Assembly: GCA_965209055.1 (NCBI GenBank)
Contig: OZ242374.1
Coordinates: 4,480,001-4,544,000, forward strand
Source: Acidobacteriota bacterium
GTDB taxonomy: Bacteria; Acidobacteriota; UBA6911; RPQK01; JAJDTT01
Length of the DNA: 64,000 nt
Direction of reading: 5' to 3'
In this document: piece by piece, positions 1 through 64,000 of the stretch
How the letters are laid out: each line of letters begins with the position of its first letter
Position numbering within the stretch: position 1 is the stretch's first letter
Notes under the pieces: generated by a model
Told to the model about the DNA's origin: nothing
The model's database searches: none
Seen by the model: only the letters and a program-made list of their open reading frames with translations
Program-made: the position numbers and the translations under genes

Positions 1-608
1 GGTTGGAGAAGCGGGTCGAACATCTTTCACGCCAGCGCGAACTCCGGCGCAGGCGCCGCCGCCGGCAGGGGCTTCCCGTGCTCTCCATTATCGGCTACAC
101 CAACGCCGGCAAGAGCACCCTCCTGAACGCCTTGACCAACAGCGTCGTGGCGGCCCACGACCAGCTCTTCATGACCCTGGACCCCACCAGCCGGCGCCTG
201 CGTTTTCCCCGGGAGGGGGAGGTGCTCATCACCGACACGGTGGGATTTATCGCCGAGCTGCCACCGGACCTGATCTCCGCCTTCCGGGCGACGCTGGAAG
301 AGCTTGCGGACGCCAACCTGCTGCTTCACGTCATCGACGCCGCGGACCCGGAGTTGGACGACAAGATCCGGGCCGTGGAGATGCTGCTGGTCGATCTGGA
401 TCTGAACCGGATCCCGTCGGTGAAGGTATTGAACAAGATGGATCTGGTGTCCCCGGAACAGGTGAGCGCCCTCTGCGGCCGGATCGGCGGGCTGGCAGTG
501 AGCGCAACCCGGCGGGAGGGACTGGCGGAATTGGTGAAAACCGCCGAGGAACGGCTGTCCCGGCCTGAAGCTCCACGGTGGAATACCAGCTACACAACGC
601 CGATTTAG
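1..608 (+). CDS. hflX: GTPase HflX, C-terminal part (5' end outside window)
   Basis: G1 GYTNAGKSTLLN, LFMTLDPT, G3 DTVGF, AFRATLEE, G4 NKMD. Confidence 0.95.
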   Translation, partial: LEKRVEHLSRQRELRRRRRRRQGLPVLSIIGYTNAGKSTLLNALTNSVVAAHDQLFMTLDPTSRRLRFPREGEVLITDTVGFIAELPPDLISAFRATLEELADANLLLHVIDAADPELDDKIRAVEMLLVDLDLNRIPSVKVLNKMDLVSPEQVSALCGRIGGLAVSATRREGLAELVKTAEERLSRPEAPRWNTSYTTPI

Positions 609-618
609 CCGCCACCCG

Positions 619-1836
619 TCAGCGCAACGGATTCTCGTACCAGACCACGTTGTTGCTGAGCCTGCCGGCAACCAGCAGATCGAGATCGCCGTCCCCATCC
701 ATATCCACGGCGCGAATGTCGTAGGACTCCTGATCCCGATCCAGAACATGGACCCGGAACCGGCCCGAACCGTCGTTCTCGTACCAGGCGGCCATCTTGG
801 CTCCGAAAGCGCAGGTCGCCGCATCCACGTCGCCGTCCTGATCCAGATCGGCCACGGTCAGGGCATGCGGTTCCCGGATCTCGGGATGGATCTCATTGAT
901 CTTCCAATGGGGGGCCTCGAACCAGATCACACCCTGAGCATGCCCCCGGGAGGCCACGAAATCGACCCGGCCGTCTCCGTTGACGTCGGCCGGATGGATA
1001 TTGGTGGCTCCTGGCTGGAGGCCTCCCAACCGGTGCCGCTTCCAGGCCGCTTCGGGGTTTTTCGGCGCCTCCCACCAGGCGAACCAGTTCCCCAGGCCCG
1101 TCGTGTCGGTCGGACCTCCCTTGGCGGCCGAGGCGGCGTCAGGACGTCCGTCCCCATTCACGTCTCCGAATCCCAGGTAGTGACTGAGTCCCGGCGCGTC
1201 CCGGTGGGCGAAGACGAAGCGGTGCCAGGACTCGGCCTTCTTCGGATTCTCCGGAACCCGGTACCAGACCAGGGATTCGGGAAAGGGACCCTTGGGCCGG
1301 GCGCTGGTGGCCAGCAGGTCCAGGCGTCCGTCCTGGTCCACGTCGCCGGTCAGAAGCCCATGAATGCCGTTGACCTGATCGTCCACGAGCCGTTCCTTCC
1401 AGGCCTGGGATTCAGGATTCTCCGGTTGCTCCAGCCAAGTGATCAGCCCCGGCTGGTAGCGGGCGCCGATCCAGTCCAGGTCGCCGTCGCCATCCACGTC
1501 CAGGACCTCGCTGTGGATGAAGTCCCTCTCCTCCTCCGGTCCCAGCGGGATTTCCTTCCAATCGGGAGCCACCAGCAGGCGGGTCCGGCCCTCGCTGTTG
1601 GTGATGACGTCGGGCAATCCGTCCCCCGTGAAGTCTCCGCCCACGGCGGTGAGCGCCGAGGCGCCGGAATAGACCTGGTGCTTGCGCCACTTTCCTCTTG
1701 CGCCGGAAGTTCCCGAAACCGGATCCACAGACAGGGTGAGCGCCGCCATGGCCGCAACCGCCGGCAGGAATCGAAGACAACGGAGTCTCGATGTCTCCGT
1801 CGAAAAAGGATGGTTTGGTTGGATCGATTGCATCAT
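619..1836 (-). CDS. Secreted FG-GAP/VCBS repeat protein
   Basis: Signal-like N-terminus; about 7 DxDGDGxxD motifs (DFTGDGLPD, DVDGDGDLD, DVNGDGRPD, DMDGDGDLD). Confidence 0.85.
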   Translation of the reverse strand: MMQSIQPNHPFSTETSRLRCLRFLPAVAAMAALTLSVDPVSGTSGARGKWRKHQVYSGASALTAVGGDFTGDGLPDVITNSEGRTRLLVAPDWKEIPLGPEEERDFIHSEVLDVDGDGDLDWIGARYQPGLITWLEQPENPESQAWKERLVDDQVNGIHGLLTGDVDQDGRLDLLATSARPKGPFPESLVWYRVPENPKKAESWHRFVFAHRDAPGLSHYLGFGDVNGDGRPDAASAAKGGPTDTTGLGNWFAWWEAPKNPEAAWKRHRLGGLQPGATNIHPADVNGDGRVDFVASRGHAQGVIWFEAPHWKINEIHPEIREPHALTVADLDQDGDVDAATCAFGAKMAAWYENDGSGRFRVHVLDRDQESYDIRAVDMDGDGDLDLLVAGRLSNNVVWYENPLR

Positions 1837-1996
1837 TCCTCCTGCGAGAACGGGAACCGCCGAACGCCTGGACCGGAAGGATTCGCCAATGGAGCCGGCT
1901 GAAGACTTTCCCGGACGAAAGTCAGTCTATGCGGAGCATCGAGAGGGGTTCAACCGCGACCCGTGCCGCCGCGATGAGAGGTTATACTCTCTGGCC

Positions 1997-4186
1997 ATGC
2001 GCTGGGGCATGGCCTGGGCCCTGATCCTGCTCCTGATGTGTCCGGCTCTGAGGGCCTTGGACGGAAGACTTCTCTTCCCCGACGGGACCCCGGTAGCAGG
2101 AGCCCAGGTCACGATCCTGGAACATCCCGGTCAGAGCCGAACCGACCAGCAGGGTAGATTCCGCTGGTCACCCGACCCTCCCGTGCCCTTCGAAGTCCGG
2201 GTGGAACTCCCAGGCGGACACGACACCTTGCACGCCGTCGTCCGGGAGACCGTCTCTGAAGGGACTCTGGAGTTGGTCGTCCGGCCGCTCTTCCGAGAGG
2301 ACCTGACGGTGACGGCCGGCAATCCGGCTCGTACCGGGACGACGCCTGCCAGCGCCTTGGAGTTGGTGACCCACGAGGAATTGGCTCAGACCCGGCCCTC
2401 CCGGCTGATCGAAGCCATCGAACGAATCCCCGGCGTGGCTCGGGTCTCAGCGGGTCACGCCGCGGTGCCCTCCATTCGAGGTTTGGCACGGGGACGAACG
2501 TTGATTCTTCTGGACGGCGCCAGAGTCATCTCGGAAAGGAGAGTCGGTCCCAGCGCGACTTTTCTGGATCCCTTCTTCCTGGACCGGATCGAAGTCGTTC
2601 GCGGCCCTGGATCCGTGGCCTATGGATCCGACGCCTTCGGAGGCGTGATTCACGCCCAGACTCGAAAACCGCGCCCCGAATCGACGTATGGCGGCCGATT
2701 CATGGGAACCCTCGGCTACGGAATGCCCGAGCAGAGCGCGGGTGTGGAACTGAGCCGCAGCCTGGAATCGGGTTCCGTATTCTTTTTGGGGAGCATGCGG
2801 AATTACGGCGACTACCGGAGTTCCGGAGTCACCGTGGACAATTCAGCCGCGCGCAACCGTTCGTTCCTCGCGGGCACCCTGCTGCGCGTCGCGGGAGGAG
2901 AACTCTCCCTTGGATGGCAGACCGACCGCGGCCACGATCTGGGCCGGCCCACTTTGCGCTCACCCCACATGCGGACCTTCTACCCGGAAGAGAACTCCGA
3001 CCGAATGCACCTCGCGTTCGATTCGAAGCCCATCGGCGGCTTCGACCAGGTCCGGATCGAAGGATCGATGGGCCGATACGCCCTCATCACCGATCGGGAA
3101 CGCCTCCCTGCACCAAACCGGCCACGCCAACTGCAGAGGTCCCGGGTCGCCGCCCGCCACCTCGATTTCCGCGTGCAGGCCATCTCCCCGCTTAAGTGGA
3201 TCCGGTTGGAGTTGGGGTTTGACGTCAACGGCCGTTTCGGACTCCACTCCGAGAACACGACCCGCAGCTTCGACGCCGGGAACCGAACCACCGGAACCCT
3301 TGCGGCCGCATCCATCGAGGATGCGAGGCGCATCGACCTGGCGCCATTCCTCTCCGCGGAGTTGCCGGTCAACTCCTATCTGTCCCTCTGGGCAGGCGCC
3401 CGATGGGATCAGGTGTCCAGCTCGAGCCGCGGGTCGTTGGGAAACTTCGACAGGATCAACCGGGCGTTCTCCGGCTTCTTTGCGGTCGTCGCGCGGCCGC
3501 TGCCCCCGCTTCAGCTCACGGCTCAACTCTCCCGGGGCTTCCGGGAACCGACACTTTCGGACCGCTATTTCCAGGGGATCAGCGGCCGCGGCCTGATTCA
3601 CGGCAACCCCAACCTGGTGCCGGAAACCAGTCGGCAGTGGGACGTTTCGGCCCGTTGGTCCGGAAGCGACTGGCGTTGGGACCTGTTCCTCTACCGGTAC
3701 CAGATCCGCCAGTTGGTGGAGCGTTTCGAAGCGGAACCCCAGCACTTCTACTTCCGCAATCGCGGATCGGCCCTGTTGACCGGAGTGGAGGTGGAATTAC
3801 ATCGTCACATCGGCGAGGGGATGTCGCTGGGAGTCGGGGGACACGCGTCCGCCGGCCGGACCCGAGAGGATGGGAGTCCCCTCGACGACGTCCCGGCCCC
3901 TTCAATTGCCTTGATCATTGGAAAAACGCTCGGTTCCCGGGGCCACCTATGGCTCCAGGGCCGTACCTTTGCCCGCGACTCCAGATCCGGCCCCACGGAA
4001 GCTCCGACCCCGGGTTTCGCCACCCTGGATCTCTCCTGGAGTTGGCTGTTGGATTCCCAGACCCAGCTCCGTTTCCTGGTAAGAAACCTCACCGGCAAGG
4101 ACTACCCGGCCAGCCCCGACCGCTGGTCCGTTCCGGCCCCCGGCCGCGGTCTTCTCCTAAGTCTAATGTATACTCTCAGTGATTAA
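1997..4186 (+). CDS. TonB-dependent receptor
   Basis: Start re-called at ATG 1997 (MRWGMAWALILLL signal); plug motifs PSIRG, LILLDG, RIEVVRGPGSVAYGSDAFGGVI; barrel GNPNLVPE, VRNLTGKDY. Confidence 0.9.
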   Translation: MRWGMAWALILLLMCPALRALDGRLLFPDGTPVAGAQVTILEHPGQSRTDQQGRFRWSPDPPVPFEVRVELPGGHDTLHAVVRETVSEGTLELVVRPLFREDLTVTAGNPARTGTTPASALELVTHEELAQTRPSRLIEAIERIPGVARVSAGHAAVPSIRGLARGRTLILLDGARVISERRVGPSATFLDPFFLDRIEVVRGPGSVAYGSDAFGGVIHAQTRKPRPESTYGGRFMGTLGYGMPEQSAGVELSRSLESGSVFFLGSMRNYGDYRSSGVTVDNSAARNRSFLAGTLLRVAGGELSLGWQTDRGHDLGRPTLRSPHMRTFYPEENSDRMHLAFDSKPIGGFDQVRIEGSMGRYALITDRERLPAPNRPRQLQRSRVAARHLDFRVQAISPLKWIRLELGFDVNGRFGLHSENTTRSFDAGNRTTGTLAAASIEDARRIDLAPFLSAELPVNSYLSLWAGARWDQVSSSSRGSLGNFDRINRAFSGFFAVVARPLPPLQLTAQLSRGFREPTLSDRYFQGISGRGLIHGNPNLVPETSRQWDVSARWSGSDWRWDLFLYRYQIRQLVERFEAEPQHFYFRNRGSALLTGVEVELHRHIGEGMSLGVGGHASAGRTREDGSPLDDVPAPSIALIIGKTLGSRGHLWLQGRTFARDSRSGPTEAPTPGFATLDLSWSWLLDSQTQLRFLVRNLTGKDYPASPDRWSVPAPGRGLLLSLMYTLSD

Positions 4187-4226
4187 TCCTTAAATATTTA
4201 TAAATAATGGACAAGGAGGGTCCACA

Positions 4227-5165
4227 ATGGCTGTCGACTCGATGCATCTTCGAGAAATGGAGCCGGAGGACGGATGGGAAGTGGCCGAGCTCATCTACGC
4301 CTCCATCAACGCCTGGTACGGCCTTCGAGGCTTGGGACAGCCCTTTCAGGGGTCGCCCAAGGTCACGGAGATCTTCCATGAAGTCTACTCGGCGACGGGC
4401 TCCAGCCGCTGCGTCGTGGCAGAGAACGCCCGCACCGGGCGTCTCATGGGTTCCTGCTTCTACCACCCCAGGAAGACCCACGTGGGACTCGGCATCATGA
4501 CCGTCCATCCCAACTATTTCGGTTTCGGCGCCGGCAGCCGGCTCCTGGAATACATCTGCCGCTTCACCGACGGGAACGGGTACAAGGCCCTGCGCCTCAC
4601 CCAGAGCGCTCTCAACCTGGATTCCTTCTCGCTCTACAACCGGTACGGTTTCGTTCCCCGCCAGGCCTACCAGGACATGATCCTCCAGGTGCCCGAGTCC
4701 GGCCTGGATCACGAAGTGCCTGGACTCGACCGGATCCGCGACGCGACGTTGGACGACGTCCCGGCCATGGCGGCCCTGGAGATGGAGGTGAGCGGGGTGA
4801 GCCGGGAGGAGGACTACGGCCTGTGCATCCGAAACGACCTGGGATTCTGGTCGGTTTCGGTTTACGAGGGGTCCAGCGGGAACATCGAAGGGTTCCTGGC
4901 TTCGTCGTCTCACCCCGCCTTCAACATGCTGGGGCCGGGCGTGATCCGGACGGAACGGCAAGCGGCGGCCCTGATCCACACGGAACTGGACCGGCACCGG
5001 GGGCGGACGCCGGTCTTTCTGGTCCCCGTGGACCGTTACGGACTGGTCCGGCAAATGTACGATTGGGGCGCCCGCAACTGCGAGCTCCATTTCTGCCAGG
5101 TCCGGGGCCGATTCCAGCCCTATCAAGGCATCAACATGCCGACATTCGTGCTGGAAACGGCTTAA
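4227..5165 (+). CDS. GNAT-family N-acetyltransferase
   Basis: RBS AAGGAGG at ~4212; motif A VHPNYFGFGAGSRLL; SLYNRYGF. Confidence 0.85.
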   Translation: MAVDSMHLREMEPEDGWEVAELIYASINAWYGLRGLGQPFQGSPKVTEIFHEVYSATGSSRCVVAENARTGRLMGSCFYHPRKTHVGLGIMTVHPNYFGFGAGSRLLEYICRFTDGNGYKALRLTQSALNLDSFSLYNRYGFVPRQAYQDMILQVPESGLDHEVPGLDRIRDATLDDVPAMAALEMEVSGVSREEDYGLCIRNDLGFWSVSVYEGSSGNIEGFLASSSHPAFNMLGPGVIRTERQAAALIHTELDRHRGRTPVFLVPVDRYGLVRQMYDWGARNCELHFCQVRGRFQPYQGINMPTFVLETA

Positions 5166-7354
5166 GTCGACCTCGCCCCGGCGCGGCGCCGATTCACAAA
5201 GACCAGGACCAGGCAACCCAGCAGGCACAGCCCCGACAAGGAAGCTCCCAGAATGATCGACGCCGGACGATAGACGAACTGCACCTCGTGCTCGCCGGCC
5301 GGGAGGAATACGGCTCGCAACGCCCCGTGTGCGCGGTAGAGCCTGGCCGGTTCACCATCGACGGTCGCCTTCCATCCGGGGAAGTGGGCATCTCCGAAAA
5401 CCAGGTACGCGGCGCACGGCATTCGCGCTCGCGTCCTCACTTCATGGAGGGTCGTCTCCAGGAACCTGACCACGCCCTCCTGTCCACATCCTTCGGGCCG
5501 GGGCAAGAGATCTTCCCCGTCAGATGCGATGGTTTCCGTGTCGTGAACCGTCCATGCCCGAGGGGACGCGTCCGGGTTGAGAAAGACCTTCCACCCCGTC
5601 GAACTTCTGAAGACTTCGACTTGTGATTCGCGGACCCGATCCCTGGAAACCGTATACACCGTGTTGAGCATGAGCCGCCGCCGTTCCCAGTCACCCCGGA
5701 AGAAGTCCAGAACGTCGCGGCTGACCGAGGCCAGGTAGCCGTCCACCATCTCCAGCCCCTCCCAACCCCCGATGTTCGGTTTTCTTCCCTCGGTCTCGAT
5801 GTGGAACCGGAAGGGCTTGGGCCTCGACTTGAGATACTCGGCGACCTCGCCGAACTCCGCCAACCTGTCGAGATGCCCGGGGCGGGCGGGATCGTTTCGA
5901 TGGGACAGTGACGTCGAATGCGCCACTCCCATCTCGAACAACATCAGAGCCACGATTGCGAAACGCGCGGCCGGCGCCGAGATCGAACCGCGCCGGACGG
6001 CATGCAGCAGCGCCGCCAAGCCAAACGCCGCCATGGCGGCAATCACCACCTGGTCGCCCGAGTGTCGAGTCATCTTGCCGTCGAGATACCGGTAGAGGGT
6101 CAAAAGCCATGCCGACGCGCCAAACCCCACCAGAGCCCGCTGGATGGCCGGCAACCAGCGCCCGCCCGGATGAGACTTCCGGTCCCGAAGCAGTCGATCC
6201 ACGCCGAACGCCGCCAGGACGAAGACCGCAAACTGGAAAACGAACACGGCATGCGCCGGCGCCCGGGCCTTGTCAAACAGCGGAACGGCAGCGTAGACCC
6301 AACCGTGCAGGATCGAGAACGGCCCCAGCGAATAGGCCAGCGCGGCGAGCGCAATGCAGGAATAGACGCGGACCCAGCGCTCCCTCCAGCAGGCGCCGAC
6401 GGCGTAGATGGCCAACGAGAGGCACACGAGCCCGACGAAGGTGCTGACCTGGAAATGGGCGTGCGGAACCAGCATGCCCAGCAGTGTGACCGCGTACAGG
6501 CGCAGGCCGGACTGTGCGTAGTACGGCACATCCTGGCCCATGGTCAAGGGGCGCTCGGCGCCGACCCAGCGGTAGGATTCGGCGCCGTATTCGATGGCCG
6601 GCAACAGTTGCAGCGCCGCCGCCGCGAACGTCGTCCCCGCAATCACCACGTACAGTCCCGTGAAACCTGCCGCCTCGCGGTACGACCGGCGCAGACGCTC
6701 GAACAGGAAATAGAAGAACACCCCGGTAAGAGCCAGCAGGGCATACATGGGGTTCTGGTGATGGCCGCTCAGCAAAGCCATGCCGATGGCCCCGCCACAA
6801 AACACGGCGTTGGTCCACCGGCCCGAAGGATCCCGGGCCCGCTCCATCCGATGAAACAGCAGGAAGATCAATGGGATCCAGATGGCGCCGTTGACCTTCT
6901 GCGGCCAATTGGTAGCGGCGAGATACCCGCCGCACCCGAACGCCAACGCAGCCAGAACCGCCGCGTACCGGCTTCTTCCCAACTCGCGCACCAGGCCGTA
7001 CATGAAGAGCGCCGCCAACACGTGCATCAGCACGAAGTGCCAGTGGACCCAACGGAGCTGGATCCGGCCGTCCTTGAGCGGCGCCAGGAACAACGGCCAG
7101 TTGAGCGGAAATGCGCCGCCGGGTTGCATCTGTCCCAACAACGACTGGCCCGCCCAGTGGTAGGGGTCCCACATGGGGAAGATCCCCTCGTGCCATGCCT
7201 TGGCCTGCACCTGGTACCAGGGCAGGACCTGGTACGCCAGGTCCGGATTGTCGGCGAAGGTGAATTGCTGACTGAGGCTGAGCCTCCAGAAGAAAAGAAC
7301 GACCAGAATGAGGATGACGGCCAGTGGGAATCGATCGAATAAGTCCGACTTCAT
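5162..7354 (-). CDS. YfhO-family multi-TM membrane glycosyltransferase (GT-C-like)
   Basis: PMWDPYHWAGQSLLG, many TM helices, C-terminal FPGWKATVDG...LRAVFLPAGEHEV. Confidence 0.85.
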   Translation of the reverse strand: MKSDLFDRFPLAVILILVVLFFWRLSLSQQFTFADNPDLAYQVLPWYQVQAKAWHEGIFPMWDPYHWAGQSLLGQMQPGGAFPLNWPLFLAPLKDGRIQLRWVHWHFVLMHVLAALFMYGLVRELGRSRYAAVLAALAFGCGGYLAATNWPQKVNGAIWIPLIFLLFHRMERARDPSGRWTNAVFCGGAIGMALLSGHHQNPMYALLALTGVFFYFLFERLRRSYREAAGFTGLYVVIAGTTFAAAALQLLPAIEYGAESYRWVGAERPLTMGQDVPYYAQSGLRLYAVTLLGMLVPHAHFQVSTFVGLVCLSLAIYAVGACWRERWVRVYSCIALAALAYSLGPFSILHGWVYAAVPLFDKARAPAHAVFVFQFAVFVLAAFGVDRLLRDRKSHPGGRWLPAIQRALVGFGASAWLLTLYRYLDGKMTRHSGDQVVIAAMAAFGLAALLHAVRRGSISAPAARFAIVALMLFEMGVAHSTSLSHRNDPARPGHLDRLAEFGEVAEYLKSRPKPFRFHIETEGRKPNIGGWEGLEMVDGYLASVSRDVLDFFRGDWERRRLMLNTVYTVSRDRVRESQVEVFRSSTGWKVFLNPDASPRAWTVHDTETIASDGEDLLPRPEGCGQEGVVRFLETTLHEVRTRARMPCAAYLVFGDAHFPGWKATVDGEPARLYRAHGALRAVFLPAGEHEVQFVYRPASIILGASLSGLCLLGCLVLVFVNRRRAGARST

Positions 7355-7598
7355 GGCTCAAATGCCGGCGTCCCGGCCGGCGGCAGCACTCATGTTCCCA
7401 GCAAATCAAGCCGGCTTCGAAGACGCAAGCCATGACGAAGTTCGGGATTCTCCCGATCGTCTACTCGCACCGGCCTTCTTCGCCCATTCATGCGGATCAA
7501 ATGAGGATCGAGACTTCTTGCTCCTGGAACGACTTGCTATCTTGAATACGGTTCCGATCGCTGGTGTTCATGGGCGACCAAATCGAGATTGCCGAGCC

Positions 7599-8300
7599 AT
7601 GCCGGGCAAGCTGAGCGTCATCATTCCCGTCTACAACGAACGCGGCACGCTGGAGGAAGTGTTGAGCCGGGTCGCCCAGGCGCCCATGGAAAAGGAGGTG
7701 ATCGTCGTGGACGACGGCTCCGACGACGGGACCCGGGAGATCCTCGAACGCCTCTCGATGAATGCCGGCCGATCGGATCGACTCCGGATCGTCTTCCACA
7801 ATGGGAATCAGGGCAAGGGTGCGGCGGTGCGCACCGGAATCGCTCAAGCCACGGGCGATTGGATCCTGATTCAGGACGCCGACCTGGAATACGATCCTCG
7901 GGATTATCCGATGCTTTTGGCTCCGCTCCAGGACGGCCGCGCCGACGTGGTCTACGGCAGCCGCTTCCTGGATGGCGCCCATCGGACCCGGTACTTTCAG
8001 CACTACCTGGCCAACCGCTTCCTGACCTTCGTCTCGAACCTGATGACCAACCAGAAGCTGTCGGACATGGAAACCGGCTACAAGGTCTTTCGCCGGGAGG
8101 TCCTGGACGGCATCCGCCTCCGGTCGAACCGCTTCGAGATCGAACCCGAGATCACGGTCAAGTTGACTCGCCAGGGATATCGAATCCACGAGATTCCCAT
8201 CTCCTACAACAGCCGCTCCTACCGGGAAGGCAAGAAAATCACCTGGGTGGACGGGCTCAAGGCATTGTGGGCCCTGTTTCGCTACCGGTTCTTCTCGTAG
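7599..8300 (+). CDS. GT2 glycosyltransferase (polyprenol-phosphate glycosyltransferase-like)
   Basis: Start re-called at ATG 7599; LSVIIPVYNE, VDDGSDDGT, NQGKGAA, QDADLEYDP, GSRF, DMETGYK. Confidence 0.92.
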   Translation: MPGKLSVIIPVYNERGTLEEVLSRVAQAPMEKEVIVVDDGSDDGTREILERLSMNAGRSDRLRIVFHNGNQGKGAAVRTGIAQATGDWILIQDADLEYDPRDYPMLLAPLQDGRADVVYGSRFLDGAHRTRYFQHYLANRFLTFVSNLMTNQKLSDMETGYKVFRREVLDGIRLRSNRFEIEPEITVKLTRQGYRIHEIPISYNSRSYREGKKITWVDGLKALWALFRYRFFS

Positions 8301-8301
8301 G

Positions 8302-8414
8302 GGCAGGAGGGGGGACTGTTGGTCCCTTAATCCCCCCTCGGCGACTGGGAAGTGTAGAGGGGGACTCCGTCTCCCTAACCCCCCTTCGGCGGTAGGAAAA
8401 CCGCCGCTCCTTAC
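8302..8414. repeat. REP/REPIN-like extragenic palindromic repeat, intact copy between convergent genes
   Basis: AGGAGGGGGGACTGTTGGTCCC ... GGGGGACTCCGTCTCCC ... TCGGCGGTAGGAAAACCGCCGCTCC; the same modules recur at 12797, 15124/17899-18021 and 58333-58450. Confidence 0.8.
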
Positions 8415-11023
8415 TTGCGGCGGGTCCAGGTTTCGAAGTTCCAGAGCTCCGAATCCCAGGCGTTCAACCGCACACCCTCGATTTCGTTGGAGTGGGCCGA
8501 AACGTACCCGCGGTGAATCAACGGGATGATCGAGTAGCTCTGCACCAGCATGTCGTTCAGGGCAATCGTGAGCTGGGCGCGCCGTTCCTGGTCGACGGTG
8601 CGCTGGAGTTCGGCGTGGACACGGTCATATTCGCCAGACTGGAAGCGCTGGACGTTTCCGCCGCGGAACGAGTTGGATGCCCCGGCGATCTCAGACGTGA
8701 CCCAGGCGCCCAGATAGCCTTCCGGGTCCACAAAGGATGAGCCGTTGGTATACATCTGAACGTCGGCGTAGAACTTGCCCACCGTGTCGGGGCTTTCCGG
8801 ATCTCCACCGAAGAACACCGAAGCGACGACGTCCTTCAATTCGGTCTCGACGCCGATCTCCGCCCACCAGCCCTTGATGTGCTCCTGGGTGGTCTGACGG
8901 ACGGCATTGGTCGATGTCTGGAACAGGATCTTGAGCGGAACCCCGTTGCGCTCCCGCACGCCGTCTCCGTCCGAGTCGACGATTCCGGCGCCGTCGAGAA
9001 TCTCCCTGGCGAGATCGAGGTTCTGGACGAGACATTCATCGTTGTTGGTCGATGCCTGGCCTGGAGGATACGGCCAGAGGTTGCACGTCGACCGGCCGGC
9101 AAGCGGACCATACCCGACCCGAACCAGAGTGTCGCGGTCGATGGCCAGGGAGAGGGCGCGGCCCACGACCGGATCGCTCAGGAACGGGTGGGGGTTCGTC
9201 CCTCCGGCGTACTCCGACCGGAGTTCCCCCAGACTTGGATCCGGGTTCGTCTGGTTGAGCATGAGGCGCTCGACGGCGGTGGCGAAACCGGTGACGATGG
9301 ATCCGCCTCCGCCCTCCGCCAGAGATTCCAGGACATCCGGTTCAATCTGGAGATTCCAGGCATAGTCCGCTTCGTTGAGCTGCAGCACGGCTCTTGCAGC
9401 ATCAGTGGCGTCACCGCCCCCCTGCATCATCACCTCGCCAAAATAGGGAACGCCGTAATCCACGCCCCGGTACAGCGGATTGAACTCGTAGCGGACGGAC
9501 TCGTTGCTGCTGAAATCGGCCACCACGTACGGTCCCGTGCCGATGGGCTGCTGGTTCGCTTCCGTACATCCGGCGGCCGACGCGCCCAGGCAGTCAGCGA
9601 ACTGCGCAGCCTGGAGAATCGGACCGTTGTAGGTCACGAACGGGGAAAACGGGAATGACGTCGGTCCATCGAACGTGATGGTGACGGTCCGGTCATCGAC
9701 GGCGTCGACCGAGCTTACGTTCGCGAACTTCGCCGCGTGGACGCAGCCGGCATCCGGCGCCGTGCAGTACCGCCAGGTGAATACGACATCTTCGGCCGTG
9801 CAGGGCGTTCCGTCGGACCAGACCACGTCCTCCCGAAGTGTCCAGGTAATCCGGGTCCGATCGGCCGAGACGCCGCCGTTGGCGAGAGTCGGAACCTTGT
9901 CGGCCAGAACCGGGACCAATTCCCCGTCGGGGTTGTACTCGGCCAGCGGCTCGATGACCAGGGATGCGCCTTCGGCTTCCTTGGTGCCGCGCGAAAGGTA
10001 CGGGTTGAGGATGGTCGGGGCCTGCCAATAGCGGAGCGTCGCCATCCCGCCCTCGCCGGCTCGATCCAGGTAGTAGCCGGCGCCGACCAGGATCGGCAGC
10101 CCATAGGAAACGACCCGCTTGACGAAAACCATCTTCCGGCGCTTCGTCTGGGTAGCGGGATTGAGGGACTTGTAATAGAGGAACGTCTCGCCGAACGCCT
10201 GCGCCACACTCAGGTCGTCCCGGTCGCTGTGCGACGTCAACTCGGAATCGGCGTAAGACCACTCTTCACGGGACGAGTCCCCGCTGAAGAGCGTCTTGCC
10301 GTGCCGGTCCACACCGAAGACGTAGATCGACTTGTGTGTCCACCGTGGGTCGGCAGACAGAGAGATGGAGGCGAAGTAGCCGTTCGCTTCCAGCTCCAGC
10401 GCGGCGCAGCGGACGAACTCCTGAAGTCTGTCCGCGGAAGGCTCGGCGGCCAGATCCATGGCGTTGACGTCTTCCGGCCTGCAGTTGCCGGGCAGGTCGG
10501 GGCGGTAGATGCCCGCGCCGATGGAGGCGGGGATTCCATCCCAGTCGATGGCTTTGAGGAAGGAGGCTTTCGGCGCCGGCTCTCCGGTCTCCGGATGCGG
10601 GGAGGCGTAGTAGATCCATGCCTCGTCGAATTTGGTCATGAGGCGGTACTGTTCCGCGTACCAGTCGTTGCCCCAGACATCGACATACAGCCCCCACGGC
10701 TGGCCTTCTCTCGACGGGTCACGCGGATAGACCAGCGACCTGGACTGATCGCTCACCGGCGACACCTCGTCCACGAAGACATAGATCGACCCGCTCTTCC
10801 ACCGGTCGTCCTCGTGGAAGGCCCGCCGAGCCTCCTCGAACCCCATTTCCTGGACATACTCGTGGGCGCATCGTACGAACGCCTGAACGTCCTCCGGAGT
10901 TCGGACGGCGCCCGCCGCAACGGAATTGTCGGAACAGGTCAGGTTTTCAGCGGCGGCGAAACCGGAACCGCCGATCAACAGGATCAAGGGAATACATAAT
11001 GGAGGGAGTGCCCGTCTCTTCAT
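8411..11023 (-). CDS. Fusion: two Cache-like domains + peptide ABC substrate-binding protein (family 5)
   Basis: Signal peptide; twice (VQAFVRCA/LQEFVRCA...RW.(S/H)..IYVF...GAG.Y); then WQAPTILNP, LREDVVWSDG, IGTGPY, LSLAIDR, IIPL. Confidence 0.8.
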   Translation of the reverse strand: MKRRALPPLCIPLILLIGGSGFAAAENLTCSDNSVAAGAVRTPEDVQAFVRCAHEYVQEMGFEEARRAFHEDDRWKSGSIYVFVDEVSPVSDQSRSLVYPRDPSREGQPWGLYVDVWGNDWYAEQYRLMTKFDEAWIYYASPHPETGEPAPKASFLKAIDWDGIPASIGAGIYRPDLPGNCRPEDVNAMDLAAEPSADRLQEFVRCAALELEANGYFASISLSADPRWTHKSIYVFGVDRHGKTLFSGDSSREEWSYADSELTSHSDRDDLSVAQAFGETFLYYKSLNPATQTKRRKMVFVKRVVSYGLPILVGAGYYLDRAGEGGMATLRYWQAPTILNPYLSRGTKEAEGASLVIEPLAEYNPDGELVPVLADKVPTLANGGVSADRTRITWTLREDVVWSDGTPCTAEDVVFTWRYCTAPDAGCVHAAKFANVSSVDAVDDRTVTITFDGPTSFPFSPFVTYNGPILQAAQFADCLGASAAGCTEANQQPIGTGPYVVADFSSNESVRYEFNPLYRGVDYGVPYFGEVMMQGGGDATDAARAVLQLNEADYAWNLQIEPDVLESLAEGGGGSIVTGFATAVERLMLNQTNPDPSLGELRSEYAGGTNPHPFLSDPVVGRALSLAIDRDTLVRVGYGPLAGRSTCNLWPYPPGQASTNNDECLVQNLDLAREILDGAGIVDSDGDGVRERNGVPLKILFQTSTNAVRQTTQEHIKGWWAEIGVETELKDVVASVFFGGDPESPDTVGKFYADVQMYTNGSSFVDPEGYLGAWVTSEIAGASNSFRGGNVQRFQSGEYDRVHAELQRTVDQERRAQLTIALNDMLVQSYSIIPLIHRGYVSAHSNEIEGVRLNAWDSELWNFETWTRRK

Positions 11024-11152
11024 GGGACGAACAGACTACCACGGGCGGATGTGATATCAAGACGGGCGGGTCGGCGAAAAGTCCCCGGCTTCCGCGGTCG
11101 CGGGCGGACGGAATACGCCGCCGACGGCACACTCGCGAAAGGAGCCTGAATC

Positions 11153-11953
11153 GTGAATCTGGAGCAGATCCTGCTGCATCTGAGGCTGGACGGCTTCTGC
11201 GTGGTGGAAGGGGTCATTCCCCAGGAGGAGGTCCGGACCATTCGACGCGAGGTCGAGGCCGTCATGGCGGCGCAGGGTTCGGCCGACACCTACCAGGGTG
11301 TGACCAGCGCCTTCGGCGTGCTGGATTCCATCCCCACGTTCGTTCCCTACCTGGCGGATGAGACGGTCATGGCCGTGGCCCGCGCCTGGTTCGGCGGCCA
11401 CCTGCGGATCTCCTACACAGGGAGCATGATTACCGAACCGGGAAACGAGCGGGGCCGCTGGCACGCGGACTGGCCCTACAACCAGGAAAAGGCCGCCCAC
11501 GTCCCGGCTCCCTACCCCGACACGCCGTTCCAGCTCTCCTCCATCTGGATGATTTCCGACTTTACCGACGAAAACGGCGGCACCTGGATCGTCCCCGGCA
11601 GCCACCGGACCTCGGACAATCCCACCGGCGACATCGGAGTTCCCCTGTTCGAACCTTACCCCACCGAGCGGCACGCCACCGGTCCGGCGGGCAGCGTCTT
11701 TCTCTTCGACAGCCGGCTCTGGCACGCCACGGCGAGCAACGAGAGCGGCGGACGCCGCATCAGCATGATCGTGCGTTACGTTCCGTGGTGGCTGGACACG
11801 CGGGTCCTGATGCCGGGAACCAGAGCGCGCCGGACCATGGTGGACGAGCCGGGCTTGCCGGAGAACGAGATCCCGCCGGTGAGACCGGCCGTCTACGAAC
11901 GCCTCCCGGAAACGGTGAAGCCCCTTTACCGCCATTGGGTCAGGAGTTACTGA
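11153..11953 (+). CDS. Phytanoyl-CoA dioxygenase (PhyH) family 2OG-Fe(II) oxygenase
   Basis: DGFCVVEG, WHAD, NGGTWIVPGSH, FDSRLWH. Confidence 0.9.
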   Translation: MNLEQILLHLRLDGFCVVEGVIPQEEVRTIRREVEAVMAAQGSADTYQGVTSAFGVLDSIPTFVPYLADETVMAVARAWFGGHLRISYTGSMITEPGNERGRWHADWPYNQEKAAHVPAPYPDTPFQLSSIWMISDFTDENGGTWIVPGSHRTSDNPTGDIGVPLFEPYPTERHATGPAGSVFLFDSRLWHATASNESGGRRISMIVRYVPWWLDTRVLMPGTRARRTMVDEPGLPENEIPPVRPAVYERLPETVKPLYRHWVRSY

Positions 11954-11998
11954 CACTTTCCTCGGAGGCGCCTGAACAAACGAAGAGTCCAACTGACC

Positions 11999-12799
11999 AT
12001 GAACATGCACCGAGCGGCGGATACTCCGAGCGCCTTTCGGGAACGGTGGAACGGCTGGCTCAATTTCTCCTTGGCCGCATCCCTGGTTCCCTTCTCCTAT
12101 CGGTTCCCTCCCCTGGACCGCATGGTCGATATGGTCCGCCGGGATGAGGGAGTCCGGGTCCTGAGCGGAAGACAGGGAGACCGCATGGACGAGACCGACA
12201 TCTCGCGCCAATTCCGGTCCCTTCCCATCCAGGAGGCCCTGGACTCACCATTCCAGATGTCCCATTTCGACCTTGCCCGGTTCCAGCGACCGGGCGGGAT
12301 CCTGGAGGGACTGGAGGAGCAGGTGATGGTTCCCTGGAAGCGTTTCCTCCGTTCGGCCGGCTTCACTTGGCGGAGATGCTTCCCCATCCTGTTCTTCTCG
12401 GGTCCGGGCTGCGCCACCAACTACCACATGGACCTCTCCCACGTCCTGGCCTGGCAGATCTACGGGACCAAGCATTTCCATGGCCTGACGGATCCCGGCC
12501 GCTGGGCGCCCCTGGACAAGGTGGTGCAGCAAGCCCGCCGGGAGGAGTTGTCCAAGCCTCGCAGACTAAAGCCCGAGGATGTCCTCACTTTCGTCATGAA
12601 GCCGGGCGACTGCCTCTGGAACCAGCTCCTGACGCCCCACTGGGTGGAAGCAAGCTCGGAGACGGCCGTGAGCCTGAACCTCTCTCACGGAGGACTGCGC
12701 TGCCAGGGCCGGCTCGCGCCCCAGGAGCAAGCCTTGGAAGAGTGGTGGAAGACCCACCCTGACGAAGTCTGGCTGGGACCGCCGCATCTGCTGGAATAG
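11999..12799 (+). CDS. Cupin/JmjC-like Fe(II) oxygenase
   Basis: TNYHMD, WQIYGTK, MKPGDCLW...PHWVE, VSLN (HxD...H triad). Confidence 0.7.
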   Translation: MNMHRAADTPSAFRERWNGWLNFSLAASLVPFSYRFPPLDRMVDMVRRDEGVRVLSGRQGDRMDETDISRQFRSLPIQEALDSPFQMSHFDLARFQRPGGILEGLEEQVMVPWKRFLRSAGFTWRRCFPILFFSGPGCATNYHMDLSHVLAWQIYGTKHFHGLTDPGRWAPLDKVVQQARREELSKPRRLKPEDVLTFVMKPGDCLWNQLLTPHWVEASSETAVSLNLSHGGLRCQGRLAPQEQALEEWWKTHPDEVWLGPPHLLE

Positions 12800-12823
12800 G
12801 AGGTGGGACTGTTAGTCCCCCAC
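12797..12823. repeat. REP-like palindrome, short copy (candidate empty attB)
   Basis: TAGGAGGTGGGACTGTTAGTCCCCCAC; core 12805-12819 is identical to the att cores at 15132 and 17899. Confidence 0.75.
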
Positions 12824-12880
12824 TGGAAGGGCGACTGTCCAGGCGACCATTCTTTCCAAATACAAAGTAGGATAGAGCGC

Positions 12881-13783
12881 ATGTTCGAAGAATTCACCCG
12901 AACCCGGATCGACGCCGACGGCACCTCCATCCACCTCGTCCACGGCGGACAGGGCCCTCCGCTCCTGCTGCTTCACGGATACCCCCAGACCCACGTCATG
13001 TGGCACAAGACGGCGCCGCTGCTGGCGCCGCACTTCACCGTGGTCGCACCCGACCTGCGCGGCTACGGCGACAGCGGAAAACCTCCCGTCCCCGCGGGAG
13101 ACCTGAGCGTCTACTGCAAGCGGACCACGGCCAACGACCAGGTCCAGGTCATGGCCCATCTCGGGTTCGATTCCTTCCACGTCGTGGGCCACGATCGCGG
13201 CGCCCGGGTCGGACACCGGATGGCCCTGGACCATCCGGACCGGGTCCGAACCCTGACCTCCCTGGACGTGGTCCCCTCCCAGGCGGCCTTCGACAAAATG
13301 GACAAGGACCTGTCTTTTTCCTGGTTTCACTGGCATTTAATGCGGCAACCCGAACCTTTTCCTGAAACTCTTATCGGCAACAGCGCCAAGTTCTACCTGG
13401 ACTTCCTCCTGGAGCGATGGTGCGGCATCGAAGGCTCCATCACCCCGGAGGCCTACGACGAGTATCTACGCTGTTTCTCCGACCCCGAGACGATCCGCGC
13501 CACCTGCCTGGACTACCGGGGCATCGAGCTGGACCTGGTCCACGACGAGGAGGACCGGGAACGGCGGCTGAGCTGTCCGGTGCTGGCGCTCTGGGGCAGC
13601 GACACCACCAAGCGTCCAGGTTGGCAGACCGGAGCCAGTCTGGATATGCTCACGGTGTGGCGGGAGAGAGCCGTGGACGTCCGGGGCCGAGCCTTGGCCT
13701 GCGGGCACTTCCTGCCCGAGGAGCTGCCCCAGGAGACAGCCGGCGAAATCATGAAGTTCCTGGGAGTCCGCCCAGATTCCTGA
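12881..13783 (+). CDS. Haloacetate/fluoroacetate dehalogenase-like alpha/beta hydrolase
   Basis: Start ATG 12881; LHGYPQTHVMWH, PDLRGYG, GHDRGARV (Asp nucleophile), WFHW, DYR, CGHFLPEE. Confidence 0.85.
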   Translation: MFEEFTRTRIDADGTSIHLVHGGQGPPLLLLHGYPQTHVMWHKTAPLLAPHFTVVAPDLRGYGDSGKPPVPAGDLSVYCKRTTANDQVQVMAHLGFDSFHVVGHDRGARVGHRMALDHPDRVRTLTSLDVVPSQAAFDKMDKDLSFSWFHWHLMRQPEPFPETLIGNSAKFYLDFLLERWCGIEGSITPEAYDEYLRCFSDPETIRATCLDYRGIELDLVHDEEDRERRLSCPVLALWGSDTTKRPGWQTGASLDMLTVWRERAVDVRGRALACGHFLPEELPQETAGEIMKFLGVRPDS

Positions 13784-13821
13784 ATCATCGGCGTGAGTCT
13801 TGGATTGAAGGAGAACCCCTG

Positions 13822-15120
13822 ATGATGAGACGTCCCTTCCAGTTGCTCGCCCCGACCGCGCTCGCCATCGTCATCGGCGCCTGCCAGCCGGCTCCCGAGC
13901 CAAAGACGCCATCCGACCCGCCCAAGATCCGTCTGGAGGTGGGTGATCCCGTGACGGTGCCTACCGGCCAATACCCGGGCCTGTCCTACGGGCCCCGGAT
14001 GGTGACCCTGCCGGACGGAAGAGTCCTGGTCGGCCGGGGAGAGATCGCCTTGACCACGACCGACTCGGGGGCGACATGGGACGTGGGCCCGGCCATCGCC
14101 AGGCCGCACCTGCTTCCTCTCCGGGACGGAAGCTATTTCTTCCTGAAGGGCCGCGGTTCCGCCACCGGCGAGCCGGGGCTGTTCTCCCTGGAAATGGCGC
14201 ACGTCCAGTCCCTGGATGAAAACGCCACCGAAGAACGGATCTCCTGGTCCCCCGCCACGGCGCGCGTCGACCGTTGGACGCCGCTGACGGCCGACAACGA
14301 GAGCGAAGTGGACTACCTGGGCGTCGGGGGCCCGTTCCTGGAGTTGGATGACGGGACCCTGCTGGCCGCCTGCTACGGGAATTTCAAGGGAGACACGGTG
14401 CCCATGGAGGGATTTCCCGCCACCAGCGGCCAGAAGTGGTTCAAGTACCGAACCTACCTGTTGTCCTCCAGCGACGGCGGCGCCACCTGGGAGTACCTCT
14501 CCACCATCGCCTACGACGGAGTCACGGGCCAGGAGAGCTTCTGCGAACCGGCCATGGTGGACCTTAGCGGCGGGGAGTTGTTGGCGGTGATGCGGACCGG
14601 CCGTTTCGCGCCCATGTTCCAGGTCCGTTCCCTGGACGGCGGCAATACCTGGCAGGAACCGGAGTCCATGCACATCCTGGGTCTGGCGCCCCAGATGGTC
14701 CTGCTGGAGAACGGCGCCCTCGTGTGCAGCTTCGGCTGGAGACGTCTGAAGGTGGGCTACGGCCATGGACTCAACGACGAGGGCGGACCGTACCCGGTCG
14801 CATTGCGGGATTACCAGGAACGCTATCTTCAAGACGTGGGCATCGAGAACCCGTCCGAAGCGGCCGGCGATTACGTGATGGTCAGCCTGGACAAGGGGAA
14901 GACCTGGTCCGAGCCCCGCAAGTTCGCCGAGCCCCTCACCTCCGGGTACACTCTCTTGGCCGCCACCGGACCCGACACCGTCCTGGTCATGTCAGCCAGA
15001 CTCACCATTCCGGGCCAGTCCCAGGAGCGTCACCTGGAGATCTGGGAGCGGGAATGGCCCCAGTGGTCCGACAAGTCCGTCGTGGTAAGAGTCGCCCGAA
15101 AGATCCGCGTCGTGCTGTAG
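13822..15120 (+). CDS. Sialidase/BNR-repeat lipoprotein
   Basis: RBS AAGGAG then ATG 13822; lipobox IVIGAC; Asp-boxes TTDSGATW, SSDGGATW, SLDGGNTW, SLDKGKTW. Confidence 0.8.
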   Translation: MMRRPFQLLAPTALAIVIGACQPAPEPKTPSDPPKIRLEVGDPVTVPTGQYPGLSYGPRMVTLPDGRVLVGRGEIALTTTDSGATWDVGPAIARPHLLPLRDGSYFFLKGRGSATGEPGLFSLEMAHVQSLDENATEERISWSPATARVDRWTPLTADNESEVDYLGVGGPFLELDDGTLLAACYGNFKGDTVPMEGFPATSGQKWFKYRTYLLSSSDGGATWEYLSTIAYDGVTGQESFCEPAMVDLSGGELLAVMRTGRFAPMFQVRSLDGGNTWQEPESMHILGLAPQMVLLENGALVCSFGWRRLKVGYGHGLNDEGGPYPVALRDYQERYLQDVGIENPSEAAGDYVMVSLDKGKTWSEPRKFAEPLTSGYTLLAATGPDTVLVMSARLTIPGQSQERHLEIWEREWPQWSDKSVVVRVARKIRVVL

Positions 15121-15131
15121 GAATAGGAGGG

Positions 15132-15146
15132 GGGACTGTTAGTCCC
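15132..15146 (+). repeat. attL core
   Basis: GGGACTGTTAGTCCC, identical to 17899-17913. Confidence 0.85.
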
Positions 15147-15183
15147 AACTGTCCCACAGTCAAAGACTACCGAACGTTAACGT

Positions 15184-15196
15184 TTTCAATATGTTA
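15184..15196 (+). promoter_or_regulatory. IHF-like site in left att arm
   Basis: TTTCAATATGTTA vs consensus WATCAANNNNTTR (1 mismatch). Confidence 0.55.
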
Positions 15197-15254
15197 CCGG
15201 GTTCTTCGCCGGACCGGTAAGGTGTTTGACTCCCCATGTTTGACGTGCTGAACA

Positions 15255-15269
15255 GGCAACAAACAGGCA
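15255..15269 (+). repeat. Putative integrase arm-type site (left)
   Basis: GGCAACAAACAGGCA, identical to 17791-17805; internally tandem (ACAGGCA). Confidence 0.7.
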
Positions 15270-15393
15270 GCCGAATCGGTTCCTGACAGCCGCCCCGCCC
15301 TTTTTTCCCCTTCCGGTGCCTGGCTCAGAGCCCTTATCAGTTAGGCTTTGCTGACCGTTTGGCTCCACCGCAGGACTCAGCCTGAGGCCGAAG

Positions 15394-15621
15394 GTGTCCG
15401 GCTTCGAACGGCTCGGCATTCCCAAGCATCAGCATCCCCGGCAAGTGTACTACGGCACGGTCGGGAAGACCCGGCACTACTTGGCGTTCAAACTGCCGAT
15501 TGCCGTCGAGGACGACAGGGCCGTCCTCGTCGGTGTCGATCCGGAGCCTGTGGCCACCAAGGGTCTGCGCTCCTGGATGGCGGCGCACCGGCGGTGGAGG
15601 AGCGCTCCGTCTCAGTTGTGA
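15394..15621 (+). CDS. Small hypothetical protein or gene fragment in the element
   Basis: 75-aa ORF with protein-like composition (RQVYYGTVGKTRHYLAFKLP); start uncertain. Confidence 0.3.
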   Translation: MSGFERLGIPKHQHPRQVYYGTVGKTRHYLAFKLPIAVEDDRAVLVGVDPEPVATKGLRSWMAAHRRWRSAPSQL

Positions 15622-15831
15622 TCGAGATGACCACTCTCGGCCGCCGCAAAGATTTTTGGAGACTCGTTTCGGGTGTGCGTCAAGGGGTCTCGCGCCCGAT
15701 CCGGGAGTGTGAATGGGACATGGGGGGTGGATTCACAAAAAGCGGTCCCGGTGATTCACACCTCCGCTTTCCCCGATCGTTTTTCCTTTCAGTCAGTTAC
15801 GGCCCCCTACCCCCGGACGCCGGCGCCCGCA

Positions 15832-15959
15832 CGGGGAGATCGGAGGTGGACGGGAGCGACCCCCCCTTTTTGCTGCCCGGTGCGGGCGCGGGGGTGTTGC
15901 GCGATTCACATCTGCGCAACACCCCCTGGGGGGGTCGCTCCCGTCTCAATTATCCTTGC
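15832..15959 (+). other. Conserved branched stem-loop element, copy 1 (candidate oriT, ssDNA origin or ncRNA)
   Basis: Outer stem GACGGGAGCGACCCCCCC/GGGGGGGTCGCTCCCGTC enclosing two hairpins, followed by TATCCTTGC; covarying homolog at 28762-28886. Confidence 0.7.
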
Positions 15960-15999
15960 AGGAAGGCCCGGAGGAAGACCGTGGACCGGGTGGACCTGT

Positions 16000-16386
16000 C
16001 CCCCCAAACCCCCCAGTGGCGCCAGAACCCCTGGCGGCTCACATTGCCGCCAGTGAACCTGACGCTCGTCGCGGGTGGGCCAGCCCCCCCGAACCCCCCG
16101 GATGCGAAGAGACACATACCAACTGAAAATCCCTTCCAGAGAGCGCCGAGGCCCTGGGTTCGAGCCTCCCCACCGTGTGGAAAATCAGAGATTTCCCACA
16201 GGGTGCGTCGTTTTGCCGACCCTACAATCAGCGCCCCCCACCAAAGAAAGTCTGCTCCCGGCTGGAAGCCGTCCGAGACCGCGCGAGGGACCCATTCCTA
16301 TGGGACGCGACAAACAGGAGCGCGTGAAAAAGGGTCAGGCAGGGTGAGCCTGACTCTTTGAGGGCGCCACTGGGGGGTCTGGGGGG
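16000..16386. repeat. 24-bp inverted repeat pair in the non-coding core of the element
   Basis: CCCCCCAAACCCCCCAGTGGCGCC (16000-16023) vs GGCGCCACTGGGGGGTCTGGGGGG (16363-16386), 1 mismatch. Confidence 0.7.
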
Positions 16387-16744
16387 AAAGGTTCCCCCCG
16401 GTCCGTCATCCGTTCCGGCTGGCCGGCCTCGCGGACCAGGACGTCACCGGCCCGCCGTTGGAGGACCTCGACCACGGTCGCGGTCCAGGTCTCTTGGCCC
16501 CGCGTCGTGATCGGGATGGAGCCGCCGAGAAGGCGCTCGGGGAGCTTGCCGGTGGCCGCAAGGCAGGACGAACTCCAGGAGCCCTCTTCGAGCTTGTAGG
16601 GACTCCACGCCGACGATACGGAGCTTTCGCAGGTGTTTTGCCATCGACACCGGAGAGGTTGGACAGGGGCCGTGCTGGCGGCCATGGACAGGTGGTACGA
16701 TTCGCCCCATGGCGAAGAACCCGGATCCGGAAAGGAGGAGATGC

Positions 16745-17956
16745 ATGGGCATCTACAAGGTGAAGGATCGCCGGGGGAGACGACGTTTCGTCGTCAGCAA
16801 GTACTGGCCGAACGGATCCGGTCGGCTCCGAATGTACGCCCCCAACTACCGGAGCGCACAGGCGCTTCAAACACGAATCGAGTCCAGCATCCTGGACGGC
16901 ACATGGAAGCAGCTCAAGGAGGAGCTCGCCGGCGGGAAACGCACCATCTGGACGGTCCGGAGCTTCTACGAGCGTTTCTTCGAGGAGTATTGCAAACCTC
17001 GTCTGCGCTCTTTGCGCCGGTACACGCTCTCGTTCAAGAGCCTCAACGCCATGCTGGGGAACATTCCCTTGAAGGAGTTCCAGCGCAAGGACCTCCACCG
17101 CTACGTCGCGAAACGGAAGGGGCAGGTCCAGCCGGCCACGGTGAACCGCGACATTGCGGCCCTCAGCAAGCTGTTTTCCTACGCGCTGGAGTGCGGGGAA
17201 GTGGACACGCACCCGCTGGTGAGATTCCCCAAACTCAAAGAACCCAAGAAGGTCTTCCGGCCCTTGACGGTTCAACAGTTCCGCGACCTGGTCGAGGCGG
17301 TGGACAACCCTTACCTGCAAGCCATGATCGCGGTGATCGGCGAGACGGGGATACGGAAAGGCGAAGCGTTGTCGCTCACCTGGAAACGGTTGGACCTGTC
17401 CCGGAGGCTGCTATGGGTGGAGTTCACCAAGGACGACGAGCCGAGGGAGATTCCGCTCTCGAAGTACGCTGCCGGATATCTGGCCGGGCTGGTTCGCTAC
17501 CTGAACATCCCTTACGTCTTCGTCAACACCCGGACGGGGACGAAATGGGTGAATCCCGACAAGCCTTTGCGCCGGGCCGCCGAGCGGGTGGGGTTGAAGG
17601 TCGGATTTCACGACCTGAGACGCTTCCGGTGCAGCCATTGGCTGATGCAGGGGGTGGACGTGAGGACGGTGCAGAAGCTGATGGGGCACTCATCGATCAG
17701 CACGACCATGCGCTACGCGGGTTACGTCAGTTCTCATGCACTCGCCAGCATACGGGAGGCACAGGCTACCGAAGACTCACAAATGCGACCGGCAACAAAC
17801 AGGCAACGGGCAGGAAATAGGGGAATGATTAGAGAAGAGCAGTGGCGTAAACCCTTGAAAACACAAGCACACGCCCCAAGCTCAGCAGGACAGAGCACGG
17901 GACTGTTAGTCCCCCATTCTTCAGTGTCGCTACTGGATACGATGGGTGGTAGGTGA
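16745..17956 (+). CDS. Tyrosine recombinase / phage-type integrase
   Basis: RBS AAGGAGGAG then ATG 16745; SAM-like PATVNRDIAAL; catalytic TGIRKGE (R), FTKDD (K), FHDLRR (HxxR), LMGHSS (H), TMRYA (Y) all intact. Confidence 0.95.
   Translation: MGIYKVKDRRGRRRFVVSKYWPNGSGRLRMYAPNYRSAQALQTRIESSILDGTWKQLKEELAGGKRTIWTVRSFYERFFEEYCKPRLRSLRRYTLSFKSLNAMLGNIPLKEFQRKDLHRYVAKRKGQVQPATVNRDIAALSKLFSYALECGEVDTHPLVRFPKLKEPKKVFRPLTVQQFRDLVEAVDNPYLQAMIAVIGETGIRKGEALSLTWKRLDLSRRLLWVEFTKDDEPREIPLSKYAAGYLAGLVRYLNIPYVFVNTRTGTKWVNPDKPLRRAAERVGLKVGFHDLRRFRCSHWLMQGVDVRTVQKLMGHSSISTTMRYAGYVSSHALASIREAQATEDSQMRPATNRQRAGNRGMIREEQWRKPLKTQAHAPSSAGQSTGLLVPHSSVSLLDTMGGR
17791..17805 (+). repeat. Putative integrase arm-type site (right)
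   Basis: GGCAACAAACAGGCA, identical to 15255-15269. Confidence 0.7.
17848..17860 (-). promoter_or_regulatory. IHF-like site in right att arm
   Basis: Minus strand TTTCAAGGGTTTA vs WATCAANNNNTTR. Confidence 0.5.
17871..17914 (+). pseudogene. Degenerate tRNA 5' half containing the attR core
   Basis: ACGCCCC-AA-GCTC-AGCAGGACA-GAGC-A-CGGGA-CTGTTAG-TCCCC has canonical acceptor/D-arm/anticodon-arm spacing; no T-arm or 3' acceptor strand follows. Confidence 0.75.
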
Positions 17957-18021
17957 AAGTGCATAGGGGGACTCCGTCCCCCTGCCCCCCCTGGTCGGCG
18001 ACAGGAAAGTCGCCGCTCCCT
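17914..18021. repeat. Right part of the interrupted REP/REPIN-like repeat
   Basis: GGGGGACTCCGTCCCCC...TCGGCGACAGGAAAGTCGCCGCTCC matches the right part of the 8302-8414 copy. Confidence 0.8.
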
Positions 18022-18027
18022 CGGCGG

Positions 18028-19776
18028 CTAGAAAGCCGCTGCTCCATCCGTTTCCGGTTCGTAGACGGGGTCGCCCCGATGAAGGCGGATGGCCACGCGG
18101 AGAGTCTGGTTCATGGCCCTTTGCGTCGGAGCGTGAGCCGCCAGATAACGGGCCGCTCCGACCATCACCAGATTCCTTTCCTCCCGATCCTCGGTCTCAC
18201 CGTATTGCCGAACGGCCGCCTCCAGCATCTGGAAGGTGTGGAAGTTGGCGTCTTCCCGCATCAGGCTCTCGGTCAAGGCCGAGATGAGCGGGCCGCCGGA
18301 CCCGCCGCCTTCCAGGTAGGTCCAGACCATCTGTCCGGCCCGGTCCGTCTCCTGCTGGTGGTTCATGAGTGTCAGGAGGCGGGACCGGATCGAATTCCCC
18401 CCGGATTCCGCGCCGGCCGCCGCCCGGCTTGAAGGCAGTCTTGCGGGCGGGATGTTGAAGAAACGGTCCAGGTAGACCCGCATGGCTCCGTGAAACACGC
18501 CCCTTGTCAGGTCCGGCGACTGGTTGCGTTTAAGCAGTTGATGCAGGGCATTGGAATAGGTGAAGGTGTGAAGGACGGCGATCCAGTCGGCCAACTCGTT
18601 CTGGACGTGAAAGTGGACGATGCGCAGCGCCGCGGCATAGGCCACCGCCTGGGCCAACTCCACCGGTTGGGCGCCCCCACGCAACGCCGCCAGCAGTGCC
18701 TCGATGGGGGTGTGAGGATCGTCGCTGAAAAGGGTTTCGGTGAAGTCCTGCGGCTTGGTCCAGATCTTCCCCTGCCCCGATTCCAGAGCCTCGGGAATCT
18801 GAGCCACGGCCTGGCGCAGCACCGGCACCAGATCGATGGGGTGCCGCCACGGGTTCCTCTCCTCGCTTCGAACCGCCAGGCACAGAGGCCGGATCAGGGC
18901 GGGCAGCAACCGGCCGGCATGTTCCCAGCCGATGCGGTCCAGCAGTTCGAAAGCCTTGTTCACGAAGTCGATGACGTGACCCCCATCCAGGTATACGTGG
19001 TCCGTGGCCGCGGCCCCGACCAGGTCGGTCAGTTGCGCGCTCGTCATCCCCTTGTGGACGGCGGTCAGAAGGCAGCGCTCGGCGCCCTCGGTGCTGCGGA
19101 CCTCCACGAAGTAGCGGAACCAGCGTTTGAGATGCTCTGCCGGGATTTCCTGATTTCGAAGGGGCGGGATCTCGAATTTGGGGGTGCGGCCGGCGCAGTC
19201 CCGGGCGATGTGGACCAGGCCATGGTACAGGGGCGGGATCCGCTCCGTCCCCTCCAGGAGGTCGCAGACATTGGCCATGGCGCTGAGAATGGTGAGGCCG
19301 GAACTCCAGTCCCGGCGATGCCGGACGCCGTAGAGCGCGCCCTGCCGCGCGACCTCATGGTGGGAGACGCCGCTGTGGTGCAGTCCCACCACCGACTTGC
19401 CCATGATCAAGCTGAGGTTCTGCTCCATTCCCTCCTGGAGCCGCCGGCTCCAGCGCTGGACCGGATCGACCGGCGGCGGCGTGACGTCCAGGTAGACCTC
19501 TCCGCCCCGGACCTCCACACGGAAGGAATCCACGTCGTCCGCGAACAGGTTGAAGGTGCATCCGCTCACCAGGTCGAAGCGCGCATGGTGCCAGTAGCAG
19601 GTGAGGATGCCGTCCTCCACGGTGCCGCGGTGCAGTGGAAAACCCATGTGCGGACAGCGGTTGTCGACGGCGCGCAGCTCTCCGTCGTGGTCGAAGATCA
19701 CGATGGGGACCGGACCCTTGGACACCACCAGGGGACTCCTGGACCGAACTTCCTCCAGCGATCCGACATGAATCAT
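18028..19776 (-). CDS. Rieske [2Fe-2S] domain protein with helical C-terminal region
   Basis: NRCPHMGFPL and TCYWHHARFD; C-terminal His motifs GGHVIDF, LHTFTY, FHTFQ. Confidence 0.85.
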   Translation of the reverse strand: MIHVGSLEEVRSRSPLVVSKGPVPIVIFDHDGELRAVDNRCPHMGFPLHRGTVEDGILTCYWHHARFDLVSGCTFNLFADDVDSFRVEVRGGEVYLDVTPPPVDPVQRWSRRLQEGMEQNLSLIMGKSVVGLHHSGVSHHEVARQGALYGVRHRRDWSSGLTILSAMANVCDLLEGTERIPPLYHGLVHIARDCAGRTPKFEIPPLRNQEIPAEHLKRWFRYFVEVRSTEGAERCLLTAVHKGMTSAQLTDLVGAAATDHVYLDGGHVIDFVNKAFELLDRIGWEHAGRLLPALIRPLCLAVRSEERNPWRHPIDLVPVLRQAVAQIPEALESGQGKIWTKPQDFTETLFSDDPHTPIEALLAALRGGAQPVELAQAVAYAAALRIVHFHVQNELADWIAVLHTFTYSNALHQLLKRNQSPDLTRGVFHGAMRVYLDRFFNIPPARLPSSRAAAGAESGGNSIRSRLLTLMNHQQETDRAGQMVWTYLEGGGSGGPLISALTESLMREDANFHTFQMLEAAVRQYGETEDREERNLVMVGAARYLAAHAPTQRAMNQTLRVAIRLHRGDPVYEPETDGAAAF

Positions 19777-19845
19777 TGTTCTCTCTCCTCGTTCACGTAC
19801 GATTCCGCTACACTTCCCTTCGGCAAGAAGGGAGGCGATTCACCC

Positions 19846-21153
19846 ATGAAACAGAAACCTGCGGCGTTTTCCGATTTCCTACGCTCCATCCTGCCGGTGC
19901 TGTTGTTGTGCGCGGCCTGCGCCGGTCCCGCAAACAAAGCCCCGGAGACGGACCCGGTCACGGAAATCCTCCGGCAGAACATGGTCGTCGACCCTGCGGT
20001 CACCACGCGGTTTTTCCGCTTCCCCAAGGAGCCGGAAACCGCGTTCGATCCGGCGGCCCTGCTGGCGGAAGGGATCGACGTCGCCGTCTTGGGCATCGGG
20101 ACGGTCACCGAGGCGCTCATCGTGGGAGACTTCACCCCCTACGTCTACACGTCCCCCGAACCGGGGCATGTCCTGGCTCGAAGTGTCTTCACTGGCGCCG
20201 ACGCCGTCAAGCGTTTCCTATGGGAAGTGGACGCCGTTCACGAGACGGCCGCTGCCCACTCCAACGTGGTCCTGGCTCTCACCGCGGATGATCTGGAACG
20301 CTTCCGCGCGGAAGGCAAGTTCTCCTTCATGCTGGGCGTGGACAGCGGCATCGTGGTGGAGGACCTGGCCACCCTGCGCGTCTACCACAAGCTGGGACTC
20401 CGGCGCCTGGAACTGGCTCACGCCTTCCCCGCCTCCTGGGCCGATGCCTGCTCCGGAATCCTGGACGACGACGACCTGGGACTGAACGACTTCGGGCTGG
20501 AGGTGGTGCGGGAGTGCAATCGCCTGGGGATCCTGGTGGACCTCTCCCATTCCTCGGACCAGACCATGAAAGAGGCCATCGAGGCGTCCGAGAAACCGGT
20601 CATCGCGTCCCATTCGGGAGCCCGGGCCCTGGTCGACGCAGTCCGAAACCTTACGGACGATCTCATCAAGGCGCTGGCCCGAAAAGGCGGATTGATCGCC
20701 GTCGGAGCCTACTACGACCCCCAACACCTGGAAGCGATCCGGACGGTGGGAACCTGGACCGCCCAGGCCCGGATCGGAAACTACCTGGCCCAACAATATC
20801 CGGATCCCTACCGCCTGGCCGCGGCCATCCGCGACCCCGCCGAGAAGCAGAAGGCTCTCGAGGTCCTGGGCCTGCCTCCTCTGACTCCCCTCCTGACCGT
20901 CCAACCCTACTCGGGACTCATCACTCACGGCTCCAACGTGGAAGGCACCCTGGACCACATCGATCACATCGTCAAGCTGGTCGGGATCGACCACGTGGGC
21001 ATCGGGACCGACATTGACATGAACCGGGAAGACTACACCTGGCTCTACCGGCAGTTCGCGGGCGGTCTCCTGGAGCGAGGTTATTCGGTGGAGGAGATCG
21101 CCAAGATCCTGGGCGGGAACTTCCTGCGCGTGCTCCGGGCCAACGAGGGGTAG
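19846..21153 (+). CDS. Membrane dipeptidase (M19)-like lipoprotein, copy 1
   Basis: RBS GGAGG, ATG 19846; lipobox CAAC; GLNDFG..VV.ECNRLGILVDLSH, PVIASHSG, RNLTDD, GIDHVGIGTD, KILGGNFLRV. Confidence 0.85.
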   Translation: MKQKPAAFSDFLRSILPVLLLCAACAGPANKAPETDPVTEILRQNMVVDPAVTTRFFRFPKEPETAFDPAALLAEGIDVAVLGIGTVTEALIVGDFTPYVYTSPEPGHVLARSVFTGADAVKRFLWEVDAVHETAAAHSNVVLALTADDLERFRAEGKFSFMLGVDSGIVVEDLATLRVYHKLGLRRLELAHAFPASWADACSGILDDDDLGLNDFGLEVVRECNRLGILVDLSHSSDQTMKEAIEASEKPVIASHSGARALVDAVRNLTDDLIKALARKGGLIAVGAYYDPQHLEAIRTVGTWTAQARIGNYLAQQYPDPYRLAAAIRDPAEKQKALEVLGLPPLTPLLTVQPYSGLITHGSNVEGTLDHIDHIVKLVGIDHVGIGTDIDMNREDYTWLYRQFAGGLLERGYSVEEIAKILGGNFLRVLRANEG

Positions 21154-21196
21154 ACAGCGCCGCACCCTTCTCATCAATCTAGGAGACAACTTTCCC

Positions 21197-22504
21197 ATGT
21201 ACCTGAACAGAAGCCGGCTTTCCGTCCCATTTCGAACCGCGTTTTCCATCGTTCTGCTGTGCGCGGCCTGCGCCGGACCCGCTCCCGAGGCGCCGGATGC
21301 GGATCCGGCCGCCGCGATTCTCCAGCGGCACATGGTGGTCGATCCGGCGGTCACGACGCGGTTTTTTCGCTTTCCCGAGGAACCAAAGACCTCCTTCGAT
21401 CCGTCGGCATTGCTGGCGGAAGGGATCGACGTGGCCGTTTTGGGCGTCGGCACCGTCACCGAGGCGCTCCTGGTGGGGGACCTGAGTGACTACTGGTACA
21501 CCTCTCCCCCACCGGGGTATGTCATAGCTAAAAGCGTCTTCACCGGCGCCGATGCCGTCAAACGTTTCCTTTGGGAAATCGATGCCGTCCACGAAGCCGC
21601 CGCTGCCCATCCCCAGGTGGAGGTGGCTCTCACCGCGGATGACCTGGAACGCTTCCGCGCCGAAGGCAAGCTCTCCCTCATGCTGGGCGTGGACAGCGGC
21701 ATCGTGGTCGAGGACCTGGCCACCCTTCGCGTCTACCACAAGCTGGGCCTCAGGCGCCTGGAACTGGCTCACGCCTTCCCCGCCTCCTGGGCCGATGCCT
21801 GCTCCGGAATCCTGGACGACGACGACCTGGGACTGAACGACTTCGGTCTTGAGGTGGTGCGGGAGTGCAACCGCCTGGGCATCCTGGTGGATCTGTCCCA
21901 TTCCTCGGACCAGACCATGGACGAAGCCATCGAAGCCTCCGGGAAACCGGTCATCGCGTCCCATTCAGGGGCCCGGGGTGTCGTCGATGCGGTTCGCAAC
22001 CTCACCGACGACCAGATCAATGCACTGGCCCAAAAGGGCGGATTGATCGCCGTCGGCGCCATGTACGACCCCAAACACCTGGAACCGATCCGCAAGACCG
22101 GGGCGTGGATCACCATTGCGCAGGTCAACAACTATCTGTTGGAACGCTATCCGGACCCCTTCCGGCTGGCTGCGGCCATACGCAACCCGGCAGAGAAGCT
22201 GGAAGCTCGCCAGGCCTTGGATCTGGAGCCTCTGTCTTCCCTCCACAAAGTCCGGCCCCGGTCGGGAGTCATCACCCAAGGGGCGACCGTGGAAGGCACC
22301 CTGGACCACATCGACTACATCGTGAAGCTGGTGGGCATCGACCACGTCAGCATCGGAACCGACACGGACATCGGGAGGGAAGACTACACGTGGCTCTACC
22401 AGCAGTTCGTCGGCGGTCTGCTGGAACGAGGATACTCGGAGGAGGAGATCGTCAAAATCCTGAGCGGGAACTTTCTGCGCGTGCTCCGTGCCAACGAGGA
22501 GTAG
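21197..22504 (+). CDS. Membrane dipeptidase (M19)-like lipoprotein, copy 2 (tandem paralog)
   Basis: Same motifs; central region nearly identical to copy 1 at DNA level. Confidence 0.85.
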   Translation: MYLNRSRLSVPFRTAFSIVLLCAACAGPAPEAPDADPAAAILQRHMVVDPAVTTRFFRFPEEPKTSFDPSALLAEGIDVAVLGVGTVTEALLVGDLSDYWYTSPPPGYVIAKSVFTGADAVKRFLWEIDAVHEAAAAHPQVEVALTADDLERFRAEGKLSLMLGVDSGIVVEDLATLRVYHKLGLRRLELAHAFPASWADACSGILDDDDLGLNDFGLEVVRECNRLGILVDLSHSSDQTMDEAIEASGKPVIASHSGARGVVDAVRNLTDDQINALAQKGGLIAVGAMYDPKHLEPIRKTGAWITIAQVNNYLLERYPDPFRLAAAIRNPAEKLEARQALDLEPLSSLHKVRPRSGVITQGATVEGTLDHIDYIVKLVGIDHVSIGTDTDIGREDYTWLYQQFVGGLLERGYSEEEIVKILSGNFLRVLRANEE

Positions 22505-22564
22505 GCTAATGGCACCGCACCTTCCACAAATCGGCTCTCATGATTGCTGTCGGAGGTCGCTGCC

Positions 22565-23047
22565 TCAGGCACCATCGGCACCGGGAACGCAAAGGTCCCC
22601 CACGCGATCAACTACACGCTGGGCATGCTCGTAATACTCACGGATGCGGCTGTAGGTCAGTCCGACGGAACCTCCGTGAGCGATGACATTGCGCAGGCTC
22701 ACGATACTGTCGACCGCCACCTTACGTTCTTCGACCAGGAATTCCTCCAGTTCCTGCTGCCAATTCGGGTCGAAACTGCCCAAGAGCTGTTGGACGCGCG
22801 AGGCCTTCGCGTTCGTGAATCTCTTCGTTCGCAGCTCGACAAATCGTTGCAGTGTCGGCCCGCCCTTTTGCCGCGCATGTTCCAGTACAAACGCAACCAC
22901 AGCCTTCTCGATATAGCCCGAGACCAAAACACAGAGGTATCTGGCGAAGTCCGCCTGCAACTTGAGGTCTGGCCCGACGACGTTCGCTCGGTTGAAGGTC
23001 GCGTCAAGCCGCTGCTTCATCATGGAAACCTCAGCACGGCCTGTCAT
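22565..23047 (-). CDS. HEPN-domain protein (RiboL-PSP/MAE_28990-like)
   Basis: YLCVLVSGYIE; Rx4H motif SLRNVIAHG; 4-bp overlap with the upstream DUF262 gene. Confidence 0.8.
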   Translation of the reverse strand: MTGRAEVSMMKQRLDATFNRANVVGPDLKLQADFARYLCVLVSGYIEKAVVAFVLEHARQKGGPTLQRFVELRTKRFTNAKASRVQQLLGSFDPNWQQELEEFLVEERKVAVDSIVSLRNVIAHGGSVGLTYSRIREYYEHAQRVVDRVGDLCVPGADGA

Positions 23048-24183
23048 CTGACATCCACAAAGATATCCTTCGCGAGCTTCATTCGAGTCCGGACATTGGC
23101 CTCTTGCGAAGTCCCCTTGTCAGTCGCTGCGAGGTATTCGTGACTACTGAGCAACGACCGGTACCGGCGCAGGAATTGCTCGGCATCCCCTATCTCTCCA
23201 GACCTGAGACGTTTGGCAACTCCCGTCATCAAGGAGTCCACGACAGCGGCGTTCACGGCTCTCTTGGGTCGGAATGCTCGCCGCCCCAGAATGCTGTTCA
23301 ATACCGAAGTGGTCCTGCAGAAAACCTGTCGCAGTTCTGCCTCTGACTGCCTGTCAAGGTTCCGGTTCTCAGCCATGTACCGATTCAGGAAATCCTTCAT
23401 CGGCCTGCGATACCGATCGAAGCGATAGTAGAAGGCAAAGAATCGGAGGATCATCTCCATGTCCTTCAGACGCCGGGATTTTTTGCCGTACAGTTCTCGC
23501 CATGCCCGCTCTTCGTTGAGGCTCTTCAGAACCCGCACCAGTTGGCCATGATAGAGGGCCACACGGATCTCCTGGGGTTGGAGATTGACGCCTCCGGCAT
23601 TCAGGCGCTCGAAAATAATGTAAATACTACTTTGGTCCTCACTCGGCTCGTCCTGCCTGACGACGGTGGCGTGAATGATACTGTCGCCGAGTCTTCGACG
23701 GTCCTCTATATCCAGATCCGTGAAACGCATTCCCACGAAACGCCTTTGTACGTTTTCGAGGCGGTATTCCCGACCGTTGATCAGTCCTTTGTAATACCGG
23801 TGGAGGGTGTGGAGCCGTTGGTGTCCATCGAGCACCAGTAAGCGACCCGACGCTTCCCTGACCAGAAAAATACCGGGAACAGGCAGACCAAGGAGGAGGG
23901 ACTCAATGAACTTGTCCGCCTTCGGCTTCGGCCATACGTATTCGCGTTGAAATCCGACGATCCTGCTGTCTTCTTCGGAAACCCAGTCAAATGTCGGTAC
24001 AATGATGTCGCCGCGATCAAGTTGTTTTACGAGGGAATCCACAGGGCAGTCCGCACCATAGAACGTGATGCTATGGGTATACGGAATGACCTCATCTGCT
24101 TCGTCGAGGACATCTACGTCCTCTTCGACCCGGTTGTCGACAAGCGCTGACTCAGACATTTCCTGATGTCGAATTTCTCCCAT
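23044..24183 (-). CDS. DUF262 (ParB/GmrS-like) protein
   Basis: FQREYVW, FIESLLLGLPVP, LDGHQRL, IFERLNAGGVNLQPQEIR. Confidence 0.92.
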   Translation of the reverse strand: MGEIRHQEMSESALVDNRVEEDVDVLDEADEVIPYTHSITFYGADCPVDSLVKQLDRGDIIVPTFDWVSEEDSRIVGFQREYVWPKPKADKFIESLLLGLPVPGIFLVREASGRLLVLDGHQRLHTLHRYYKGLINGREYRLENVQRRFVGMRFTDLDIEDRRRLGDSIIHATVVRQDEPSEDQSSIYIIFERLNAGGVNLQPQEIRVALYHGQLVRVLKSLNEERAWRELYGKKSRRLKDMEMILRFFAFYYRFDRYRRPMKDFLNRYMAENRNLDRQSEAELRQVFCRTTSVLNSILGRRAFRPKRAVNAAVVDSLMTGVAKRLRSGEIGDAEQFLRRYRSLLSSHEYLAATDKGTSQEANVRTRMKLAKDIFVDVR

Positions 24184-24340
24184 GATCCTCTTCCATGCAG
24201 TTGGCGGTCACCACTTACCCTAACGTGCCGAAGGCAAAATCCGTCACGGAATTTGCCGCGTGCGGTCAGGCTACTGCGCCGGCCAGCGGCGATTCAACTG
24301 GCACTCCGCTGCGTTGCGGCTTCTTGAGGGGAACCTGGCG

Positions 24341-25870
24341 ATGACGCCGTTTCTGGCCATGGGCGGTCCACCGGGCCGATTCGAGGGGCTCCACGGCGTC
24401 GACTATGCGGCCATCCTCTTTTACCTGGCCGCAGTCGTCCTCCTCGGCTACACCTTCAGCCGGCGCCAGAGCGACACCGAGGAGTACTTCCTGGCGGGGC
24501 GGAACATGCCCTGGTTCGCCGTGGGGCTGAGCCTGCTGGCCTCCATCCTCTCCACCATCACCTATCTCTCCCACCCCGGCGAGATCATCAAACACGGACT
24601 GGGCGCCAACTCCCAGTTGCTCTCCTATCCCATCGTCTTCCTTCTGGTGGGGTACCTGGTGGTTCCCTTCCTGATGCGACTGAAGATCACCTCGGCCTAC
24701 GAGTGCCTGGAGCGGCAATTCGACCTCTCCACGCGCCTCTTCGGGGCCACCATCTTCGTCCTGATCCGGCTGGCGTGGATGGGGACCATCGTCTTCACGG
24801 CAGCCGGCGCCCTGGCCACCATCAGCGGCCTGCCCTTCACCACGGTGGTCCTGGGGGTGGCGGCCGTGGGCACCGTCTATACGACTCTGGGCGGGATCCG
24901 GGCCGTGATCTGGACCGACGTGGTGCAGTTCTTCATCCTCCTGGCCGGCGCCCTATTCACCATCGCGTATGTCGCCCTCGACGCCGGGACCGGACCGCTC
25001 ACCTGGTACGGGCAGATGGCGGCGGCGGACATGGAGCCCCAGCCTCTCTTCAGCCTCGACCCGACGGTCCGGTTGACCTGGTTCGGGATGATCCTGTGGA
25101 CCCTCTTCTGGTGGATCTGCACCGCGGCCGGAGACCAGGTGGCCGTCCAGCGCTATCTCAGCACCGGCTCGGCCGCTTCGGCGCGGCGCTCGTTCGCCTG
25201 CAATCTGACGGCGAGCGTCGTCATCACTCTCCTTCTGAGCCTGTGCGGAATGGCGCTCTATTCCTACTACCAGACCCATCTCCCCGCGGACACGGACAGC
25301 GTCTTCCCGCACTTCATCGGTCACGTCCTCCCCCGGGGCCTGGCCGGGCTGGTGGTGGCGGCCCTCTTCTCCGCGGCCATGTCGAGCCTGGATTCGGGGA
25401 TCAATTCCATCTCCTCAGTGATCATTACCGACTACTACCGGCGTCTCCGGACCGTGGCCGTCACTCCCCACGGCGAGTTGAAGCTGGCCCGGGCCGTGAC
25501 CGTCGCCGCGGGAGTCGCAGCCATCCTGATCTGTTTCCTGTTGGATTCCATTCCCGACGATCAGCGTGGAAACCTCTTCGACCTGACGGGCCGGATCAGC
25601 AGCTTCCTGGTGGGCACCCTGGGGGCGATGATGTTTCTGGCCATCCTGAAGGTCCCGGCCAGCGGCCGGGCGGTCATCGTGTCCGCCCTTGCGGGGATGT
25701 CGGCGGGCCTGGTCTGGGCCCAGGGCCACTGGCTCTTCGGCCTCCCGCGGTTGGCCTGGATGTGGGTGATCCCGGTCTCCTCGCTGATCACGTTCGGATC
25801 GGCGCTGGTCCTGTCCCGAATTTGTCCCGCCCGGACTCGGGAGCGGCCAAACCAGGAGTTCGTTGAATGA
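24341..25870 (+). CDS. Sodium:solute symporter (SSS) family
   Basis: YFLAGRNMPW, SAYECLERQF, GGIRAVIWTDVVQ, DQVAVQRYL, AAMSSLDSGINS. Confidence 0.92.
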   Translation: MTPFLAMGGPPGRFEGLHGVDYAAILFYLAAVVLLGYTFSRRQSDTEEYFLAGRNMPWFAVGLSLLASILSTITYLSHPGEIIKHGLGANSQLLSYPIVFLLVGYLVVPFLMRLKITSAYECLERQFDLSTRLFGATIFVLIRLAWMGTIVFTAAGALATISGLPFTTVVLGVAAVGTVYTTLGGIRAVIWTDVVQFFILLAGALFTIAYVALDAGTGPLTWYGQMAAADMEPQPLFSLDPTVRLTWFGMILWTLFWWICTAAGDQVAVQRYLSTGSAASARRSFACNLTASVVITLLLSLCGMALYSYYQTHLPADTDSVFPHFIGHVLPRGLAGLVVAALFSAAMSSLDSGINSISSVIITDYYRRLRTVAVTPHGELKLARAVTVAAGVAAILICFLLDSIPDDQRGNLFDLTGRISSFLVGTLGAMMFLAILKVPASGRAVIVSALAGMSAGLVWAQGHWLFGLPRLAWMWVIPVSSLITFGSALVLSRICPARTRERPNQEFVE

Positions 25871-27408
25871 AACGCAGGTGGACGCCGATCCTTATGCGAC
25901 CGCCGGTTCTTGCGCTTCTCTTCCCCACGTTCTGCTGGAGCCTCCACTCGGAGGTCCTGGATGTCGGTTCGCGGCTGGAGTTGTTCGTGGAACCTTCCCT
26001 GGTGGAAGAGCTTCGGGGCGAGGCCCGGCTCCAACTGCAGCGTCCGATTCCCAGGGAGGCGGTCCTGGTGACCGACCGGCCCTGGGAGGGGAACGCCTGC
26101 TTCACCTTCACCATCTTTCAGGACGGAAACCTCTACCGGATGTACTACCGGGGCTGGCACTTCGAGACCGGGAAGAGGCTCGAATTTCCGCGCCGGCAGG
26201 TGACCTGCTATGCCGAGAGCCTCGACGGGGTCCACTGGTACCGGCCCCAACTGGGCCTGGTGGAGTTCGAGGGGTCCACGCGGAACAACATCCTCATGGA
26301 TCGGCTTGCAGACGGCGACATCATCCGCAACTTCGTCCCCTTCAAGGACCCCAATCCGGCCGCCTCGCCCGACGCACGCTACAAGGCTCTCTCCTGGAGC
26401 CGGCTCCGGGGGCTCTACGCGTGGAAGTCGGCCGACGCCATCCACTGGGAGCTGATGACGGACCGCCTGGTCATCACCCAGGGCTACTTCGACTCCCAGA
26501 ACCTGGCCTTCTGGGATTCGTTCCGGAACGAGTACCGTGAATACCACCGCGACTTCCGGCCGACCGCGGAGAATCAGCCGAGGACCAGGGGCATCCGGGA
26601 CGTCATGACCGGAACCTCCCAGGACTTTCTGAATTGGACCGACCCGGTCTGGCTCAGCTATCGGGGCTCCGCCGACGTGCAGCTCTACACCAACCAGATC
26701 ATCCCGTATTACCGGGCTCCCCACATCCTGCTGGGGTTTCCCAACCGCTACATCGAACGGGGATGGTCCGACTCCATGAGAGCCCTCCCGGGTTTGGAGC
26801 ACCGCCGGTTGCGGGCCGCCATCAGTCTCCGGTACGGCACGGTATTGACCGAGGGCCTCCTGATGGCAAGCCGGGACCGGGTCCGATTCCACCGCTGGCC
26901 GGAGGCCTTCATCCGGCCCGGCCTGAGACCGGTGGACAACTGGACCTACGGCGACAACGTCCAGAACTGGGGCCTGGTGGAAACCCGCAGCCACATCGAG
27001 GGGGCTCCCAACGAGATCTCCATGTACGCCACCGAGGGCTATTGGAGAGGCAAGAGTCTCAACCTGCGGCGTTTCACCCTACGGCTCGACGGCTTCGTGG
27101 CCGTATCCGCGCCCATGTCAGGCGGAGAGATCGTCACTCGCCCCATTCGCTTCCAGGGAGACCGCCTGCTGCTGAACTTCTCCACCTCAGCGGCGGGAAG
27201 CCTGAGGGTCGAGATCCAGGACGCCGCGGGAAGACCCATGGAGGGCTACGGCCTGGAGGATTGCCCTCCCACGTTCGGCGACGAACTGGAGCGGGAGGTC
27301 CGCTGGAAGCAGGGTCCGGAGGTCGGCGGACTGGCGGGTCAAACCGTGCGTCTTCGCTTCGTTTTAATGGACGCGGACCTCTTCGCCTTTCGTTTCACCG
27401 CCCGGTGA
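25867..27408 (+). CDS. Secreted beta-propeller glycoside hydrolase-like protein (GH32/GH130-like fold)
   Basis: Signal peptide; DRPWEG, YRMYY, CYAESLDGVHW, FDSQN, LRLDGF; coupled to the SSS gene (ATGA overlap). Confidence 0.65.
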   Translation: MKRRWTPILMRPPVLALLFPTFCWSLHSEVLDVGSRLELFVEPSLVEELRGEARLQLQRPIPREAVLVTDRPWEGNACFTFTIFQDGNLYRMYYRGWHFETGKRLEFPRRQVTCYAESLDGVHWYRPQLGLVEFEGSTRNNILMDRLADGDIIRNFVPFKDPNPAASPDARYKALSWSRLRGLYAWKSADAIHWELMTDRLVITQGYFDSQNLAFWDSFRNEYREYHRDFRPTAENQPRTRGIRDVMTGTSQDFLNWTDPVWLSYRGSADVQLYTNQIIPYYRAPHILLGFPNRYIERGWSDSMRALPGLEHRRLRAAISLRYGTVLTEGLLMASRDRVRFHRWPEAFIRPGLRPVDNWTYGDNVQNWGLVETRSHIEGAPNEISMYATEGYWRGKSLNLRRFTLRLDGFVAVSAPMSGGEIVTRPIRFQGDRLLLNFSTSAAGSLRVEIQDAAGRPMEGYGLEDCPPTFGDELEREVRWKQGPEVGGLAGQTVRLRFVLMDADLFAFRFTAR

Positions 27409-27418
27409 GGAATTTGCG

Positions 27419-28549
27419 TCAATCCCCCGTCTGGGCCGGCTCTTCGGGATAGCGAAGATGCCAGGCACACCGGCCACAGCAGGTCTTGCCCAGACGATCG
27501 AAGATTCCGCCGTGGTGGTGCAGTTCCGGATGCCGGTCGTTGGCCCGGCAGAGAGGCCATCTCCGGCCGTCCGCCTCGTGGTAGCCGGCAAACGAGGGAC
27601 AGTCCTCCCGGACCACGCCGTCACCGTCCTGTGGAAGATCGATGCGATCGGGCAGTTCCGCCGGTCCCCGGCGCCAGGCCCGCAGCATGCCGGCTCCCTT
27701 GGCCAGGGCATCGGCGGCCAGATCGCCGTTTGCGGCATCGGCCGGCCGCAAGACGAAGCAATCGGGATCGTCGGCCATGATGGTGGCCATGAACCGGCGG
27801 AAGACGCGGGCCCGGATCAACCCCGAGTCGCTGCGTCCGACCTTGCCGGTGGTCATGATCCCCGAGGCCCGGACCACGTCCTGCATGATCCCGGGAAAAT
27901 CGTACTGGATCCGCTTTCCCGTGGCGCAGTAGGAGAGATGGCGGACCTCGGGATGGTAGTAGCCCAGGTAGCCCACCTCCAGGAGGTCCTCGTAGTAGTG
28001 CCAGAGCGTGATGGTGTCGACTCCGACTCCCAGGATGACGATGCAACCGTCCCACTCCACCACTTTCTCGAACGGATTCCCCCGGCCGCACGGCGTGGGG
28101 CACTCCCGCTGTCCCCGCAGGGCATCCCTCCGCCGGGCCCCGTTGGCGATCCAGGAGTGGGTGGGATGGCAGCCTCGCAGGCGGCCGGGGCGTTGGAGAG
28201 CGGCGTTGGGGATCGCCCCCTCCCGGCTGGCCCACTGGCTGGGGCAGAAGTCCTGCGGGCAGACCCCGCGGCAGTCCGGGAGGGCCATATGCTCGGTCCA
28301 GGCGCCTCCCGTGAAGGCCGGTGTCAACAAGGTCCCCTCCGGTCCCATGGCCTCCAGGAAGGCCTCCACCACCGTCGCCGCACCTCCCTCGACCCATCCC
28401 AGGCGGCTCAGGGAGCTGTGCAGCATGACGCAGTCCCCTTTTCGCACCCCGAGCCGAGTGAGATCCTGCGTCAAGCGTTTCCTGGTGATGCTTCGGGGCG
28501 AAGAGGGGATGTTGAGAGAGGTCTCTGCCACTGGCTGCGAGAATGTCAC
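27419..28549 (-). CDS. AAC(3)/YokD-family N-acetyltransferase with Cys-rich extension
   Basis: LGVRKGDCVMLHSSLSRLGWVEGGA, GTLLTPAFT, HPTHSW, LGVG...TLWHYYE; start uncertain. Confidence 0.85.
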   Translation of the reverse strand: MTFSQPVAETSLNIPSSPRSITRKRLTQDLTRLGVRKGDCVMLHSSLSRLGWVEGGAATVVEAFLEAMGPEGTLLTPAFTGGAWTEHMALPDCRGVCPQDFCPSQWASREGAIPNAALQRPGRLRGCHPTHSWIANGARRRDALRGQRECPTPCGRGNPFEKVVEWDGCIVILGVGVDTITLWHYYEDLLEVGYLGYYHPEVRHLSYCATGKRIQYDFPGIMQDVVRASGIMTTGKVGRSDSGLIRARVFRRFMATIMADDPDCFVLRPADAANGDLAADALAKGAGMLRAWRRGPAELPDRIDLPQDGDGVVREDCPSFAGYHEADGRRWPLCRANDRHPELHHHGGIFDRLGKTCCGRCAWHLRYPEEPAQTGD

Positions 28550-28761
28550 AGCACCCGAAACGGATCAAGACGTCTCGGATCTGAGGATTCCTCTATATTG
28601 TGGCCCCAAGCAAGCAGCGCAACAGGGACTGGTCCAACTACGAGCCCATTGAGATCCGAATGACGAGCGTTGTCGTTGGTGACAACATATGGCATGCGCA
28701 CAAGGACACGCCCCATCGGATGGATTCGGGCGGCACGGATATCGGGTCCGCCCGCGCCGAT

Positions 28762-28886
28762 CGGGGAAATCGGAGGTGGACGGGAGCGCCCCCCTTTTCG
28801 CTGCCCGGATCGGGCACGGCGGCGTTGCGCAACTTACCTTTGCGCAACGCCGCCTGGGGGGGCGCTCCCGTCCCATCAATCCTTGC
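28762..28886 (+). other. Conserved branched stem-loop element, copy 2 (candidate oriT, ssDNA origin or ncRNA)
   Basis: Homologous to 15832-15959 with compensatory stem changes; ends in AATCCTTGC. Confidence 0.7.
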
Positions 28887-29016
28887 GGACTGTTTCCCTA
28901 AAGCCCATAAACCATTCTCTATAATAGAGTTATGAGATTTCCACCACCGCTCTTCCCCCCATTCTTTCCACCGGGATGAATCGGATGTCTTTGGCCCTTC
29001 GTGGCCGTGAACGGAC
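28885..29016 (+). repeat. Left 132-bp inverted repeat
   Basis: GCGGACTGTTTC...CCATTCTCTATAATAGAGTTATGA...CCATTCTTTCCACCGGGA...TTCGTGGCCGTGAACGGAC. Confidence 0.9.
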
Positions 29017-29419
29017 GTAACCGTTCGGTCAAGCCGTGGAGATCGACTTCCTGAGCCGGCCCTGCGGCCTCGCGCTCAAAGAGAGACAAACACCTGACGA
29101 AGGGCCACCTCTCCACCTCCAACGGGGTGGAGGCACAGACCGGATAATGTGCCCCATGGTGTCAGAACGATGCGGGTGTCAGAACGATGCGGTCGAATCG
29201 CGTGCCGTACAAAGATTTTGCGGCCGACGATCACCTGCCGCTATCCTTTCCCACGGAGATCTTACTGCCGCGAAGAGTGGTTCAAGCCCGACAGCAACCC
29301 AACGGGAATTGATCACTGCGGCGAGGATGCCGACCGACCTCTCTTCCACGGCTTGACCGAACGGTTACCCTTGGACTCCATGGACGAGTTTCGAGCCTCA
29401 ACTCGAAACCAAGCCGCCT

Positions 29420-29625
29420 AGCGTGGGAGTCGGTGAAGCGCCACCGAAGGCGCGAATTGGATCCGGAAAGCCATCGAGCAGGATCATGCCATGGCCCTGC
29501 TTGCGCTCCGTTACTTTGACGGCCAGGGACTCGAAAAAGCCGCCGCCGTGGCCGAGAGGTGGGTGCGCAAGGCCGCACGACAAGGCAATACCTTCGCTTC
29601 TGACCTTATCGGTCTCGGGAACCTA
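29420..29625 (+). pseudogene. Degraded Sel1-repeat protein
   Basis: Manual translation EGANWIRKAIEQDHAMALLALRYFDGQGLEKAAAVAERWVRKAARQGN; in-frame TGA at 29434 and an apparent frameshift upstream. Confidence 0.7.
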
Positions 29626-30045
29626 GATCCGCGATCCGGAAACAAGGGCCAGAGGACGACACCCTGATCCCTGCCCGTGACCCTCTGATATTCGCCCGGT
29701 GGAGCGGTCCGCCGCTGCCCTCTCCTTGCCCGATTTGGTGAGCCCATTGGAGTGAAAAACGAGGCAAGGTTCCTATCCGTCGGGTCGACAACTCCTCCTG
29801 CACTTCGGCCAAAAGGTTTTCCATCGCATCATTAAATACTGTCGGGAGGCCCCTCGTTACCTGGAGGAATAGACCTGGATGCCCGCTCACTCCCTAAGAA
29901 TTTCCTATCCTAGCGAACAAAGATCCGCGACTTTCTTTCTGGCGGCGCCCTTGGGTTCGAGTTTGCGGGTCTCGTCGGAGCCAACTACAGCACTGGGGCG
30001 ATTCTCTCGATTCCCGCCAGGGACTTCTCAGCCCCCTTATAGCGT

Positions 30046-30381
30046 GTGAATTGGAATCGCATCAGTTCGAGGTCCCTGATCGTCATCGGCGTGGTCGCCT
30101 TCATCGTCTGCTTATTGGGTTTCTTTGGGGCCATCTTCAAAGTTCCCTTTCTCGGGTCCGGCATTTGGGTTGCCGGCATCACTCTGAGCGCAATCTGGAC
30201 CCGGGACGCCATTCTATGCCTACTGGCAGAGAAGGCGGCATGTCAAGCAAATGTCCTCACTGCGGAGAAGCACCTGCGTAAGGTTCGGATGTTGCAAAAG
30301 AAGGACAGAGCGATCAGGTGGGAGTACGAACTGGGCCGAGATGTCGGATGCAAAAAAGGGAAATCCCATTGGTTGTCCTGA
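30046..30381 (+). CDS. Small membrane protein, hypothetical
   Basis: Two hydrophobic segments in a 111-aa ORF. Confidence 0.45.
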   Translation: MNWNRISSRSLIVIGVVAFIVCLLGFFGAIFKVPFLGSGIWVAGITLSAIWTRDAILCLLAEKAACQANVLTAEKHLRKVRMLQKKDRAIRWEYELGRDVGCKKGKSHWLS

Positions 30382-30560
30382 TACCAGCCCCGATCGTTCT
30401 GGTCGGAGACGCTAAATCCACGGTTCAGAACATCGGCGAAGAGATGCTGATCGCCCCCATTTGCAGGATGTCGCATGGCTACAGCACTACGGTTGTGGTC
30501 AGAGATGCCGCGCTGCTGCTGAACTTCCTCGGATTCTGAAGGGATAAAAAGAAGGTTGCC

Positions 30561-31298
30561 ATGAAGTCAATGTCCGTTTTCGTATCCGTACTCCTGTTGT
30601 TAGTCCCCGCCACCAGTCTCGCCCAGGAGAAGGAGCTTGTCGCGCCGATATTCACGCAGGTCGATCCGTTGCGCTCTTGGCTCTCCATTTCGGAATCTTC
30701 GGGCCGGTATGTCGTAGTGGAAGTGCGGGAGTACACGAACGCGGGAGAGAGAGCGCACGAGAGGAGCTACTTTCTCGACCCCAATACAATTGTCGCTTAT
30801 TCCGCATACGCTGATTTGGGCATTGGTCCCGTCGCGAAGAACGGATGGGCACGGGTGACTTTTCCGGACGACCGAGACCTGCATATCGTCAGTACAACAT
30901 GGGACTACAGTCGGCGCGGTAGGTACGCTGAGTCCCAGCTTGTAGAACCTGCCCCGGCGTTCCGCCTGTTCGCCAAGTCAACGTCCGAAGGAGAAACAGG
31001 GATCGCCATCGTCAACCCGACGTCGGAGACGCAGACAGTCTCCGTGGCCTTTCACGAGTATCACCCGCGCTACAAGAACGTGACAGAGAAGGAGTGGGAA
31101 ATTGAAGCCGGGAACAGATTGAGCATGTTCCTTTCAGAATGGCTTCCCCTGGAAGAATTCGAAGGCGACGAGCACTGGTTCACTGGCATCGTGCGAGTCC
31201 AAGGGGAAACCGTCATCGCTGTGGGAGCTCTCACTTACTCACTGGCGACGGAGTGGTTTGAGACGGTTCTTGTTACAGAGGAGAACGGCGATGAGTAA
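30561..31298 (+). CDS. Secreted hypothetical protein (beta-sandwich), paralog A
   Basis: Signal MKSMSVFV..SLA; ETGIAIVNPT...RLSMFLSE...GIVRVQGETVIAVGAL. Confidence 0.75.
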   Translation: MKSMSVFVSVLLLLVPATSLAQEKELVAPIFTQVDPLRSWLSISESSGRYVVVEVREYTNAGERAHERSYFLDPNTIVAYSAYADLGIGPVAKNGWARVTFPDDRDLHIVSTTWDYSRRGRYAESQLVEPAPAFRLFAKSTSEGETGIAIVNPTSETQTVSVAFHEYHPRYKNVTEKEWEIEAGNRLSMFLSEWLPLEEFEGDEHWFTGIVRVQGETVIAVGALTYSLATEWFETVLVTEENGDE

Positions 31299-31308
31299 GG
31301 ATACTGCC

Positions 31309-32136
31309 GTGAAGTCAATATCTGCGTTCGTGCTCGGTCTTTTCCTGCTCCCGTTGCTTCTCGGCGCCGGAAACAACAACCCGCTCACAACGACACCCCA
31401 GCCGCTCAAGGTTCTGATTGCCCCGATCTACCCTCAGACCTGGCCCCTGAGGACCTCTGTCACCCTGTTCGAAGCTCGTGGCCGAGCGATGGGGTTCTAC
31501 CTCCATGAGTTCACTGAAACGGGACATTACGTCGTGGGAGGAGGATTCCGTCACTTTATCGGCGCCAATTCCAGCGAGTCCTTATCCTTCTTCCATGACT
31601 TCTCAGGAAGGACAGTTGGAAACGGCGGCTGGGCGCGGTACACGTATCCAAGCCAGGATCGGGAGCTTCGGGGATTCGTCAATATTACGAAGCACAAAGA
31701 AGGCGAGCCGGAGTTTACGGTCCGGACGAGAGCGGTGGAACCAGCCAAGGGCTTTCGACTCCTGGCCTATCGTGGGGGCAACGAGGAGACGGCTATCTCA
31801 ATCGTCAACCCTACGGAAGAGGAGCAAGGAGTCACGGTCCGATTGTACGGCGGATGGACCATTCCGATCTCGAACGCAAGACCGGATCCCCGGTTCGTGG
31901 AAAAGTCTTGGACGCTTGGCCCTATGACCCGCCTGAGCCGGTTCCTCTCAGAGTTGCTTCCTATTGAAGGGTATGACGATTCGACAGGCAGAACTGACGA
32001 TAGGCCAGGCAGAACCCACGGTATAGTCCACGTCCAAGGCGAAACTCAGATTGCGGTGGGTGCTCTGGGATTTGATCACGAGACCGGCGAGTTTTGGGGA
32101 TTGCCCGTATTTGCCGAACCACCAGAGCACCCTTGA
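31309..32136 (+). CDS. Secreted hypothetical protein, paralog B
   Basis: GTG 31309 gives MKSISAFV, parallel to paralog A; ETAISIVNPT...RLSRFLSE...GIVHVQGETQIAVGAL. Confidence 0.75.
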   Translation: MKSISAFVLGLFLLPLLLGAGNNNPLTTTPQPLKVLIAPIYPQTWPLRTSVTLFEARGRAMGFYLHEFTETGHYVVGGGFRHFIGANSSESLSFFHDFSGRTVGNGGWARYTYPSQDRELRGFVNITKHKEGEPEFTVRTRAVEPAKGFRLLAYRGGNEETAISIVNPTEEEQGVTVRLYGGWTIPISNARPDPRFVEKSWTLGPMTRLSRFLSELLPIEGYDDSTGRTDDRPGRTHGIVHVQGETQIAVGALGFDHETGEFWGLPVFAEPPEHP

Positions 32137-32291
32137 GATTCCTTCCTCAGAAAATCCAGCAATTGGTTGCTACGGAGGTCGCGTCAACCCGTCGTGCAGG
32201 TGCAGGACCAGAGCCGGCAGACTTTTCCTCGCGTTGATACTCCAGATGCCCCGTGTCCAAGGATCCGCCGTCTCTAGCTCTACTCGTCAGG

Positions 32292-35200
32292 TCATCGGAG
32301 AACCGGGACCATGGGCAATGTGGTGAAGATCCGGTTATCGGCATCCATCTCCAGGGCCACTCCCGTGAAGGCTCCACCCGGCGGCGCAGTGCAGAGGACC
32401 GAGCCGGTAAAATCGGAGGTATCAGCGTCCTTGAAGAGTTCGTCGATGAAATGGGCCACTTGACCGCCGGCGTCCAGATCGATCTCCGTCTCGGTCAACA
32501 TTCGGCCGTTCTGCATCAGTGCGCAGGTCAACGTCATGGTTTCCGGTTCCAGATTGCGGACCGCAGCTCCGGTGTTGATCCCGTTCCCCTGGCGCCGGAC
32601 GGGGAACATCGCGGCCGCGACGGGTAGGCTGGCGCCAATCCCGGCCATCCCCACGCTTGGGACGTCTAAGCGCAGGACCCCGCCAACGGGTCCGTCAGAC
32701 TCCACCCGCACGGATCCCGTCACCAATTCCCCTTGCCCATGGGTCGAGATCGTGAGCTCGCTCAGAGCCAACATTTCCGCCCCGATGCTCAGTGCTCCGT
32801 CCTCCCGGACCTCCAGGTCTCCCACCACTTCCACCACCGATTCCGCGTCAATTTGGTCGCCCTGCCGATCATAGAAGTAGACGGAGGGCCGGATCGGATC
32901 GGCCCCCACGTTCACTAACACCAACTCGGATCGAATGGACGATCCGTTCCCGAAATGCGCGAAGACCAAAGTCCCTTCCCCGCTCCCGTCCGCCAAAGGC
33001 TCCACCGGCACCATCGGCAAGGTTGTGAAGATCCGATTTTCGGTATCCATTACCACGGCCACTCCCGTGAATAGCTTGCCGCGTGGTGAGGTACAGCGCA
33101 CCGAACCAACGAAGTCGGACGTTTCGTTCTGGGTGAACAATTCGTCGATGAACCGGGCCGCTTGCCCGTCACGCGTCAGTGAGATCTGCGTCTCTTCCAG
33201 CACCGTGCCCGCTTGCAGCAACTGACACTGCACCCTCATCCATTCGTCTCCCCGGCTGCGGATCGCGACCGCCGTGCGGATCCCTCCCGCCTGGTTTCGA
33301 GCCGGGAAGATGGCGTCCCGAACGCGCGGACTCGCTCCCACCCCGGCCACCCCGATGTCCGGATTGACATAGCGGAGGACCCCGCCGAGGGGACCTTCGG
33401 ACTCCACCCGCACCGATCCGGACACAATCGTCCGTCGAGGATGGGTCGAGATCGTGCGCTCCCCCAGAGGCTCGATGCCCGTCCGAACCCTCAGCGTGCC
33501 GTCCTCCTGGACCTCCAGATCCTCCCTCATCTCCACCAGCCATCCGCCGGACAGGAGATTCCCTCCACGGTCCAGGAAGGAGACGACCGGACGGATCGGC
33601 TCGTCGCCCACGTTCACCAACACCAATTCGGACGTAATGGACTCCCCATTGGCGAAATGGGCAAAGTGCAGATTCGGCATCTCCAGAACGTTCAGCGGCA
33701 AGTGGGGCGACTTGACCAGAGTGAGTTCCGTATCAATGGAGCTCGGCATCGCGGGCAACTCGCCGATATCCACGAAGACGGCAGAGGCCGGGCCGGGGTT
33801 CCGGGAAACGGTGAACGTGGCGCTATACACGCTGCCCCTGGGGATATTGATGTGGCTCGAACCGCCGTCAAGGACGCCGTTGACGACGTTGATCGGCAAC
33901 ACGATCTCAAAGAGGGCCCCGGAGTCGGCCCGGGCTCTGAACCGGCCTTCCCCAGCGAATTCCAGGGAAATCATTGTGGTCAGTTGGTTCCAGTTGTCAG
34001 ACAGAGAAAGTCTTTGCAGCGAGGGCAACCCGGAAAAGATCCCCTCCGGCAGTGCCGTCAGGCGATTGGTAGACAACCAAAGCGATTCCAACGAGGACAG
34101 CCCGGAAAAGATCCCCTCCTGCAGTGCGGTCAGGTGATTGTCAGACAACCCAAGCGCTTTCAAAGAGGACAGCCCCGCGAAAACCCCGGCCGACAGCGTC
34201 GTCAGGTCGTTACGAGTCAGGTAGAGCACTTCCAGAGAAAACAGCCCGGCGAAGACTCCGACCGGGAGTGTCGTCAGGTCGTTATCGCCCAGGTAGAGCT
34301 CTTTCAGAGAGGACAGCTCACCGAAGATCCCAGCCGGCAGCGTCCTCAGGTCGTTATTTCTCAGGTAGAGCTCTTCCAGCGAGGACAGCCCAGCGAAGGT
34401 CCCGACTGGAAGCGACCTCAGCTCGTTCGAACGCAGATAGAGCACTCGCAGTGAGGACAAACCGGCGAAGACCCCGGCCGGCAGCGTCCTCAGGTCGTTG
34501 TTTCTCAAGTAGAGCTCTTCCAGCGAGGACAGCTCGTAGAAGACCCCAGCCGGTAGCGTCGTCAGATGGTTGTTGTCCAGATAGAGCTGTTTCAAGGACG
34601 ACAGTCCAGAGAAGGCCCCGGCCGACAGCGTCGTCAGGCCGTTGTCATCCAGAGAGAGCCATTCCAGCGAGGACAGCCCGGAGAAGACCCCGATCGGCAA
34701 CGGCGTAAGACGGTTGCCACCCAGAGAGAGCCCTTCCAGCGAAGACAACCCGGAGAAGACGCCGACCGGGAGTGTCGTCAGGCCGTTGCCACCAAGATAG
34801 AGCCGTTCCAGCGAGGACAACCCCGAGAAGACTCCGACCGGCAGCGTCGTCAAGCCGTTGCCACCCAGAGAAAGATCTTCCAGCGAGGACAGCTCGGAGA
34901 AGACGCCGGTCGGCAACGTCGTCAAGCTGTTTCTAACCAGAGTGAGATCTTCCAGCGAGGACAACCCGGAGAAGACGCCGACCGGGAGTGTCGTCAGGTC
35001 GGTATCGCCCAGGGAGAGCTCTTTCAGAGAGGACAGCTCACCGAAGATCCCGGCCGACAGCGTCGTCAGTCGATTGTCTGTTAAATCGAGCCCTTCCAGC
35101 GTGGACAGTTCCGCGAAAATCCCGGCCGGCAGTGTCGTTAATCGATTGCCGCTCAGATCGAGACTTTTCAACGACGACAACCCGGAGAAGATCCCGGCCG

Positions 35201-35939
35201 GTAGCTCAGTCAATCGGTTGAAGGCCAGGTGGAGCGACTCCAGCGACGACAGTCCCGCGAAAACCCCAACCGGCAGCGTCGTCACGTCGCTGACTCTCAA
35301 TTTGAGCCATTTCAGCGTGGGCAATCCGACGAAGAGGTCATCTGGCAGAGGACCCCCGATGTACAGAGTGAGCGATTGGAGCGAGGTCAGTCCCGAGAAA
35401 AGCTCGCCGGCCGGGGGAGCCATATCGTTGTAGTGCAGGGACAGCCCGAGCGATTGGAGCGAGGTGAGTCCCGAGAAGATCCCGGCCGGCAGGGTGGTCA
35501 GTGGATTGCGGCCCAGCGCGAGCGTTTCCAGGGAGGAAAGCCCGTGGAAGAGGCCCGCCGGAAGGGTAGTCAGTTTGTTGGCATGTAACTGAAGTCCTTC
35601 CAACGAGGACAGTCCGCTAAAATCCCCCGCCTTTAACTCTAGAATGGGATTCGGGAGATCGCCGGAGGGAACACCCCATACATCGTACGGACCTGCCAGA
35701 TTGAGGTCACCCTCAATCTCAGCCAGATGTGGCTCCGTCACATCACCGCAATCGTTAACGTCCGGAACCTTCTCCACGATTGCGTCGCGCACTTCCGGTG
35801 TCCGGTCGCAGACGGGGACGATCTGCGCCGTGGCTTTCTCCGGTACGGCCAGCAGAACCAGGCCCAAAGTTACCGTTAGCACCGAGGTCGTGGATCGCAA
35901 TCGGGGAAGCGGTGCAATCTTCAGTATGTGTACTGGCAT
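32292..35939 (-). CDS. Secreted leucine-rich repeat protein with duplicated C-terminal beta domains
   Basis: Signal, Cys N-cap VCDRTPEVRDAIV, about 23 x 24-aa LRRs, two FAHF.NG.SI.SELVLVN domains. Confidence 0.93.
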   Translation of the reverse strand: MPVHILKIAPLPRLRSTTSVLTVTLGLVLLAVPEKATAQIVPVCDRTPEVRDAIVEKVPDVNDCGDVTEPHLAEIEGDLNLAGPYDVWGVPSGDLPNPILELKAGDFSGLSSLEGLQLHANKLTTLPAGLFHGLSSLETLALGRNPLTTLPAGIFSGLTSLQSLGLSLHYNDMAPPAGELFSGLTSLQSLTLYIGGPLPDDLFVGLPTLKWLKLRVSDVTTLPVGVFAGLSSLESLHLAFNRLTELPAGIFSGLSSLKSLDLSGNRLTTLPAGIFAELSTLEGLDLTDNRLTTLSAGIFGELSSLKELSLGDTDLTTLPVGVFSGLSSLEDLTLVRNSLTTLPTGVFSELSSLEDLSLGGNGLTTLPVGVFSGLSSLERLYLGGNGLTTLPVGVFSGLSSLEGLSLGGNRLTPLPIGVFSGLSSLEWLSLDDNGLTTLSAGAFSGLSSLKQLYLDNNHLTTLPAGVFYELSSLEELYLRNNDLRTLPAGVFAGLSSLRVLYLRSNELRSLPVGTFAGLSSLEELYLRNNDLRTLPAGIFGELSSLKELYLGDNDLTTLPVGVFAGLFSLEVLYLTRNDLTTLSAGVFAGLSSLKALGLSDNHLTALQEGIFSGLSSLESLWLSTNRLTALPEGIFSGLPSLQRLSLSDNWNQLTTMISLEFAGEGRFRARADSGALFEIVLPINVVNGVLDGGSSHINIPRGSVYSATFTVSRNPGPASAVFVDIGELPAMPSSIDTELTLVKSPHLPLNVLEMPNLHFAHFANGESITSELVLVNVGDEPIRPVVSFLDRGGNLLSGGWLVEMREDLEVQEDGTLRVRTGIEPLGERTISTHPRRTIVSGSVRVESEGPLGGVLRYVNPDIGVAGVGASPRVRDAIFPARNQAGGIRTAVAIRSRGDEWMRVQCQLLQAGTVLEETQISLTRDGQAARFIDELFTQNETSDFVGSVRCTSPRGKLFTGVAVVMDTENRIFTTLPMVPVEPLADGSGEGTLVFAHFGNGSSIRSELVLVNVGADPIRPSVYFYDRQGDQIDAESVVEVVGDLEVREDGALSIGAEMLALSELTISTHGQGELVTGSVRVESDGPVGGVLRLDVPSVGMAGIGASLPVAAAMFPVRRQGNGINTGAAVRNLEPETMTLTCALMQNGRMLTETEIDLDAGGQVAHFIDELFKDADTSDFTGSVLCTAPPGGAFTGVALEMDADNRIFTTLPMVPVLR
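33990..35640 (-). repeat. 72-bp coding tandem repeat array (LRR units)
   Basis: Consensus TLPxGxFxGLSSLxxLxLxxNxL, about 23 copies counted; boundaries approximate. Confidence 0.9.
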
Positions 35940-36159
35940 CCGAAATGGTTCCTCCAGGCAGATGGATGGCCTTCGACAGTATTCAATGATGCGGGGGAGC
36001 CCCTTCTAGCCGAACCCAACGACGGGACGCAGACTCGACAGATCAACGAGCCGCTCCTCCAGGGATTGGCAGTCTCAGAGAACCCGGGGGCCTGGGGCGT
36101 GCGTAGCCATCTGATCCCTCCCAGAGGGGCATGGAGGAAATAACCCAGACCAGCACTCC

Positions 36160-38062
36160 GTCGAGTTACACTACTCAGCCGCCACCGGCACCGTATGAAA
36201 CCAGTTCGTCGCCCGTGAGTACCCGACTGCGGCCACGGCTTTTGTATGACCTAACCTCATGGCCAGCATCGTCAAGAAGATCATCCGCGGCCACCCCTAC
36301 TACTACGCCCGCGTCTGCAAACGCGTCGATGGCAAGCCCAAGATCGTCTCCCAGACCTATCTCGGCCGCGCCGACAAGATCCTCGAGAAGCTCCGGGCCA
36401 AGCCCGTCCCCGCCCCGCCTCTGGAGGCGGTCGTGCGCGAATTCGGCGCCTCCACCGCTCTGCTCACCCTCGCCCGCCGCTTGCAATTCGTCGAGCACAT
36501 CGACCGCCGTGTCCCCCAGCACGGCTCCGGCCCCTCCGTCGGTCATTACCTGCTCGCCGCCGTCCTCAACCGCTGCCTCGCCCCCGGCTCCAAGGCCAGC
36601 CTCGCCCGCTGGTTCGACTCCACCGCCCTCCCCCGCCTGCTCCCCCTGCGTTCCCGCCAACTGACCAGCCAGCGCTTCTGGGACCACATGCACCGCATCC
36701 CCGTTCCAGCGATCCCCACCATGAAACGGGACATCGTGGCCGCCATGACCCGAGAGTTCGGCCTCGACCGGCGCCAAGTGCTGTTTGACGCCACCAACTT
36801 CTTCACCTACATCGATTCCTTCAACCATCACTCCGAGCTGGCCCAGCGCGGCCACGGCAAGGAGGGCTGCAAGTCGTTGCGCATCATCGGTGTGGCGCTG
36901 CTGGTCACGACTGACTTCCGCCTGCCCCTGCTGCATCGCACCTATCCCGGCAACCGCCCCGACGCGCCGCTGTTCCAGAGCCTCGCCGCCGATTTGGCCC
37001 GGCGCTGCCGCGAGATCGCCGCCGGCGCCGAGACGCTCACGCTGGTCTTCGACAAGGGCAACAACTCGCGGGAGAACCTGAAGTGGGTCGAGCGCAGCCC
37101 GTTCCACTTCATCGGCTCGCTGGTGCCGACCCAGCACCCGGACCTGCTGGCCGTGGAGGCGGACCAGGTGCGCTCGCTGGAGGCCGACGGGTTGCCCGGC
37201 GTGCGCGTCTACCGCACCGACTACGAGGTGTTCGGCATCGAGCGCACGGTGCTGGTGATCTGGAACCAAGCGCTGTTCGACGCCCAGTGCCGGACGCTGC
37301 TGCGGGAGATCGCCAAGCGGCGCCAGCACCTGCGTGCGCTGCAGCGGCAGTTGCGCCGCTGGCGCGACGGCAAGATCCGCGGGGGGCGCAAGCCGGGCGT
37401 GGCCACCACGCGCAAGAAGGTGGACACCTGGCTGCGGGCCCGGCACATGCGGGACCTGTTCGCTGTCCAGGTGCGCGAGGTCCAGGGCCTGCCGAAGGTG
37501 AATTACCGCTTCCAGCGCCACGCCTGGGAGAAGCTGCAGAGCACGCTGCTGGGGAAGACCCTACTGTTCACGGACCAGGCGGATTGGAGTGACGCCGAGC
37601 TGGTGCGCGGCTACCGAGCCCAGCATCAGGTCGAGAGCGCCTTCCGGCAGTTGAAGGACAGCGACTGCATCGCGATCCGGCCGCAATACCACTGGACGGA
37701 TCAGAAGATCGCGGTGCACGTGTTCTGCTGCGTGCTGGCGCTGATGTTGTGCAGTCTGCTGCAGCGGGAACTGAGCCGGCACGGGGTGAAGGGCTCCATC
37801 CCCGGACTGCTGGATGCCCTCGCGGGGATTCGGGAGGTGGACGTGCTGTATCCCGCGCGCCAGGAGGGCGGTGAGCCCGAACTCAGAACGACGCTCTCGC
37901 AGATGACGGAAGAACAGCGCGCGATGTACGACATCCTGGGCCTCGACCGCCACCCGCTCCCACCTCTGACGCAGACCCGTTAGGTCATACGGAAGGGATT
38001 CTCCAAGTCTCTGAAAAAAAGGAACTTATCCGTATTCTGTCGTTCAACATGGTAAACTCGGG
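36160..38062 (+). mobile_element. IS1634-family insertion sequence (ends approximate)
   Basis: Transposase; imperfect ends GTCGAGTTAC.../...GTAAACTCGGG; no clear target duplication. Confidence 0.7.
36259..37983 (+). CDS. IS1634-family DDE transposase
   Basis: MASIVKK...RVDGKPKIVSQTYLG; FDATN (D), VFDKGN (D), YRAQHQVESAFRQLK (E), IRPQYHWTDQKIAVH. Confidence 0.9.
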   Translation: MASIVKKIIRGHPYYYARVCKRVDGKPKIVSQTYLGRADKILEKLRAKPVPAPPLEAVVREFGASTALLTLARRLQFVEHIDRRVPQHGSGPSVGHYLLAAVLNRCLAPGSKASLARWFDSTALPRLLPLRSRQLTSQRFWDHMHRIPVPAIPTMKRDIVAAMTREFGLDRRQVLFDATNFFTYIDSFNHHSELAQRGHGKEGCKSLRIIGVALLVTTDFRLPLLHRTYPGNRPDAPLFQSLAADLARRCREIAAGAETLTLVFDKGNNSRENLKWVERSPFHFIGSLVPTQHPDLLAVEADQVRSLEADGLPGVRVYRTDYEVFGIERTVLVIWNQALFDAQCRTLLREIAKRRQHLRALQRQLRRWRDGKIRGGRKPGVATTRKKVDTWLRARHMRDLFAVQVREVQGLPKVNYRFQRHAWEKLQSTLLGKTLLFTDQADWSDAELVRGYRAQHQVESAFRQLKDSDCIAIRPQYHWTDQKIAVHVFCCVLALMLCSLLQRELSRHGVKGSIPGLLDALAGIREVDVLYPARQEGGEPELRTTLSQMTEEQRAMYDILGLDRHPLPPLTQTR

Positions 38063-38300
38063 CTAGGGAAGTCGCGTCTCACGCGCAGTCGACGGCCAGA
38101 CGGCAACATGCTTCACACATCAGTCAGCCGGAGCCATCTCCGCCGAGGCGAGGAAAGAGGTGAGACTCTCCGCCAGAGGATCGCGCGCATGTTCAGACCT
38201 CCCTTAGATTCATACCATCCGAACTCACCCAATGAGCTGATTGCAGAGAAAAATTCACATTTCCTGATGCGTGTCTGATTTCTCCTGGGAGGTGGGCACT

Positions 38301-38855
38301 ATGAGCAACCTTGCAAGCATACGCAAAAGGCGGTTCCGGACAACGACGGCAGCGGGATTCGTGCCCTCGTTGCTTTTTGCAGGTCTGCCGGGCTGCACCG
38401 CGAGGAACAAGACCGACTGGTCCCAAGTGCGAACCGTCGCCCCAAACACCACGACGGAGGTGCAGGTGTACGAGGGAGTAGCCCCTCACGAGGAGCGGAA
38501 AGTAAAGGGCTGCTTCGTATCGGCTACGACGGACTCATTGACGTTGCAACTCAAGGACGGACGAGCCAGGACGGTTCAGAAGAACGACATTCGGAAGATT
38601 CTGACGCGGCGGCCATTCATGAAACGTTGGCCGGGATGGGCTGCACTGGGGGTCACGGTGTTCGCACTGGCCGTAGTGCCTATGGATTCTGGCGACCATC
38701 GGCTCGTCTCTAAAACACTATTCCATACCTACTAACCCCTCCCGATTACGATCGCATTCTTCATCGGATCTCGAATGAAAGCGATTTGCGAAGTCCAACC
38801 CAAGGCGAGCGGACGCTGGTACCCGAAGGAAGACAATAAGGAGCAGTCCCCATGA
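38301..38855 (+). pseudogene. Lipoprotein paralog with internal TAA (38733-38735)
   Basis: After the TAA the frame continues PLPITIAFFIGSRMKAICEVQP, matching PISALFFYGSRMRGIYEVPP of the next gene, and ends at a TGA overlapping the next ATG. Confidence 0.8.
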
Positions 38856-39379
38856 AACTCGCATCTGTTCTGCTGATCCTGGTCCTTTTGTCGGGCTGTG
38901 GCGGCCCGAAGCGGCACATGCCCACCTGGTCCCGAGTGCAAGCCGTGTCCCCACAGACAAAGACCGAGGTTCGACTGTACAAGGATGAGGCTCTGGAGGG
39001 CAGCAGGAGGGTCGAAGGTCGCTTCCACTCGGCCACGGATGATTTCGTTACGCTGACGCTACCGGATGGGCAGAACCGGACCTTCCAGAAGCAATCCGTG
39101 CGCGAGTTCCTGACCCACCGATCGTTCTGGAGACGATGGCCGGGCTGGGCTGCTTTAGGGATCTTCACCATTCCGCTTTGGTTGGCTCTCCCCATAAGGG
39201 ACGAGGATCCCATGCGCGGTTTGTGGGTTGGCGCAGTTCTCGCAACACCGATTTCGGCCCTATTTTTTTACGGATCCAGGATGCGCGGGATTTACGAGGT
39301 GCCACCCGAGTACAGGACATTACCGCCGGCAGCCAACAAGCCCAATGCTGGGAACAAGCCGGGAAAGAAGCCGCAGTGA
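38852..39379 (+). CDS. Hypothetical lipoprotein with two C-terminal TM segments
   Basis: RBS AAGGAG; lipobox LSGC; shares WS.V..V.P.T.TEV, SAT.D..TL, RWPGWAALG with the upstream paralog. Confidence 0.75.
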   Translation: MKLASVLLILVLLSGCGGPKRHMPTWSRVQAVSPQTKTEVRLYKDEALEGSRRVEGRFHSATDDFVTLTLPDGQNRTFQKQSVREFLTHRSFWRRWPGWAALGIFTIPLWLALPIRDEDPMRGLWVGAVLATPISALFFYGSRMRGIYEVPPEYRTLPPAANKPNAGNKPGKKPQ

Positions 39380-39617
39380 TTGGACGGTTCGACTCAGACA
39401 TCTTGGCGGGTTTTCTATCGTGTATTCGTAGGCGGCGGGAAGTGATGTCGAGTGGACGCCCAGTGGAGTGCTTGGTGTCGCCGTTGTCGGCGCGGGTGTC
39501 AATGGGCGTCGAAAATGTCAGGATCTGAGCGCTGCCCGTGCAGGGTGGAGCGACCGGAGCGGGGCAGCGAGCCGGGATCGGGGGTGTCGCCACGAGGCAA
39601 GCCGGAGTTGCTGACGT

Positions 39618-39749
39618 GTCCGTTCACGGCCACGAAAGGCCAAGGACATCCATTTCGTCCCGGTGGAAAGAATGGTGGAGAGTGCCGCGGCTGAGAATTC
39701 ATAACTCTTTTATAGAGAATGGGTTACGGAATTTATAGAAACAGTCCGC
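39618..39749 (-). repeat. Right 132-bp inverted repeat
   Basis: Reverse complement aligns without gaps to 28885-29016. Confidence 0.9.
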
Positions 39750-39816
39750 TGAAAATTGGGCTAGCTTGCCAGTCGCCTGCGACCTGATCGGCAGTCACCC
39801 CGACGGCATCTACGTG

Positions 39817-40569
39817 TCAGTTCACCGGTTCGATCGACGAGTTGATCCGGCCCAGATGTTCCTCGTAACGGGCGTGGGCCTCCCGGTCCCGCTGCGCCCG
39901 GGAAGAGTGGTAGGCGAAGCCGAGGTTGCGCCGGTGATGGGCAGTGCGATTCGGTCCGGTGCGATGGATCACGTTGACGTGGTGGAGCGAGAGGTCCCCG
40001 GGCTTCAGGTCGAGCGCCACCTCCGGGTAACGGCTGAGGTCCGGCTTCTCCAGCAAGCCCAGGCTCGCCCCCGTGACGCCTGAAGGCTGGTGCGGCAGGA
40101 TCGGAGCGCGGTGCGAGCCCTTCAGGCAGACGATGGTCCCGTTGTCGTCATTGGCTTCATCCAGGGCCAAGGTGACGGCTACGGCCTCCGCCGGATTCCA
40201 GAACTGGTAGGCATTGTCCTGATGATAGGGGAACTCGTAGGTGGCGAAGGGGGCCTTGTCGATGAGCATCACGCCATCCGCCCCGGCCGCCGCGCCGGGA
40301 TAGAGCGCTTCGACCAGGGCGATCAGACGTGGATCCCGTATCAAGCCCGCAAAATAACCGGAGCGTTGGTTGATCCTGAAAACGCACCGCACCGCGCCAC
40401 CGCCGCCATCCTCGTAGTAGGCTTCGCCCGGTTCCAGACCGGAAAGGGACTCCTGCAGGTACCGGCCGAGTTGCCGATCCACCTCAGCCAGCTCCTCTGG
40501 CGAGAAAAATCCGGGAACGACTCCGAACCCGTTCTCGTCGTATTCACGGGCAATCGCATCGTAGTCCAT
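39817..40569 (-). CDS. Phytanoyl-CoA dioxygenase (PhyH) family
   Basis: Start MDYDAIAREYDENGF; PYHQDN, NGTIVCLKGSH, LKPGDLSLHH..IH.TGPN.T...RR. Confidence 0.9.
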   Translation of the reverse strand: MDYDAIAREYDENGFGVVPGFFSPEELAEVDRQLGRYLQESLSGLEPGEAYYEDGGGGAVRCVFRINQRSGYFAGLIRDPRLIALVEALYPGAAAGADGVMLIDKAPFATYEFPYHQDNAYQFWNPAEAVAVTLALDEANDDNGTIVCLKGSHRAPILPHQPSGVTGASLGLLEKPDLSRYPEVALDLKPGDLSLHHVNVIHRTGPNRTAHHRRNLGFAYHSSRAQRDREAHARYEEHLGRINSSIEPVN

Positions 40570-40782
40570 AACGTCTCCTCCCGGGATTCCGACCCGCGGG
40601 CCTCGGCTCACGCTCCACCACCTTGTACTCGGAGACGCGTGGAGTCAACGTCCCGGGACCCTGAACCGTGTGCGATTCCGAGTCGCGATTGACAGCCGAC
40701 CTGCGGGACAGGGCCTTCCGGTCATACGGGGCGACTATATTCTGATGCATGAGGAAGTTGCCCCGCAGGAGAGTCGCACGTC

Positions 40783-41676
40783 ATGAGGCGCCCATTTCCC
40801 TGGGCGCGGGGAGGCTGGATGGGACCGCCGGATAGGCTCCCATTTCGCTCCGACCCCTCTCTGAGCCGGTTTGATCCGTTGCCGCGAATCTTCTATCACG
40901 ACGATTTCAACCAGGGAATGAACGGTTGGACAGCGCTCGTGGGCAACTACGAGGGGAGCCTCGACAGCATGCATCCCGGCTACAAGTCGCTGACGGGACC
41001 GATGCTGAGCAACCTGACCCAATGGGACGGGGGAACCCACGGCGCCATGACCGGCACCTACGCACTGAAGATGGCCACCCGTCCCCGAAACGGCGCCCAG
41101 GCCGTCGCCATCAAACGGATCACCTTCTCCAGACACTGTCCCATCCGGTTGGAGTTCTTCTTCACCTTCAAACCCGAGGCCTCGGAACTCCGGCTCTCCG
41201 AATCAGACGTTCGCTCCGTGGGCGTCCTGTTCGACCTCCAGGACGACACCCATCGCGTGATGCCGCACCTGAGATTCCTCAACGCCCGGGACGGCCGGAG
41301 GGTGCGGCGCTGGCAGTACAAGAGGCAGACGGTCGAGTTCGTCCGTGTGGGGGAGAAGACGGTCACGCATCATCACTTGGCCGACCAGGACTGGCGCCCC
41401 CTCTCCGACACTGGGCAGGAGCTCTGCTACAACGAGATTCCGACCAAGGTGAACTGGCACTATGCCCAGGTGGGTTTCGACTTGCGGAGCATGCGCTACA
41501 CGCATTTCCGCTGCAACGACGCCGTGTACGACATGGAAGGCGTCGACCCAATTGTCATTCCCGCCATGCCCAATCTGAGGAACATGCTCAACGTCGCCTT
41601 CTTCGTCGAGACGGATGTGGACAAGAGGGCCTTTTTCTACATCGACTCGGTGATCTTGTCGGGAGACTGGGATTGA
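40783..41676 (+). CDS. Hypothetical protein (DUF6772-like)
   Basis: DDFNQGMNGW..L.GNYE, THGAM.GTYALK.AT, LCYNE.PTKVNWHY; family recalled from memory. Confidence 0.6.
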   Translation: MRRPFPWARGGWMGPPDRLPFRSDPSLSRFDPLPRIFYHDDFNQGMNGWTALVGNYEGSLDSMHPGYKSLTGPMLSNLTQWDGGTHGAMTGTYALKMATRPRNGAQAVAIKRITFSRHCPIRLEFFFTFKPEASELRLSESDVRSVGVLFDLQDDTHRVMPHLRFLNARDGRRVRRWQYKRQTVEFVRVGEKTVTHHHLADQDWRPLSDTGQELCYNEIPTKVNWHYAQVGFDLRSMRYTHFRCNDAVYDMEGVDPIVIPAMPNLRNMLNVAFFVETDVDKRAFFYIDSVILSGDWD

Positions 41677-42014
41677 AGCTGCGAGAGAGTCACACGGCGA
41701 TCCTCTCGCTCGGCGAAGATTGGAAAGGCAAGGTCGCAACCGAACCCTACGAGGCCGCCTGGGCCTCGGAAGCACTCTTTTTTCTTCGGGCCTTGCGAGT
41801 GGAGGAGGCAGTCGACGGGGCCCGGGCCGCGGTCCAGATCTCGCCGGATGGTGTGCACTGGGTCGATGAGGGCACCACCCTCGCCCTGCCCCGTCGCGCA
41901 GGAGAGTTGACCTTCTGCCGGGTTCTCCAATTCGGCAACTACCTGCGGCTCCGAGCGGAGCTTCCGGCCGGGGCGGTTTGCCGGTTGGTGGCGACGCTAT
42001 CGCTCAAGGCGTGA
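41673..42014 (+). CDS. Hypothetical protein (DUF6385-like)
   Basis: TTG start overlapping the upstream stop; TEPYEAAWASEALFF, VQISPDGVHWVDEG, FGNYLRL. Confidence 0.6.
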   Translation: MKLRESHTAILSLGEDWKGKVATEPYEAAWASEALFFLRALRVEEAVDGARAAVQISPDGVHWVDEGTTLALPRRAGELTFCRVLQFGNYLRLRAELPAGAVCRLVATLSLKA

Positions 42015-42024
42015 TCTTCGCGCC

Positions 42025-43323
42025 TCAACTGGGCACGGCCCAGTGGCCCGGCCGGTAACGGCGGCCCAGCAGGGTATTGGCCTCCTCGTCTCCCACGATC
42101 TGCTCCCGGTCCGCGTCGAACCGGACGCTTCGATTCGTCCGGGCCACGATGTTCCCCAGATGGGGGAGAGTGGAGGAGAGGTGGCCCACCTCGATGTCCG
42201 CTACCGGGCGTCCCCCGGATCGAATGGCGTCCACGAAGTCCTTCTGGTGGACTCCCCTGGTGAGCTCGTACCGCCCTTCCTGGCGGATCAACTCGTTCTT
42301 CTTGCCGTAGATCCGGATTCCCTGCCCTCCCAGCGTCATCATCCCATCGGTTCCGTAGAAGTAGAGATTGTTTCCCTGAGCGTCGTTTCGATAGGGCGAC
42401 CAGATGCGCTGCTCGTAGACCAGCAATCGTTGCCGCGAGTCGCCGCCGCCTCCCGAATAGACGAACGTCACGGTGTAGGTGTCGGGAAACTCCTGGTCGT
42501 CGTCGAAGAAGAGCTTGGACCCGTAGCCGGTCACCAGGCTGGGATGGGTCTTGACCCCCAGTCCCCAGCGGGCGAGGTCGATGCCGTGGACCCCGTCGTT
42601 GCCGATGTCCCCGGTGCCGAAGTTGTAGAACCAATGCCAATGGTAGTGGACGTAGTTGGACTGGTAGTCCGCCCATTCGGCGGGGCCGACCCAGAGGTCG
42701 TATTCCAGGTTGGCCGGTGGCGCGGACGGCTCGACGTGCCCGATATTGCGCCGTTTCTGGCTGTTCACGTGCTTGGCCACCAGGACGTCGCCGATCACCC
42801 CTTCCCGGAGCATGCCGATGGCCCGGATCACGCCGTCGCTGGACCGGCTCTGGGTGCCATGCTGCATGACCCGCCCGTGCCGGCGCGCGGCTTCGATCAT
42901 CTGCCGTCCTTCCCGGACGTTGTGGGAGCAGGGCTTTTCGACGTAGACGTGCTTGCCCGCCTGGCAGGCCAGAATGGCGGCCGGAGCATGCCAGTGATCG
43001 CAAGTGGCGATCACCACCGCGTCCACCTCCGGGTCGTCGAGGATGTACCGGAGATCCGTGACTCCTCGGCCCGCCCCGGTCTGCTCAATGGCTTGGGCGA
43101 CGCGCTCGGAGTCCGGATCGCAGACATGGGTCACCCGGCAACCCTCCAGGCCGGCGAAATTCTCGCCCAGGCGGCGTCCCCGGCCTCCGCAGCCGATGAC
43201 TCCGACGTTGAGACGGTCGTTGGCCCCGAGAACGCTGCCCACCGCGGGAGTCAATCCCACGGCCGCCGCCGTCAGGCCCAGGCTCGATTCCTTCAAGAAA
43301 GCTCGACGATTCGTTGGGGACAT
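42025..43323 (-). CDS. Tat-exported Gfo/Idh/MocA oxidoreductase
   Basis: Tat NRRAFLK; GVIGCGGRG; ATCDHWH; GKHVYVEKP; NDGVHGID. Confidence 0.92.
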   Translation of the reverse strand: MSPTNRRAFLKESSLGLTAAAVGLTPAVGSVLGANDRLNVGVIGCGGRGRRLGENFAGLEGCRVTHVCDPDSERVAQAIEQTGAGRGVTDLRYILDDPEVDAVVIATCDHWHAPAAILACQAGKHVYVEKPCSHNVREGRQMIEAARRHGRVMQHGTQSRSSDGVIRAIGMLREGVIGDVLVAKHVNSQKRRNIGHVEPSAPPANLEYDLWVGPAEWADYQSNYVHYHWHWFYNFGTGDIGNDGVHGIDLARWGLGVKTHPSLVTGYGSKLFFDDDQEFPDTYTVTFVYSGGGGDSRQRLLVYEQRIWSPYRNDAQGNNLYFYGTDGMMTLGGQGIRIYGKKNELIRQEGRYELTRGVHQKDFVDAIRSGGRPVADIEVGHLSSTLPHLGNIVARTNRSVRFDADREQIVGDEEANTLLGRRYRPGHWAVPS

Positions 43324-43454
43324 CTGCTCACCTCCTCGGACGTGCGGACCGGAAAAAAGGACTGTACCGTCGCCTCGTATGAATGCTAGATCCGAAACTG
43401 AGAGAATTCCAGTGCTCCGGTCCCGATGAGGGGACCGTTCAATGGGAGGCATCC

Positions 43455-44003
43455 ATGCGAGTCCGTGTCGATCCCGATCGAGTCAGACAGGTCTTCCACG
43501 AGTTGAGCGGCTCGTCCGCGTTCCAGGAGAGCCGGGCCCTCGCCGAGGCCGGCGGGCTTCCGGTCGAGATGCTTCAGGCCATGTCGTTGCGGCCCGAGAT
43601 CCTGAAGGCGTTCGGAGCCACCGGCGAAGGGGTTTACCCCGGCGGGGTTCTGGAGCGGGAGCTCAAGGAGAAGGTGATTCTGAAAGCCTCGCTCTACAAC
43701 GAATGCCAGTTCTGCATCAACTCCCACCGGGCCATCATGCGGATGATCGGCATCCCGGACGCGCAGATCGAGAATCTGGATGCGCCGGAGCATCTGAGCC
43801 GCAGGGAGGCGTTGGCGCTGGACTATACGACGCGAGCGATCCGGGATGCCAACGGTATCGGGAAAGACTTCTTCGATCGGCTCCGGGAGGAGTTCTCCGA
43901 TGAGGAGATTGTGGAGCTAACCTTTCTGATCGGCCTGATCCAGCTCCTGAACCTGTTCAACAACGCCCTGCAGGTCACGTACCGCGGCGATTACGACGGA
44001 TAA
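43455..44003 (+). CDS. Carboxymuconolactone decarboxylase/AhpD-like protein
   Basis: RBS GGAGG; LKEKVILKAS..NECQFCINSH; FSDEEIVEL. Confidence 0.85.
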   Translation: MRVRVDPDRVRQVFHELSGSSAFQESRALAEAGGLPVEMLQAMSLRPEILKAFGATGEGVYPGGVLERELKEKVILKASLYNECQFCINSHRAIMRMIGIPDAQIENLDAPEHLSRREALALDYTTRAIRDANGIGKDFFDRLREEFSDEEIVELTFLIGLIQLLNLFNNALQVTYRGDYDG

Positions 44004-44029
44004 GTCAGCTGGAGGGACTGACAATCTCC

Positions 44030-46291
44030 TCATGGATTCTTCTTGATCAGGGCCGCGATCAGCGGTTGCAGGTCTTCGTGACGATTCTCGCCGCCGCCAA
44101 ATAGAACCGTGTCTACGTTGCCGTTCTGGTCAATGATGATGTGAGTTGGATAGGTGCTCACGTTGAACTTACTTATGGTTTCGTGGGCGGCTGGGATGAT
44201 TTCGTATTTGAAAGGACTTTCTTCGAGAAACGACCGAAGCGGGGCCTCATTGTCCGTCGCAAACGCGATGAATACGACATCGCGCTTGTCGAATTCATCC
44301 ACCAACTTGTTGAGGCTGGGTATCTCCACTCGGCAGGGTGCGCACCCGATGAACCAGAAGTTCAGTACAACCACTTTCCCACGGAGGGATCTCGATTCGA
44401 AAGCTTCTCCCTCGAGCGAGGTCACACTGAAGGCAGGGGCCGGCGTTGCCTCGGTCTCGACCGACCGGGTTCTTGGCTCAGGTTGTCCGATTCCATCCTC
44501 GCCCGTTTCGTTCAGGATCCAGCTTTTTTCGGGACTGTCAGCCGAATCAATCGGCTCAAAGGCGTAAACCCTCAAAACACCGGGCCCCGAAAAGTACAAC
44601 GCGCCTCTTGAATCGTTTGCGACTAGTTCCCCATCCCACTCGATCTGTTGAAAAGCCTTTCTCCCGTTCAGATCGTACGTGTGGAGACGCGTTTTACGAC
44701 GCTGGTCAGCAGGCGCCAAAGATCGGAGGGTCGCAATCAAGAATCGGTCCCTGACGATCGCCGTCCCTGTGACGGCGGTCCAGGTTGCAAGCCACTGGTT
44801 GTGAAAGTCCGGGTCGCTCCATAACAGCGACTTGTCTACTCGGTCCGGTGGAGGGCGATAACTCGGATCCTGTTGAATCTTGAAGTCTCCGACGTAGACC
44901 CCGCGCGAGTCATATTTTCGAATCTCATAGTCCACGAAGCCAACGGCATAGACGTTGCCAAGGCTATCGGATAGCGCATTGAAGCGCGGCATGTAGTTGC
45001 CTCTGAACTCTTCGTCCGGGCTCAACCATGTGCGTCTTTCCTCGCCGAGAAAGGCAAAACCATCGTCCTTCCTGAGAATCCCGAGCCAAGGACCATCAAT
45101 CGTTCTGAGTCCGAGAAGAAGATCTCCGTTGCGCCTGAATCCCAGTTCAGAGGGGTATATATCTTCCGGTAGGTCAATTCTGTGATCGAAAGATCCGTCG
45201 GGATTGAAGACGATGATGGCTTCACCTTCCGACACATAGATCCGATTGTCCTGGGGATTCACGGCCAGCCCAAATATATGTCCTAGTTGGAGTTGATTCC
45301 GAAGCTTCTCCCCAATATGGCGGATGAAACGTCCGTCGCGCCCGAACTCGGAAACGGTGTCTCTGGAATTGAGCAGAAAAAAACTCCTGGGACCGATGGC
45401 AATGTTGTTCATGTGTACCGAGACGCCTTCCGGTGGCTGGAATCGGATCTCCTTGAGCAGCTCCAGCCGAGGCTTTCTCAGATTCTTGGCAGTCCCATTC
45501 GGGAGATACTTGGGCTCTCGATCGTTCTTTTGCAGTCTGTCTGGATGGGAATCTGAGGTGTCAGGTGCCGTGCTACTGTCTGGCTGCGGACGCCGGGTGA
45601 TCGTGTAGTTGACGAAATCCCAGTCCGAGTTCGACGTTCCCCAACTCGATCCGGCTCCAAAACCTTGCCTCGGAGCATCGCTGGTGGAGTAGTCTGACAG
45701 CGACGCATACGAGATTCTTATCTTCAACTCACCGTCGACAAGCATGTCAACTGCAACATCACTATGTTTCACAACCTTGTACGTATGAAACACCGTCGTA
45801 TCCAGAAAGACTCGAGACTCTGGAATTTCTACACCATGACGAGCCATGAACTGAACGCTTGTGGTCGAAAGACCCAGAAGAATGATCTTGGTTCCATCAA
45901 GAAATCCCGCCTGCACAGATCGACTTTGTCCTGGCGCACCAACCGAGCGGACCCGTGTACGAAACTCCATCACAGCGTCATCATTCCTTGTCAGTGGGTC
46001 GTTCCGGGAATAGAACTTGCACCGGGAACCTCCAGATTCACTTTCAGACACGTTGTCCTCAATGTTCAGAATCCCGTCGTCGACGGACTGGACCCCACAC
46101 TCAGATTCCGCAGCGAAGGGAGGATCGTTTTTTTCCGGTAGCACGTCCGCCCCATACCGAACTTCTATTCGCTCAATCACTGATCCGTCGCTGGAATCGC
46201 TCCCCACTTGCCAAAACTGGCAGGACAGGCTGGTCACAGCCCACAACGCTGCCAGACAGGACCAAACTGCCTTGCCAATGTCTTCAAACAT
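44030..46291 (-). CDS. Multidomain lipoprotein: beta-sandwich + beta-propeller + TlpA thioredoxin
   Basis: Lipobox-like SLSC; NHL-like propeller repeats; C-terminal GKVVVLNFWFIGCAPCRVEIP...YPTHIIID. Confidence 0.8.
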   Translation of the reverse strand: MFEDIGKAVWSCLAALWAVTSLSCQFWQVGSDSSDGSVIERIEVRYGADVLPEKNDPPFAAESECGVQSVDDGILNIEDNVSESESGGSRCKFYSRNDPLTRNDDAVMEFRTRVRSVGAPGQSRSVQAGFLDGTKIILLGLSTTSVQFMARHGVEIPESRVFLDTTVFHTYKVVKHSDVAVDMLVDGELKIRISYASLSDYSTSDAPRQGFGAGSSWGTSNSDWDFVNYTITRRPQPDSSTAPDTSDSHPDRLQKNDREPKYLPNGTAKNLRKPRLELLKEIRFQPPEGVSVHMNNIAIGPRSFFLLNSRDTVSEFGRDGRFIRHIGEKLRNQLQLGHIFGLAVNPQDNRIYVSEGEAIIVFNPDGSFDHRIDLPEDIYPSELGFRRNGDLLLGLRTIDGPWLGILRKDDGFAFLGEERRTWLSPDEEFRGNYMPRFNALSDSLGNVYAVGFVDYEIRKYDSRGVYVGDFKIQQDPSYRPPPDRVDKSLLWSDPDFHNQWLATWTAVTGTAIVRDRFLIATLRSLAPADQRRKTRLHTYDLNGRKAFQQIEWDGELVANDSRGALYFSGPGVLRVYAFEPIDSADSPEKSWILNETGEDGIGQPEPRTRSVETEATPAPAFSVTSLEGEAFESRSLRGKVVVLNFWFIGCAPCRVEIPSLNKLVDEFDKRDVVFIAFATDNEAPLRSFLEESPFKYEIIPAAHETISKFNVSTYPTHIIIDQNGNVDTVLFGGGENRHEDLQPLIAALIKKNP

Positions 46292-46440
46292 TCTGTGACT
46301 CCTGAATTGTTTCCCACTGCATTGGGACGCTCAGCATGACGTCTACGTCATTGGTGACAACACATCGTTCCAGTGGTCGAACTCTTTCGTCCGGCCGTCG
46401 AAACAACATCGAATGCGCCGATCGCTTCGACACCGGCCTC

Positions 46441-47970
46441 TTAGAACTCCATGGGACTGGTCCCGAGCACGAATACACGTTCGACTCCCGCACGCTTGAG
46501 GAGCTTAACCGTGCCCATGATTAAAGTGCCGGAGACTTCATGATCCGGCTCGATTACCACCACGTTTCCAACATCCCTGGATTTTTGGAGAAGACGTTCC
46601 TCGTCCACCAGGGTGTGTCCATGCCAGAGGCTCCCGGAATTGTCGATACGGAGCAGGAGACCCGGCGCTTGCGCGCCCGGTCTGAGGACAAAGTTGATCG
46701 CGATGGTCGTACGTGCCGAAACCGTTTCCCCATCTACCTTGATCGGCTCCCAGCGCCAACTCTTCAATGATTCCAGAGCCGCATTCCGCAAGGCGGGGTG
46801 ACCTTGAACCACTTCTGCCTCCTGCATTGCACCGCTGCTGTCGATGACGACCCGCAAGACGACCAAACCTTCAACCCCAGCCACTTTTGCGACGAGCGGA
46901 TATTCGGGTTCGTCTCGATGGAGCAGATTTCTGGCCATGACATTTCCCGCCACAGGAATCGGAATGGGTTCCTTTACGACAGGTGCTGCCTGCGAGTGGC
47001 GAGCGACGGAAGGCCGTGCCAGCGGCAATGCCGACAGGCTCCACCATCCAGTCACGACCAGCAACCCGAAACAACACGCCAACGAAAGAGCCGTTTTCTT
47101 CTTGGATCGTCTTCTCCCATGGAGTTGGAGCAGCGACCTCACGCGATAGCGCAGTTGGTACTCCTGGAGAAACAGAGGAGCAGGAAGGGAGAACGTGTGA
47201 GTGGCCCGCTTTGCGATTTCAACCAGAGAATGGAGATACGTTTTCCGGGAGCCCAATAGGTGGACGACCCGTTCGTCCACAGCCTGCTCCCGGGTCAACT
47301 GAATCCGGCGAATCAACCAGTGAAAGGCTGGATGAAACCAGAAAAGGGACCGCACGATTTCGTCCACCGTATTCCAGAGCCAGTCCCTTCTCTTCACATG
47401 CAACAGTTCATGGCAGACCACGGCTCTCTGCATCCCCTGCTCCAATTGGCCGAACGATTCGGGGAGGATGATCACCGGCCGCAACCAGCCGAAGGCGACG
47501 GGCCCGGCAACTTCGCCCGACACGCGATATTCCGCGGAGACTCCCAGCTCTTCTTCAAGAACGTGTAGATGCGGCGGTAGAGATTGGCGCGTGGTTCTAC
47601 GCTGTAGGCGGTGGAGCCGGTAGAACCCGACTCCCAGCCAGAGGAAACGGAGCAGCATGCCGGTGACCAGTAGGCCACCCAGCCACGCGTACGGATTGGC
47701 AGAGGTGCTGCCCTGGACCGCCGGCGACGGATTGGCGGTGGCAACCAGTTCCTCGACCAATGGAACGGAAATTGGTTCCGGCACGGCAATTGGCGCCAGC
47801 GGCTGGAGCGCCAATAGCAGGCAGGCGACCATGAGCAGTCGCCAGTAGAGATGCAGGATGCCAGGTGCCCGCAAACGAAAGACCCAGGGGAGAATTCCCC
47901 CGACCAGAATCAGAATTCCTGTCTGAAGACTGTAGAACCAGAGGTTGGACATCCACAGTTCAATGGTCAT
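46441..47970 (-). CDS. M56 (BlaR1-like) peptidase-TonB_C protein with ExbD-like tail
   Basis: GP..FGW.RPVI.LP, CHELLHVKRRD, FWFHP, REQAVDE; PEYPLVAK.AGVEG.V; tail VVVIEPDHEV...LKRAGVERV. Confidence 0.85.
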   Translation of the reverse strand: MTIELWMSNLWFYSLQTGILILVGGILPWVFRLRAPGILHLYWRLLMVACLLLALQPLAPIAVPEPISVPLVEELVATANPSPAVQGSTSANPYAWLGGLLVTGMLLRFLWLGVGFYRLHRLQRRTTRQSLPPHLHVLEEELGVSAEYRVSGEVAGPVAFGWLRPVIILPESFGQLEQGMQRAVVCHELLHVKRRDWLWNTVDEIVRSLFWFHPAFHWLIRRIQLTREQAVDERVVHLLGSRKTYLHSLVEIAKRATHTFSLPAPLFLQEYQLRYRVRSLLQLHGRRRSKKKTALSLACCFGLLVVTGWWSLSALPLARPSVARHSQAAPVVKEPIPIPVAGNVMARNLLHRDEPEYPLVAKVAGVEGLVVLRVVIDSSGAMQEAEVVQGHPALRNAALESLKSWRWEPIKVDGETVSARTTIAINFVLRPGAQAPGLLLRIDNSGSLWHGHTLVDEERLLQKSRDVGNVVVIEPDHEVSGTLIMGTVKLLKRAGVERVFVLGTSPMEF

Positions 47971-50252
47971 TCTTCTCTCTCTGTCATTTCCTCCAGCTCC
48001 CGAAGCTTCCGCCGGAAGTCTTTCATGTCGATTTCTGCCATCTCGTTTCTGGCACGCTTTAGTTCCTTCTGTGCCCATTCAAACCGGCGCCGGAGTTCCT
48101 TCATGTCGATCCCCGCCAACCTGCTTCTGGCACGCTCCAATTCTTTCCGAGCGCTCCCAAGCTGGCGCCGGAGTTCCGTCATGTCGATTGCTGCCATCTC
48201 GCGAATGGCACGGTCCGCTTCCTTCAGCGCACTTTCGAGCTTGGGCCGGATCTGGCTCCGGGTCTGATTTGGAATATTGGGCGATTGCGGAACGAACGCA
48301 TCGTGCGGGAAGCGGACGACGACGGTGGTTTTTACTGGAACGGGTATGCCGTTCAAGAGAAAGGGTTTATAGCGCCATTGGCTGACGGCGCTCGCCGCCG
48401 TGGAGTTCAAGCCGGGATTTCCCTCGCCTCCTCGCAGGACCTCCACATGCTGAACTTCTCCATTCTTGCCGATCACGATGGACAGCATGACCTGACCCGA
48501 TGGACGAGCTTCTTTGAGCTCTGCCGGATACTCAGGTTCAACCCGGTGGATCAGGCGGCTCTCCATGATCCGTCCTCCTACTCGAACCGGTTCCTCGACG
48601 GCTGATTCCGATTTGGGCACACGAAGCAAGACGGCGGTTCTCACTATTATGGGTTTCCCCTGGAAGACATACGGTTCATAACGCCACTGTCTCACTGCAT
48701 CCACGGCGGCAGAATTCAGGCGAGAATCGCCTTTGTCACCCCGAACGACTGTCACCTCCTGAACTTCGCCATTCTTACCAACCACGATGGACAAGATGAT
48801 CAGGCCCAGTGGGCCGTCGCTTTCCAAACCCGACGGAATCTCGGGATCGACCCGGTGGATCAGCCTGTCCGCCATGACATTGGTGCCCACATGAATAGGC
48901 TCATCGACAGTGGGTTCCGGGTGCGGCGATCCATGGGAACTAGTCGTGCCCACTGCCTCCGCGCGTGGCAAACGAAGAAAAACGGTGGTTCTCACCGGAA
49001 CGGGCTTCCCGTCCAGGAGAAACGGCTCATAGCGCCACTGTCTCACCGCATCCGGGACGGCGGAATTCGAGGGGGGATGGGCTTTATCGCCTTGCAAGAT
49101 TTCTACCCGCTGAACTTCTCCATTGCCATCGATGACGATGGACAATATGAACTGAGCCAACGGGCGGGAACTCCCCGCGTGTCCAGGAATCTCCGGATCA
49201 ACCTGGTGGACCAGCTTGTTCGCCATGACGCGACTACCGACTCGAACCGGCTCCCCGGCAGCCGGTTCCTCTTGCGGCATCCGAACTGACGGAGTGGCCG
49301 TCAAAGGCAGTGCAGCCAGAATCCACCATCCGCTTGCCATGAGCAGCGCCACGCACACGCTCCAAAAAACGGTCGATTTAGTCTTGGACATTCGTACCTC
49401 CCGCAATTGGAGCAGGTGCCGCACCCGGCGGCTGAACTGGCATTCCCTAAGAAAAAGTGGAGCGGGCATGGATGCGGCAGAAGTCTTCCACCTTGCGATC
49501 TCTACCAATGAATGAAGGTAAGTCTTCCTCGATCCCAGCAGCGCGACCGCCTGTTCGTCCACGACCTGCTCCCGGGTCAACTGAATTTGACCGATCAGCC
49601 AGTAGAAACCCGGGTGGAACCAGAACACGGTCCGCACCAACTCCTCGAATGCGTTCCAGAACCAGTCTCCCCTCTTCACGTGCAGCAGTTCATGGCAAGC
49701 GACGGCCTTCTGCATTGCCGGCTCCAGTTCGTCGAACGAATCGGGGAAGACGATGACCGGGCGGAACCAACCAAAGGTAATGGGCCCGGTGACCTCGGAC
49801 GACACACGAAACCGGGTAGAAACTCTCATCTCCCCGGTCAGCGGTTGAAGATGCGGGGGCAGGACCAGCCGTCGAGTTCTCCGCCTCAAGCGGTGGAGCC
49901 TGTAGAAGCCGGTCCCCAGCCAGATCAGGCGGAGTAGAATGCCGGCGAGGAAAAGGACCCCCAACACCGGAAATACGTCAGCAGCTTGGTCCGTCCCACT
50001 CACCGTCACCGGAGAAACAGGAAGCGTCAGTTCTTCGGCCAGAGGTACCGGTACGGGATCGGACAAGGGGTCCGGTACTCCAGGTTGGAAACCCAGAAGC
50101 AGACAGACTGCCAGCAGAACCCTCCAGAAAAGGTACAAACTGCGGGGCTCTCGAAGTCGAAGGAATCGGACCAGGAGGCCAGCCGCCAGAATCAGGATTC
50201 CGGTCTGCAGGCTGTAGAACCAGAGATTGGATAACGACAGTTCCAGGCTCAT
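47967..50252 (-). CDS. M56 (BlaR1-like) peptidase with three TonB_C domains and a coiled-coil tail
   Basis: CHELLHVKRGD; three L.H.V(D/E)PE...AV.QWRY.P units; 26-aa IDM repeats. Confidence 0.88.
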   Translation of the reverse strand: MSLELSLSNLWFYSLQTGILILAAGLLVRFLRLREPRSLYLFWRVLLAVCLLLGFQPGVPDPLSDPVPVPLAEELTLPVSPVTVSGTDQAADVFPVLGVLFLAGILLRLIWLGTGFYRLHRLRRRTRRLVLPPHLQPLTGEMRVSTRFRVSSEVTGPITFGWFRPVIVFPDSFDELEPAMQKAVACHELLHVKRGDWFWNAFEELVRTVFWFHPGFYWLIGQIQLTREQVVDEQAVALLGSRKTYLHSLVEIARWKTSAASMPAPLFLRECQFSRRVRHLLQLREVRMSKTKSTVFWSVCVALLMASGWWILAALPLTATPSVRMPQEEPAAGEPVRVGSRVMANKLVHQVDPEIPGHAGSSRPLAQFILSIVIDGNGEVQRVEILQGDKAHPPSNSAVPDAVRQWRYEPFLLDGKPVPVRTTVFLRLPRAEAVGTTSSHGSPHPEPTVDEPIHVGTNVMADRLIHRVDPEIPSGLESDGPLGLIILSIVVGKNGEVQEVTVVRGDKGDSRLNSAAVDAVRQWRYEPYVFQGKPIIVRTAVLLRVPKSESAVEEPVRVGGRIMESRLIHRVEPEYPAELKEARPSGQVMLSIVIGKNGEVQHVEVLRGGEGNPGLNSTAASAVSQWRYKPFLLNGIPVPVKTTVVVRFPHDAFVPQSPNIPNQTRSQIRPKLESALKEADRAIREMAAIDMTELRRQLGSARKELERARSRLAGIDMKELRRRFEWAQKELKRARNEMAEIDMKDFRRKLRELEEMTEREE

Positions 50253-50620
50253 TACCCCTCCTCGATCATTTCTTCCAGTTCTCGAAGCTTCTCCTTGGAG
50301 ATGTCGTGCCGCTCGACCAGGTGCAGCATGAGCGCCTCGCTGGACCCTCCGAATACCCGCTCCACCAGATCCGCCACCACCTCACGAATCACTTCTTCCC
50401 GGGGACGGGTGGGTTGATAGATGTGTGCCCGGCCCTCTCTCCACTTCCGGAGAAACCCTTTCCGATCCAGGCTCTGCATGGTGCCCATGACGGACGTATA
50501 GGCGATTCGGCGCCGCAGCCGCAGCTCCTCGTAGACATCGCGGACGGTGACCTCTGCCTTGTCCAGACGCCAGACCAGCTTCATGATTTCCAGTTCCTGC
50601 CGACTTAAGGATTTGGACAT
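50252..50620 (-). CDS. BlaI/MecI/CopY-family transcriptional repressor
   Basis: LSRQELEIMKLVW, TVRDV, AYTSV, L.RKG, GRAHIYQP, FGGS. Confidence 0.93.
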   Translation of the reverse strand: MSKSLSRQELEIMKLVWRLDKAEVTVRDVYEELRLRRRIAYTSVMGTMQSLDRKGFLRKWREGRAHIYQPTRPREEVIREVVADLVERVFGGSSEALMLHLVERHDISKEKLRELEEMIEEG

Positions 50621-50655
50621 ACGTATATCCTAGTACGTTATATACCTTATTTCAA
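50621..50655 (-). promoter_or_regulatory. Sigma70-type promoter with overlapping operator-like palindrome; probably a leaderless transcript
   Basis: Minus strand TTGAAA (50655-50650)-N17-TAGGAT (50632-50627)-N6-ATG; ACGTA-N8-TACGT at 50621-50638. Confidence 0.7.
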
Positions 50656-50776
50656 CCGGAAATCCCACTTTTCGAAATCACTTCGAAAATTCAGCACGCA
50701 GTCTGTGCTTGGAATGACGTTCGCGGATACGCTCGCCGGGTCCCCCTGCTTCGGTGAGCCGGCAACGAAATGGCGG

Positions 50777-52621
50777 CTACCCTGGCCACTTTCTCAACCC
50801 TTTCACCGGAAACGGCTTATCGCTCAAGAGCCTTTCCAGAATGTTTCCCAGGATTTCCACGGTTTTCGGAGCGGCCCCGAGGGCGCTCCAGACGATGTTG
50901 CCTTCGCCGTCGATAATGTAGTGGCTCGGGTAGGCCTCAACCCCGAATGCGCGTGCCAGCCGGTTGGAGGATGGAACGATCTCGTAGCGGAACTCCCGTC
51001 TCTTCAGAAACTCCTTGATCGGTTCCGCGTCATCCGTGGCGAAGGCAAGGAATCTGGCCTTGCCCGAAAACTCGTTCGTCAATGCGTTCAGCTCGGGGAT
51101 TTCCTTGATACACGGTCCGCAACTGGTGAACCAGAAATTCACGACAACCGGCTTCCCCTTCAGCGACTCGGACGTCAGTCGGACGCCCTCCAGTGTCGTC
51201 CCTCTGATCTGCGGGGCAGGTTTCAGTTCCGGAGTTTCACCGGTCAACCGGGTCATGAGGTAATCGTCAAAACCGCGGCTGTCTCCGGTGCGGGCAACGA
51301 AGGCGTTCTTTAACATCTCCGCGGCCGTCGCGGATCCCATTCGATAGGCTTCTACGAGAATCTCCTCGGCGCGGCGGAGGTGGCCGACGTTCGTCCAGAT
51401 TGCCGCCTCGATTTCCAGGTCCTCCGTCGATCGCCCTCGTGCGTCCGCTTGAGCCATCTTGACGTCGGCCAGGGCCCCTTCAGCATTCCCGTTCCGGAGC
51501 CGAAGCCGGGCGCGAATCCTGAAGGCCTGATCCCTCAGGCGCTTGTCGGAAACAAAGGCTTGCGGCGTGTAGTAGAGCTCAAGCGACCGGTCGATGAGCC
51601 GCTCAGCCTCTTCGTCCGAGTTCCCTTCCCGGTACAGCGCATTTGCCAGCAGAAGATAGGGATGGGGGTCTGCCGGGTCCTCGTCGACCCATTCGGCAAA
51701 AAGGTGGCGAGTGGCCTCCAGGCTCATCTTTGTGTTGCTCGTGAGCCAGAGGACGGATTTCCTGTCCTTCCACAGTCGTGAATTGGCCGGTGCGTCGCTT
51801 ACGACCTTCGCTTGCAGCATTTCCAGCGGAGAGTTCAAGTGGTCCAGTCCCTGAGTCGATATCCAGAACATGGCTTCGTTGAGGGCCTGCACTGAGTATC
51901 TCGATTCAGGAAACCGAGTGCAGAGTTCGGTCAAATTCTCAAACGCGCGACCGGACCGATCTGCAAGCCAATAGCCCATGGACAGGGTCCGAAGCAACGA
52001 CGGTCCCGTTTCGTGGAGTTCCATCTTGCGAAGCTGTGAAATGACTTCATCGCTGTCGAGATTCTTCAACAGCCTTTGTCTCAGCCCCCAGATCTTGGGA
52101 TAGAGCCACCAAAGATTCGGATGTTCAGCGAGTGCGCTAACGATGGACTCATTGCACGTCGAGAGGTCCGTACGCGGCCTGCATGACGCCAAGACCTGGG
52201 TTCCGAGCGGCATTTCTCCACTATCCGTCCGAGGCGCAAAACCCTTGCCACGAAAAATCTTTTCCGGCGTCCGGACCCTGACCGACGCCCATTCGCAGTT
52301 GCCGGGCAACGTCAGCCGAGCGATGAACTCCTCTCCGTTCCAAACGGCCTTCTCATTGAATGTGGAAAGGACATCCTGATGCCAAGTCGACATGTTGATG
52401 AATACACGATCATTCGGAAAAAGCCGTCCCCGCGGGAAATCCGGAGTGACCCGAACGACAAAGTCTTGACCCCAGCGCGGCGCTTCGGGCTCAATCCGAA
52501 TCTCCGCAAACAGGCCGGTCCCCAGCGCGAGGACGGACACGAGAGGGCACACGGTTCCGATCAGACTTCTCGAAACATTCTTAGTATGTATTCCGTAAGG
52601 ACTCATGAATATGGGAAACAT
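50777..52621 (-). CDS. Secreted TPR-like + TlpA thioredoxin protein
   Basis: Helical repeats; GKPVVVNFWFTSCGPCIKEIP...YPSHYIID; start uncertain. Confidence 0.82.
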   Translation of the reverse strand: MFPIFMSPYGIHTKNVSRSLIGTVCPLVSVLALGTGLFAEIRIEPEAPRWGQDFVVRVTPDFPRGRLFPNDRVFINMSTWHQDVLSTFNEKAVWNGEEFIARLTLPGNCEWASVRVRTPEKIFRGKGFAPRTDSGEMPLGTQVLASCRPRTDLSTCNESIVSALAEHPNLWWLYPKIWGLRQRLLKNLDSDEVISQLRKMELHETGPSLLRTLSMGYWLADRSGRAFENLTELCTRFPESRYSVQALNEAMFWISTQGLDHLNSPLEMLQAKVVSDAPANSRLWKDRKSVLWLTSNTKMSLEATRHLFAEWVDEDPADPHPYLLLANALYREGNSDEEAERLIDRSLELYYTPQAFVSDKRLRDQAFRIRARLRLRNGNAEGALADVKMAQADARGRSTEDLEIEAAIWTNVGHLRRAEEILVEAYRMGSATAAEMLKNAFVARTGDSRGFDDYLMTRLTGETPELKPAPQIRGTTLEGVRLTSESLKGKPVVVNFWFTSCGPCIKEIPELNALTNEFSGKARFLAFATDDAEPIKEFLKRREFRYEIVPSSNRLARAFGVEAYPSHYIIDGEGNIVWSALGAAPKTVEILGNILERLLSDKPFPVKGLRKWPG

Positions 52622-52682
52622 ACGCCCTCCATCCGGGGAAAATCACAAATTCCAAATCTCAAGAAAGGAGGCGGGGAACTCC

Positions 52683-54365
52683 TCACTCCTCCCCCCTCAT
52701 TTCTCCTTCCAGGGCCGATTCTCCATCTTTCGAAACCCTCTGTTTCCAAGCCTGATAGAGGCGGCCCATCGCCTTCACCCGCTTTGGATGCCGGGACGCA
52801 AGGTTTCGCTTCTCGGTTCGGTCCGCGTCCATGTCGAAGAGCTGCCACAGGCTTTCCGCATCTTCCGGGGCGGGAGGAACGGTCCAGTCTGTCCCCGAAG
52901 GCCGCCAAGGCTGGTAGCGAATCCAGTGGTCGGGCGAAACCAGCTTCCACCTCCCCTGCCGCACCGCCCGCCAGAGACCCCGCTGATTCCAGAAGAGCGC
53001 CTCGTGGCCCTCCCGAGTCCTTCCCTGGAAGATGGGAAGCAGGCTCCGGCCCTCCAACGGCGGGATCTTCATCCCGTTCACTTCTGACGGATAGTCGGCT
53101 CCGGCGACCTCCAGGCAGGTGGCCATGATGTCGATGAGGTGCCCGAGTTCCGGGCTGATCCTTCCCGGCCGCGCGATTCCCCGGGGCCAGTAGGCCACCA
53201 GGGGCGTGGCGATGCCGCCTTCGTGGTTCCATCGCTTGAATTGGCGGAATGGCGTGTTGCTGAGATTGGCCCAAGGGAGGTCCACCGATCGGTAGGATTC
53301 CACCGGACCGGGCGGCAGCTCGGGCGTCCGGGTCCGGTCCTCGTCGCTGGCGCCGTTGTCGGAGAGGAACAGAACCAGAGTGTTCCGCTCCTTGCCCAGC
53401 GACCGCACGGTCTCCATGAGGCGGCCGATGTTCTGGTCCATGCGGTCCACCATGGCGGCATAGACCGCCATCTTCAGATCCCAGGCCTCCTTGTCCGGCA
53501 CCTCGTCCCAGGCCGGCGCGTGGGGGCTGCGGGAAGACAGTTCCGATCGGTCGGAGATCAGACCTTCCCCGACCAGGCGCCGGTGGCGTTCCCGCCGGAG
53601 AGTGTCCCAACCCGCCATGAAACGGCCCCGGTAGCGGGCAATGTCTTCCGGCCAGGCATGAAGCGGGTAATGAGGCACGGTATAGGCGAGATAGAGAAAG
53701 AAGGGGCGTTTCTCCCGGCCGTACTGTTTCAGATAGCCGATGGCGTGGTCGGTGAAGGCGTCGGTGCTGTAGAACCGGCGGTCTTCCGGCGTGTAGGGGC
53801 GAATGACCTTCCCTTCGATGGAAAACGGTTGGTCGTCGCGGGCGAACTTCTTTCCCGGCTCCGGCTCACCGGGTCGTCGCCGGCCCGGATTGAAGTGATT
53901 GCAGGTTCCCGTCAGGAGTCCGTAGTAACGCTCGAAACCCCGTTTCAACGGATGGCCGTCCAGGTGCCACTTGCCCGACATGAGGGTCCGGTAGCCGGCG
54001 GCCTTTAGTGCTTCCGCCAAGGTGACGCATCCCAGGAACCGCCGATCTCCCACCTGTTGGGAATAGAGTCCGCTGAGCAACGACGCCCGGCTGGCCGGGC
54101 AGATGGCGTTGTTGTAGAACTGCGAGAAACGGAGCCCGTTGCGGGCCAGGCGGTCCAGATTCGGGGTCCGGATCTCGCCCCCATAGCAGCCCAGGTCCGA
54201 GTAACCCAGATCGTCCGCCATGATCAGGATGATGTTGGGCCGGGGCGGAGACGAGGCCCACGCCAGCGATCCGGCAAGCAAGGCCACCAGCAACGTCCGG
54301 ATGACGCCGCGGCCGGCGACCCTCACCCTTCGTGATAAGAACGAATGTCTTTCAGAAACCTGCAT
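52683..54365 (-). CDS. Arylsulfatase (formylglycine-dependent, S1)
   Basis: PNIILIMADDLG, CPASRASLLSG, GKWHL, PHYPLH, FLSDNG. Confidence 0.93.
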   Translation of the reverse strand: MQVSERHSFLSRRVRVAGRGVIRTLLVALLAGSLAWASSPPRPNIILIMADDLGYSDLGCYGGEIRTPNLDRLARNGLRFSQFYNNAICPASRASLLSGLYSQQVGDRRFLGCVTLAEALKAAGYRTLMSGKWHLDGHPLKRGFERYYGLLTGTCNHFNPGRRRPGEPEPGKKFARDDQPFSIEGKVIRPYTPEDRRFYSTDAFTDHAIGYLKQYGREKRPFFLYLAYTVPHYPLHAWPEDIARYRGRFMAGWDTLRRERHRRLVGEGLISDRSELSSRSPHAPAWDEVPDKEAWDLKMAVYAAMVDRMDQNIGRLMETVRSLGKERNTLVLFLSDNGASDEDRTRTPELPPGPVESYRSVDLPWANLSNTPFRQFKRWNHEGGIATPLVAYWPRGIARPGRISPELGHLIDIMATCLEVAGADYPSEVNGMKIPPLEGRSLLPIFQGRTREGHEALFWNQRGLWRAVRQGRWKLVSPDHWIRYQPWRPSGTDWTVPPAPEDAESLWQLFDMDADRTEKRNLASRHPKRVKAMGRLYQAWKQRVSKDGESALEGEMRGEE

Positions 54366-54371
54366 CCGTCC

Positions 54372-56750
54372 CTAGCGATCCGACACCACGGGACGGTCCA
54401 ATCGGATGGTGGGGCGTTCGTCCAGTTCCAGCGCCGTGTGCCGGTAGAAGTAGTAGGTTCCCATTTCCGGCGAGGCCAGGATGTCCGGTTTTGCGTCGCC
54501 GTCCAGGTCTCGAAATCCGTAGTAGGGACCGTGGGAGCCAAGCCCTTCCAACGGTTTTCCGAAGAGGGACAGAACCTGCGGGCGTCCGAAGCGCGGTTCC
54601 GTGGGGGTGCCGATGTTGGGATAGATCAGAGGCCGGGTCGGATTGTGGTCCCACTCCGCCGTCCTTCGCCAACATTCGTTGAAGAAGAGGTCCAGCAGTC
54701 CGTCCCCGTTCCAGTCCACCAGGAAGAACTGGCTCGGCTGGAGATCGACTGCCTGGATGGTTTCGCCTCCGGGAAGGCGAAAGGGTCCGTCGTCCCGGAG
54801 CCGAAGCCTCCCCTCCCCGTCCCGGAACCTTCGGAACAGGCGGGTATCCCAAGTGACGGACGCAGCCGTCACGAGATCGGTGAGACCGTCACCGGTAAGG
54901 TCGGCAAAGGAGGCCCGGGCCCTCCAGCGGAACGGCTGATGGCGGTTGGGAACCCGTTTCCTCCACTGGCCGGTGCCGGCCCCCAACAGTTTGGCCGTCG
55001 CGCGCAAGAGGTCCTTTCCGTCCGGATACCCCTCGCACAAAACCTGGAGCCGGGGACCGAACCTGGGGCGGCTCCGGGTGCCGATGTTCCGGTACCAGTA
55101 GATCCGGTTGGTGAGGTTGGGCAACATCAGGTCCGGCAGCCGGTCTCCGTCCCAGTCGACGTAGACCGGGTGCGTGTAGCCCATGTTGTGCCCGTAGTCC
55201 TCCAGCCCGGGAAAGACCTGGCTCATGAAGAGGCGGATCGGTTCCCCCTGGGACCGGACCGGCTCTTCCCGGACGAATACCGGCCGGGACTCGGTGCCTT
55301 GGTTGATCAGGACGCGGACGAAGCCGAATCCGTCGCCGGCCAGCAGATCCCAGTCCCCGTCTCCGTCCCAGTCGCAGGGATAAGGCGTCGATTGTTCTCC
55401 CAGAATCGCATGCGCAGACAACGACAGTGCCTCGTGGCGGCGGAAAGCCGGTTCCTTTTCGGCATCATCCTGAAGTTGTTCGAAGAAGGCCAACTTTCGC
55501 AGGTGGTCGTAGGCCACCAGCAACCCCTGGCGGCGGCCCGACGGGACGGACGCGGTGAAATAGGCGGCCCGGGCTCCGACCTGTTCCAGCAGGCGAGGGG
55601 AACCAAAACTTGGAACCGTTCCACCCTGGTTCCGGCGCCACGCCACCCGGTAGAAATGTTTCTTCCTCTCGGCGTCGGGATCGGTGACCAGGCAGACGCT
55701 GTCCGGACGGCCGTCCTGGTCCACGTCGTAGAAACTGGCCCGGACTCCCGGATCGATTCGTACAGGAGACCCCGGCCGAAAGGGCCAGCCCTCGGGATTC
55801 CTATTTCTAATGAAGTAACCCCGGCCGTCAGGTGGAATGTCCTGACCTCGAAACATGGATCCGACGAACAGGTCCTGGGTTCCGTCCTGGTCCAGGTCCA
55901 CGATTCTCACTGGACCCCACCAGTCCGGCGGACGGGAAATGCGGCCGTGGTCCCGGAAGAGGGGAAGTCCTCCGTCGTCCCGGCGCCCGGTGTTGATGAG
56001 GAAGACGATCCAACCCTCGGCGCTGCGGGGATTCTGATGTGAGCCGTCGGCAGGCGAGGAATAGACGAGGTCGACCAGGCCGTCGCCGTTCAGGTCTCCC
56101 GCGTCCAGATGGAGATAACCGGCCCGCAGGTGACGCGGCTCCGGCGAGCCGGCTTCGTCCAGGTAGCGGATGGCGACCGGTTCTCCGAACTGGAACTCGT
56201 CGACACCGCCGACCCGGGGATAGCAAACGATTCCTCCAGGCGGACGGTCAGGCGAATACGTGTAGATCACCGTTCCCACCAAGTCCCGCTTGCCGTCCCC
56301 CGTCAAGTCCACCAAGGCGCCCAGAATGGGGAGTGAAATGGGTTTCGGTTTCCCCGCGTTGTAGCGAAGCAGATCGCCGGTACCGATCATGGGGATGTAC
56401 GGGCGGGGGTTCAGAGGCGGCCGGACGGGACCCGTCCGAAACCGGATTCGGTAATCTCGTCGCTCCGGGTCCTCCACGACCCACTGGACCCGTCCCTGAT
56501 GTCCGTGGTGGAAGTCGCGGCTCAGCGCATGAGGCACAGGACCCCCCGATACCGCATCCACGACCTGAATCGAGTTGGGATCGAGAACGCCTTCGATTCC
56601 GGCGTCCGCAGCCAGGGAGGCGAAATCGATCCAGGGGTCGACGGGGATCTGGGCAAAGGGGAGGGACGAGGTGATGCGAAGCTCCACCGAGCACTCGCGG
56701 CCAGCCGGCTCCGCACCGGCCCGGGCCAGGGGCGCCAGGATCATGAGCAC
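54372..56750 (-). CDS. Secreted FG-GAP/VCBS repeat protein
   Basis: Multiple D(L/W)xGDGxxD motifs. Confidence 0.85.
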   Translation of the reverse strand: MLMILAPLARAGAEPAGRECSVELRITSSLPFAQIPVDPWIDFASLAADAGIEGVLDPNSIQVVDAVSGGPVPHALSRDFHHGHQGRVQWVVEDPERRDYRIRFRTGPVRPPLNPRPYIPMIGTGDLLRYNAGKPKPISLPILGALVDLTGDGKRDLVGTVIYTYSPDRPPGGIVCYPRVGGVDEFQFGEPVAIRYLDEAGSPEPRHLRAGYLHLDAGDLNGDGLVDLVYSSPADGSHQNPRSAEGWIVFLINTGRRDDGGLPLFRDHGRISRPPDWWGPVRIVDLDQDGTQDLFVGSMFRGQDIPPDGRGYFIRNRNPEGWPFRPGSPVRIDPGVRASFYDVDQDGRPDSVCLVTDPDAERKKHFYRVAWRRNQGGTVPSFGSPRLLEQVGARAAYFTASVPSGRRQGLLVAYDHLRKLAFFEQLQDDAEKEPAFRRHEALSLSAHAILGEQSTPYPCDWDGDGDWDLLAGDGFGFVRVLINQGTESRPVFVREEPVRSQGEPIRLFMSQVFPGLEDYGHNMGYTHPVYVDWDGDRLPDLMLPNLTNRIYWYRNIGTRSRPRFGPRLQVLCEGYPDGKDLLRATAKLLGAGTGQWRKRVPNRHQPFRWRARASFADLTGDGLTDLVTAASVTWDTRLFRRFRDGEGRLRLRDDGPFRLPGGETIQAVDLQPSQFFLVDWNGDGLLDLFFNECWRRTAEWDHNPTRPLIYPNIGTPTEPRFGRPQVLSLFGKPLEGLGSHGPYYGFRDLDGDAKPDILASPEMGTYYFYRHTALELDERPTIRLDRPVVSDR

Positions 56751-56793
56751 CAGGGAGAATGTTACTTTCGCCGCCAGGAACGTCCCCCTAAAT

Positions 56794-58296
56794 TCAGTTG
56801 ATTTGGAAGGAATATAGACGGGTTCTGCTCAGAATAAACTTCAAACGAACCGGTCGATCTTGAAGCTCTTCCAGGCTCTCCTTCCCCTCCCACGAGACCT
56901 TGGAATAGACCCCGTCTGCCGGTGCCAGACTGGAAGCATCGGCTTCGTACCCGGGAATGGGGTTCCCTGCCGCGTCCTGGATCTCCACCTTCAGATAGCC
57001 TTCCTGGTTGGGGCTGTCGTTGAAGGTCACCTCCCCCGGCGCCTCCGACGCGTCCCCCTCCCGCCGGAGCAGGCGGGCGTTCACTTGGAGTGTGCTCCCC
57101 GAGAACTGCAGCGGCTTGGTCAGAACCGAGCCCTCGGCAGTGGCGTCGAGGGCAACGAAGCCGTCCTGCCGCATGCGGGCCAATCCGATCTCTCCCGTGT
57201 GGTCCTCCGACGGGGCGTTGTGGAGGTTGTCGAACCCGGAGTAGTAGATCCAGACCATTCCATCCTTGACCACGGGAGCCGTGATGGGCCAGATCATCCC
57301 GCTGTCGAAGCTCTTGCCCGAATACTCGTTTCTCTGGTAGCCCAGGTAGATCAGCGGCCGCCGGTAGACGCTCCGATCCCACTTGATGCCATCCCGGCTG
57401 GAGACCAACTGGACGTCCATGGTCTGGATGTTGGTGTGAAAGACCCAGAGCAGACCCAGGGTCTGGCTGCCGTAGGGGAAGGCCGAAAGCCCGTAGAACT
57501 CGGTCCCGGGACGGTCATGGGCATCCGGTTCCAGCACCAGGCGATCATCGGTCCAGTGGATGAAGTCGTCGCTGACGAGCCGTGACACCTTCCGGGGACC
57601 TCCGGGATTGGTCTTGTGATAGAGCCAATATTGCCGGGAAACGGGGTCCCGCATCACCGCGAAGGTGTCTCCCGTGGCCCAGCAGGGCACCACCGGATTC
57701 TTTTCGTAGTCGGTCCAGCGGATGCCGTCAGGAGAGAAGGCGGCCCAGATGCCGCACCGTTCCCGGTCCCTGGTCTGCCAGTAGCCCATCTTGTAGCGGC
57801 GGGCGGGGTCCGGGTCCTCCGGGTCCAGGATCACCGAATGGTTCCAATTGTTCCAACGCAGCACGATGTTGTTGGCCTTGGAGCCGCGGAACTCCAGGTG
57901 GTTCAACTCCGGCTTCTCCCACCGGATCCCGTCCTCGGAGGTGGCGTAACAGACGAACTGATCGATGTCGGATTCTCCGGTTCGCGGCAACGTGTTGTAC
58001 CACATCTCGAAAATTTTCTTTTCCGGAGAGTAGATAACACTCCCCGGTTGAAGTATCAGATAACCTTCCCAGGGACGGTCGGATCGGATCAGGGGGTTCC
58101 CGGCCACTTTTCCTCCCCGCCCCAGACTCCGCCAGATCCGGTCCATCCGCTCGACGAGCAGGTCATCCGCGAACAGTTGGACCCGATCGTCCAGCCGAAT
58201 GGGAGGATCCGCCGCGGGACCCGGAGCGCAGGAGACTCCGGGCAACAGGACGCCTCCCAGGAAAATTGCCGAGCATAGGGTGGAATTCAATCTCAT
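56794..58296 (-). CDS. Beta-propeller glycoside hydrolase-like lipoprotein
   Basis: Start MRLNST, lipobox GVSC; DRPWEG, CYATSEDGIRW, SRDGIKW, RQDGF; homologous to 25867-27408. Confidence 0.65.
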   Translation of the reverse strand: MRLNSTLCSAIFLGGVLLPGVSCAPGPAADPPIRLDDRVQLFADDLLVERMDRIWRSLGRGGKVAGNPLIRSDRPWEGYLILQPGSVIYSPEKKIFEMWYNTLPRTGESDIDQFVCYATSEDGIRWEKPELNHLEFRGSKANNIVLRWNNWNHSVILDPEDPDPARRYKMGYWQTRDRERCGIWAAFSPDGIRWTDYEKNPVVPCWATGDTFAVMRDPVSRQYWLYHKTNPGGPRKVSRLVSDDFIHWTDDRLVLEPDAHDRPGTEFYGLSAFPYGSQTLGLLWVFHTNIQTMDVQLVSSRDGIKWDRSVYRRPLIYLGYQRNEYSGKSFDSGMIWPITAPVVKDGMVWIYYSGFDNLHNAPSEDHTGEIGLARMRQDGFVALDATAEGSVLTKPLQFSGSTLQVNARLLRREGDASEAPGEVTFNDSPNQEGYLKVEIQDAAGNPIPGYEADASSLAPADGVYSKVSWEGKESLEELQDRPVRLKFILSRTRLYSFQIN

Positions 58297-58332
58297 GCCG
58301 TCACTCCCGGCGGGGATCATAACACGCAGGTC

Positions 58333-58450
58333 ATGGAGCGGCGACTCTCCTGTCGCCGACTGGGGAGGCGGTTTTCCTACCGCCGATGAGGGGGGGTAGG
58401 GGGGACGGCAGTCCCTCCTGTACCAATCCGGTGACCGAAGAGCGGGCGAT
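58333..58450. repeat. REP/REPIN-like repeat (reverse orientation)
   Basis: GGAGCGGCGACTCTCCTGTCGCCGA, GGCGGTTTTCCTACCGCCGA and GGGACGGCAGTCCC are reverse complements of modules at 8360-8410 and 17966-18020. Confidence 0.8.
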
Positions 58451-58506
58451 TGGAAATCGCCCCTCCCGACATTTGCCATGGACTGCTAAACTTGGGATCC
58501 GGATCC

Positions 58507-59859
58507 ATGCTTCGTCTCGACGGCCCGACATCGCCCCATCTTTGCCAGGCAGTCCACCGCAGGGACTTCCTTCACGCCGGCTCTCTGGCGTTCCTGGGCC
58601 TCACCCTGCCCGGCTTCCTGGAGCTCAAGGCCGCGGGCCGGACCAGCTCCGACAAGGACGTGAACTGCATCCTCCTGTTCCTGGAGGGGGGCGCCCCCCA
58701 AATGGACACCTGGGACCCGAAGCCGGATGCGCCGGCCGAGATTCGGGGACCCTACAAGCCGATTCCCACCAACGTGGCCGGGGTCCGGATCACCGAACTG
58801 TTTCCCCGCATGGCCCGCCACGCCGACAAGTTCGCGTTGATCCGTTCCTACTACCACACCAATCCGGCCCATCCCCAGGCCAAGACCTGGATGCAAACCG
58901 GAAGGCCTCCGCTCCCCGGAATTCAGTATCCCCATCCGGGTTGCGTTGTCGACAAGCTGAAGGGCGCCCGGGGCGACCTGCCCGCGCACGTCCTTCTCCC
59001 CTACCGGCCGGACGACGGTCAGGGGCCCGGTTTCCTGGGCAAGACCCACGAGCCCTTCGTCATCGACTCCGACCCTTCCGACCCTTCCTTTCGGGTCCGG
59101 GACCTCCGGCCGCCCGACTACGTCTCGGCGGTTCGAGCCGGGAGACGGATTTCCTTCCGCCGGCTCATCGACCGGAGCTTCCTCGATTTTGAGGAGAACT
59201 GTGCCGAGAGCCGGCTCCTGGACGCCAATTTCTCCCAGGCCTACCGGATCGTCTCCTCACGTCAGGCCCGCCAGTCCTTCGATCTGACGGGCGAGCCGAC
59301 CCAGCTTCGGCAAAGCTATGGCATGAACCGATTCGGGCAGAGTTGCCTCCTGGCCCGCCGCCTCGTGGAGCGCGGCGTCCGCTTCGTGACCGTCAACATG
59401 TTCGACGATCTCGCCGGGTCCTGGGACATCCATGGCCAGTCGCCTTTCACCTCCCTGAGCGCGCTCGACACGCTGGGGCCCATGTTCGACCACGCCTTCT
59501 CTTCCCTGCTCGAAGACCTCCAGCAGCGCGGCCTGTTGGAACAGACCCTGGTGGTGGCCATGGGAGAGTTCGGCCGGTCTCCCAAGATCAACCCCGCGGG
59601 CGGCCGGGATCACTGGCCGGCCTGCGGCACGCTCATCCTCGCCGGCGGAGGCGTCGTGGGGGGACAGGTCATCGGTTCCTCCGACCGCACGGCCAGCGAA
59701 CCCAGGGACCGTCCCGTCGAACCCATGGAAATTCTCGCCAGCCTTTATCAGGCCCTCGGCATCAGCGTTCACACCGAACTGGACGGACCGGGCAACCGGC
59801 CCGTTCCCGTGGTGGAGATCGGTGTGGAGCCGATCCGGGAGCTATTCGGCACCGCATGA
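58507..59859 (+). CDS. DUF1501 protein
   Basis: Tat-like RRDFL; GGAPQMDTWDPKP; FGQSCLLARRLVERGVRFV; WDIH; GEFGRSP; GRDHW. Confidence 0.93.
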   Translation: MLRLDGPTSPHLCQAVHRRDFLHAGSLAFLGLTLPGFLELKAAGRTSSDKDVNCILLFLEGGAPQMDTWDPKPDAPAEIRGPYKPIPTNVAGVRITELFPRMARHADKFALIRSYYHTNPAHPQAKTWMQTGRPPLPGIQYPHPGCVVDKLKGARGDLPAHVLLPYRPDDGQGPGFLGKTHEPFVIDSDPSDPSFRVRDLRPPDYVSAVRAGRRISFRRLIDRSFLDFEENCAESRLLDANFSQAYRIVSSRQARQSFDLTGEPTQLRQSYGMNRFGQSCLLARRLVERGVRFVTVNMFDDLAGSWDIHGQSPFTSLSALDTLGPMFDHAFSSLLEDLQQRGLLEQTLVVAMGEFGRSPKINPAGGRDHWPACGTLILAGGGVVGGQVIGSSDRTASEPRDRPVEPMEILASLYQALGISVHTELDGPGNRPVPVVEIGVEPIRELFGTA

Positions 59860-62321
59860 TCGCGACTCTCCTGCTGGCCGCGTCCACTCTCACGGTTTCC
59901 GGAGCCGGTCCGCTGGCGCTGATCCCATCCGACATCACGCTTGAGGGACAGGATGCGACACAGCGGCTCATCCTGATCCAGCGGACGCCCCAACGCGGCT
60001 CCGAGGCCGACATGACCCCGGAAGCGGCTTTTACCTCTTCTTCTCCCGGCGTCGTCCGAGTGGACGCTCAAGGGGTGGTGCGGGCGGTGGGCGACGGAGA
60101 GGCCCGAATCACCGCCCGGCTGCCCGACGGCCGCCAGACATCCGTCCTTGTCCAGGTAAAATCGGCCGGCCAACCGCCGCGCCGGGACTTTCGGAACCAG
60201 GTCCGCTCGGTCATGACCAAGTCGGGTTGCAACTCGGGACCCTGCCACGGCGCGGGAGCGGGACAGAACTTCTTCAAGCTCTCGCTGAGAGGCTATTCCC
60301 TGCAGGAGGACTTCCGAGCCCTGACCCGGGAAGCCGGGGGCCGCAGAATCTCCCGCCGGGAGCCGTCGCGGAGCCTGGTACTGCTCAAACCCACCCTGGC
60401 CGTCTCCCACGGGGGCGGAAAGCTGCTGGAACCGGACTCCCTCGACTATCGAATCATGGCCGACTGGATCGCAGGCGGAGCCAAGGGTCCCGCTCCCGAC
60501 GATCCCAGGGTCGAGCGGTTGGAGGTCTACCCTTCGCAGGCGATGCTGCGGCCCGGGGTCCGGCACCGGCTGGTGGTCCGGGCGTTCTATTCCGACGGAC
60601 GGACCGAGGACGTCACCCGCTGGGGCAAGTACACCAGCAGCGACGCCTCCGTGGCCAAGGTTGGGCCGGATGGAATGGTGGAGACGTCGGGTCACGGCGA
60701 GGCCAACCTTTCAGTTTGGTACCTGGATCGGATCGCCACGGCGAGAGTTTCCGTTCCCTTTCCGGTCCGGCTTCCGGAGCAGGTCTTCCGCAAGGCGGCA
60801 CGCCACAACTTCATCGACGACCTGGTCCTGGAGAAGCTGAAACAGATGAGGATCCCCCCGTCGGAGCTCTGCACCGATTCGGAGTTTCTCCGGCGAGCCT
60901 ACCTGGACGCGGCGGGAATCCTGCCCAGCGGCGAAGTGGCGAAACGGTTCGCGGCCGATCCGGACCCTGGAAAACGACGCCGTCTTGTGGACGCGTTGCT
61001 GGAACGGTCCGAGTTCGTGGACCTCTGGGCCTACAAGTGGTCCGACCTCCTTCTCGTCTCCAGTTCCAAGCTCACTCCGGCCGCGACCCGCACCTTCCAT
61101 GGTTGGATTCGACAGGCGGTCGCCGAAAACAAGCCCTGGGACCGCTTCGTCCGGGAGATCATCACCGCCTCCGGAAGCAATTTGACCAACGGCGCCGCCA
61201 ACTACTATCTGCTTCACGACGGGCCCACCGTGCTGGCGGAGAACATGACCCTCACCTTCATGGGGATCGCCATCAACTGCGCCCGTTGCCACAACCACCC
61301 TTTGGACAAATGGTCGCAGGACGACTACTACCACCTCTCCAGCTTCTTTTCCCGAGTCGGCCGCAAGAACGACCTGGGCTACGGTTTTACCGACAATCCC
61401 AACTCTTTGAAGGAGACCACCATATTCACCGCCAGCCGCGGCGAGGTGATCCACCCACTCCTGGGCCGGCCCCTGCCTCCCCGCCCTCTGGAGTCGGCGG
61501 AGACGATCAGCGACCGGCCGGGGAGAGACCGGCGCCTCCCTCTCGCCCAGTGGCTCACATCGGGCGAGAATCGCTACTTCGTCCGTGCGGTCGTGAACCG
61601 CGTCTGGCATCACTTCATGGGCCGGGGCCTCGTCCATCCCGCCGACGACATGCGGGAAACCAATGTGGCCTCCAACCCGCGCCTCCTGGACGCCCTGGGG
61701 CGCGAGTTCGTGCGGAGCGGATTCGATCTCAAGTCTCTGATCCGAACCATAGTGAACTCGGCCGCCTACCAGAGGAGCTCCCGGCCCCAGGAAAACAGCC
61801 ATGACCGGAAGTATTACTCCCACTATCTGATCCGGAGACTCCCCGCCGAGGTCCTGCTGGACGTGGTGTCCCAGGCCCTGGGGGTGCCCGAGAGCTTCGC
61901 CGGGCATCCTGAGGGCGTCCGGGCCCTCCAACTGCCCGACTCCCGTGTGAGCTCCTATGCCCTGACCCTCTTCGGACGCCCTTCCAGAGAAATCAACGCC
62001 TACTCGGAGCGGGTCCGAAGCTCCACGGTTCCCCAGGTCCTGCACCTCCTCAACGGGGAGCTCCTGAGCGCCAAGCTCCGCTCCCCCGAAGGAAACCTTC
62101 AGCGGATGCTCGACCAGGGGTTCACGGATCGGGAGATCGTCCGCCGGATCTTCTGGAGTTCGCTTTCCCGGCCGCCGTCCCCGAGCGAAGAGGCGGAGGT
62201 CCTGGAAATGTTCGGTCCGGATGGAGGCTCGGCCTCCTCCGGTGATCGGGTCCGCCGGGAACTCCTGGAGGATTTCTGGGCGGGCGTGATGATGAGCAAG
62301 GAATTCCTCTTCAATCACTGA
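59856..62321 (+). CDS. Ig-like + DUF1549/DUF1553 protein
   Basis: Start MIATLLL; GCNSGPCHG; FLRRAYLD; CARCHNHP; VNRVW.HFMGRG; SKEFLFNH. Confidence 0.92.
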   Translation: MIATLLLAASTLTVSGAGPLALIPSDITLEGQDATQRLILIQRTPQRGSEADMTPEAAFTSSSPGVVRVDAQGVVRAVGDGEARITARLPDGRQTSVLVQVKSAGQPPRRDFRNQVRSVMTKSGCNSGPCHGAGAGQNFFKLSLRGYSLQEDFRALTREAGGRRISRREPSRSLVLLKPTLAVSHGGGKLLEPDSLDYRIMADWIAGGAKGPAPDDPRVERLEVYPSQAMLRPGVRHRLVVRAFYSDGRTEDVTRWGKYTSSDASVAKVGPDGMVETSGHGEANLSVWYLDRIATARVSVPFPVRLPEQVFRKAARHNFIDDLVLEKLKQMRIPPSELCTDSEFLRRAYLDAAGILPSGEVAKRFAADPDPGKRRRLVDALLERSEFVDLWAYKWSDLLLVSSSKLTPAATRTFHGWIRQAVAENKPWDRFVREIITASGSNLTNGAANYYLLHDGPTVLAENMTLTFMGIAINCARCHNHPLDKWSQDDYYHLSSFFSRVGRKNDLGYGFTDNPNSLKETTIFTASRGEVIHPLLGRPLPPRPLESAETISDRPGRDRRLPLAQWLTSGENRYFVRAVVNRVWHHFMGRGLVHPADDMRETNVASNPRLLDALGREFVRSGFDLKSLIRTIVNSAAYQRSSRPQENSHDRKYYSHYLIRRLPAEVLLDVVSQALGVPESFAGHPEGVRALQLPDSRVSSYALTLFGRPSREINAYSERVRSSTVPQVLHLLNGELLSAKLRSPEGNLQRMLDQGFTDREIVRRIFWSSLSRPPSPSEEAEVLEMFGPDGGSASSGDRVRRELLEDFWAGVMMSKEFLFNH

Positions 62322-64000
62322 TGCGCGCGATACTCGGCACTCCGATCCTCATCCTTCTCGGAACCCTTTCGTGGGGCATGGCCACGACCTACTATCCTTT
62401 TGTTCCGGTGATCTACTTCGCCGACCCGACTGGAGCCCAGGCCGGATCCACAGTTGAAGTAAATTTGGAGGGAATACATCTCAAAGGATCGGAAAATATA
62501 GTTTTTAACTCCTCGAACATTTCGGCGAGCATCCTCGAGGGATGGGACGGTCCCAACGGGCGGTTCCAGACCCCGTTGGAGCGGCTGCGCCTGGAAGTCG
62601 AAATTCACGCGGAAACGCCTCCCGCCATCTACGGATTGCGAGTCAAGACCCGGCACGGAGCCAGCAACTGGATTCCCTTCGCCGTCGGGCGGTTCCCCGA
62701 GATCCGCGAGTCCGACGGCAACCACACCGTTTCCGAAGCCCAATCCGTCACCCTTCCCGTGACGGTGAACGGCCGGATCGCCAAGGGAGGAGAGGAAGAC
62801 TACTTCCAATTGGATGGGCGCCAGGGTGAGGAGCTGGTGGTCCAACTACAAGCCCACCCCTTGGGGTCCCGGATGGACGCGGCTCTCACGCTCATGGGAC
62901 CGGATGGGCGCGTCCTGGCCACCAGCAACAATGCCTCTCCACGAAACCTCGACGCCATGCTGGGAATGCGTCTGCCCCGATCAGGCCGCTACACCGTCCG
63001 GGTCACCGATTTCACCGGCGGTGGCGGCTCGCGACGCTTCTACCGCCTGACCTTGGGCGCAGTACCCTATGTGACCCACCTGTTTCCCGCGGGCGTGCGC
63101 CGGGGTGAAGAGGTGGAAGCGCGGCTGGAGGGCTTCAATCTGGGAGGTCAGACCCGGATCCGGCTCCGCGGGGATCGACCACCCCGGGAGGACGGCTTTC
63201 GGGACCTGACAATCCGCACGGCCCACGGACCGTCCCTCAACCCCGTCCGGATCGCCGTGGGGAACCATGACGAGACCCTGGAGTCGGAGCACAACGACGA
63301 CCCGGAGACGGCCCAGCCGGTCTCCGTTCCCATCACCGTCAACGGCCGGATCGATTCGTCGCAGGACGTTGACGTCTTCCGGTTTCCGGCTCGCCGGGGG
63401 AGGCCTCTGGCCTTGGAGGTGGCGGCTCAGCGGCTCGATTCTCCGCTGGATTCCCAAATCGAAATCCTGGACCTCCAGGGAGGTTCCCTGCCCCGGGCCC
63501 GGCTCAGGACCGTCTTCGAAGGAAGCCACCTGGAACCCCTGGCGTCCCGTTCCCTGCAACTGCAGCGGTTCGACCTGGCCAACGGAACGGCGTTTCGGGG
63601 AGGAGACTTCGTCCTCCTGAGCGAGCGTGAGCTGGTCCGCCTGGAAGAGGGGCTCCGCCACTCGGACGATTTCTCCCTGGCCCAGGGCCTCATGGGACAG
63701 CGGTTGGCCTGGTTGGGAACCAGCCCCCAGAACCATCCCAAGAACTACAACGCCCGAAAGGTGGAAATCCTCCCTCCCGAGGCTCCGGCCCCGGGAGATT
63801 CCTCCATCCTGACCCTCTTCTATCGAAACGACGACGGTGGTCCCGTCTACGGCAAGGACTCGTATCTACTGTTCGACCCTCCGGCGGACGGAGAATACCT
63901 GGTTCGCCTGCGGGATCTGAGCGGTTCGGGAGGACTCCGGCATACCTACCGCCTCACGGTCCGCCCCGCCAGACCCGATTTCCGCCTCTACCTGGACGAC
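62321..64000 (+). CDS. PPC (pre-peptidase C-terminal) domain protein, runs off the window end
   Basis: Not in the ORF track; ATG overlaps the upstream TGA; MRAILG...PTGAQAGSTVEV; VTVNGRI...DYF; typical third gene of DUF1501/DUF1553 operons. Confidence 0.85.
   Translation, partial: MRAILGTPILILLGTLSWGMATTYYPFVPVIYFADPTGAQAGSTVEVNLEGIHLKGSENIVFNSSNISASILEGWDGPNGRFQTPLERLRLEVEIHAETPPAIYGLRVKTRHGASNWIPFAVGRFPEIRESDGNHTVSEAQSVTLPVTVNGRIAKGGEEDYFQLDGRQGEELVVQLQAHPLGSRMDAALTLMGPDGRVLATSNNASPRNLDAMLGMRLPRSGRYTVRVTDFTGGGGSRRFYRLTLGAVPYVTHLFPAGVRRGEEVEARLEGFNLGGQTRIRLRGDRPPREDGFRDLTIRTAHGPSLNPVRIAVGNHDETLESEHNDDPETAQPVSVPITVNGRIDSSQDVDVFRFPARRGRPLALEVAAQRLDSPLDSQIEILDLQGGSLPRARLRTVFEGSHLEPLASRSLQLQRFDLANGTAFRGGDFVLLSERELVRLEEGLRHSDDFSLAQGLMGQRLAWLGTSPQNHPKNYNARKVEILPPEAPAPGDSSILTLFYRNDDGGPVYGKDSYLLFDPPADGEYLVRLRDLSGSGGLRHTYRLTVRPARPDFRLYLDD

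What the first reader, a model, noticed from the sequence alone, without database searches (positions are those of the whole stretch)
15121..18021. Minimal tyrosine-integrase element that targets a multi-copy REP-like palindrome
Seen: a 2.8 kb segment with one intact integrase is flanked by perfect direct repeats GGGACTGTTAGTCCC. Joining 15146 to 17914 rebuilds a complete intergenic repeat with the same module order as the intact copy at 8302-8414. The same core sits unoccupied at 12805-12819, and at 8312-8326 with 1 mismatch. Known: REP targeting is documented for IS elements (IS1397, IS621, ISPpu9/10), whereas lambda-type integrases usually use single-copy tRNA genes. Inference: this integrase uses a dispersed REP as a neutral, multi-copy attB.
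Basis: partly seen in the sequence, partly recalled or inferred. Interest (0 to 1): 0.9.

Follow-up and report, generated by a model that had tools for sequence, protein, structure and literature searches.

The report
Integrase element that inserts into REP hairpins
A small mobile element carrying one lambda-type integrase has left its ancestral tRNA-Arg target, now inserts into a repeated hairpin found after many genes, and has reached about 26 copies in this genome.

Summary

- **The element.** Window 15132-17913 is a 2.78-kb element with one intact tyrosine integrase, bounded by perfect 15-bp repeats GGGACTGTTAGTCCC.
- **Copy number.** The genome holds 26 full-length copies of this integrase (88-100% aa identity). 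They lie in elements of 2.7-21 kb, including a 100% identical twin with different flanks.
- **Target.** Every copy sits in a GC-rich hairpin (TAGGAGG-stem-loop-stem-CxTTCTTC). This hairpin family has 67-477 copies in all nine genomes of the genus, including one genome without the integrase.
- **Empty sites.** Precise empty sites exist in relatives for two sister elements and for the window copy's right junction.
- **Subfamilies.** Each carries a different attP core that matches a different hairpin variant. One uses the same hairpin in the opposite orientation.
- **Origin.** The integrase-proximal end is a decayed 5' half of tRNA-Arg. An 84%-identical relative with the same arms sits in a real tRNA-Arg(TCT) gene, so the hairpin-targeting clade descends from a tRNA-targeting one.
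- **Limits.** Excision and circles were not observed. The window copy's two flanks are not ancestral neighbours; it lies at an inversion breakpoint.

Verdict: a new variant of a known kind, of high interest.

The parts
15132..15146 (+). attL core: left copy of the 15-bp repeat GGGAC-TGTTA-GTCCC. The host half of the hairpin (TAGGAGGG) lies to its left.
15147..15312 (+). Conserved left (P') arm of the element. It is homologous in all subfamilies and in the G003 island that sits in tRNA-Arg.
15251..15271 (+). Two tandem copies of AACAGGCA[AG]C, candidate arm-type integrase binding sites.
   Evidence: 3 matches in the window against 0.14 expected, all inside the element; columns conserved at >=90% in 23 elements
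15660..15975 (+). Structured 'hairpin block' of unknown function, with a long stem at 15843-15951 and a nested hairpin. It is present in every element and also elsewhere in the genome.
   Evidence: z -4.9; 66 hits in G000; compensatory changes
16745..17956 (+). Tyrosine integrase gene. The conserved protein is 16745-17824 (360 aa). The non-conserved tail is read through the P arm, the tRNA-like half and the right core into host DNA.
   Evidence: (R204 K229 H289 R292 H315 Y324 conserved)
17798..17807 (+). Third copy of AACAGGCAAC, a candidate arm-type site of the P arm. It lies inside the 3' end of the integrase frame.
17855..17862 (+). TTGAAAAC box. A TTGA.A core is conserved 12-16 nt before the tRNA-like half in 23 elements, and a similar box is seen in the distant tRNA-Arg-linked relatives.
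17871..17913 (+). Decayed 5' half of a tRNA-Arg: acceptor strand, D arm GCTCAGCAGGACAGAGC, and an anticodon-arm equivalent that is the core.
   Evidence: 24 of 24 right ends best match a tRNA-Arg among 68 tRNAs
17899..17913 (+). attR core: right copy of the 15-bp repeat. The host half (CCATTCTTC) lies to its right.
17914..18030 (+). Further host repeat modules: GGGGGACTCCGTCCCCC at 17966-17982 and CGGCGAC...GTCGCCG hairpins.
12805..12819 (+). Unoccupied exact core, 5 nt after the stop codon of the gene at 11999-12799.
8312..8326 (+). Unoccupied core with 1 mismatch, inside a composite repeat at 8302-8414.

Best explanation
The segment is an integrative element moved by its own lambda-type tyrosine integrase, which has an arm-binding, a core-binding and a catalytic domain.

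**Proposed mechanism (inferred).**
- attP spans about 270 bp. It has a P arm inside the 3' end of the integrase gene, with one AACAGGCAAC site and a decayed tRNA-Arg 5' half.
- Its core is GGGAC-TGTTA-GTCCC. Its P' arm carries two AACAGGCA[AG]C sites.
- The integrase pairs the attP core with an identical core in a host hairpin and exchanges strands in or next to the loop. The 15 shared bases then flank the inserted element.

**The target (shown).** It is not a tRNA gene. It is one variant of a genus-wide family of GC-rich hairpins, often placed just after stop codons, so many neutral attB sites exist.

**The lineage (shown).**
- It arose from an integrase that targets the anticodon loop of tRNA-Arg.
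- It has radiated into subfamilies whose attP cores match different hairpin variants.
- One subfamily uses the same hairpin in reverse.
- Larger members carry restriction-modification and other cargo.

Shown here: the boundaries, the empty sites, the copy number, identical copies at different loci, purifying selection and the phylogenetic nesting. Inferred: catalysis, the cleavage positions, the role of the arm sites, and the excised circle.
For: **The enzyme**
- Pfam Phage_integrase E 2.1e-26.
- R204, H289, R292, H315 and Y324 are invariant, and K229 nearly so, in 39 homologs.
- The AlphaFold model has mean pLDDT 87.9, with an N-terminal three-strand sheet plus helix.
- The best fold match is full-length lambda integrase, 1z1b, E 1.5e-13 over 341 columns.

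**Copy number**
- tblastn gives 26 full-length copies at 88-100% aa identity.
- 25 of 27 integrase-side ends pair with a left end, 2.7-21 kb apart: 9 A, 7 B, 5 C and 4 D.

**Recent movement**
- A 100% identical 2782-bp twin lies at G000 6054127-6056908 with other flanks.
- e3004 and e6074 are 99.96% identical.
- A 10.5-kb D element is 100% identical at two loci.

**Selection**
- dN/dS is 0.09-0.22 in 36 of 36 pairs of integrase copies.

**Empty sites**
- G008:C6 has a single core between the e3004 flanks, which are 97% identical to G000.
- G001 and G008:C71 are empty at the e4661 site, and that element's flanks are adjacent in 5 of 5 relatives.
- G001 has an empty site at the window's right junction.
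- G001 has a degenerate core directly after the BNR-repeat gene's stop codon.

**The hairpin family belongs to the host**
- GGGGGAC-N3-7-GTCCCCC occurs at 67-477 sites in 9 of 9 genomes, with 0 in the controls.
- The empty 17-mer is in G001 17 times although G001 has 0 integrase matches.
- G000 holds 79 empty C-type hairpins.
- 17 of 29 A/B target sites lie <=45 nt after an open frame of >=100 codons, against 179 of 2000 random places.

**Core matching**
- The stretch shared by attL and attR is 15 bp in A, 14 bp and inverted in B, 11 bp in C and 7 bp in D.
- Further core variants occur in G004 and other relatives.

**Origin**
- 24 of 24 right ends best match a tRNA-Arg 5' half.
- G003 has a 47-kb island in tRNA-Arg(TCT) with a homologous left arm and the AACAGGCAAC repeats.
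- In the tree, the hairpin clade (29 rows, support 100/91) nests inside the tRNA-Arg-linked rows.
Against: - **No excision product was seen.** Only Logan contigs were on offer. They show neither a circle junction nor an empty site for this copy, and none exists in the assembly or the fetched loci.
- **No excisionase or other known protein** was found in 15147-16744.
- **The window copy and its twin both lie at synteny breakpoints**. For these two copies a simple filled-versus-empty comparison with both flanks is impossible.
- **Assembly doubts.**
  - The genome is a metagenome-type assembly with 7.4% estimated contamination.
  - Its contig ends inside an element.
  - Some junctions could therefore be mis-joins at repeats.
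- **Large pairings are unverified.** Pairings of 10-21 kb were made by nearest left end and not checked as single units.
- **Hairpin status is partly open.**
  - The hairpins did not pass the terminator scan.
  - Their link to a REP transposase is open; there are only two weak Y1_Tnp hits.
Confidence: 0.88

Rival explanations
1. The hairpins with the TGTTA loop are not pre-existing host repeats. They are sites seeded by the element family itself, as footprints or solo att sites left by past insertions and excisions. On this view the element creates its own targets.
For: - The exact empty 17-mer is found in only 5 of 9 genomes of the genus.
- The cores resemble the tRNA-Arg anticodon arm that the element carries.
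- Only 1 empty D-type hairpin was found, against 4 D elements.
Against: - Conservative site-specific excision restores attB and makes no new site.
- G001 has 17 empty sites and 0 integrase matches.
- The wider hairpin family has 67-477 sites in 9 of 9 genomes.
- In relatives, hairpins with other loops sit at the same place after the same stop codon.
- G000 has 79 empty C-type hairpins against 5 C elements.
Confidence: 0.07
2. The integrase acts on the target as a folded single-stranded hairpin, as integron integrases do with attC, and not on duplex DNA as lambda integrase does.
For: - Every target is a perfect stem-loop.
- The same hairpin is used in both orientations by closely related integrases, and A and B rows are intermixed in the tree.
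Against: - The fold, the arm-binding domain and the conserved arm repeats are those of a heterobivalent lambda-type system.
- The ancestral target is an ordinary tRNA anticodon arm, a classic duplex core site.
- Both junctions carry the full shared core.
Confidence: 0.08
3. The copies spread by homologous recombination, segmental duplication or assembly error, and the integrase is no longer active.
For: - Two of two A copies examined first lie at rearrangement junctions.
- The contig ends inside a copy.
- Estimated contamination is 7.4%.
Against: - Flanks differ at every copy and end exactly at the core.
- Clean single-element insertions exist relative to relatives.
- dN/dS is 0.09-0.22.
- The same family, with other cores, is seen in several independently assembled genomes.
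Confidence: 0.03

Closest known systems
Genomic-island and prophage integrases that recombine in the anticodon loop of a tRNA gene (sublocation classes described by Williams in 2002, recalled; the Islander database, PMC4383910, seen only as a search listing and abstract)
   Same: - Lambda-type heterobivalent tyrosine integrase.
- The core is a symmetric stem with a loop of about 7 nt.
- attP carries a copy of part of the tRNA.
- A close relative in G003 does exactly this at tRNA-Arg(TCT).
   Different: - The window element and 24 others in this genome are not in tRNA genes.
- The carried tRNA half is decayed and regenerates nothing.
- The target is multi-copy.
- The element carries the 5' half, not the usual 3' half (the 'usual' is recalled).
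REP-targeting insertion sequences of five IS families: IS3, IS110, IS4, IS256 and IS5 (examples named: IS1397 and ISKpn1 of IS3; IS621, ISPpu9, ISPpu10 and ISPa11 of IS110). Source: PMC1525189, passages read.
   Same: Insertion into a repeated extragenic palindrome as a neutral, multi-copy target, with several copies per genome.
   Different: - Those use DDE or DEDD transposases; that paper lists no tyrosine recombinase.
- Here a tyrosine integrase acts with attP and attB identity, and the element can carry 1-18 kb of cargo.
phiRv1 of Mycobacterium tuberculosis, which integrates into the repeated REP13E12 element (recalled, not checked here)
   Same: A site-specific recombinase uses a repeated chromosomal element as alternative attB sites.
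   Different: - phiRv1 uses a serine recombinase and a target of about 1.4 kb present in a few copies.
- It shows no radiation of core variants.
Integron integrase IntI with attC sites (PDB 2a3v; title seen)
   Same: A tyrosine recombinase whose sites are stem-loops that vary in sequence; gene cargo is gathered next to the integrase.
   Different: - The best fold match here is lambda integrase, with an arm-binding domain.
- Whole elements move, not cassettes.
- IntI-specific features were not tested.
mv4 integrase, whose specificity was re-programmed by changing core sequences (bioRxiv 10.1101/2023.11.06.565760; listing and abstract only)
   Same: The specificity of a tRNA-targeting tyrosine integrase depends largely on the core and overlap sequence, and can be shifted.
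   Different: That is a laboratory re-programming of one phage integrase. Here the shift occurred in nature many times within one clade.

Membership tests
Tyrosine site-specific recombinase, lambda-type heterobivalent integrase | Catalytic domain with the conserved R-K-H-R-H-Y residues | tested here: met
   - Pfam PF00589 scores 93 bits against a cut-off of 27.
- R204, H289, R292, H315 and Y324 are invariant and K229 is >=90% conserved in 39 homologs.
- The alignment to PDB integrase 5c6k covers these motifs.
Tyrosine site-specific recombinase, lambda-type heterobivalent integrase | N-terminal arm-binding domain as well as the core-binding domain | tested here: met
   The model has strands 2-7, 13-20 and 27-32 plus helix 35-51, with pLDDT 83-90. 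Foldseek aligns 341-349 columns to full-length lambda integrase 1z1b. Binding itself was not tested.
Tyrosine site-specific recombinase, lambda-type heterobivalent integrase | Arm-type repeats in attP on both sides of the core | tested here: inconclusive
   AACAGGCA[AG]C occurs three times in the window against 0.14 expected. All three are in the element arms and are conserved in 23 elements and in the G003 island. Protein binding was not shown.
Tyrosine site-specific recombinase, lambda-type heterobivalent integrase | Core of inverted repeats around a 6-8 bp overlap that is identical in attP and attB | tested here: met
   The A core is GGGAC-TGTTA-GTCCC. The stretch shared by attL and attR is 15 bp in A, 11 bp in C and 7 bp in D. 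Cleavage positions are unknown.
tRNA-gene-targeting genomic island | Integrated within a tRNA gene, which is regenerated at one junction | tested here: not met
   ARAGORN finds no tRNA at the ends of the window element or at any of the other G000 elements. The feature is met only by relatives L006/L092, L007, L010 and L012.
tRNA-gene-targeting genomic island | attP carries a fragment of the target tRNA | tested here: met
   24 of 24 right ends best match a tRNA-Arg 5' half among 68 tRNAs. The fragment is decayed.
REP / BIME-type extragenic palindromes (the target) | Short GC-rich palindromes, highly repeated and extragenic | tested here: met
   - 87 sites of GGGGGAC-N3-7-GTCCCCC in G000 and 67-477 in 9 of 9 genomes.
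- 79 C-type sites in G000.
- 17 of 29 A/B sites lie just after an open frame.
REP / BIME-type extragenic palindromes (the target) | Association with a REP-associated Y1 transposase (RAYT) | tested here: inconclusive
   G000 has two weak Y1_Tnp matches, at 30.8 and 23.6 bits. Their flanks were not examined.
REP-targeting insertion sequences | A DDE or DEDD transposase as the only gene | tested here: not met
   The only recognisable gene is a tyrosine integrase.
Integron | IntI-type integrase with attI and an array of attC cassettes | not tested
   The PDB sequence match to IntI4 covers only residues 272-327. No cassette array lies next to the integrase. IntI-specific motifs were not examined.

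The most novel reading that the evidence does not exclude
One integrase scaffold (>=88% identical proteins) recombines at least ten different cores, and does so in either orientation. The choice of target would then be written almost wholly in the element's own 7-15 bp attP core, not in the protein. That would make this clade a naturally re-targetable tyrosine integrase: it tracks whichever hairpin variant is abundant in its host, ferries defence genes into neutral sites, and drives large inversions between occupied hairpins.
Probability: 0.4. Interest if true: 0.85.

Novelty: new variant of a known kind. Interest (0 to 1): 0.8.

Why it matters
- **An unusual combination.** Tyrosine integrases are usually treated as single-site enzymes tied to tRNA genes. 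REP targeting is documented for transposase-based insertion sequences.
- **A shift caught with intermediates.** Here a clear evolutionary series runs from real tRNA-Arg, through a decayed tRNA half plus anticodon-arm-like hairpin, to many core variants. It shows how an integrase can leave a single-copy target, gain dozens of neutral landing sites, and multiply like an insertion sequence while still carrying cargo such as restriction-modification systems.
- **A natural test set for specificity.** Matched attP and attB pairs are given by the genomes, so the system can be used to ask how core sequence and protein divide the work of target choice. That question bears on engineering integrases.
- **Genome rearrangement.** The family may also explain large inversions in these genomes.

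Tried and rejected
- **Reads.** The look-up of sequencing runs offered only Logan contigs. Laying four runs of one sample gave contigs that break at the element ends, and 'joints' from 15146 to 17957-17996 that are cross-matches of other hairpin loci (one carries the letters of the window's 8327 site). There is no verdict on excision.
- **Local junction search.** A script found 0 matches at <=6 mismatches to the circle junction or to the empty site of this copy, in G000 and in all fetched loci.
- **Other genes in the element.** Pfam and PHROGs gave no hit for the open frames at 15394-15621, 15673-16056, 16075-16347 and 16335-16685. Copies differ by many indels there, so I do not call these genes and found no excisionase.
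- **Rfam.** Only two chance-level matches in 14800-18300.
- **Transfer-origin idea for the hairpin block.** No match in G000 to relaxase families PF03432 or PF08751, or to the coupling protein PF02534. The idea is left without support.
- **Terminator idea for the target.** The simple scan did not flag the hairpins. I call them REP-like, not terminators.
- **Empty site for the window copy with both flanks.** Impossible, because the flanks lie in different loci in all 8 relatives. The same holds for the twin. For e2974 one flank is repeat-rich and gave no clear answer.
- **My census regex** for generic hairpins was poor, and its output is not used.
- **Literature.** Six searches and passages of three papers gave no report of a tyrosine integrase element targeting REP-type repeats. 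Subscription journals and supplements were not seen, so this is 'not found', not 'not in print'.


Full report
**1. The observation**

- The window is G000:C1:4480001-4544000, in a single 6.08-Mb contig.
- GGGACTGTTAGTCCC stands at 15132-15146 and 17899-17913. There is an exact third copy at 12805-12819 and a 1-mismatch copy at 8312-8326. That is 4 matches against 0.19 expected, and 0 of 100 shuffles reached 4.
- Between the repeats lies one integrase frame, 16745-17956 (+), with Pfam Phage_integrase E 2.1e-26.
- The frame runs through the right repeat. Among the copies, conservation ends near residue 360.
- G+C content does not set the segment apart: 0.58-0.68, as in the flanks.
- ARAGORN finds no tRNA at the ends.

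**2. It is one of many**

- The 15-mer (R at position 10) occurs 39 times in the genome, with 0 in the reversed control.
- BLAST and tblastn show 26 full-length integrase copies of 88-100% aa identity, plus fragments.
- All copies share four parts:
  - a left arm of about 180 bp;
  - an internal structured block;
  - the integrase;
  - a right arm.
- A script paired 25 of 27 integrase-side ends with a left end 2.7-21 kb away. The other two ends are the real tRNA-Arg gene and a broken copy. One more pair (3141056/3166104) is evident by eye.
- The large pairings were made by nearest left end and are not verified as single units.
- Cargo in three larger members comprises:
  - a type III restriction-modification pair;
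  - a type ISP enzyme;
  - a Schlafen/AlbA_2 protein;
  - a trypsin-like protein;
  - an LRR protein;
  - a GIY-YIG protein.

**3. The junction logic is site-specific recombination**

| Type | attP (element) | attB (host) | Shared stretch |
|---|---|---|---|
| A | ...GAGCAC-GGGACTGTTAGTCCC-AACTGTCCC... | TAGGAGGG-GGGACTGTTAGTCCC-CC[AG]T[TC]CTTC | 15 bp |
| B | the same core, inverted | the same host hairpin, read in reverse | 14 bp |
| C | core containing GATTTCCAATC | GGGGCGATTTCCAATCGCCC | 11 bp |
| D | core containing TTTCCTA | GGGGGTTTTCCTACCCCC | 7 bp |

- B elements lie the other way round in the same target as A elements.
- Relatives add cores with loops TTTCCT, TTCCA, TTCTA, TTTTA and TTTCA in GTCC or GTCG stems.
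- A and B integrases are intermixed in the tree, while C forms a clade with support 98/95.

**4. Evidence of movement**

- The window element has a 100% identical 2782-bp twin at 6054127-6056908 with other flanks.
- e3004 and e6074 are 99.96% identical.
- A 10.5-kb D element is 100% identical at two loci, one of them invaded by a group II intron.
- dN/dS among the integrase copies is 0.09-0.22 in 36 of 36 pairs.
- Precise empty sites:
  - In G008:C6 the two flanks of e3004 are adjacent and overlap on one core copy.
  - At the e4661 site the flanks are adjacent in 5 of 5 relatives. G001 and G008:C71 carry the exact empty core there, though a neighbouring 27-nt hairpin differs.

**5. The window copy itself lies at a rearrangement**

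- In all 8 relatives, the left flank (a gene with BNR repeats) and the right flank (a gene with a Rieske domain) lie about 570-850 kb apart, in opposite orientation.
- The ancestral neighbour of the Rieske gene is a gene whose product resembles FG-GAP repeat proteins (my reading of its sequence; no family search was run). In G000 it abuts the integrase end of a B element at 3925221.
- The ancestral neighbour of the BNR-repeat gene abuts that B element's left end at 3904154.
- This fits an inversion of about 570 kb between two hairpins. Whether the integrase or homologous recombination made it cannot be told.
- Each side taken alone still supports the core as the breakpoint:
  - G001 has an empty TAGGAGCGGGGACTGTTAGTCCCCCATTCTTC before the Rieske gene.
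  - G001 has a degenerate core right after the BNR-repeat gene's stop codon, and other relatives have hairpins with other loops at that place.
- The twin's flanks are also non-adjacent in relatives.
- A mis-join in the assembly cannot be excluded. However, swapping flanks between the two identical copies does not restore the order seen in G001.

**6. The target is a host repeat**

- GGGGGAC-N3-7-GTCCCCC has 67-477 sites in 9 of 9 genomes of the genus, with 0 in the controls.
- The empty A/B 17-mer count per genome is: G001 17, G008 14, G000 8, G007 1, G003 1, and 0 in four others.
- G001 has no match to the integrase at E <= 1e-30. G004 has 14 matches, and G005, G006 and G007 have 3 each.
- G000 holds 79 empty C-type hairpins.
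- 17 of 29 A/B target sites lie <=45 nt after an open frame of >=100 codons, against 179 of 2000 random places. Often the TAG of TAGGAGG is itself the stop codon.
- The terminator scan did not flag them.
- A link to a REP transposase is open.

**7. Origin from a tRNA-Arg target**

- The 30 nt before the core read like the acceptor strand and D arm of a tRNA. For 24 of 24 right ends, the best match among 68 tRNA 5' halves is a tRNA-Arg: TCT in 22 and TCG in 2.
- In G003, an integrase of 84% identity ends in an intact tRNA-Arg(TCT). The 5' part of that tRNA is repeated 47 kb away, followed by a left arm homologous to the window's, including the AACAGGCAAC repeats.
- A 71% relative sits at tRNA-Arg(TCG). 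Relatives of about 50% identity sit at tRNA-Arg(TCT) in the opposite orientation.
- The tree nests the hairpin clade (29 rows, support 100/91) inside these rows. Its root is at the midpoint and long branches are flagged.

**8. The enzyme and attP**

- R204, H289, R292, H315 and Y324 are invariant and K229 nearly so.
- The model (pLDDT 87.9) has an N-terminal sheet-plus-helix domain. It aligns best to full-length lambda integrase.
- AACAGGCA[AG]C occurs at 15251, 15262 and 17798 and nowhere else in the window, against 0.14 expected. It is conserved in 23 elements.
- I read these repeats as arm-type sites. That is an inference.

**9. Comparison with what is known**

- REP targeting is described for five transposase-based IS families (PMC1525189, passages read).
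- Six literature searches found no tyrosine-integrase case.
- The element works like a tRNA-targeting island integrase, but it fails that family's defining feature of sitting in a tRNA gene.

**10. Verdict**

- It is a new variant of a known kind. Interest is 0.8 and confidence in the main explanation is 0.88.
Supplements were not requested.

Noticed in passing
window 15660-15975; partial copy at window 28749-28886: A structured block of about 300 nt has 66 BLAST hits in G000, folds with z -4.9, and shows compensatory changes in both stems. It also occurs in G001 (14 hits) and in G023, a genome of another family (10 hits, up to 91% identical), both of which lack this integrase. It also follows a P4-type integrase at G000 816800-818035. 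Its function is unknown, and no Rfam family matches.
   Followed up: partly
G000 784166-786078, 3708107-3710022, 5306068-5307983: A group II intron (RVT_1 plus a maturase domain; 5' end GTGCG) sits between codons 3 and 4 of the integrase gene in three elements. The three intron copies are 100% identical.
   Followed up: partly
G000 about 3902616-3903819, 3231831-3232850, 781632-782651: An insertion sequence with a DDE_Tnp_1 transposase has three copies at >=99.6% identity. Two are seen cutting a second repeat hairpin after GGGGGTTAACAACCC, so this may be another element that targets the repeats.
   Followed up: partly
window 15132-17913 with G000 3904154-3925235; G000 6054127-6068576: Large rearrangements end at occupied hairpins. 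One is an inversion of about 570 kb relative to 8 relatives. Another is a scrambled cluster of four elements in the last 55 kb of the contig.
   Followed up: partly
G000 6074465-6077182 (contig end): The contig ends inside an element, and the start of the contig does not continue it. The assembly is therefore not closed at this repeat.
   Followed up: no
G000 2104898-2104985 and five other loci: ARAGORN calls six tRNA-Leu(taa) genes. One lies inside the B element at 2095927-2106506. Two 'tRNA-Val' calls (3841235, 5203736) fall in hairpin blocks and are probably false.
   Followed up: no
L021 (G002), positions about 2685-3441: The 3' end of the gene next to the BNR-repeat gene is repeated three times at a spacing of about 299 bp in G002, and is duplicated in G000 (3904117-3903959 and 3902435-2277).
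   Followed up: no
G000 1142970-1143203: A weak Y1_Tnp (IS200/RAYT-type) match lies about 600 bp outside the integrase end of the C2 element.
   Followed up: no

Follow-up and report, generated by a model that had tools for sequence, protein, structure and literature searches.

RESULTS

An integrative element between two REP cores

The window (the whole 64,000-nt stretch of DNA analyzed here) contains an integrative element, E16, which spans 2,752 bp at positions 15147–17898 on the + strand and is a minimal member of a 26-copy family. The element is bounded by direct copies of a 15-bp REP core, GGGACTGTTAGTCCC, at 15132–15146 and 17899–17913. The left copy is the attL core (+ strand), composed of a 5ʹ stem, the 7-nt loop CTGTTAG, and a 3ʹ stem. 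It is preceded by AGGAGGG (15125–15131, + strand), the 5ʹ flank of the host REP, which also precedes unoccupied core copies and which here directly follows the stop codon (15118–15120) of a gene of the BNR-repeat Pfam family. The right copy is the attR core (+ strand), followed by the 3ʹ flank of the host REP, CCATTCTTC (17914–17922, + strand), and the same flank follows unoccupied cores. E16 lies within a REP downstream of a protein gene, with no 3ʹ tRNA half following, and its target is not a rebuilt tRNA gene. A second member, E24 (genome positions 6054142–6056893), is 100% identical to E16 over the 2,752 bp and lies at a different site with different flanks.

The left end of the element, the Pʹ arm (15147–15272, + strand), is conserved in the 26 elements; it begins with AACTGTCCCACAGTC and contains a TTTTCAA box and a putative arm-type repeat, ACAGGCAACAAACAGGCA, at 15252–15269. 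A conserved non-coding backbone module with no assigned strand (15587–15969) is present in all 26 elements and contains nested hairpins with 18-bp arms at 15849–15866 and 15928–15945 and 13-bp arms at 15890–15902 and 15914–15926. RNAalifold gave 79 pairs for 15685–15945, only three of them with a double change, and the module, which may act as RNA or as a DNA cruciform, had no Rfam match.

The tyrosine integrase gene occupies 16745–17832 on the + strand (PF00589, E = 2.2e-26, 93.1 bits). N-terminal SAM-like domains are also present, and the translation shows the motifs HDLRR...MGHSSISTTMRYAGY. The likely start is the ATG at 16745, behind an AGGAGG site, and the stop shared by the family is the TAG at 17830–17832. 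In the gene-end alignment, the E16 copy has a 1-nt deletion in a G run near 17820, by which its frame continues through the right end of the element to 17956; 24 other copies keep the frame. The 3ʹ end of the gene overlaps two putative arm-type direct repeats of the P arm, ACCGGCAACAAACAGGCA and ACAGGCAACGGGCAGGAA (17788–17816, + strand), which are conserved across classes of the family. None of the four other open reading frames inside E16 matched a Pfam family.

The right end resembles the 5ʹ part of tRNA-Arg(TCT)

The right, integrase-proximal end of E16 carries a segment that an earlier note on this DNA had described as half a tRNA with exact tRNA spacing, a 7-nt loop, and a D arm like that of tRNA-Arg, lacking a 3ʹ half; all four features were recovered. 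The sequence ACGCCCCAAGCTCAGCAGGACAGAGCACGGGACTGTTAGTCCC (17871–17913, + strand) keeps the spacing of a tRNA, with a 7-nt acceptor strand, 2 nt, a D stem GCTC/GAGC with a 9-nt loop, 1 nt, and CGGGA-CTGTTAG-TCCC. The first 28 nt (17871–17898, + strand), hereafter the relic, are the element-borne part of attR and correspond to positions 1–28 of tRNA-Arg(TCT), that is, the 5ʹ acceptor strand, the D arm, and the start of the anticodon stem. The anticodon-like arm CGGGA-CTGTTAG-TCCC is formed by the attR core together with 17897–17898.

Aligned to positions 1–31 of the tRNA-Arg(TCT) gene of the host, the segment showed no gaps and six mismatches in 31 positions. Among all 31-mers on both strands of the 6.08-Mb genome, 27 were within eight mismatches of these positions, namely five tRNA-Arg genes and 22 element arms, with no unrelated sequence. 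In a genome-wide blastn search, the right arm matched the tRNA-Arg(TCT) gene together with 13 nt of its upstream sequence (E = 2.5e-4). ARAGORN called no tRNA at the relic, its sole call in the window being at 8126–8214, and Rfam searches at E ≤ 10 gave no tRNA within 17000–18800. When the stretch was cut at 17914 and truncation was allowed, Infernal aligned positions 1–42 of RF00005 exactly to 17871–17914. The score was only 12 bits (E = 3.5), well below the gathering score of 29 and not significant. The truncated-model check proposed in the earlier note thus failed on score, and the identity of the relic rests on the direct alignment and on relatives in which the tRNA is intact. That the tRNA likeness is a chance product of a G+C-rich repeat would agree with the insignificant covariance score, but no unrelated 31-mer in the genome came within eight mismatches and an intact tRNA lies at the homologous position in the relatives G003, L017, G010, and G029 described below; we regard this explanation as negligible.

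The relic is not a functional tRNA gene, as no complete cloverleaf was found by ARAGORN and RF00005 gave only the 3ʹ-truncated 12-bit match, and the genome retains an intact tRNA-Arg(TCT) at another place. Judged by its alignments, the segment 17871–17898 reads as a decaying 5ʹ part of tRNA-Arg(TCT), not of tRNA-Asn.

Conservation and decay of the relic

A TTGAAAA box (17855–17861, + strand) precedes the relic by a constant distance in every class. It is also present in the tRNA-integrated relatives, and a similar form occurs upstream of the native tRNA-Arg(TCT). An alignment of 25 arms from this genome (G000), three tRNA-linked element junctions, and the native tRNA-Arg gene, with E26 omitted as it is cut by a contig end, contained no indels from the box to the core. 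Across 32 distinct relics, identity to the tRNA was 0.83 at positions 8–26 and 0.81 at positions 27–31, compared with 0.49 in the acceptor strand. Pairing in the D stem was kept in 110 of 128 cells, a double change was seen in two of the 32 rows, and the decay proceeded mostly by one-sided changes, which counts against selection for an RNA fold. A reading of the relic as an RNA structure was rejected on these D-stem counts.

The relic might still be functional, either as the source of an outward transcript of tRNA 5ʹ half and REP hairpin from an element-borne promoter (a small RNA or decoy) or as a segment of attP that the integrase must bind and that selection maintains. The exact spacing without indels, the higher identity at positions 8–31 than in the acceptor strand, and the resemblance of the upstream box to the region upstream of the native tRNA-Arg speak for such a function, but the mostly one-sided D-stem changes speak against it, and the relics may be conserved simply because the family is young. 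We consider a functional relic rather unlikely.

REP hairpins as targets

The earlier note had identified the anticodon arm of the half-tRNA with a REP palindrome, and the repeat counts bear this out. In the window, four copies of the 15-nt core were found at two or fewer mismatches, against 0.19 expected. The genome holds 37 exact copies and 57 matches at one or no mismatch, about 24 of the latter unoccupied as read from the match rows. In the window, an unoccupied copy (12805–12819, + strand) lies 5 nt after the stop codon of the open reading frame 11999–12799, and an unoccupied variant with one mismatch, GGGACTGTTGGTCCC (8312–8326, + strand), lies 11 nt after the stop codon of the glycosyltransferase open reading frame 7308–8300. 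All three host REP copies in the window are located 5–11 nt after stop codons.

The commonest hairpins of the 5-7-5 type in the genome were GGCGA-TTTCCAA-TCGCC (79 copies) and GGCGG-TTTCCAA-CCGCC (52 copies), both with the loop of class C. Two RAYT-like open reading frames were present, with Y1_Tnp matches of 30.8 and 23.6 bits and the HxH and YxxxNP motifs; a simple pattern search found no REP hairpins beside them.

A family of 26 elements in four att classes

The genome carries 26 elements of this family, 2.7–25 kb in size and bounded by REP cores, which make up about 4% of the chromosome. Many of them carry restriction or abortive-infection cargo, and the cargo reaches 22 kb. The backbone common to all 26 consists only of the tyrosine integrase and non-coding modules, and the DDE genes that were found belong to separate IS copies within the cargo. 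The left end and the right arm are conserved at the 26 loci, the flanks of which are unrelated. The genome likewise contains 26 near-full integrase copies.

The elements fall into four att classes located in different REP hairpins. Two of the classes share one REP but are inserted into it in opposite directions. In four of the 26 elements (E08, E14, E17, and E12), attL and attR share only 7 bp, TTTCCTA or TTTCCAA, and the bases differ on both sides; in the gapless alignment to the tRNA, these 7 bp are the anticodon loop. As attL and attR have nothing else in common in these elements, strand exchange is placed at the anticodon-loop position. In class A, to which E16 belongs, the shared block is 15 bp and the exchange site is bounded less tightly.

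The loops adjoining the relic form a stepwise series: CTTCTAA (tRNA), TTTCTAA (E05), TTTCCAA, TTTCCTA, TTTCTAG, CTTCCAG, CTTTCCT, CTTTTAG, CTTTCAG, CTGTTAG, and CTAACAG. The GTT in the loop of E16, to which the earlier note had drawn attention, is part of the REP and does not come from tRNA-Asn. The loop CTGTTAG differs at one position from that of the host tRNA-Asn(GTT), CTGTTAA, as would be expected if the integrase were a tRNA-Asn(GTT) integrase that inserted off target into REPs resembling the anticodon arm of tRNA-Asn. But the Asn stem is CCGG/CCGG instead of GGGA, the relic is Arg-like and not Asn-like, the loops of the sister classes are unrelated to Asn, and the relatives sit in tRNA-Arg. 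Since the core of tRNA-Asn differs and no integrase copy lies near this gene at 2.124 Mb, the use of REPs is not off-target use by an Asn integrase, an explanation that we find very improbable.

The class A relics, together with the 13 nt upstream of them, are nearer to the region upstream of the native tRNA than are the arms of classes B–D. Simple linear descent leaves this closeness unexplained; shuffling between arms and integrase genes is probable.

Empty sites

A precise empty REP site was found only for a sister element, E11: in the relative G008, the left flank of E11, one core, and the right flank are contiguous. For E16, the left flanks were orthologous in eight genomes of the same genus, and at the five loci compared the downstream region was not syntenic. 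The nearest evidence for its own site comes from G001, in which the orthologous gene is followed by an unoccupied variant of the REP. For E24, the twin of E16, no match to the right flank was found in five relatives. Could the relic be the stump of a host tRNA gene broken in place, that is, a chromosomal pseudogene? Its intergenic location and the absence of a 3ʹ half would fit, but 25 further loci, whose flanks are unrelated, show the same stump behind the integrase, an intact tRNA-Arg(TCT) is present elsewhere in the genome, and the sister element has an empty site in G008. This origin is scarcely conceivable.

Part of the stretch is contained in 24 public runs, and the contigs of four of these (three samples) were compared over 14600–18500. 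No excised circle or attP junction was found among these contigs, the joints observed being too short-sided to count. The joints from 15146 to 17925–17996 had shorter sides of 20–26 nt with extra letters between the sides, and we therefore read them as other REP loci and not as empty sites. The backbone had a much greater summed contig depth than the flanks, a depth that is not a copy number.

Relatives integrated at tRNA-Arg

In G003, a genome of the same genus, attR consists of the integrase and the same arm, followed by an intact tRNA-Arg(TCT) called by ARAGORN. The corresponding attL, about 47 kb from attR, contains the native upstream gene, the native 5ʹ part of the tRNA gene, displaced and about 42 nt long, and the left end of the element, which is 83% identical to that of E16. 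In L017, a short contig, an intact tRNA-Arg(TCT) likewise comes directly after the integrase and the arm. The segment homologous to the relic is a perfect tRNA part in both. In G010, and at two sites in G029 (TCG and TCT), an integrase lies directly 5ʹ of an intact tRNA-Arg. From the layout of its junctions, G003 appears to preserve the ancestral state of the lineage.

The target sites were mapped on an integrase tree of 48 rows, as the earlier note had suggested. Integrases located 3ʹ of tRNA-Arg formed the outgroup (100/100), and the group of 5ʹ-side and REP integrases was supported at 100/100. Within it, G010 and G029 were basal (100/99), and G003, L017, and all 39 REP-type rows formed one group (100/98). 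The tRNA-linked copies are thus placed as basal to the REP-targeting integrases. Monophyly of the REP-targeting integrases was weak (36/74, present in 38% of bootstrap trees, with the bootstrap still unsettled at the end of the search), and the tRNA(TCT)-linked integrases of G003 and L017 may branch as sisters of the REP group or from inside it. Given this weak monophyly, a return from REP to tRNA may have occurred in G003 and L017.

DISCUSSION

Taking together the observed junction anatomy, copy number, empty site, tRNA-integrated relatives, and branching order of the integrase tree, we consider it highly likely that the segment is a decaying 5ʹ part of tRNA-Arg(TCT) in the att site of a tyrosine-integrase element, and that this element belongs to a reversed-orientation tRNA lineage retargeted to REPs. 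The ancestors would have used the anticodon loop of tRNA-Arg as their site and inserted in the ‘reversed’ orientation, which is rare: the element supplies the 5ʹ part of the tRNA, and the gene is rebuilt at the junction next to the integrase. The target would have switched in this genus to REP hairpins with a 5-bp stem, 7-nt loop, and 5-bp stem, the geometry of an anticodon arm. Strand exchange, presumably catalyzed by the integrase with the help of the putative arm-type sites, would be confined to the 7 bp that correspond to the anticodon loop. Which REP family is used would depend on agreement of the attP loop with that of the REP, and, as the stems are palindromic, the loop would also set the orientation of insertion. 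The integrated junction would then run in the order of relic, element stem strand, loop, and host stem strand, an order that would account for a half-tRNA with the anticodon arm of a REP.

The relic restores no gene any more, and we favor the view that it is retained as a spacer or binding segment of the P arm. The central proposal of the earlier note, a 5ʹ-half-restoring, tRNA-targeting lineage retargeted to a REP, is largely supported, its first part by G003, L017, G010, and G029 and its second by the 26 REP-bounded elements, the empty site in G008, and the basal position of the tRNA-linked integrases.

A broader proposal, which we put forward tentatively as possible rather than probable, is that the family is naturally re-targetable. 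The integrase would recognize the hairpin palindrome loosely, and the 7-nt loop of attP would choose both site and orientation. The loop would have walked stepwise from tRNA-Arg to at least 10 REP loops, including the reverse complement of one, each step opening dozens of sites and allowing IS-like amplification of defense cassettes. The D arm would have been kept as P-arm/core architecture, and reversal of orientation would recur in the family, from the 3ʹ to the 5ʹ side in the case of the tRNA and from class A to class B in that of the REP.

These elements document a path by which a tRNA integrase can escape ‘one site per genome’, with the ancestral, intermediate, and derived states in related genomes, and they show a route for restriction and abortive-infection genes to many loci of one chromosome. 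They also provide a natural series of attP/attB pairs that differ mainly in the 7-bp overlap and in orientation, which suits tests of specificity and re-programming in heterobivalent tyrosine integrases. For annotation, half-tRNA matches beside integrases need not mark a tRNA target.

Integrases of tRNA genes that cross over in the anticodon loop were reportedly treated by Williams in 2002. In such systems, the symmetric anticodon stem provides the core half-sites and the 7-nt loop the overlap, and typical members bring along the 3ʹ portion of the tRNA and have a single target in each genome. The elements described here resemble them in that exchange is bounded to 7 bp (E08, E14, E17, and E12), but carry a 5ʹ part and target a repeat family. 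Zhao and Williams are said to have described, also in 2002, integrative elements that recombine with the 5ʹ-distal part of the tRNA, in a ‘reversed target orientation’. These share with the present family the 5ʹ part of the tRNA in attP and the rebuilt gene at the integrase-proximal junction, the layout seen in G003, L017, G010, and G029; their target is a tRNA, whereas E16 sits in a REP and its family numbers 26 copies. RAYTs are single-strand transposases of the HUH type and are believed to disseminate REPs; the RAYT/REPtron system thus shares the association with REPs, whereas in the present family an unrelated enzyme uses REPs as its target.

Recombination with the 5ʹ-distal part of tRNA genes is called ‘considerably less frequent’ in a passage of PMC6563490. 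REPs are targeted by IS621 and other IS110 members, ISPpu9/10, ISPa11, and ISRm22, according to PMC1525189 and PMC10849738. Such IS resemble the present elements in their multiple copies and sequence-specific insertion into REP hairpins, but use DEDD or DDE transposases (with a bridge RNA in IS110), in contrast to the tyrosine recombinase and the cargo of up to 22 kb found here. In a limited search of open-access full text, we found no description of tyrosine-integrase elements that target REPs. The present family adds tyrosine integrases to the enzymes known to exploit these repeats. The tycheposons of Prochlorococcus, in the sections of 10.1101/2020.12.28.424599 that bear on this point, are small, cargo-carrying elements driven by tyrosine recombinases, with defense or niche cargo as here, and are directed to tRNAs, including tRNA-Arg(TCT). 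They occupy seven tRNA or tmRNA genes with one or two elements per genome, according to the same sections, whereas the elements described here lie in REPs at 26 per genome.

A tRNA-Arg 5' part abuts a REP hairpin

The + strand sequence of window 17871-17913 is ACGCCCCAAGCTCAGCAGGACAGAGCACGGGACTGTTAGTCCC. It keeps exact tRNA spacing, with a 7-nt acceptor strand, 2 nt, a 4-bp D stem (GCTC/GAGC) around a 9-nt loop, 1 nt and a 5-7-4 arm (CGGGA-CTGTTAG-TCCC), after which nothing similar to a T arm was found and on which ARAGORN called no tRNA. Given the exact spacing and the missing 3' half, the description in an earlier note of a tRNA 5'-half relic is therefore correct. The covariance-model check proposed there gave less: Rfam returned no tRNA match at E<=10 in 17000-18800, and a truncated Infernal run on the stretch cut at 17914 placed tRNA model positions 1-42 on exactly 17871-17914 with only 12 bits (E=3.5). 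The significance of the likeness is not given by the covariance model alone.

Compared with the host tRNA-Arg(TCT) gene (genome 307704-307778, minus strand), the relic matched at 5/7 acceptor-strand positions (1-7), 17/19 of positions 8-26 and 3/5 of positions 27-31. In the whole genome, the 31-mers with <=8 mismatches from tRNA-Arg(TCT) positions 1-31 were five tRNA-Arg genes and 22 element arms (27/27), with no unrelated 31-mer, and blastn of the right arm matched the tRNA-Arg(TCT) gene and 13 nt of its upstream sequence. These comparisons identify the relic, at the sequence level, as tRNA-Arg(TCT), as the earlier note's likeness to tRNA-Arg had suggested. The source that would have made REP (repetitive extragenic palindrome) use merely off-target, tRNA-Asn(GTT), was rejected: the stem of the host gene is different and its loop reads CTGTTAA, with no integrase copy nearby.

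The sole ARAGORN tRNA in the window, tRNA-Ser(cga) at 8126-8214 (- strand), lies within a glycosyltransferase ORF (7308-8300), is dissimilar to the other tRNA-Ser genes of the genome and is probably a false positive. Several further calls in the genome (e.g. 3354464 and 4203100) were REP-array-like.

The relic belongs to a 26-copy integrative element family

The relic lies about 40 nt downstream of the end of a tyrosine integrase gene (PF00589, 2.2e-26), and the 15-nt core GGGACTGTTAGTCCC occurs at 15132-15146 and 17899-17913. tblastn against the whole source genome (6.08 Mb, one contig) detected 26 near-full-length integrase copies (87-100% identity), in addition to one degenerate copy and five fragments. 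Sequence is conserved at all of these sites over 120 nt to the right of 15146 and 110 nt to the left of 17899; pairing of these ends gave 26 elements of 2,669 to 25,049 bp, with a summed length of about 261 kb (4.3% of the chromosome). The window's own element, E16 (15147-17898, 2,752 bp), is identical end to end to E24 (genome 6054142-6056893), and their flanks are unrelated, which points to recent movement rather than segmental duplication. Integrase matches numbered 27 in this genome, 10 in G004 and 0-2 in each of the six remaining genomes of the genus; amplification of the family is recent and local.

The integrase ORF of E16 has its first ATG at 16709 and its likely start at 16745. A 1-nt deletion in a G run abolishes the family stop codon (TAG, 17830-17832), and the reading frame stays open across the relic as far as 17956; the 15 other integrase copies aligned all end before the relic. 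Heterobivalent integrases are expected to have arm-type repeats flanking the core, and the direct repeats ACAGGCAACAAACAGGCA, which lie on either side of the core at a distance of about 100 nt, are predicted arm-type sites. A perfect 14-nt inverted repeat lies at 15197-15210, in the element left end (CCGGGTTCTTCGCC), and at 16711-16724, within the opening codons of the long integrase ORF; its left-end copy was found too in the tRNA-integrated element of G003. Inverted repeats of 36 nt, 89% complementary (15988-16023 and 16363-16398), surround 339 nt in the variable part of E16 and may mark a small nested insertion.

The left end, a non-coding module of about 380 nt and the integrase plus its arm are common to all 26 elements. 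Cargo occupies the interval from the module to a sharp border, which precedes the first ATG of the integrase ORF by 17 nt. In 19 stretches representing 18 elements there were 179 ORFs of >=130 aa, of which 81 were screened against Pfam. Matches included type I (HsdR, HsdM, HsdS) and type III restriction-modification, GmrSD, AbiTii, Abi_alpha, HNH, FRG, LRR proteins and IS transposases; the family thus serves to carry defence cassettes. The module (15587-15969, with 15685-15945 inside it; about 260-380 nt) is nearly invariant in 26/26 elements, with long nested hairpins, whose arms are 18 bp and 13 bp, and three boxes similar to GATTCACA. It had no Rfam match, and RNAalifold gave 79 pairs with compensatory change in only three. 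The module could serve as a transfer or replication origin or be an RNA. Copies elsewhere in the genome were miscalled tRNA-Val by ARAGORN.

E02 carries a 1,912-nt group II intron (L067:1146-3057; RF02005 160.7 bits, RF00029 41 bits) with a reverse-transcriptase ORF containing YADD. Its three copies, including genome 3708108-3710019 and 5306071-5307982, are 100% identical and occupy one common position a few codons past the likely integrase start, in 3/26 elements, with no additional copy elsewhere in the genome. The intron appears to home into the integrase gene.

Relatives retain the element at tRNA-Arg genes

The earlier note had proposed a tRNA-targeting lineage that restores the 5' half, and this was borne out by integrases 5' of tRNA-Arg in G003, L017, G010 and G029. 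In the public contig L017 (1,873 nt), an intact tRNA-Arg(TCT), with 1 nt changed relative to the host gene, comes after an integrase C-terminus (86% identical) and the same arm. In the complete chromosome of G003, of the same genus, an intact tRNA-Arg(TCT) directly adjoins the integrase and arm, and a second copy of tRNA positions 1 to ~42 lies on the same strand ~47 kb off, between an orthologue of the gene preceding tRNA-Arg in the source genome and an element left end 83% identical to that in the window. G003 thus reads as a textbook integrated island, except that the element brings the tRNA 5' part. The ancestral arrangement survives in relatives.

The integrases of G010 and G029 (71% identical) have the same layout at tRNA-Arg(TCG), and G029 carries identical integrase copies 5' of two isoacceptor genes, tRNA-Arg(TCG) and tRNA-Arg(TCT) (L085, L086). 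The usual orientation places the integrase on the tRNA 3' side, where more distant integrases (47-55% identical) were found at tRNA-Arg genes. In both G029 (L085/L086) and G010 (L046), the TCG gene has such a second integrase, 47-55% identical, on its 3' side; therefore, one tRNA gene is occupied on both sides.

The integrase tree had 48 rows: 26 from the source genome, 13 REP-type from relatives' loci, five from the 5' side of tRNA-Arg, three from the 3' side and one of unknown context; L012, L014, L016 and L018-L029, partial or unexamined, stood outside it. The 3'-side group was set apart (support 100/100) from the 5'-side plus REP group (100/100), in which G010 and G029 were basal (100/99), and G003, L017 and all 39 REP-type rows formed a single group (100/98). 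Resolution within that group was poor, and REP-type monophyly had support of 36/74 and was present in 38% of bootstrap trees, with the bootstrap unsettled. It is thus the deeper tRNA-linked branches, and not where G003 and L017 fall, that support a change from tRNA to REP.

The elements use REP hairpins in several classes

Retargeting to a REP, also claimed in the earlier note, is upheld by unoccupied sites. For the sister element E11 (class A, 2.7 kb), same-genus G008 has an empty site with left flank, single core and right flank contiguous (...ccacctgggaggGGGACTGTTAGTCCCccattcccctttgcg...). Host DNA beside the elements ends in AGGAGGG on the left and starts with CC(A/C)(T/G)TCTTC on the right, and both flanks are present around unoccupied cores. 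The 37 exact cores in the source genome comprised 10 class A left, eight class A right and seven class B left junctions and 12 unoccupied copies; the 20 one-mismatch cores comprised seven class B right junctions, one degenerate left junction and 12 unoccupied copies (status judged by eye). Two unoccupied copies in the window, at 12805 and 8312, each lie just past a stop codon.

Class A (nine elements including E16) has attP ...GAGCAC GGGA CTGTTAG TCCC AACTGTCCC and site GGGGA CTGTTAG TCCCC. Class B (seven) has the attP overlap CTAACAG and, as site, the class A REP in the opposite orientation with host flanks inverted; class A and B integrases are intermixed in the tree, and therefore the same integrases serve both orientations. 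Class C (six) has attP CGGA TTTCCAA TCCC and site GCGA TTTCCAA TCGC, with E12 in GGGGT TTTCCAA CCCCC, and class D (four) has attP CGGA TTTCCTA TCCC and site GGGGT TTTCCTA CCCCC. At E08, E14, E17 and E12, the two junctions share 7 bp alone (TTTCCTA or TTTCCAA) and the adjoining bases differ either side; therefore, both strand exchanges occur within those 7 bp, which are the anticodon loop in the gapless alignment of all arms with the tRNA. Class A has REP stems that happen to be identical to those of attP, so its common block reaches 15 bp. Further loops beside the relic in relatives are TTTCTAG, CTTCCAG, CTTTCCT, CTTTTAG and CTTTCAG, and that of E05, TTTCTAA, is one base off CTTCTAA of tRNA-Arg(TCT).

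Upstream of the native tRNA-Arg(TCT), genome 307779-307830 contains ACGGACTGTTAAAGT, similar to CGGGACTGTTAGTCC (class A core), together with a box, TTCGAAAAA, that resembles the TTGAAAA box of the elements. Class A arms are nearer to this sequence than class B-D arms, a hint that arms and the chromosomal tRNA locus have exchanged sequence.

Among 32 distinct REP-type relics, identity to the tRNA was 0.49 in the acceptor strand, 0.83 at positions 8-26 and 0.81 at positions 27-31, with no indel between the TTGAAAA box and the core in the gapless arm alignment. An RNA fold as the cause of conservation was rejected: 110/128 D stem pairs were kept, and the losses were largely one-sided, with a double change in just two rows. 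We read the pattern as constraint on the DNA, through spacing or through integrase binding close to the core, or as simple youth.

The most frequent 5-7-5 hairpins in the genome, GGCGA-TTTCCAA-TCGCC (79 copies) and GGCGG-TTTCCAA-CCGCC (52 copies), are true repeat families that share the geometry of an anticodon arm. Two RAYT-like ORFs with weak Y1_Tnp matches (motifs HVHVL / YIRENP and HYHL / YVELN) lie on the - strand at genome 1142600-1143700, directly beside the right end of E05, and at genome 3750500-3751800; no tie between these two genes and the 5-7-5 repeats was found.

Comparison with known systems

Enzyme, att logic and 5'-part layout all belong to known kinds; 5'-distal recombination is known and is described as 'considerably less frequent' in one account (PMC6563490). 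No description of a tyrosine integrase that uses REPs was found in a limited survey of open full-text papers. What appears new is that the target has shifted from a tRNA gene to REP hairpins while the tRNA fossil remains attached, that a single REP is used in either orientation, and that the copy number is IS-like. REPs are described as targets of IS110 and IS3-type insertion sequences (PMC10849738, PMC1525189), which the present elements resemble in targeting REPs, but the present elements use a tyrosine integrase instead.

Follow-up and report, generated by a model that had tools for sequence, protein, structure and literature searches.

The 64-kb stretch of DNA analysed here (hereafter the window) belongs to a 6.08-Mb acidobacterial genome (G000; its relatives are denoted G001 and so on), and its longest inverted repeat is formed by positions 28885–29016 on the plus strand and 39618–39749 on the minus strand. 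The two copies, each of 132 bp, are identical at 109 positions, well above chance expectation, and align without a gap, with a longest exact common block of 19 nt. The preliminary description of the window had reported a 10.9-kb cassette bounded by these ungapped repeats, and the recomputed identity, the conserved blocks within the repeats and the lack of a target duplication flanking the stretch are as given there. The word 'bounded' has to be corrected, since the DNA that is absent from relatives with an empty site begins at about 28580–28591, 300 nt to the left of the left repeat.

The locus lies between an aminoglycoside 3-N-acetyltransferase-like gene (AAC) and a PhyH gene. Read from the left, it opens with the left part of an older outer islet (28580–28755, an ORF fragment), which is absent from the empty-site relatives and shared with G008 as far as 28712, followed by a dispersed palindromic module of about 130 nt (28756–28888, plus strand), the usual continuation of which, GAAGG, is missing. 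The 3' end of the module holds the putative 7-bp crossover core CTTGCGG (28882–28888, plus strand), placed by sister elements that share the core at both ends. At the inner edge of the left repeat stands a 352-bp miniature element (29017–29368) with perfect 24-bp terminal repeats, and then a plus-strand reading frame broken by in-frame stops (29380–29668), which looks Sel1-like by eye. Three plus-strand ORFs follow, of 111 aa (30046–30381; hydrophobic, no Pfam family), 245 aa (30561–31298; no Pfam or NCBIfam family) and 292 aa (31258–32136); the last two are 36% paralogues of the same family, and the 245-aa ORF is also paralogous to several island genes. The minus strand encodes a 1215-aa leucine-rich-repeat (LRR) protein (32292–35939), with 92.7% DNA identity to a gene in a sister island at 68–84 kb of the genome. 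To the right of a putative deletion seam (36239/36240) lies an IS1634-family element (36240–38066, plus strand), the left end of which is truncated in comparison with full copies in relatives; its transposase (36259–37983, plus strand; NF033559, 269 bits, cut-off 100) is unrelated to the repeats. Two plus-strand ORFs of 154 aa (38271–38735) and 175 aa (38852–39379; no family match), 48% paralogues of one another, precede the right repeat, which has no miniature element at its inner edge and at the outer end of which lies the putative minus-strand core TCAGCGG (39746–39752). An Rfam scan of 28000–40500 at an E-value of 1 gave zero matches, and thus no known RNA family is present there.

No tyrosine recombinase was found between the repeats: a tblastn search with 11 integrases of the family described below, at an E-value of 0.1, returned nothing, no integrase remnant was detectable within the 10.9-kb stretch and no integrase-side end was found in window positions 20001–45000. 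The integrase gene at 16709–17956 of the window was considered as the cognate enzyme and rejected, as it belongs to a separate, 26-member family; the element of that family, at 15120–18019, carries a copy of the module. An integron attI/attC reading was also dropped, since attC-like ends are absent by eye and the integrase of the family is of the P4 type.

The genome search for the 132-mer that had been proposed in the preliminary description was carried out with nhmmer and returned 18 matches in G000, 13 of them close to full length, another 101 nt long and the remaining four shorter still, with cognate integrase ends found opposite copies. The 28 copies from G000 and its relatives align almost gap-free, in 136 columns of which seven are gapped, so that 'ungapped' describes the family; the absence of indels between the two window repeats, to which attention had been drawn, is real and is a family trait rather than a special property of this pair. 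The 58 tyrosine-recombinase matches in G000 form clusters of 26, 16, 5 and 2 plus singletons, and ten genes of the 16-member family, one of them with an internal stop, have in common a conserved region of 170 nt that precedes the start codon. Nine of these ten integrases point at a facing 132-mer at most 28 kb away, and the 7 bases adjoining the 132-mer are found again, directly repeated, at the integrase end, identical in seven of the nine pairs as read by eye; one of the remaining pairs has a single core mismatch, at the centre, and the other has two to three, also by eye. Among the relatives, a 132-mer lies opposite each of the six integrases that are at least 79% identical and located on unbroken assemblies, and opposite one more in G023. 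The core co-varies at both ends, being CCTACGG in G001 and CCTGCGG in G004 and G023; the cores of the G007 and G008 pairs differ at one position, and in G006, where the integrase is deleted, the core differs more. The domains of the family integrases, including the G008 copy, are the P4-type set Arm-DNA-bind_3, Phage_int_M and Phage_integrase. Given the integrases that face 132-mers and the shared, co-varying cores, the 132-mer is the attachment arm distal to the integrase in a family of P4-type integrase islands, and the left and right repeats of the window are the distal arms of what we call island 1 and island 2, respectively. The earlier statement that the repeats have no cognate enzyme is thus correct for the DNA between them and fails for the genome, in which ten related integrase genes, with ends that match, are located at other places.

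These pairings bear directly on the reading of the stretch as a transposon-like cassette that is non-autonomous, has the 132-bp repeats as its terminal inverted repeats and depends on a transposase for its movement. Such a cassette would have inverted ends of equal length, as found here, and an IS1634 transposase does lie inside; nevertheless, every intact context pairs the repeat with a tyrosine-integrase end and never with a second repeat, the target duplication is absent, the two ends are not sister copies and the IS1634 element has its own ends, by which this reading is largely refuted.

Five islands of the family are inserted in a palindromic MITE-like repeat, in either orientation, and the others at the 3' end of the dispersed 130-nt module, which in the window is the target of the left island. 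Among the 73 module matches scored in G000, 58 are intact, four are occupied by a 132-mer and 11 are unclassified by the pattern used. The core at the 3' end differs among the intact copies both in its sequence and, by a single base, in its length, and this variation perhaps represents footprints of past integration and excision. Many family members have the target module directly behind their own integrase. Loss of the integrase side is common, with 18 arm matches against ten integrase ends in G000.

Inward from the core, the arm shows first an AT-rich block, then a purine-rich tandem pair and lastly four boxes spaced 10 bp apart. The corresponding elements of the left arm, on the plus strand, are a putative IHF-like stretch at 28920–28932, a candidate arm-type pair at 28955–28972 and four 10-bp-phased GG(A/C)(C/T) boxes at 28983–29016; those of the right arm, on the minus strand, are a putative IHF-like stretch at 39702–39714, a candidate arm pair at 39662–39680 and the phased boxes at 39618–39651. 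The pair, the phased boxes and the AT-rich block are predicted to be arm-type, accessory-factor and IHF sites, and the repeats do look like att arms with phased protein-binding sites, as had been suggested, with the proteins themselves assigned by analogy. A profile built from the 66 nt that precede the integrase start was compared with the 28 arms and with 40 dinucleotide shuffles; it lies in the same register, reversed, in all 28 arms and scores above all 40 shuffles in 22 of them, with negative absolute scores, only anchor positions being common to the profile and the arms. Since the arms are related and the absolute scores are negative, the 22 of 28 do not form an independent count and are supporting rather than strong evidence. 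A match to the IHF consensus with at most one mismatch is present in 14 of the 28 arms, 13 of these at one offset, compared with 13% of the shuffles; it is present in only four of the ten integrase ends, and the left arm of the window, with two mismatches, is also below the threshold.

Attachment arms with repeated boxes and an IHF stretch are known from the lambda scheme (PMC4880445), and an arm-site scheme is described for KplE1 (IntS) of Escherichia coli (PMC2951348). The present family resembles the KplE1, P4 and CP4-57 islands in its integrase domains and, as in KplE1-type islands, in having one att region of some 170 nt immediately before the integrase start (PMC2951348), as well as in arms with repeated boxes and a putative IHF-like stretch (PMC2951348, PMC4880445). 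Unlike in the P4 and CP4-57 islands, the targets are dispersed repeats and not tRNA genes, the box sequences were matched to no characterised protein, and the window contains two distal arms only and no integrase. The targeting of a conserved site of other mobile elements by an integrative element is shared with IME_oriT of streptococci, from which the present family differs in integrase and phylum (PMC7563843).

The two arms of the window are 81–83% alike and were placed in separate branches of a tree that is short and weakly supported. The closest copy of the left arm is found in G007 (94%) and that of the right arm in G023 (87%), and the cores CTTGCGG and TCAGCGG match at four of seven positions. 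Judged by these comparisons, the arms come from two different element lineages and are not sister copies. Within the stretch, positions 32211–35970 and 35977–36239 match the intact island at 68–84 kb of the genome with identities of 92.7% and 93.9%, respectively, and 38060–38420 matches two other islands. The homology to the sister island ends at 36239, where the IS1634 element begins already cut, and full IS1634 copies in five relatives extend further left than the window copy; we infer that 36239/36240 is a deletion seam.

The empty-site comparison that had been called for was informative: in six of the eight relatives (G001, G002, G003, G004, G005 and G007) the AAC and PhyH genes are adjacent, and in G006 about 365 nt of other sequence lies between them. 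The preliminary description had named a commonly dispersed repeat together with a cargo syntenic in genomes lacking it as evidence against its own reading; the 132-mer is dispersed, as shown above, and the cargo is absent at the empty sites. In G008, one contig carries the AAC gene, the module, the 132-mer and cargo, and another carries the integrase, the integrase end, the remainder of the module, a 1.1-kb stretch with a weak, below-cut-off match to Abi_alpha, and the PhyH gene. As the two halves are on separate contigs, their linkage is deduced from the flanking genes, and with this linkage across the contig break G008 contains a normal family island at the left site of the window, so that a family integrase is present at the very locus that had been thought to have no enzyme. 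G000 is without the whole integrase side of the island that G008 carries at this site. At the position of the right arm of G000, G008 has an uninterrupted site with five of the seven core bases and the same preceding chromosomal letters, which is likely to be a secondary target for a second, inverted island. When metagenomes were scanned with the PhyH flank, 38 loci came up, all of them at 66% identity or less, and further strains of the locus were not among them.

We favour the interpretation, with a probability of roughly 0.7, that the stretch is the fused relic of two islands that integrated head to head and of which both integrase ends were then deleted. Island 1 entered the 3' end of the dispersed module at 28888, as shown by sister elements and G008, and island 2, in the opposite orientation, would have entered a secondary site about 1.3 kb past the far end of island 1, as G008 suggests. 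One or more deletions, the seam of which is seen and the extent of which is presumed, would afterwards have taken out the two integrase genes together with their integrase-side arms and everything in between, and two near-identical inverted integrase genes lying close together may, speculatively, have favoured this loss. Excision requires one end of each kind in direct orientation. As the remaining ends are of the same kind, excision of the remnant is predicted to fail and the remnant is probably fixed; having neither its own integrase nor one end of each kind, the 10.9-kb stretch is not an intact P4-type island. Against this history, no examined genome shows an intermediate with both integrases, the right target comes from a single genome with a 5/7 match, and a further double-arm stretch in G004, described below, keeps both halves of one target. 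Two related elements inserted head to head had been the second alternative of the preliminary description; the first, a single invertible or trans-mobilised cassette, is disfavoured by repeats that are of the same end type, belong to two lineages and have 7-bp cores differing at three positions.

In fimS and the shufflons, an invertible segment lies between inverted recombination sites, as the present stretch does, and inverted sites give inversion. A working switch of this kind, with the LRR cargo flipped through recombination of the two like arms by integrases acting in trans, could draw on up to ten sister integrase genes in the genome, and both arms retain all of the conserved blocks; the mismatched cores of some sister pairs and of G008 indicate that mismatches may be tolerated. 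The conservation of the blocks is, however, explained by family membership, the cores differ at three of seven positions, there is no adjacent invertase as in fimS and the shufflons, and inspection of the ends reveals neither a promoter nor a gene fusion spanning them. Eight metagenome runs containing the stretch, among them sponge and coral-reef metagenomes, were compared, all as contigs, and in none of them was an opposite-strand joint between an outer edge and the opposite arm, as expected of the second orientation, found; X20 and X22 span the assembled right junction without a difference, and X8 spans the left one. The depth inside the stretch is similar to that of the flanks in X20 and X22, which are one sample and may be the source. 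As contigs drop rare forms, the runs show that the assembled form is present and not that the other form is absent. Overall, a working switch is considered very unlikely. Skip joints from 28500 or 28569 to about 39831 in X20, X22, X12 and X6 were considered as excision and dropped in favour of empty sites of related species, as the intervening letters are replaced or the sides are short, and the long pieces are 4–9% divergent. X20 and X22 also contain an opposite-strand joint, 29368/39617, which is located at the inner edges and would fit paralogous copies.

Returning to two islands that integrated head to head and then decayed, decayed and stacked islands as such are already known, as CIMEs and as products of tandem accretion (PMC5704250). 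CIMEs are likewise described as having lost their integrase, with several islands piled at a hotspot and trimmed by deletion; unlike the present stretch with its like, inverted ends, a CIME retains both attL and attR and remains open to cis-mobilisation (PMC5704250), and because both of its ends are alike the stretch is not a CIME. A limited literature search found no paper on head-to-head islands with a deleted integrase, and none for the arm sequences; recombination between like sites ('bent-L') turned up solely as a reference-list entry. The formerly orphan repeats now have an enzyme family and, if the favoured reading is correct, a history in which hotspot pile-up followed by loss of the integrase ends is one route to the fixation of repeat-targeting islands together with their cargo, such as the LRR gene. 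The 28 natural arm variants with co-varying cores may also serve as material for testing a P4-type integrase that targets dispersed repeats.

The second double-arm stretch is found in G004 (C1:754436–791924, L173–L175), where two facing arms lie 37 kb apart with no integrase between them, two halves of one MITE-like target lie outside the arms, and the two arms fall in different branches. Its cargo comprises, by eye, hydantoinase-like, peptidase-like and transporter-like genes, together with several IS. The same locus is empty in G005 and has a left arm only in G002 and a truncated right arm only in G000. Among the matches listed, double-arm stretches thus number two in ten genomes with arms, a recurrence that fits repeated hotspot insertion and integrase-side loss. 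The single-arm and double-arm forms of this locus in G002, G000 and G004 would also be compatible with recombination between strains or loci with oppositely oriented islands, which would give a chimera with no two-integrase intermediate; the family inserts either way round in its palindromic target, and the left cargo of the window shares 92.7% identity with another of the genome's islands. The seam of the window, however, joins non-homologous DNA at a truncated IS end, a better fit to deletion than to homologous exchange, and the two targets in the window are different sites; an origin as a chimera is therefore regarded as rather unlikely. The two target halves in G004 could mean that double-arm units are made or moved directly. 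Highly doubtful at present is the idea that double-arm stretches are the tyrosine-integrase counterpart of composite transposons, in which like, inverted arms that remain once the integrase is lost are recombined by sister integrases acting in trans, to flip or capture cargo or chromosomal blocks (10.9 kb here and 37 kb in G004); if true, recombination of like arms in trans would be a new way of inverting or capturing DNA.

The 352-bp unit at the inner edge of the left arm (29017–29368) is, from its sequence and that of related copies, an IS66-family MITE favouring the last box of the arm. Its GTAA terminal repeats are shared with elements encoding DDE_Tnp_IS66, and the same 24-bp terminal repeats bound 3.29-kb elements, in records titled Longimicrobiales, that carry a DDE_Tnp_IS66 transposase and a DruA-domain gene. 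The full-length elements have 8–9-bp duplications in seven of eight end pairings, the eighth being an alternative end of one element; the duplication is kept in four of the 11 miniatures examined, and the far-side 8-mer of the window copy is not a duplication. All seven complete miniatures in G000 adjoin a 132-mer, in both orientations, and the 11 copies, including that of the window, sit at an identical 8-mer on the inner side of the arm, with orientations split five and six. The MITE ends in other genomes often follow similar ..GGAC boxes, and together these positions suggest that the MITE prefers integrase arms, as a mobile element exploiting the recombination site of another. No IS66 transposase was found in G000. 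Given the full-length IS66 partners and the duplications, a fim-like switch was dropped as the main reading of the two orientations; flipping of the MITE after insertion is possible. The unit resembles the ISBst12 group of the IS66 family in its GTAA-starting terminal repeats and 8-bp target duplication and in the single DDE_Tnp_IS66 transposase of its full-length partner, and is unlike it in being a non-coding miniature at the inner edge of an att arm in either orientation (PMC12898284). A perfect 17-nt tandem duplication (29157–29190) makes the window copy 352 nt long instead of about 334 nt. The second gene in the full-length elements L041, L047 and L057 has a DruA (PF14236) domain. A form with a single MITE end joined directly to the downstream frame (joint 29036 to 29372) is found at 3152674 of G000 and in five of the eight runs.

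Several further observations concern the family and its surroundings. Nested islands occur at G000:C1:1583520–1610678, where one family member lies within another. An orphan integrase at 3918830 of the genome shares the core of the left arm, but is 590 kb distant and in the wrong order; an orphan integrase end at G000:C1:3905000–3920230 lies beside genes that by eye resemble type I-U/I-G CRISPR–Cas (Cas1 and Cas3-like). An AlpA-type directionality factor gave one match in the genome, far from every arm. In L064, a contig titled Gammaproteobacteria, an arm and MITE are nearly identical to the copy at 1608690 of G000, reflecting either transfer or misbinning. Finally, two neighbouring genes at 46441–50252 of the window share long segments and contain internal repeats of 78, 309 and 351 nt.
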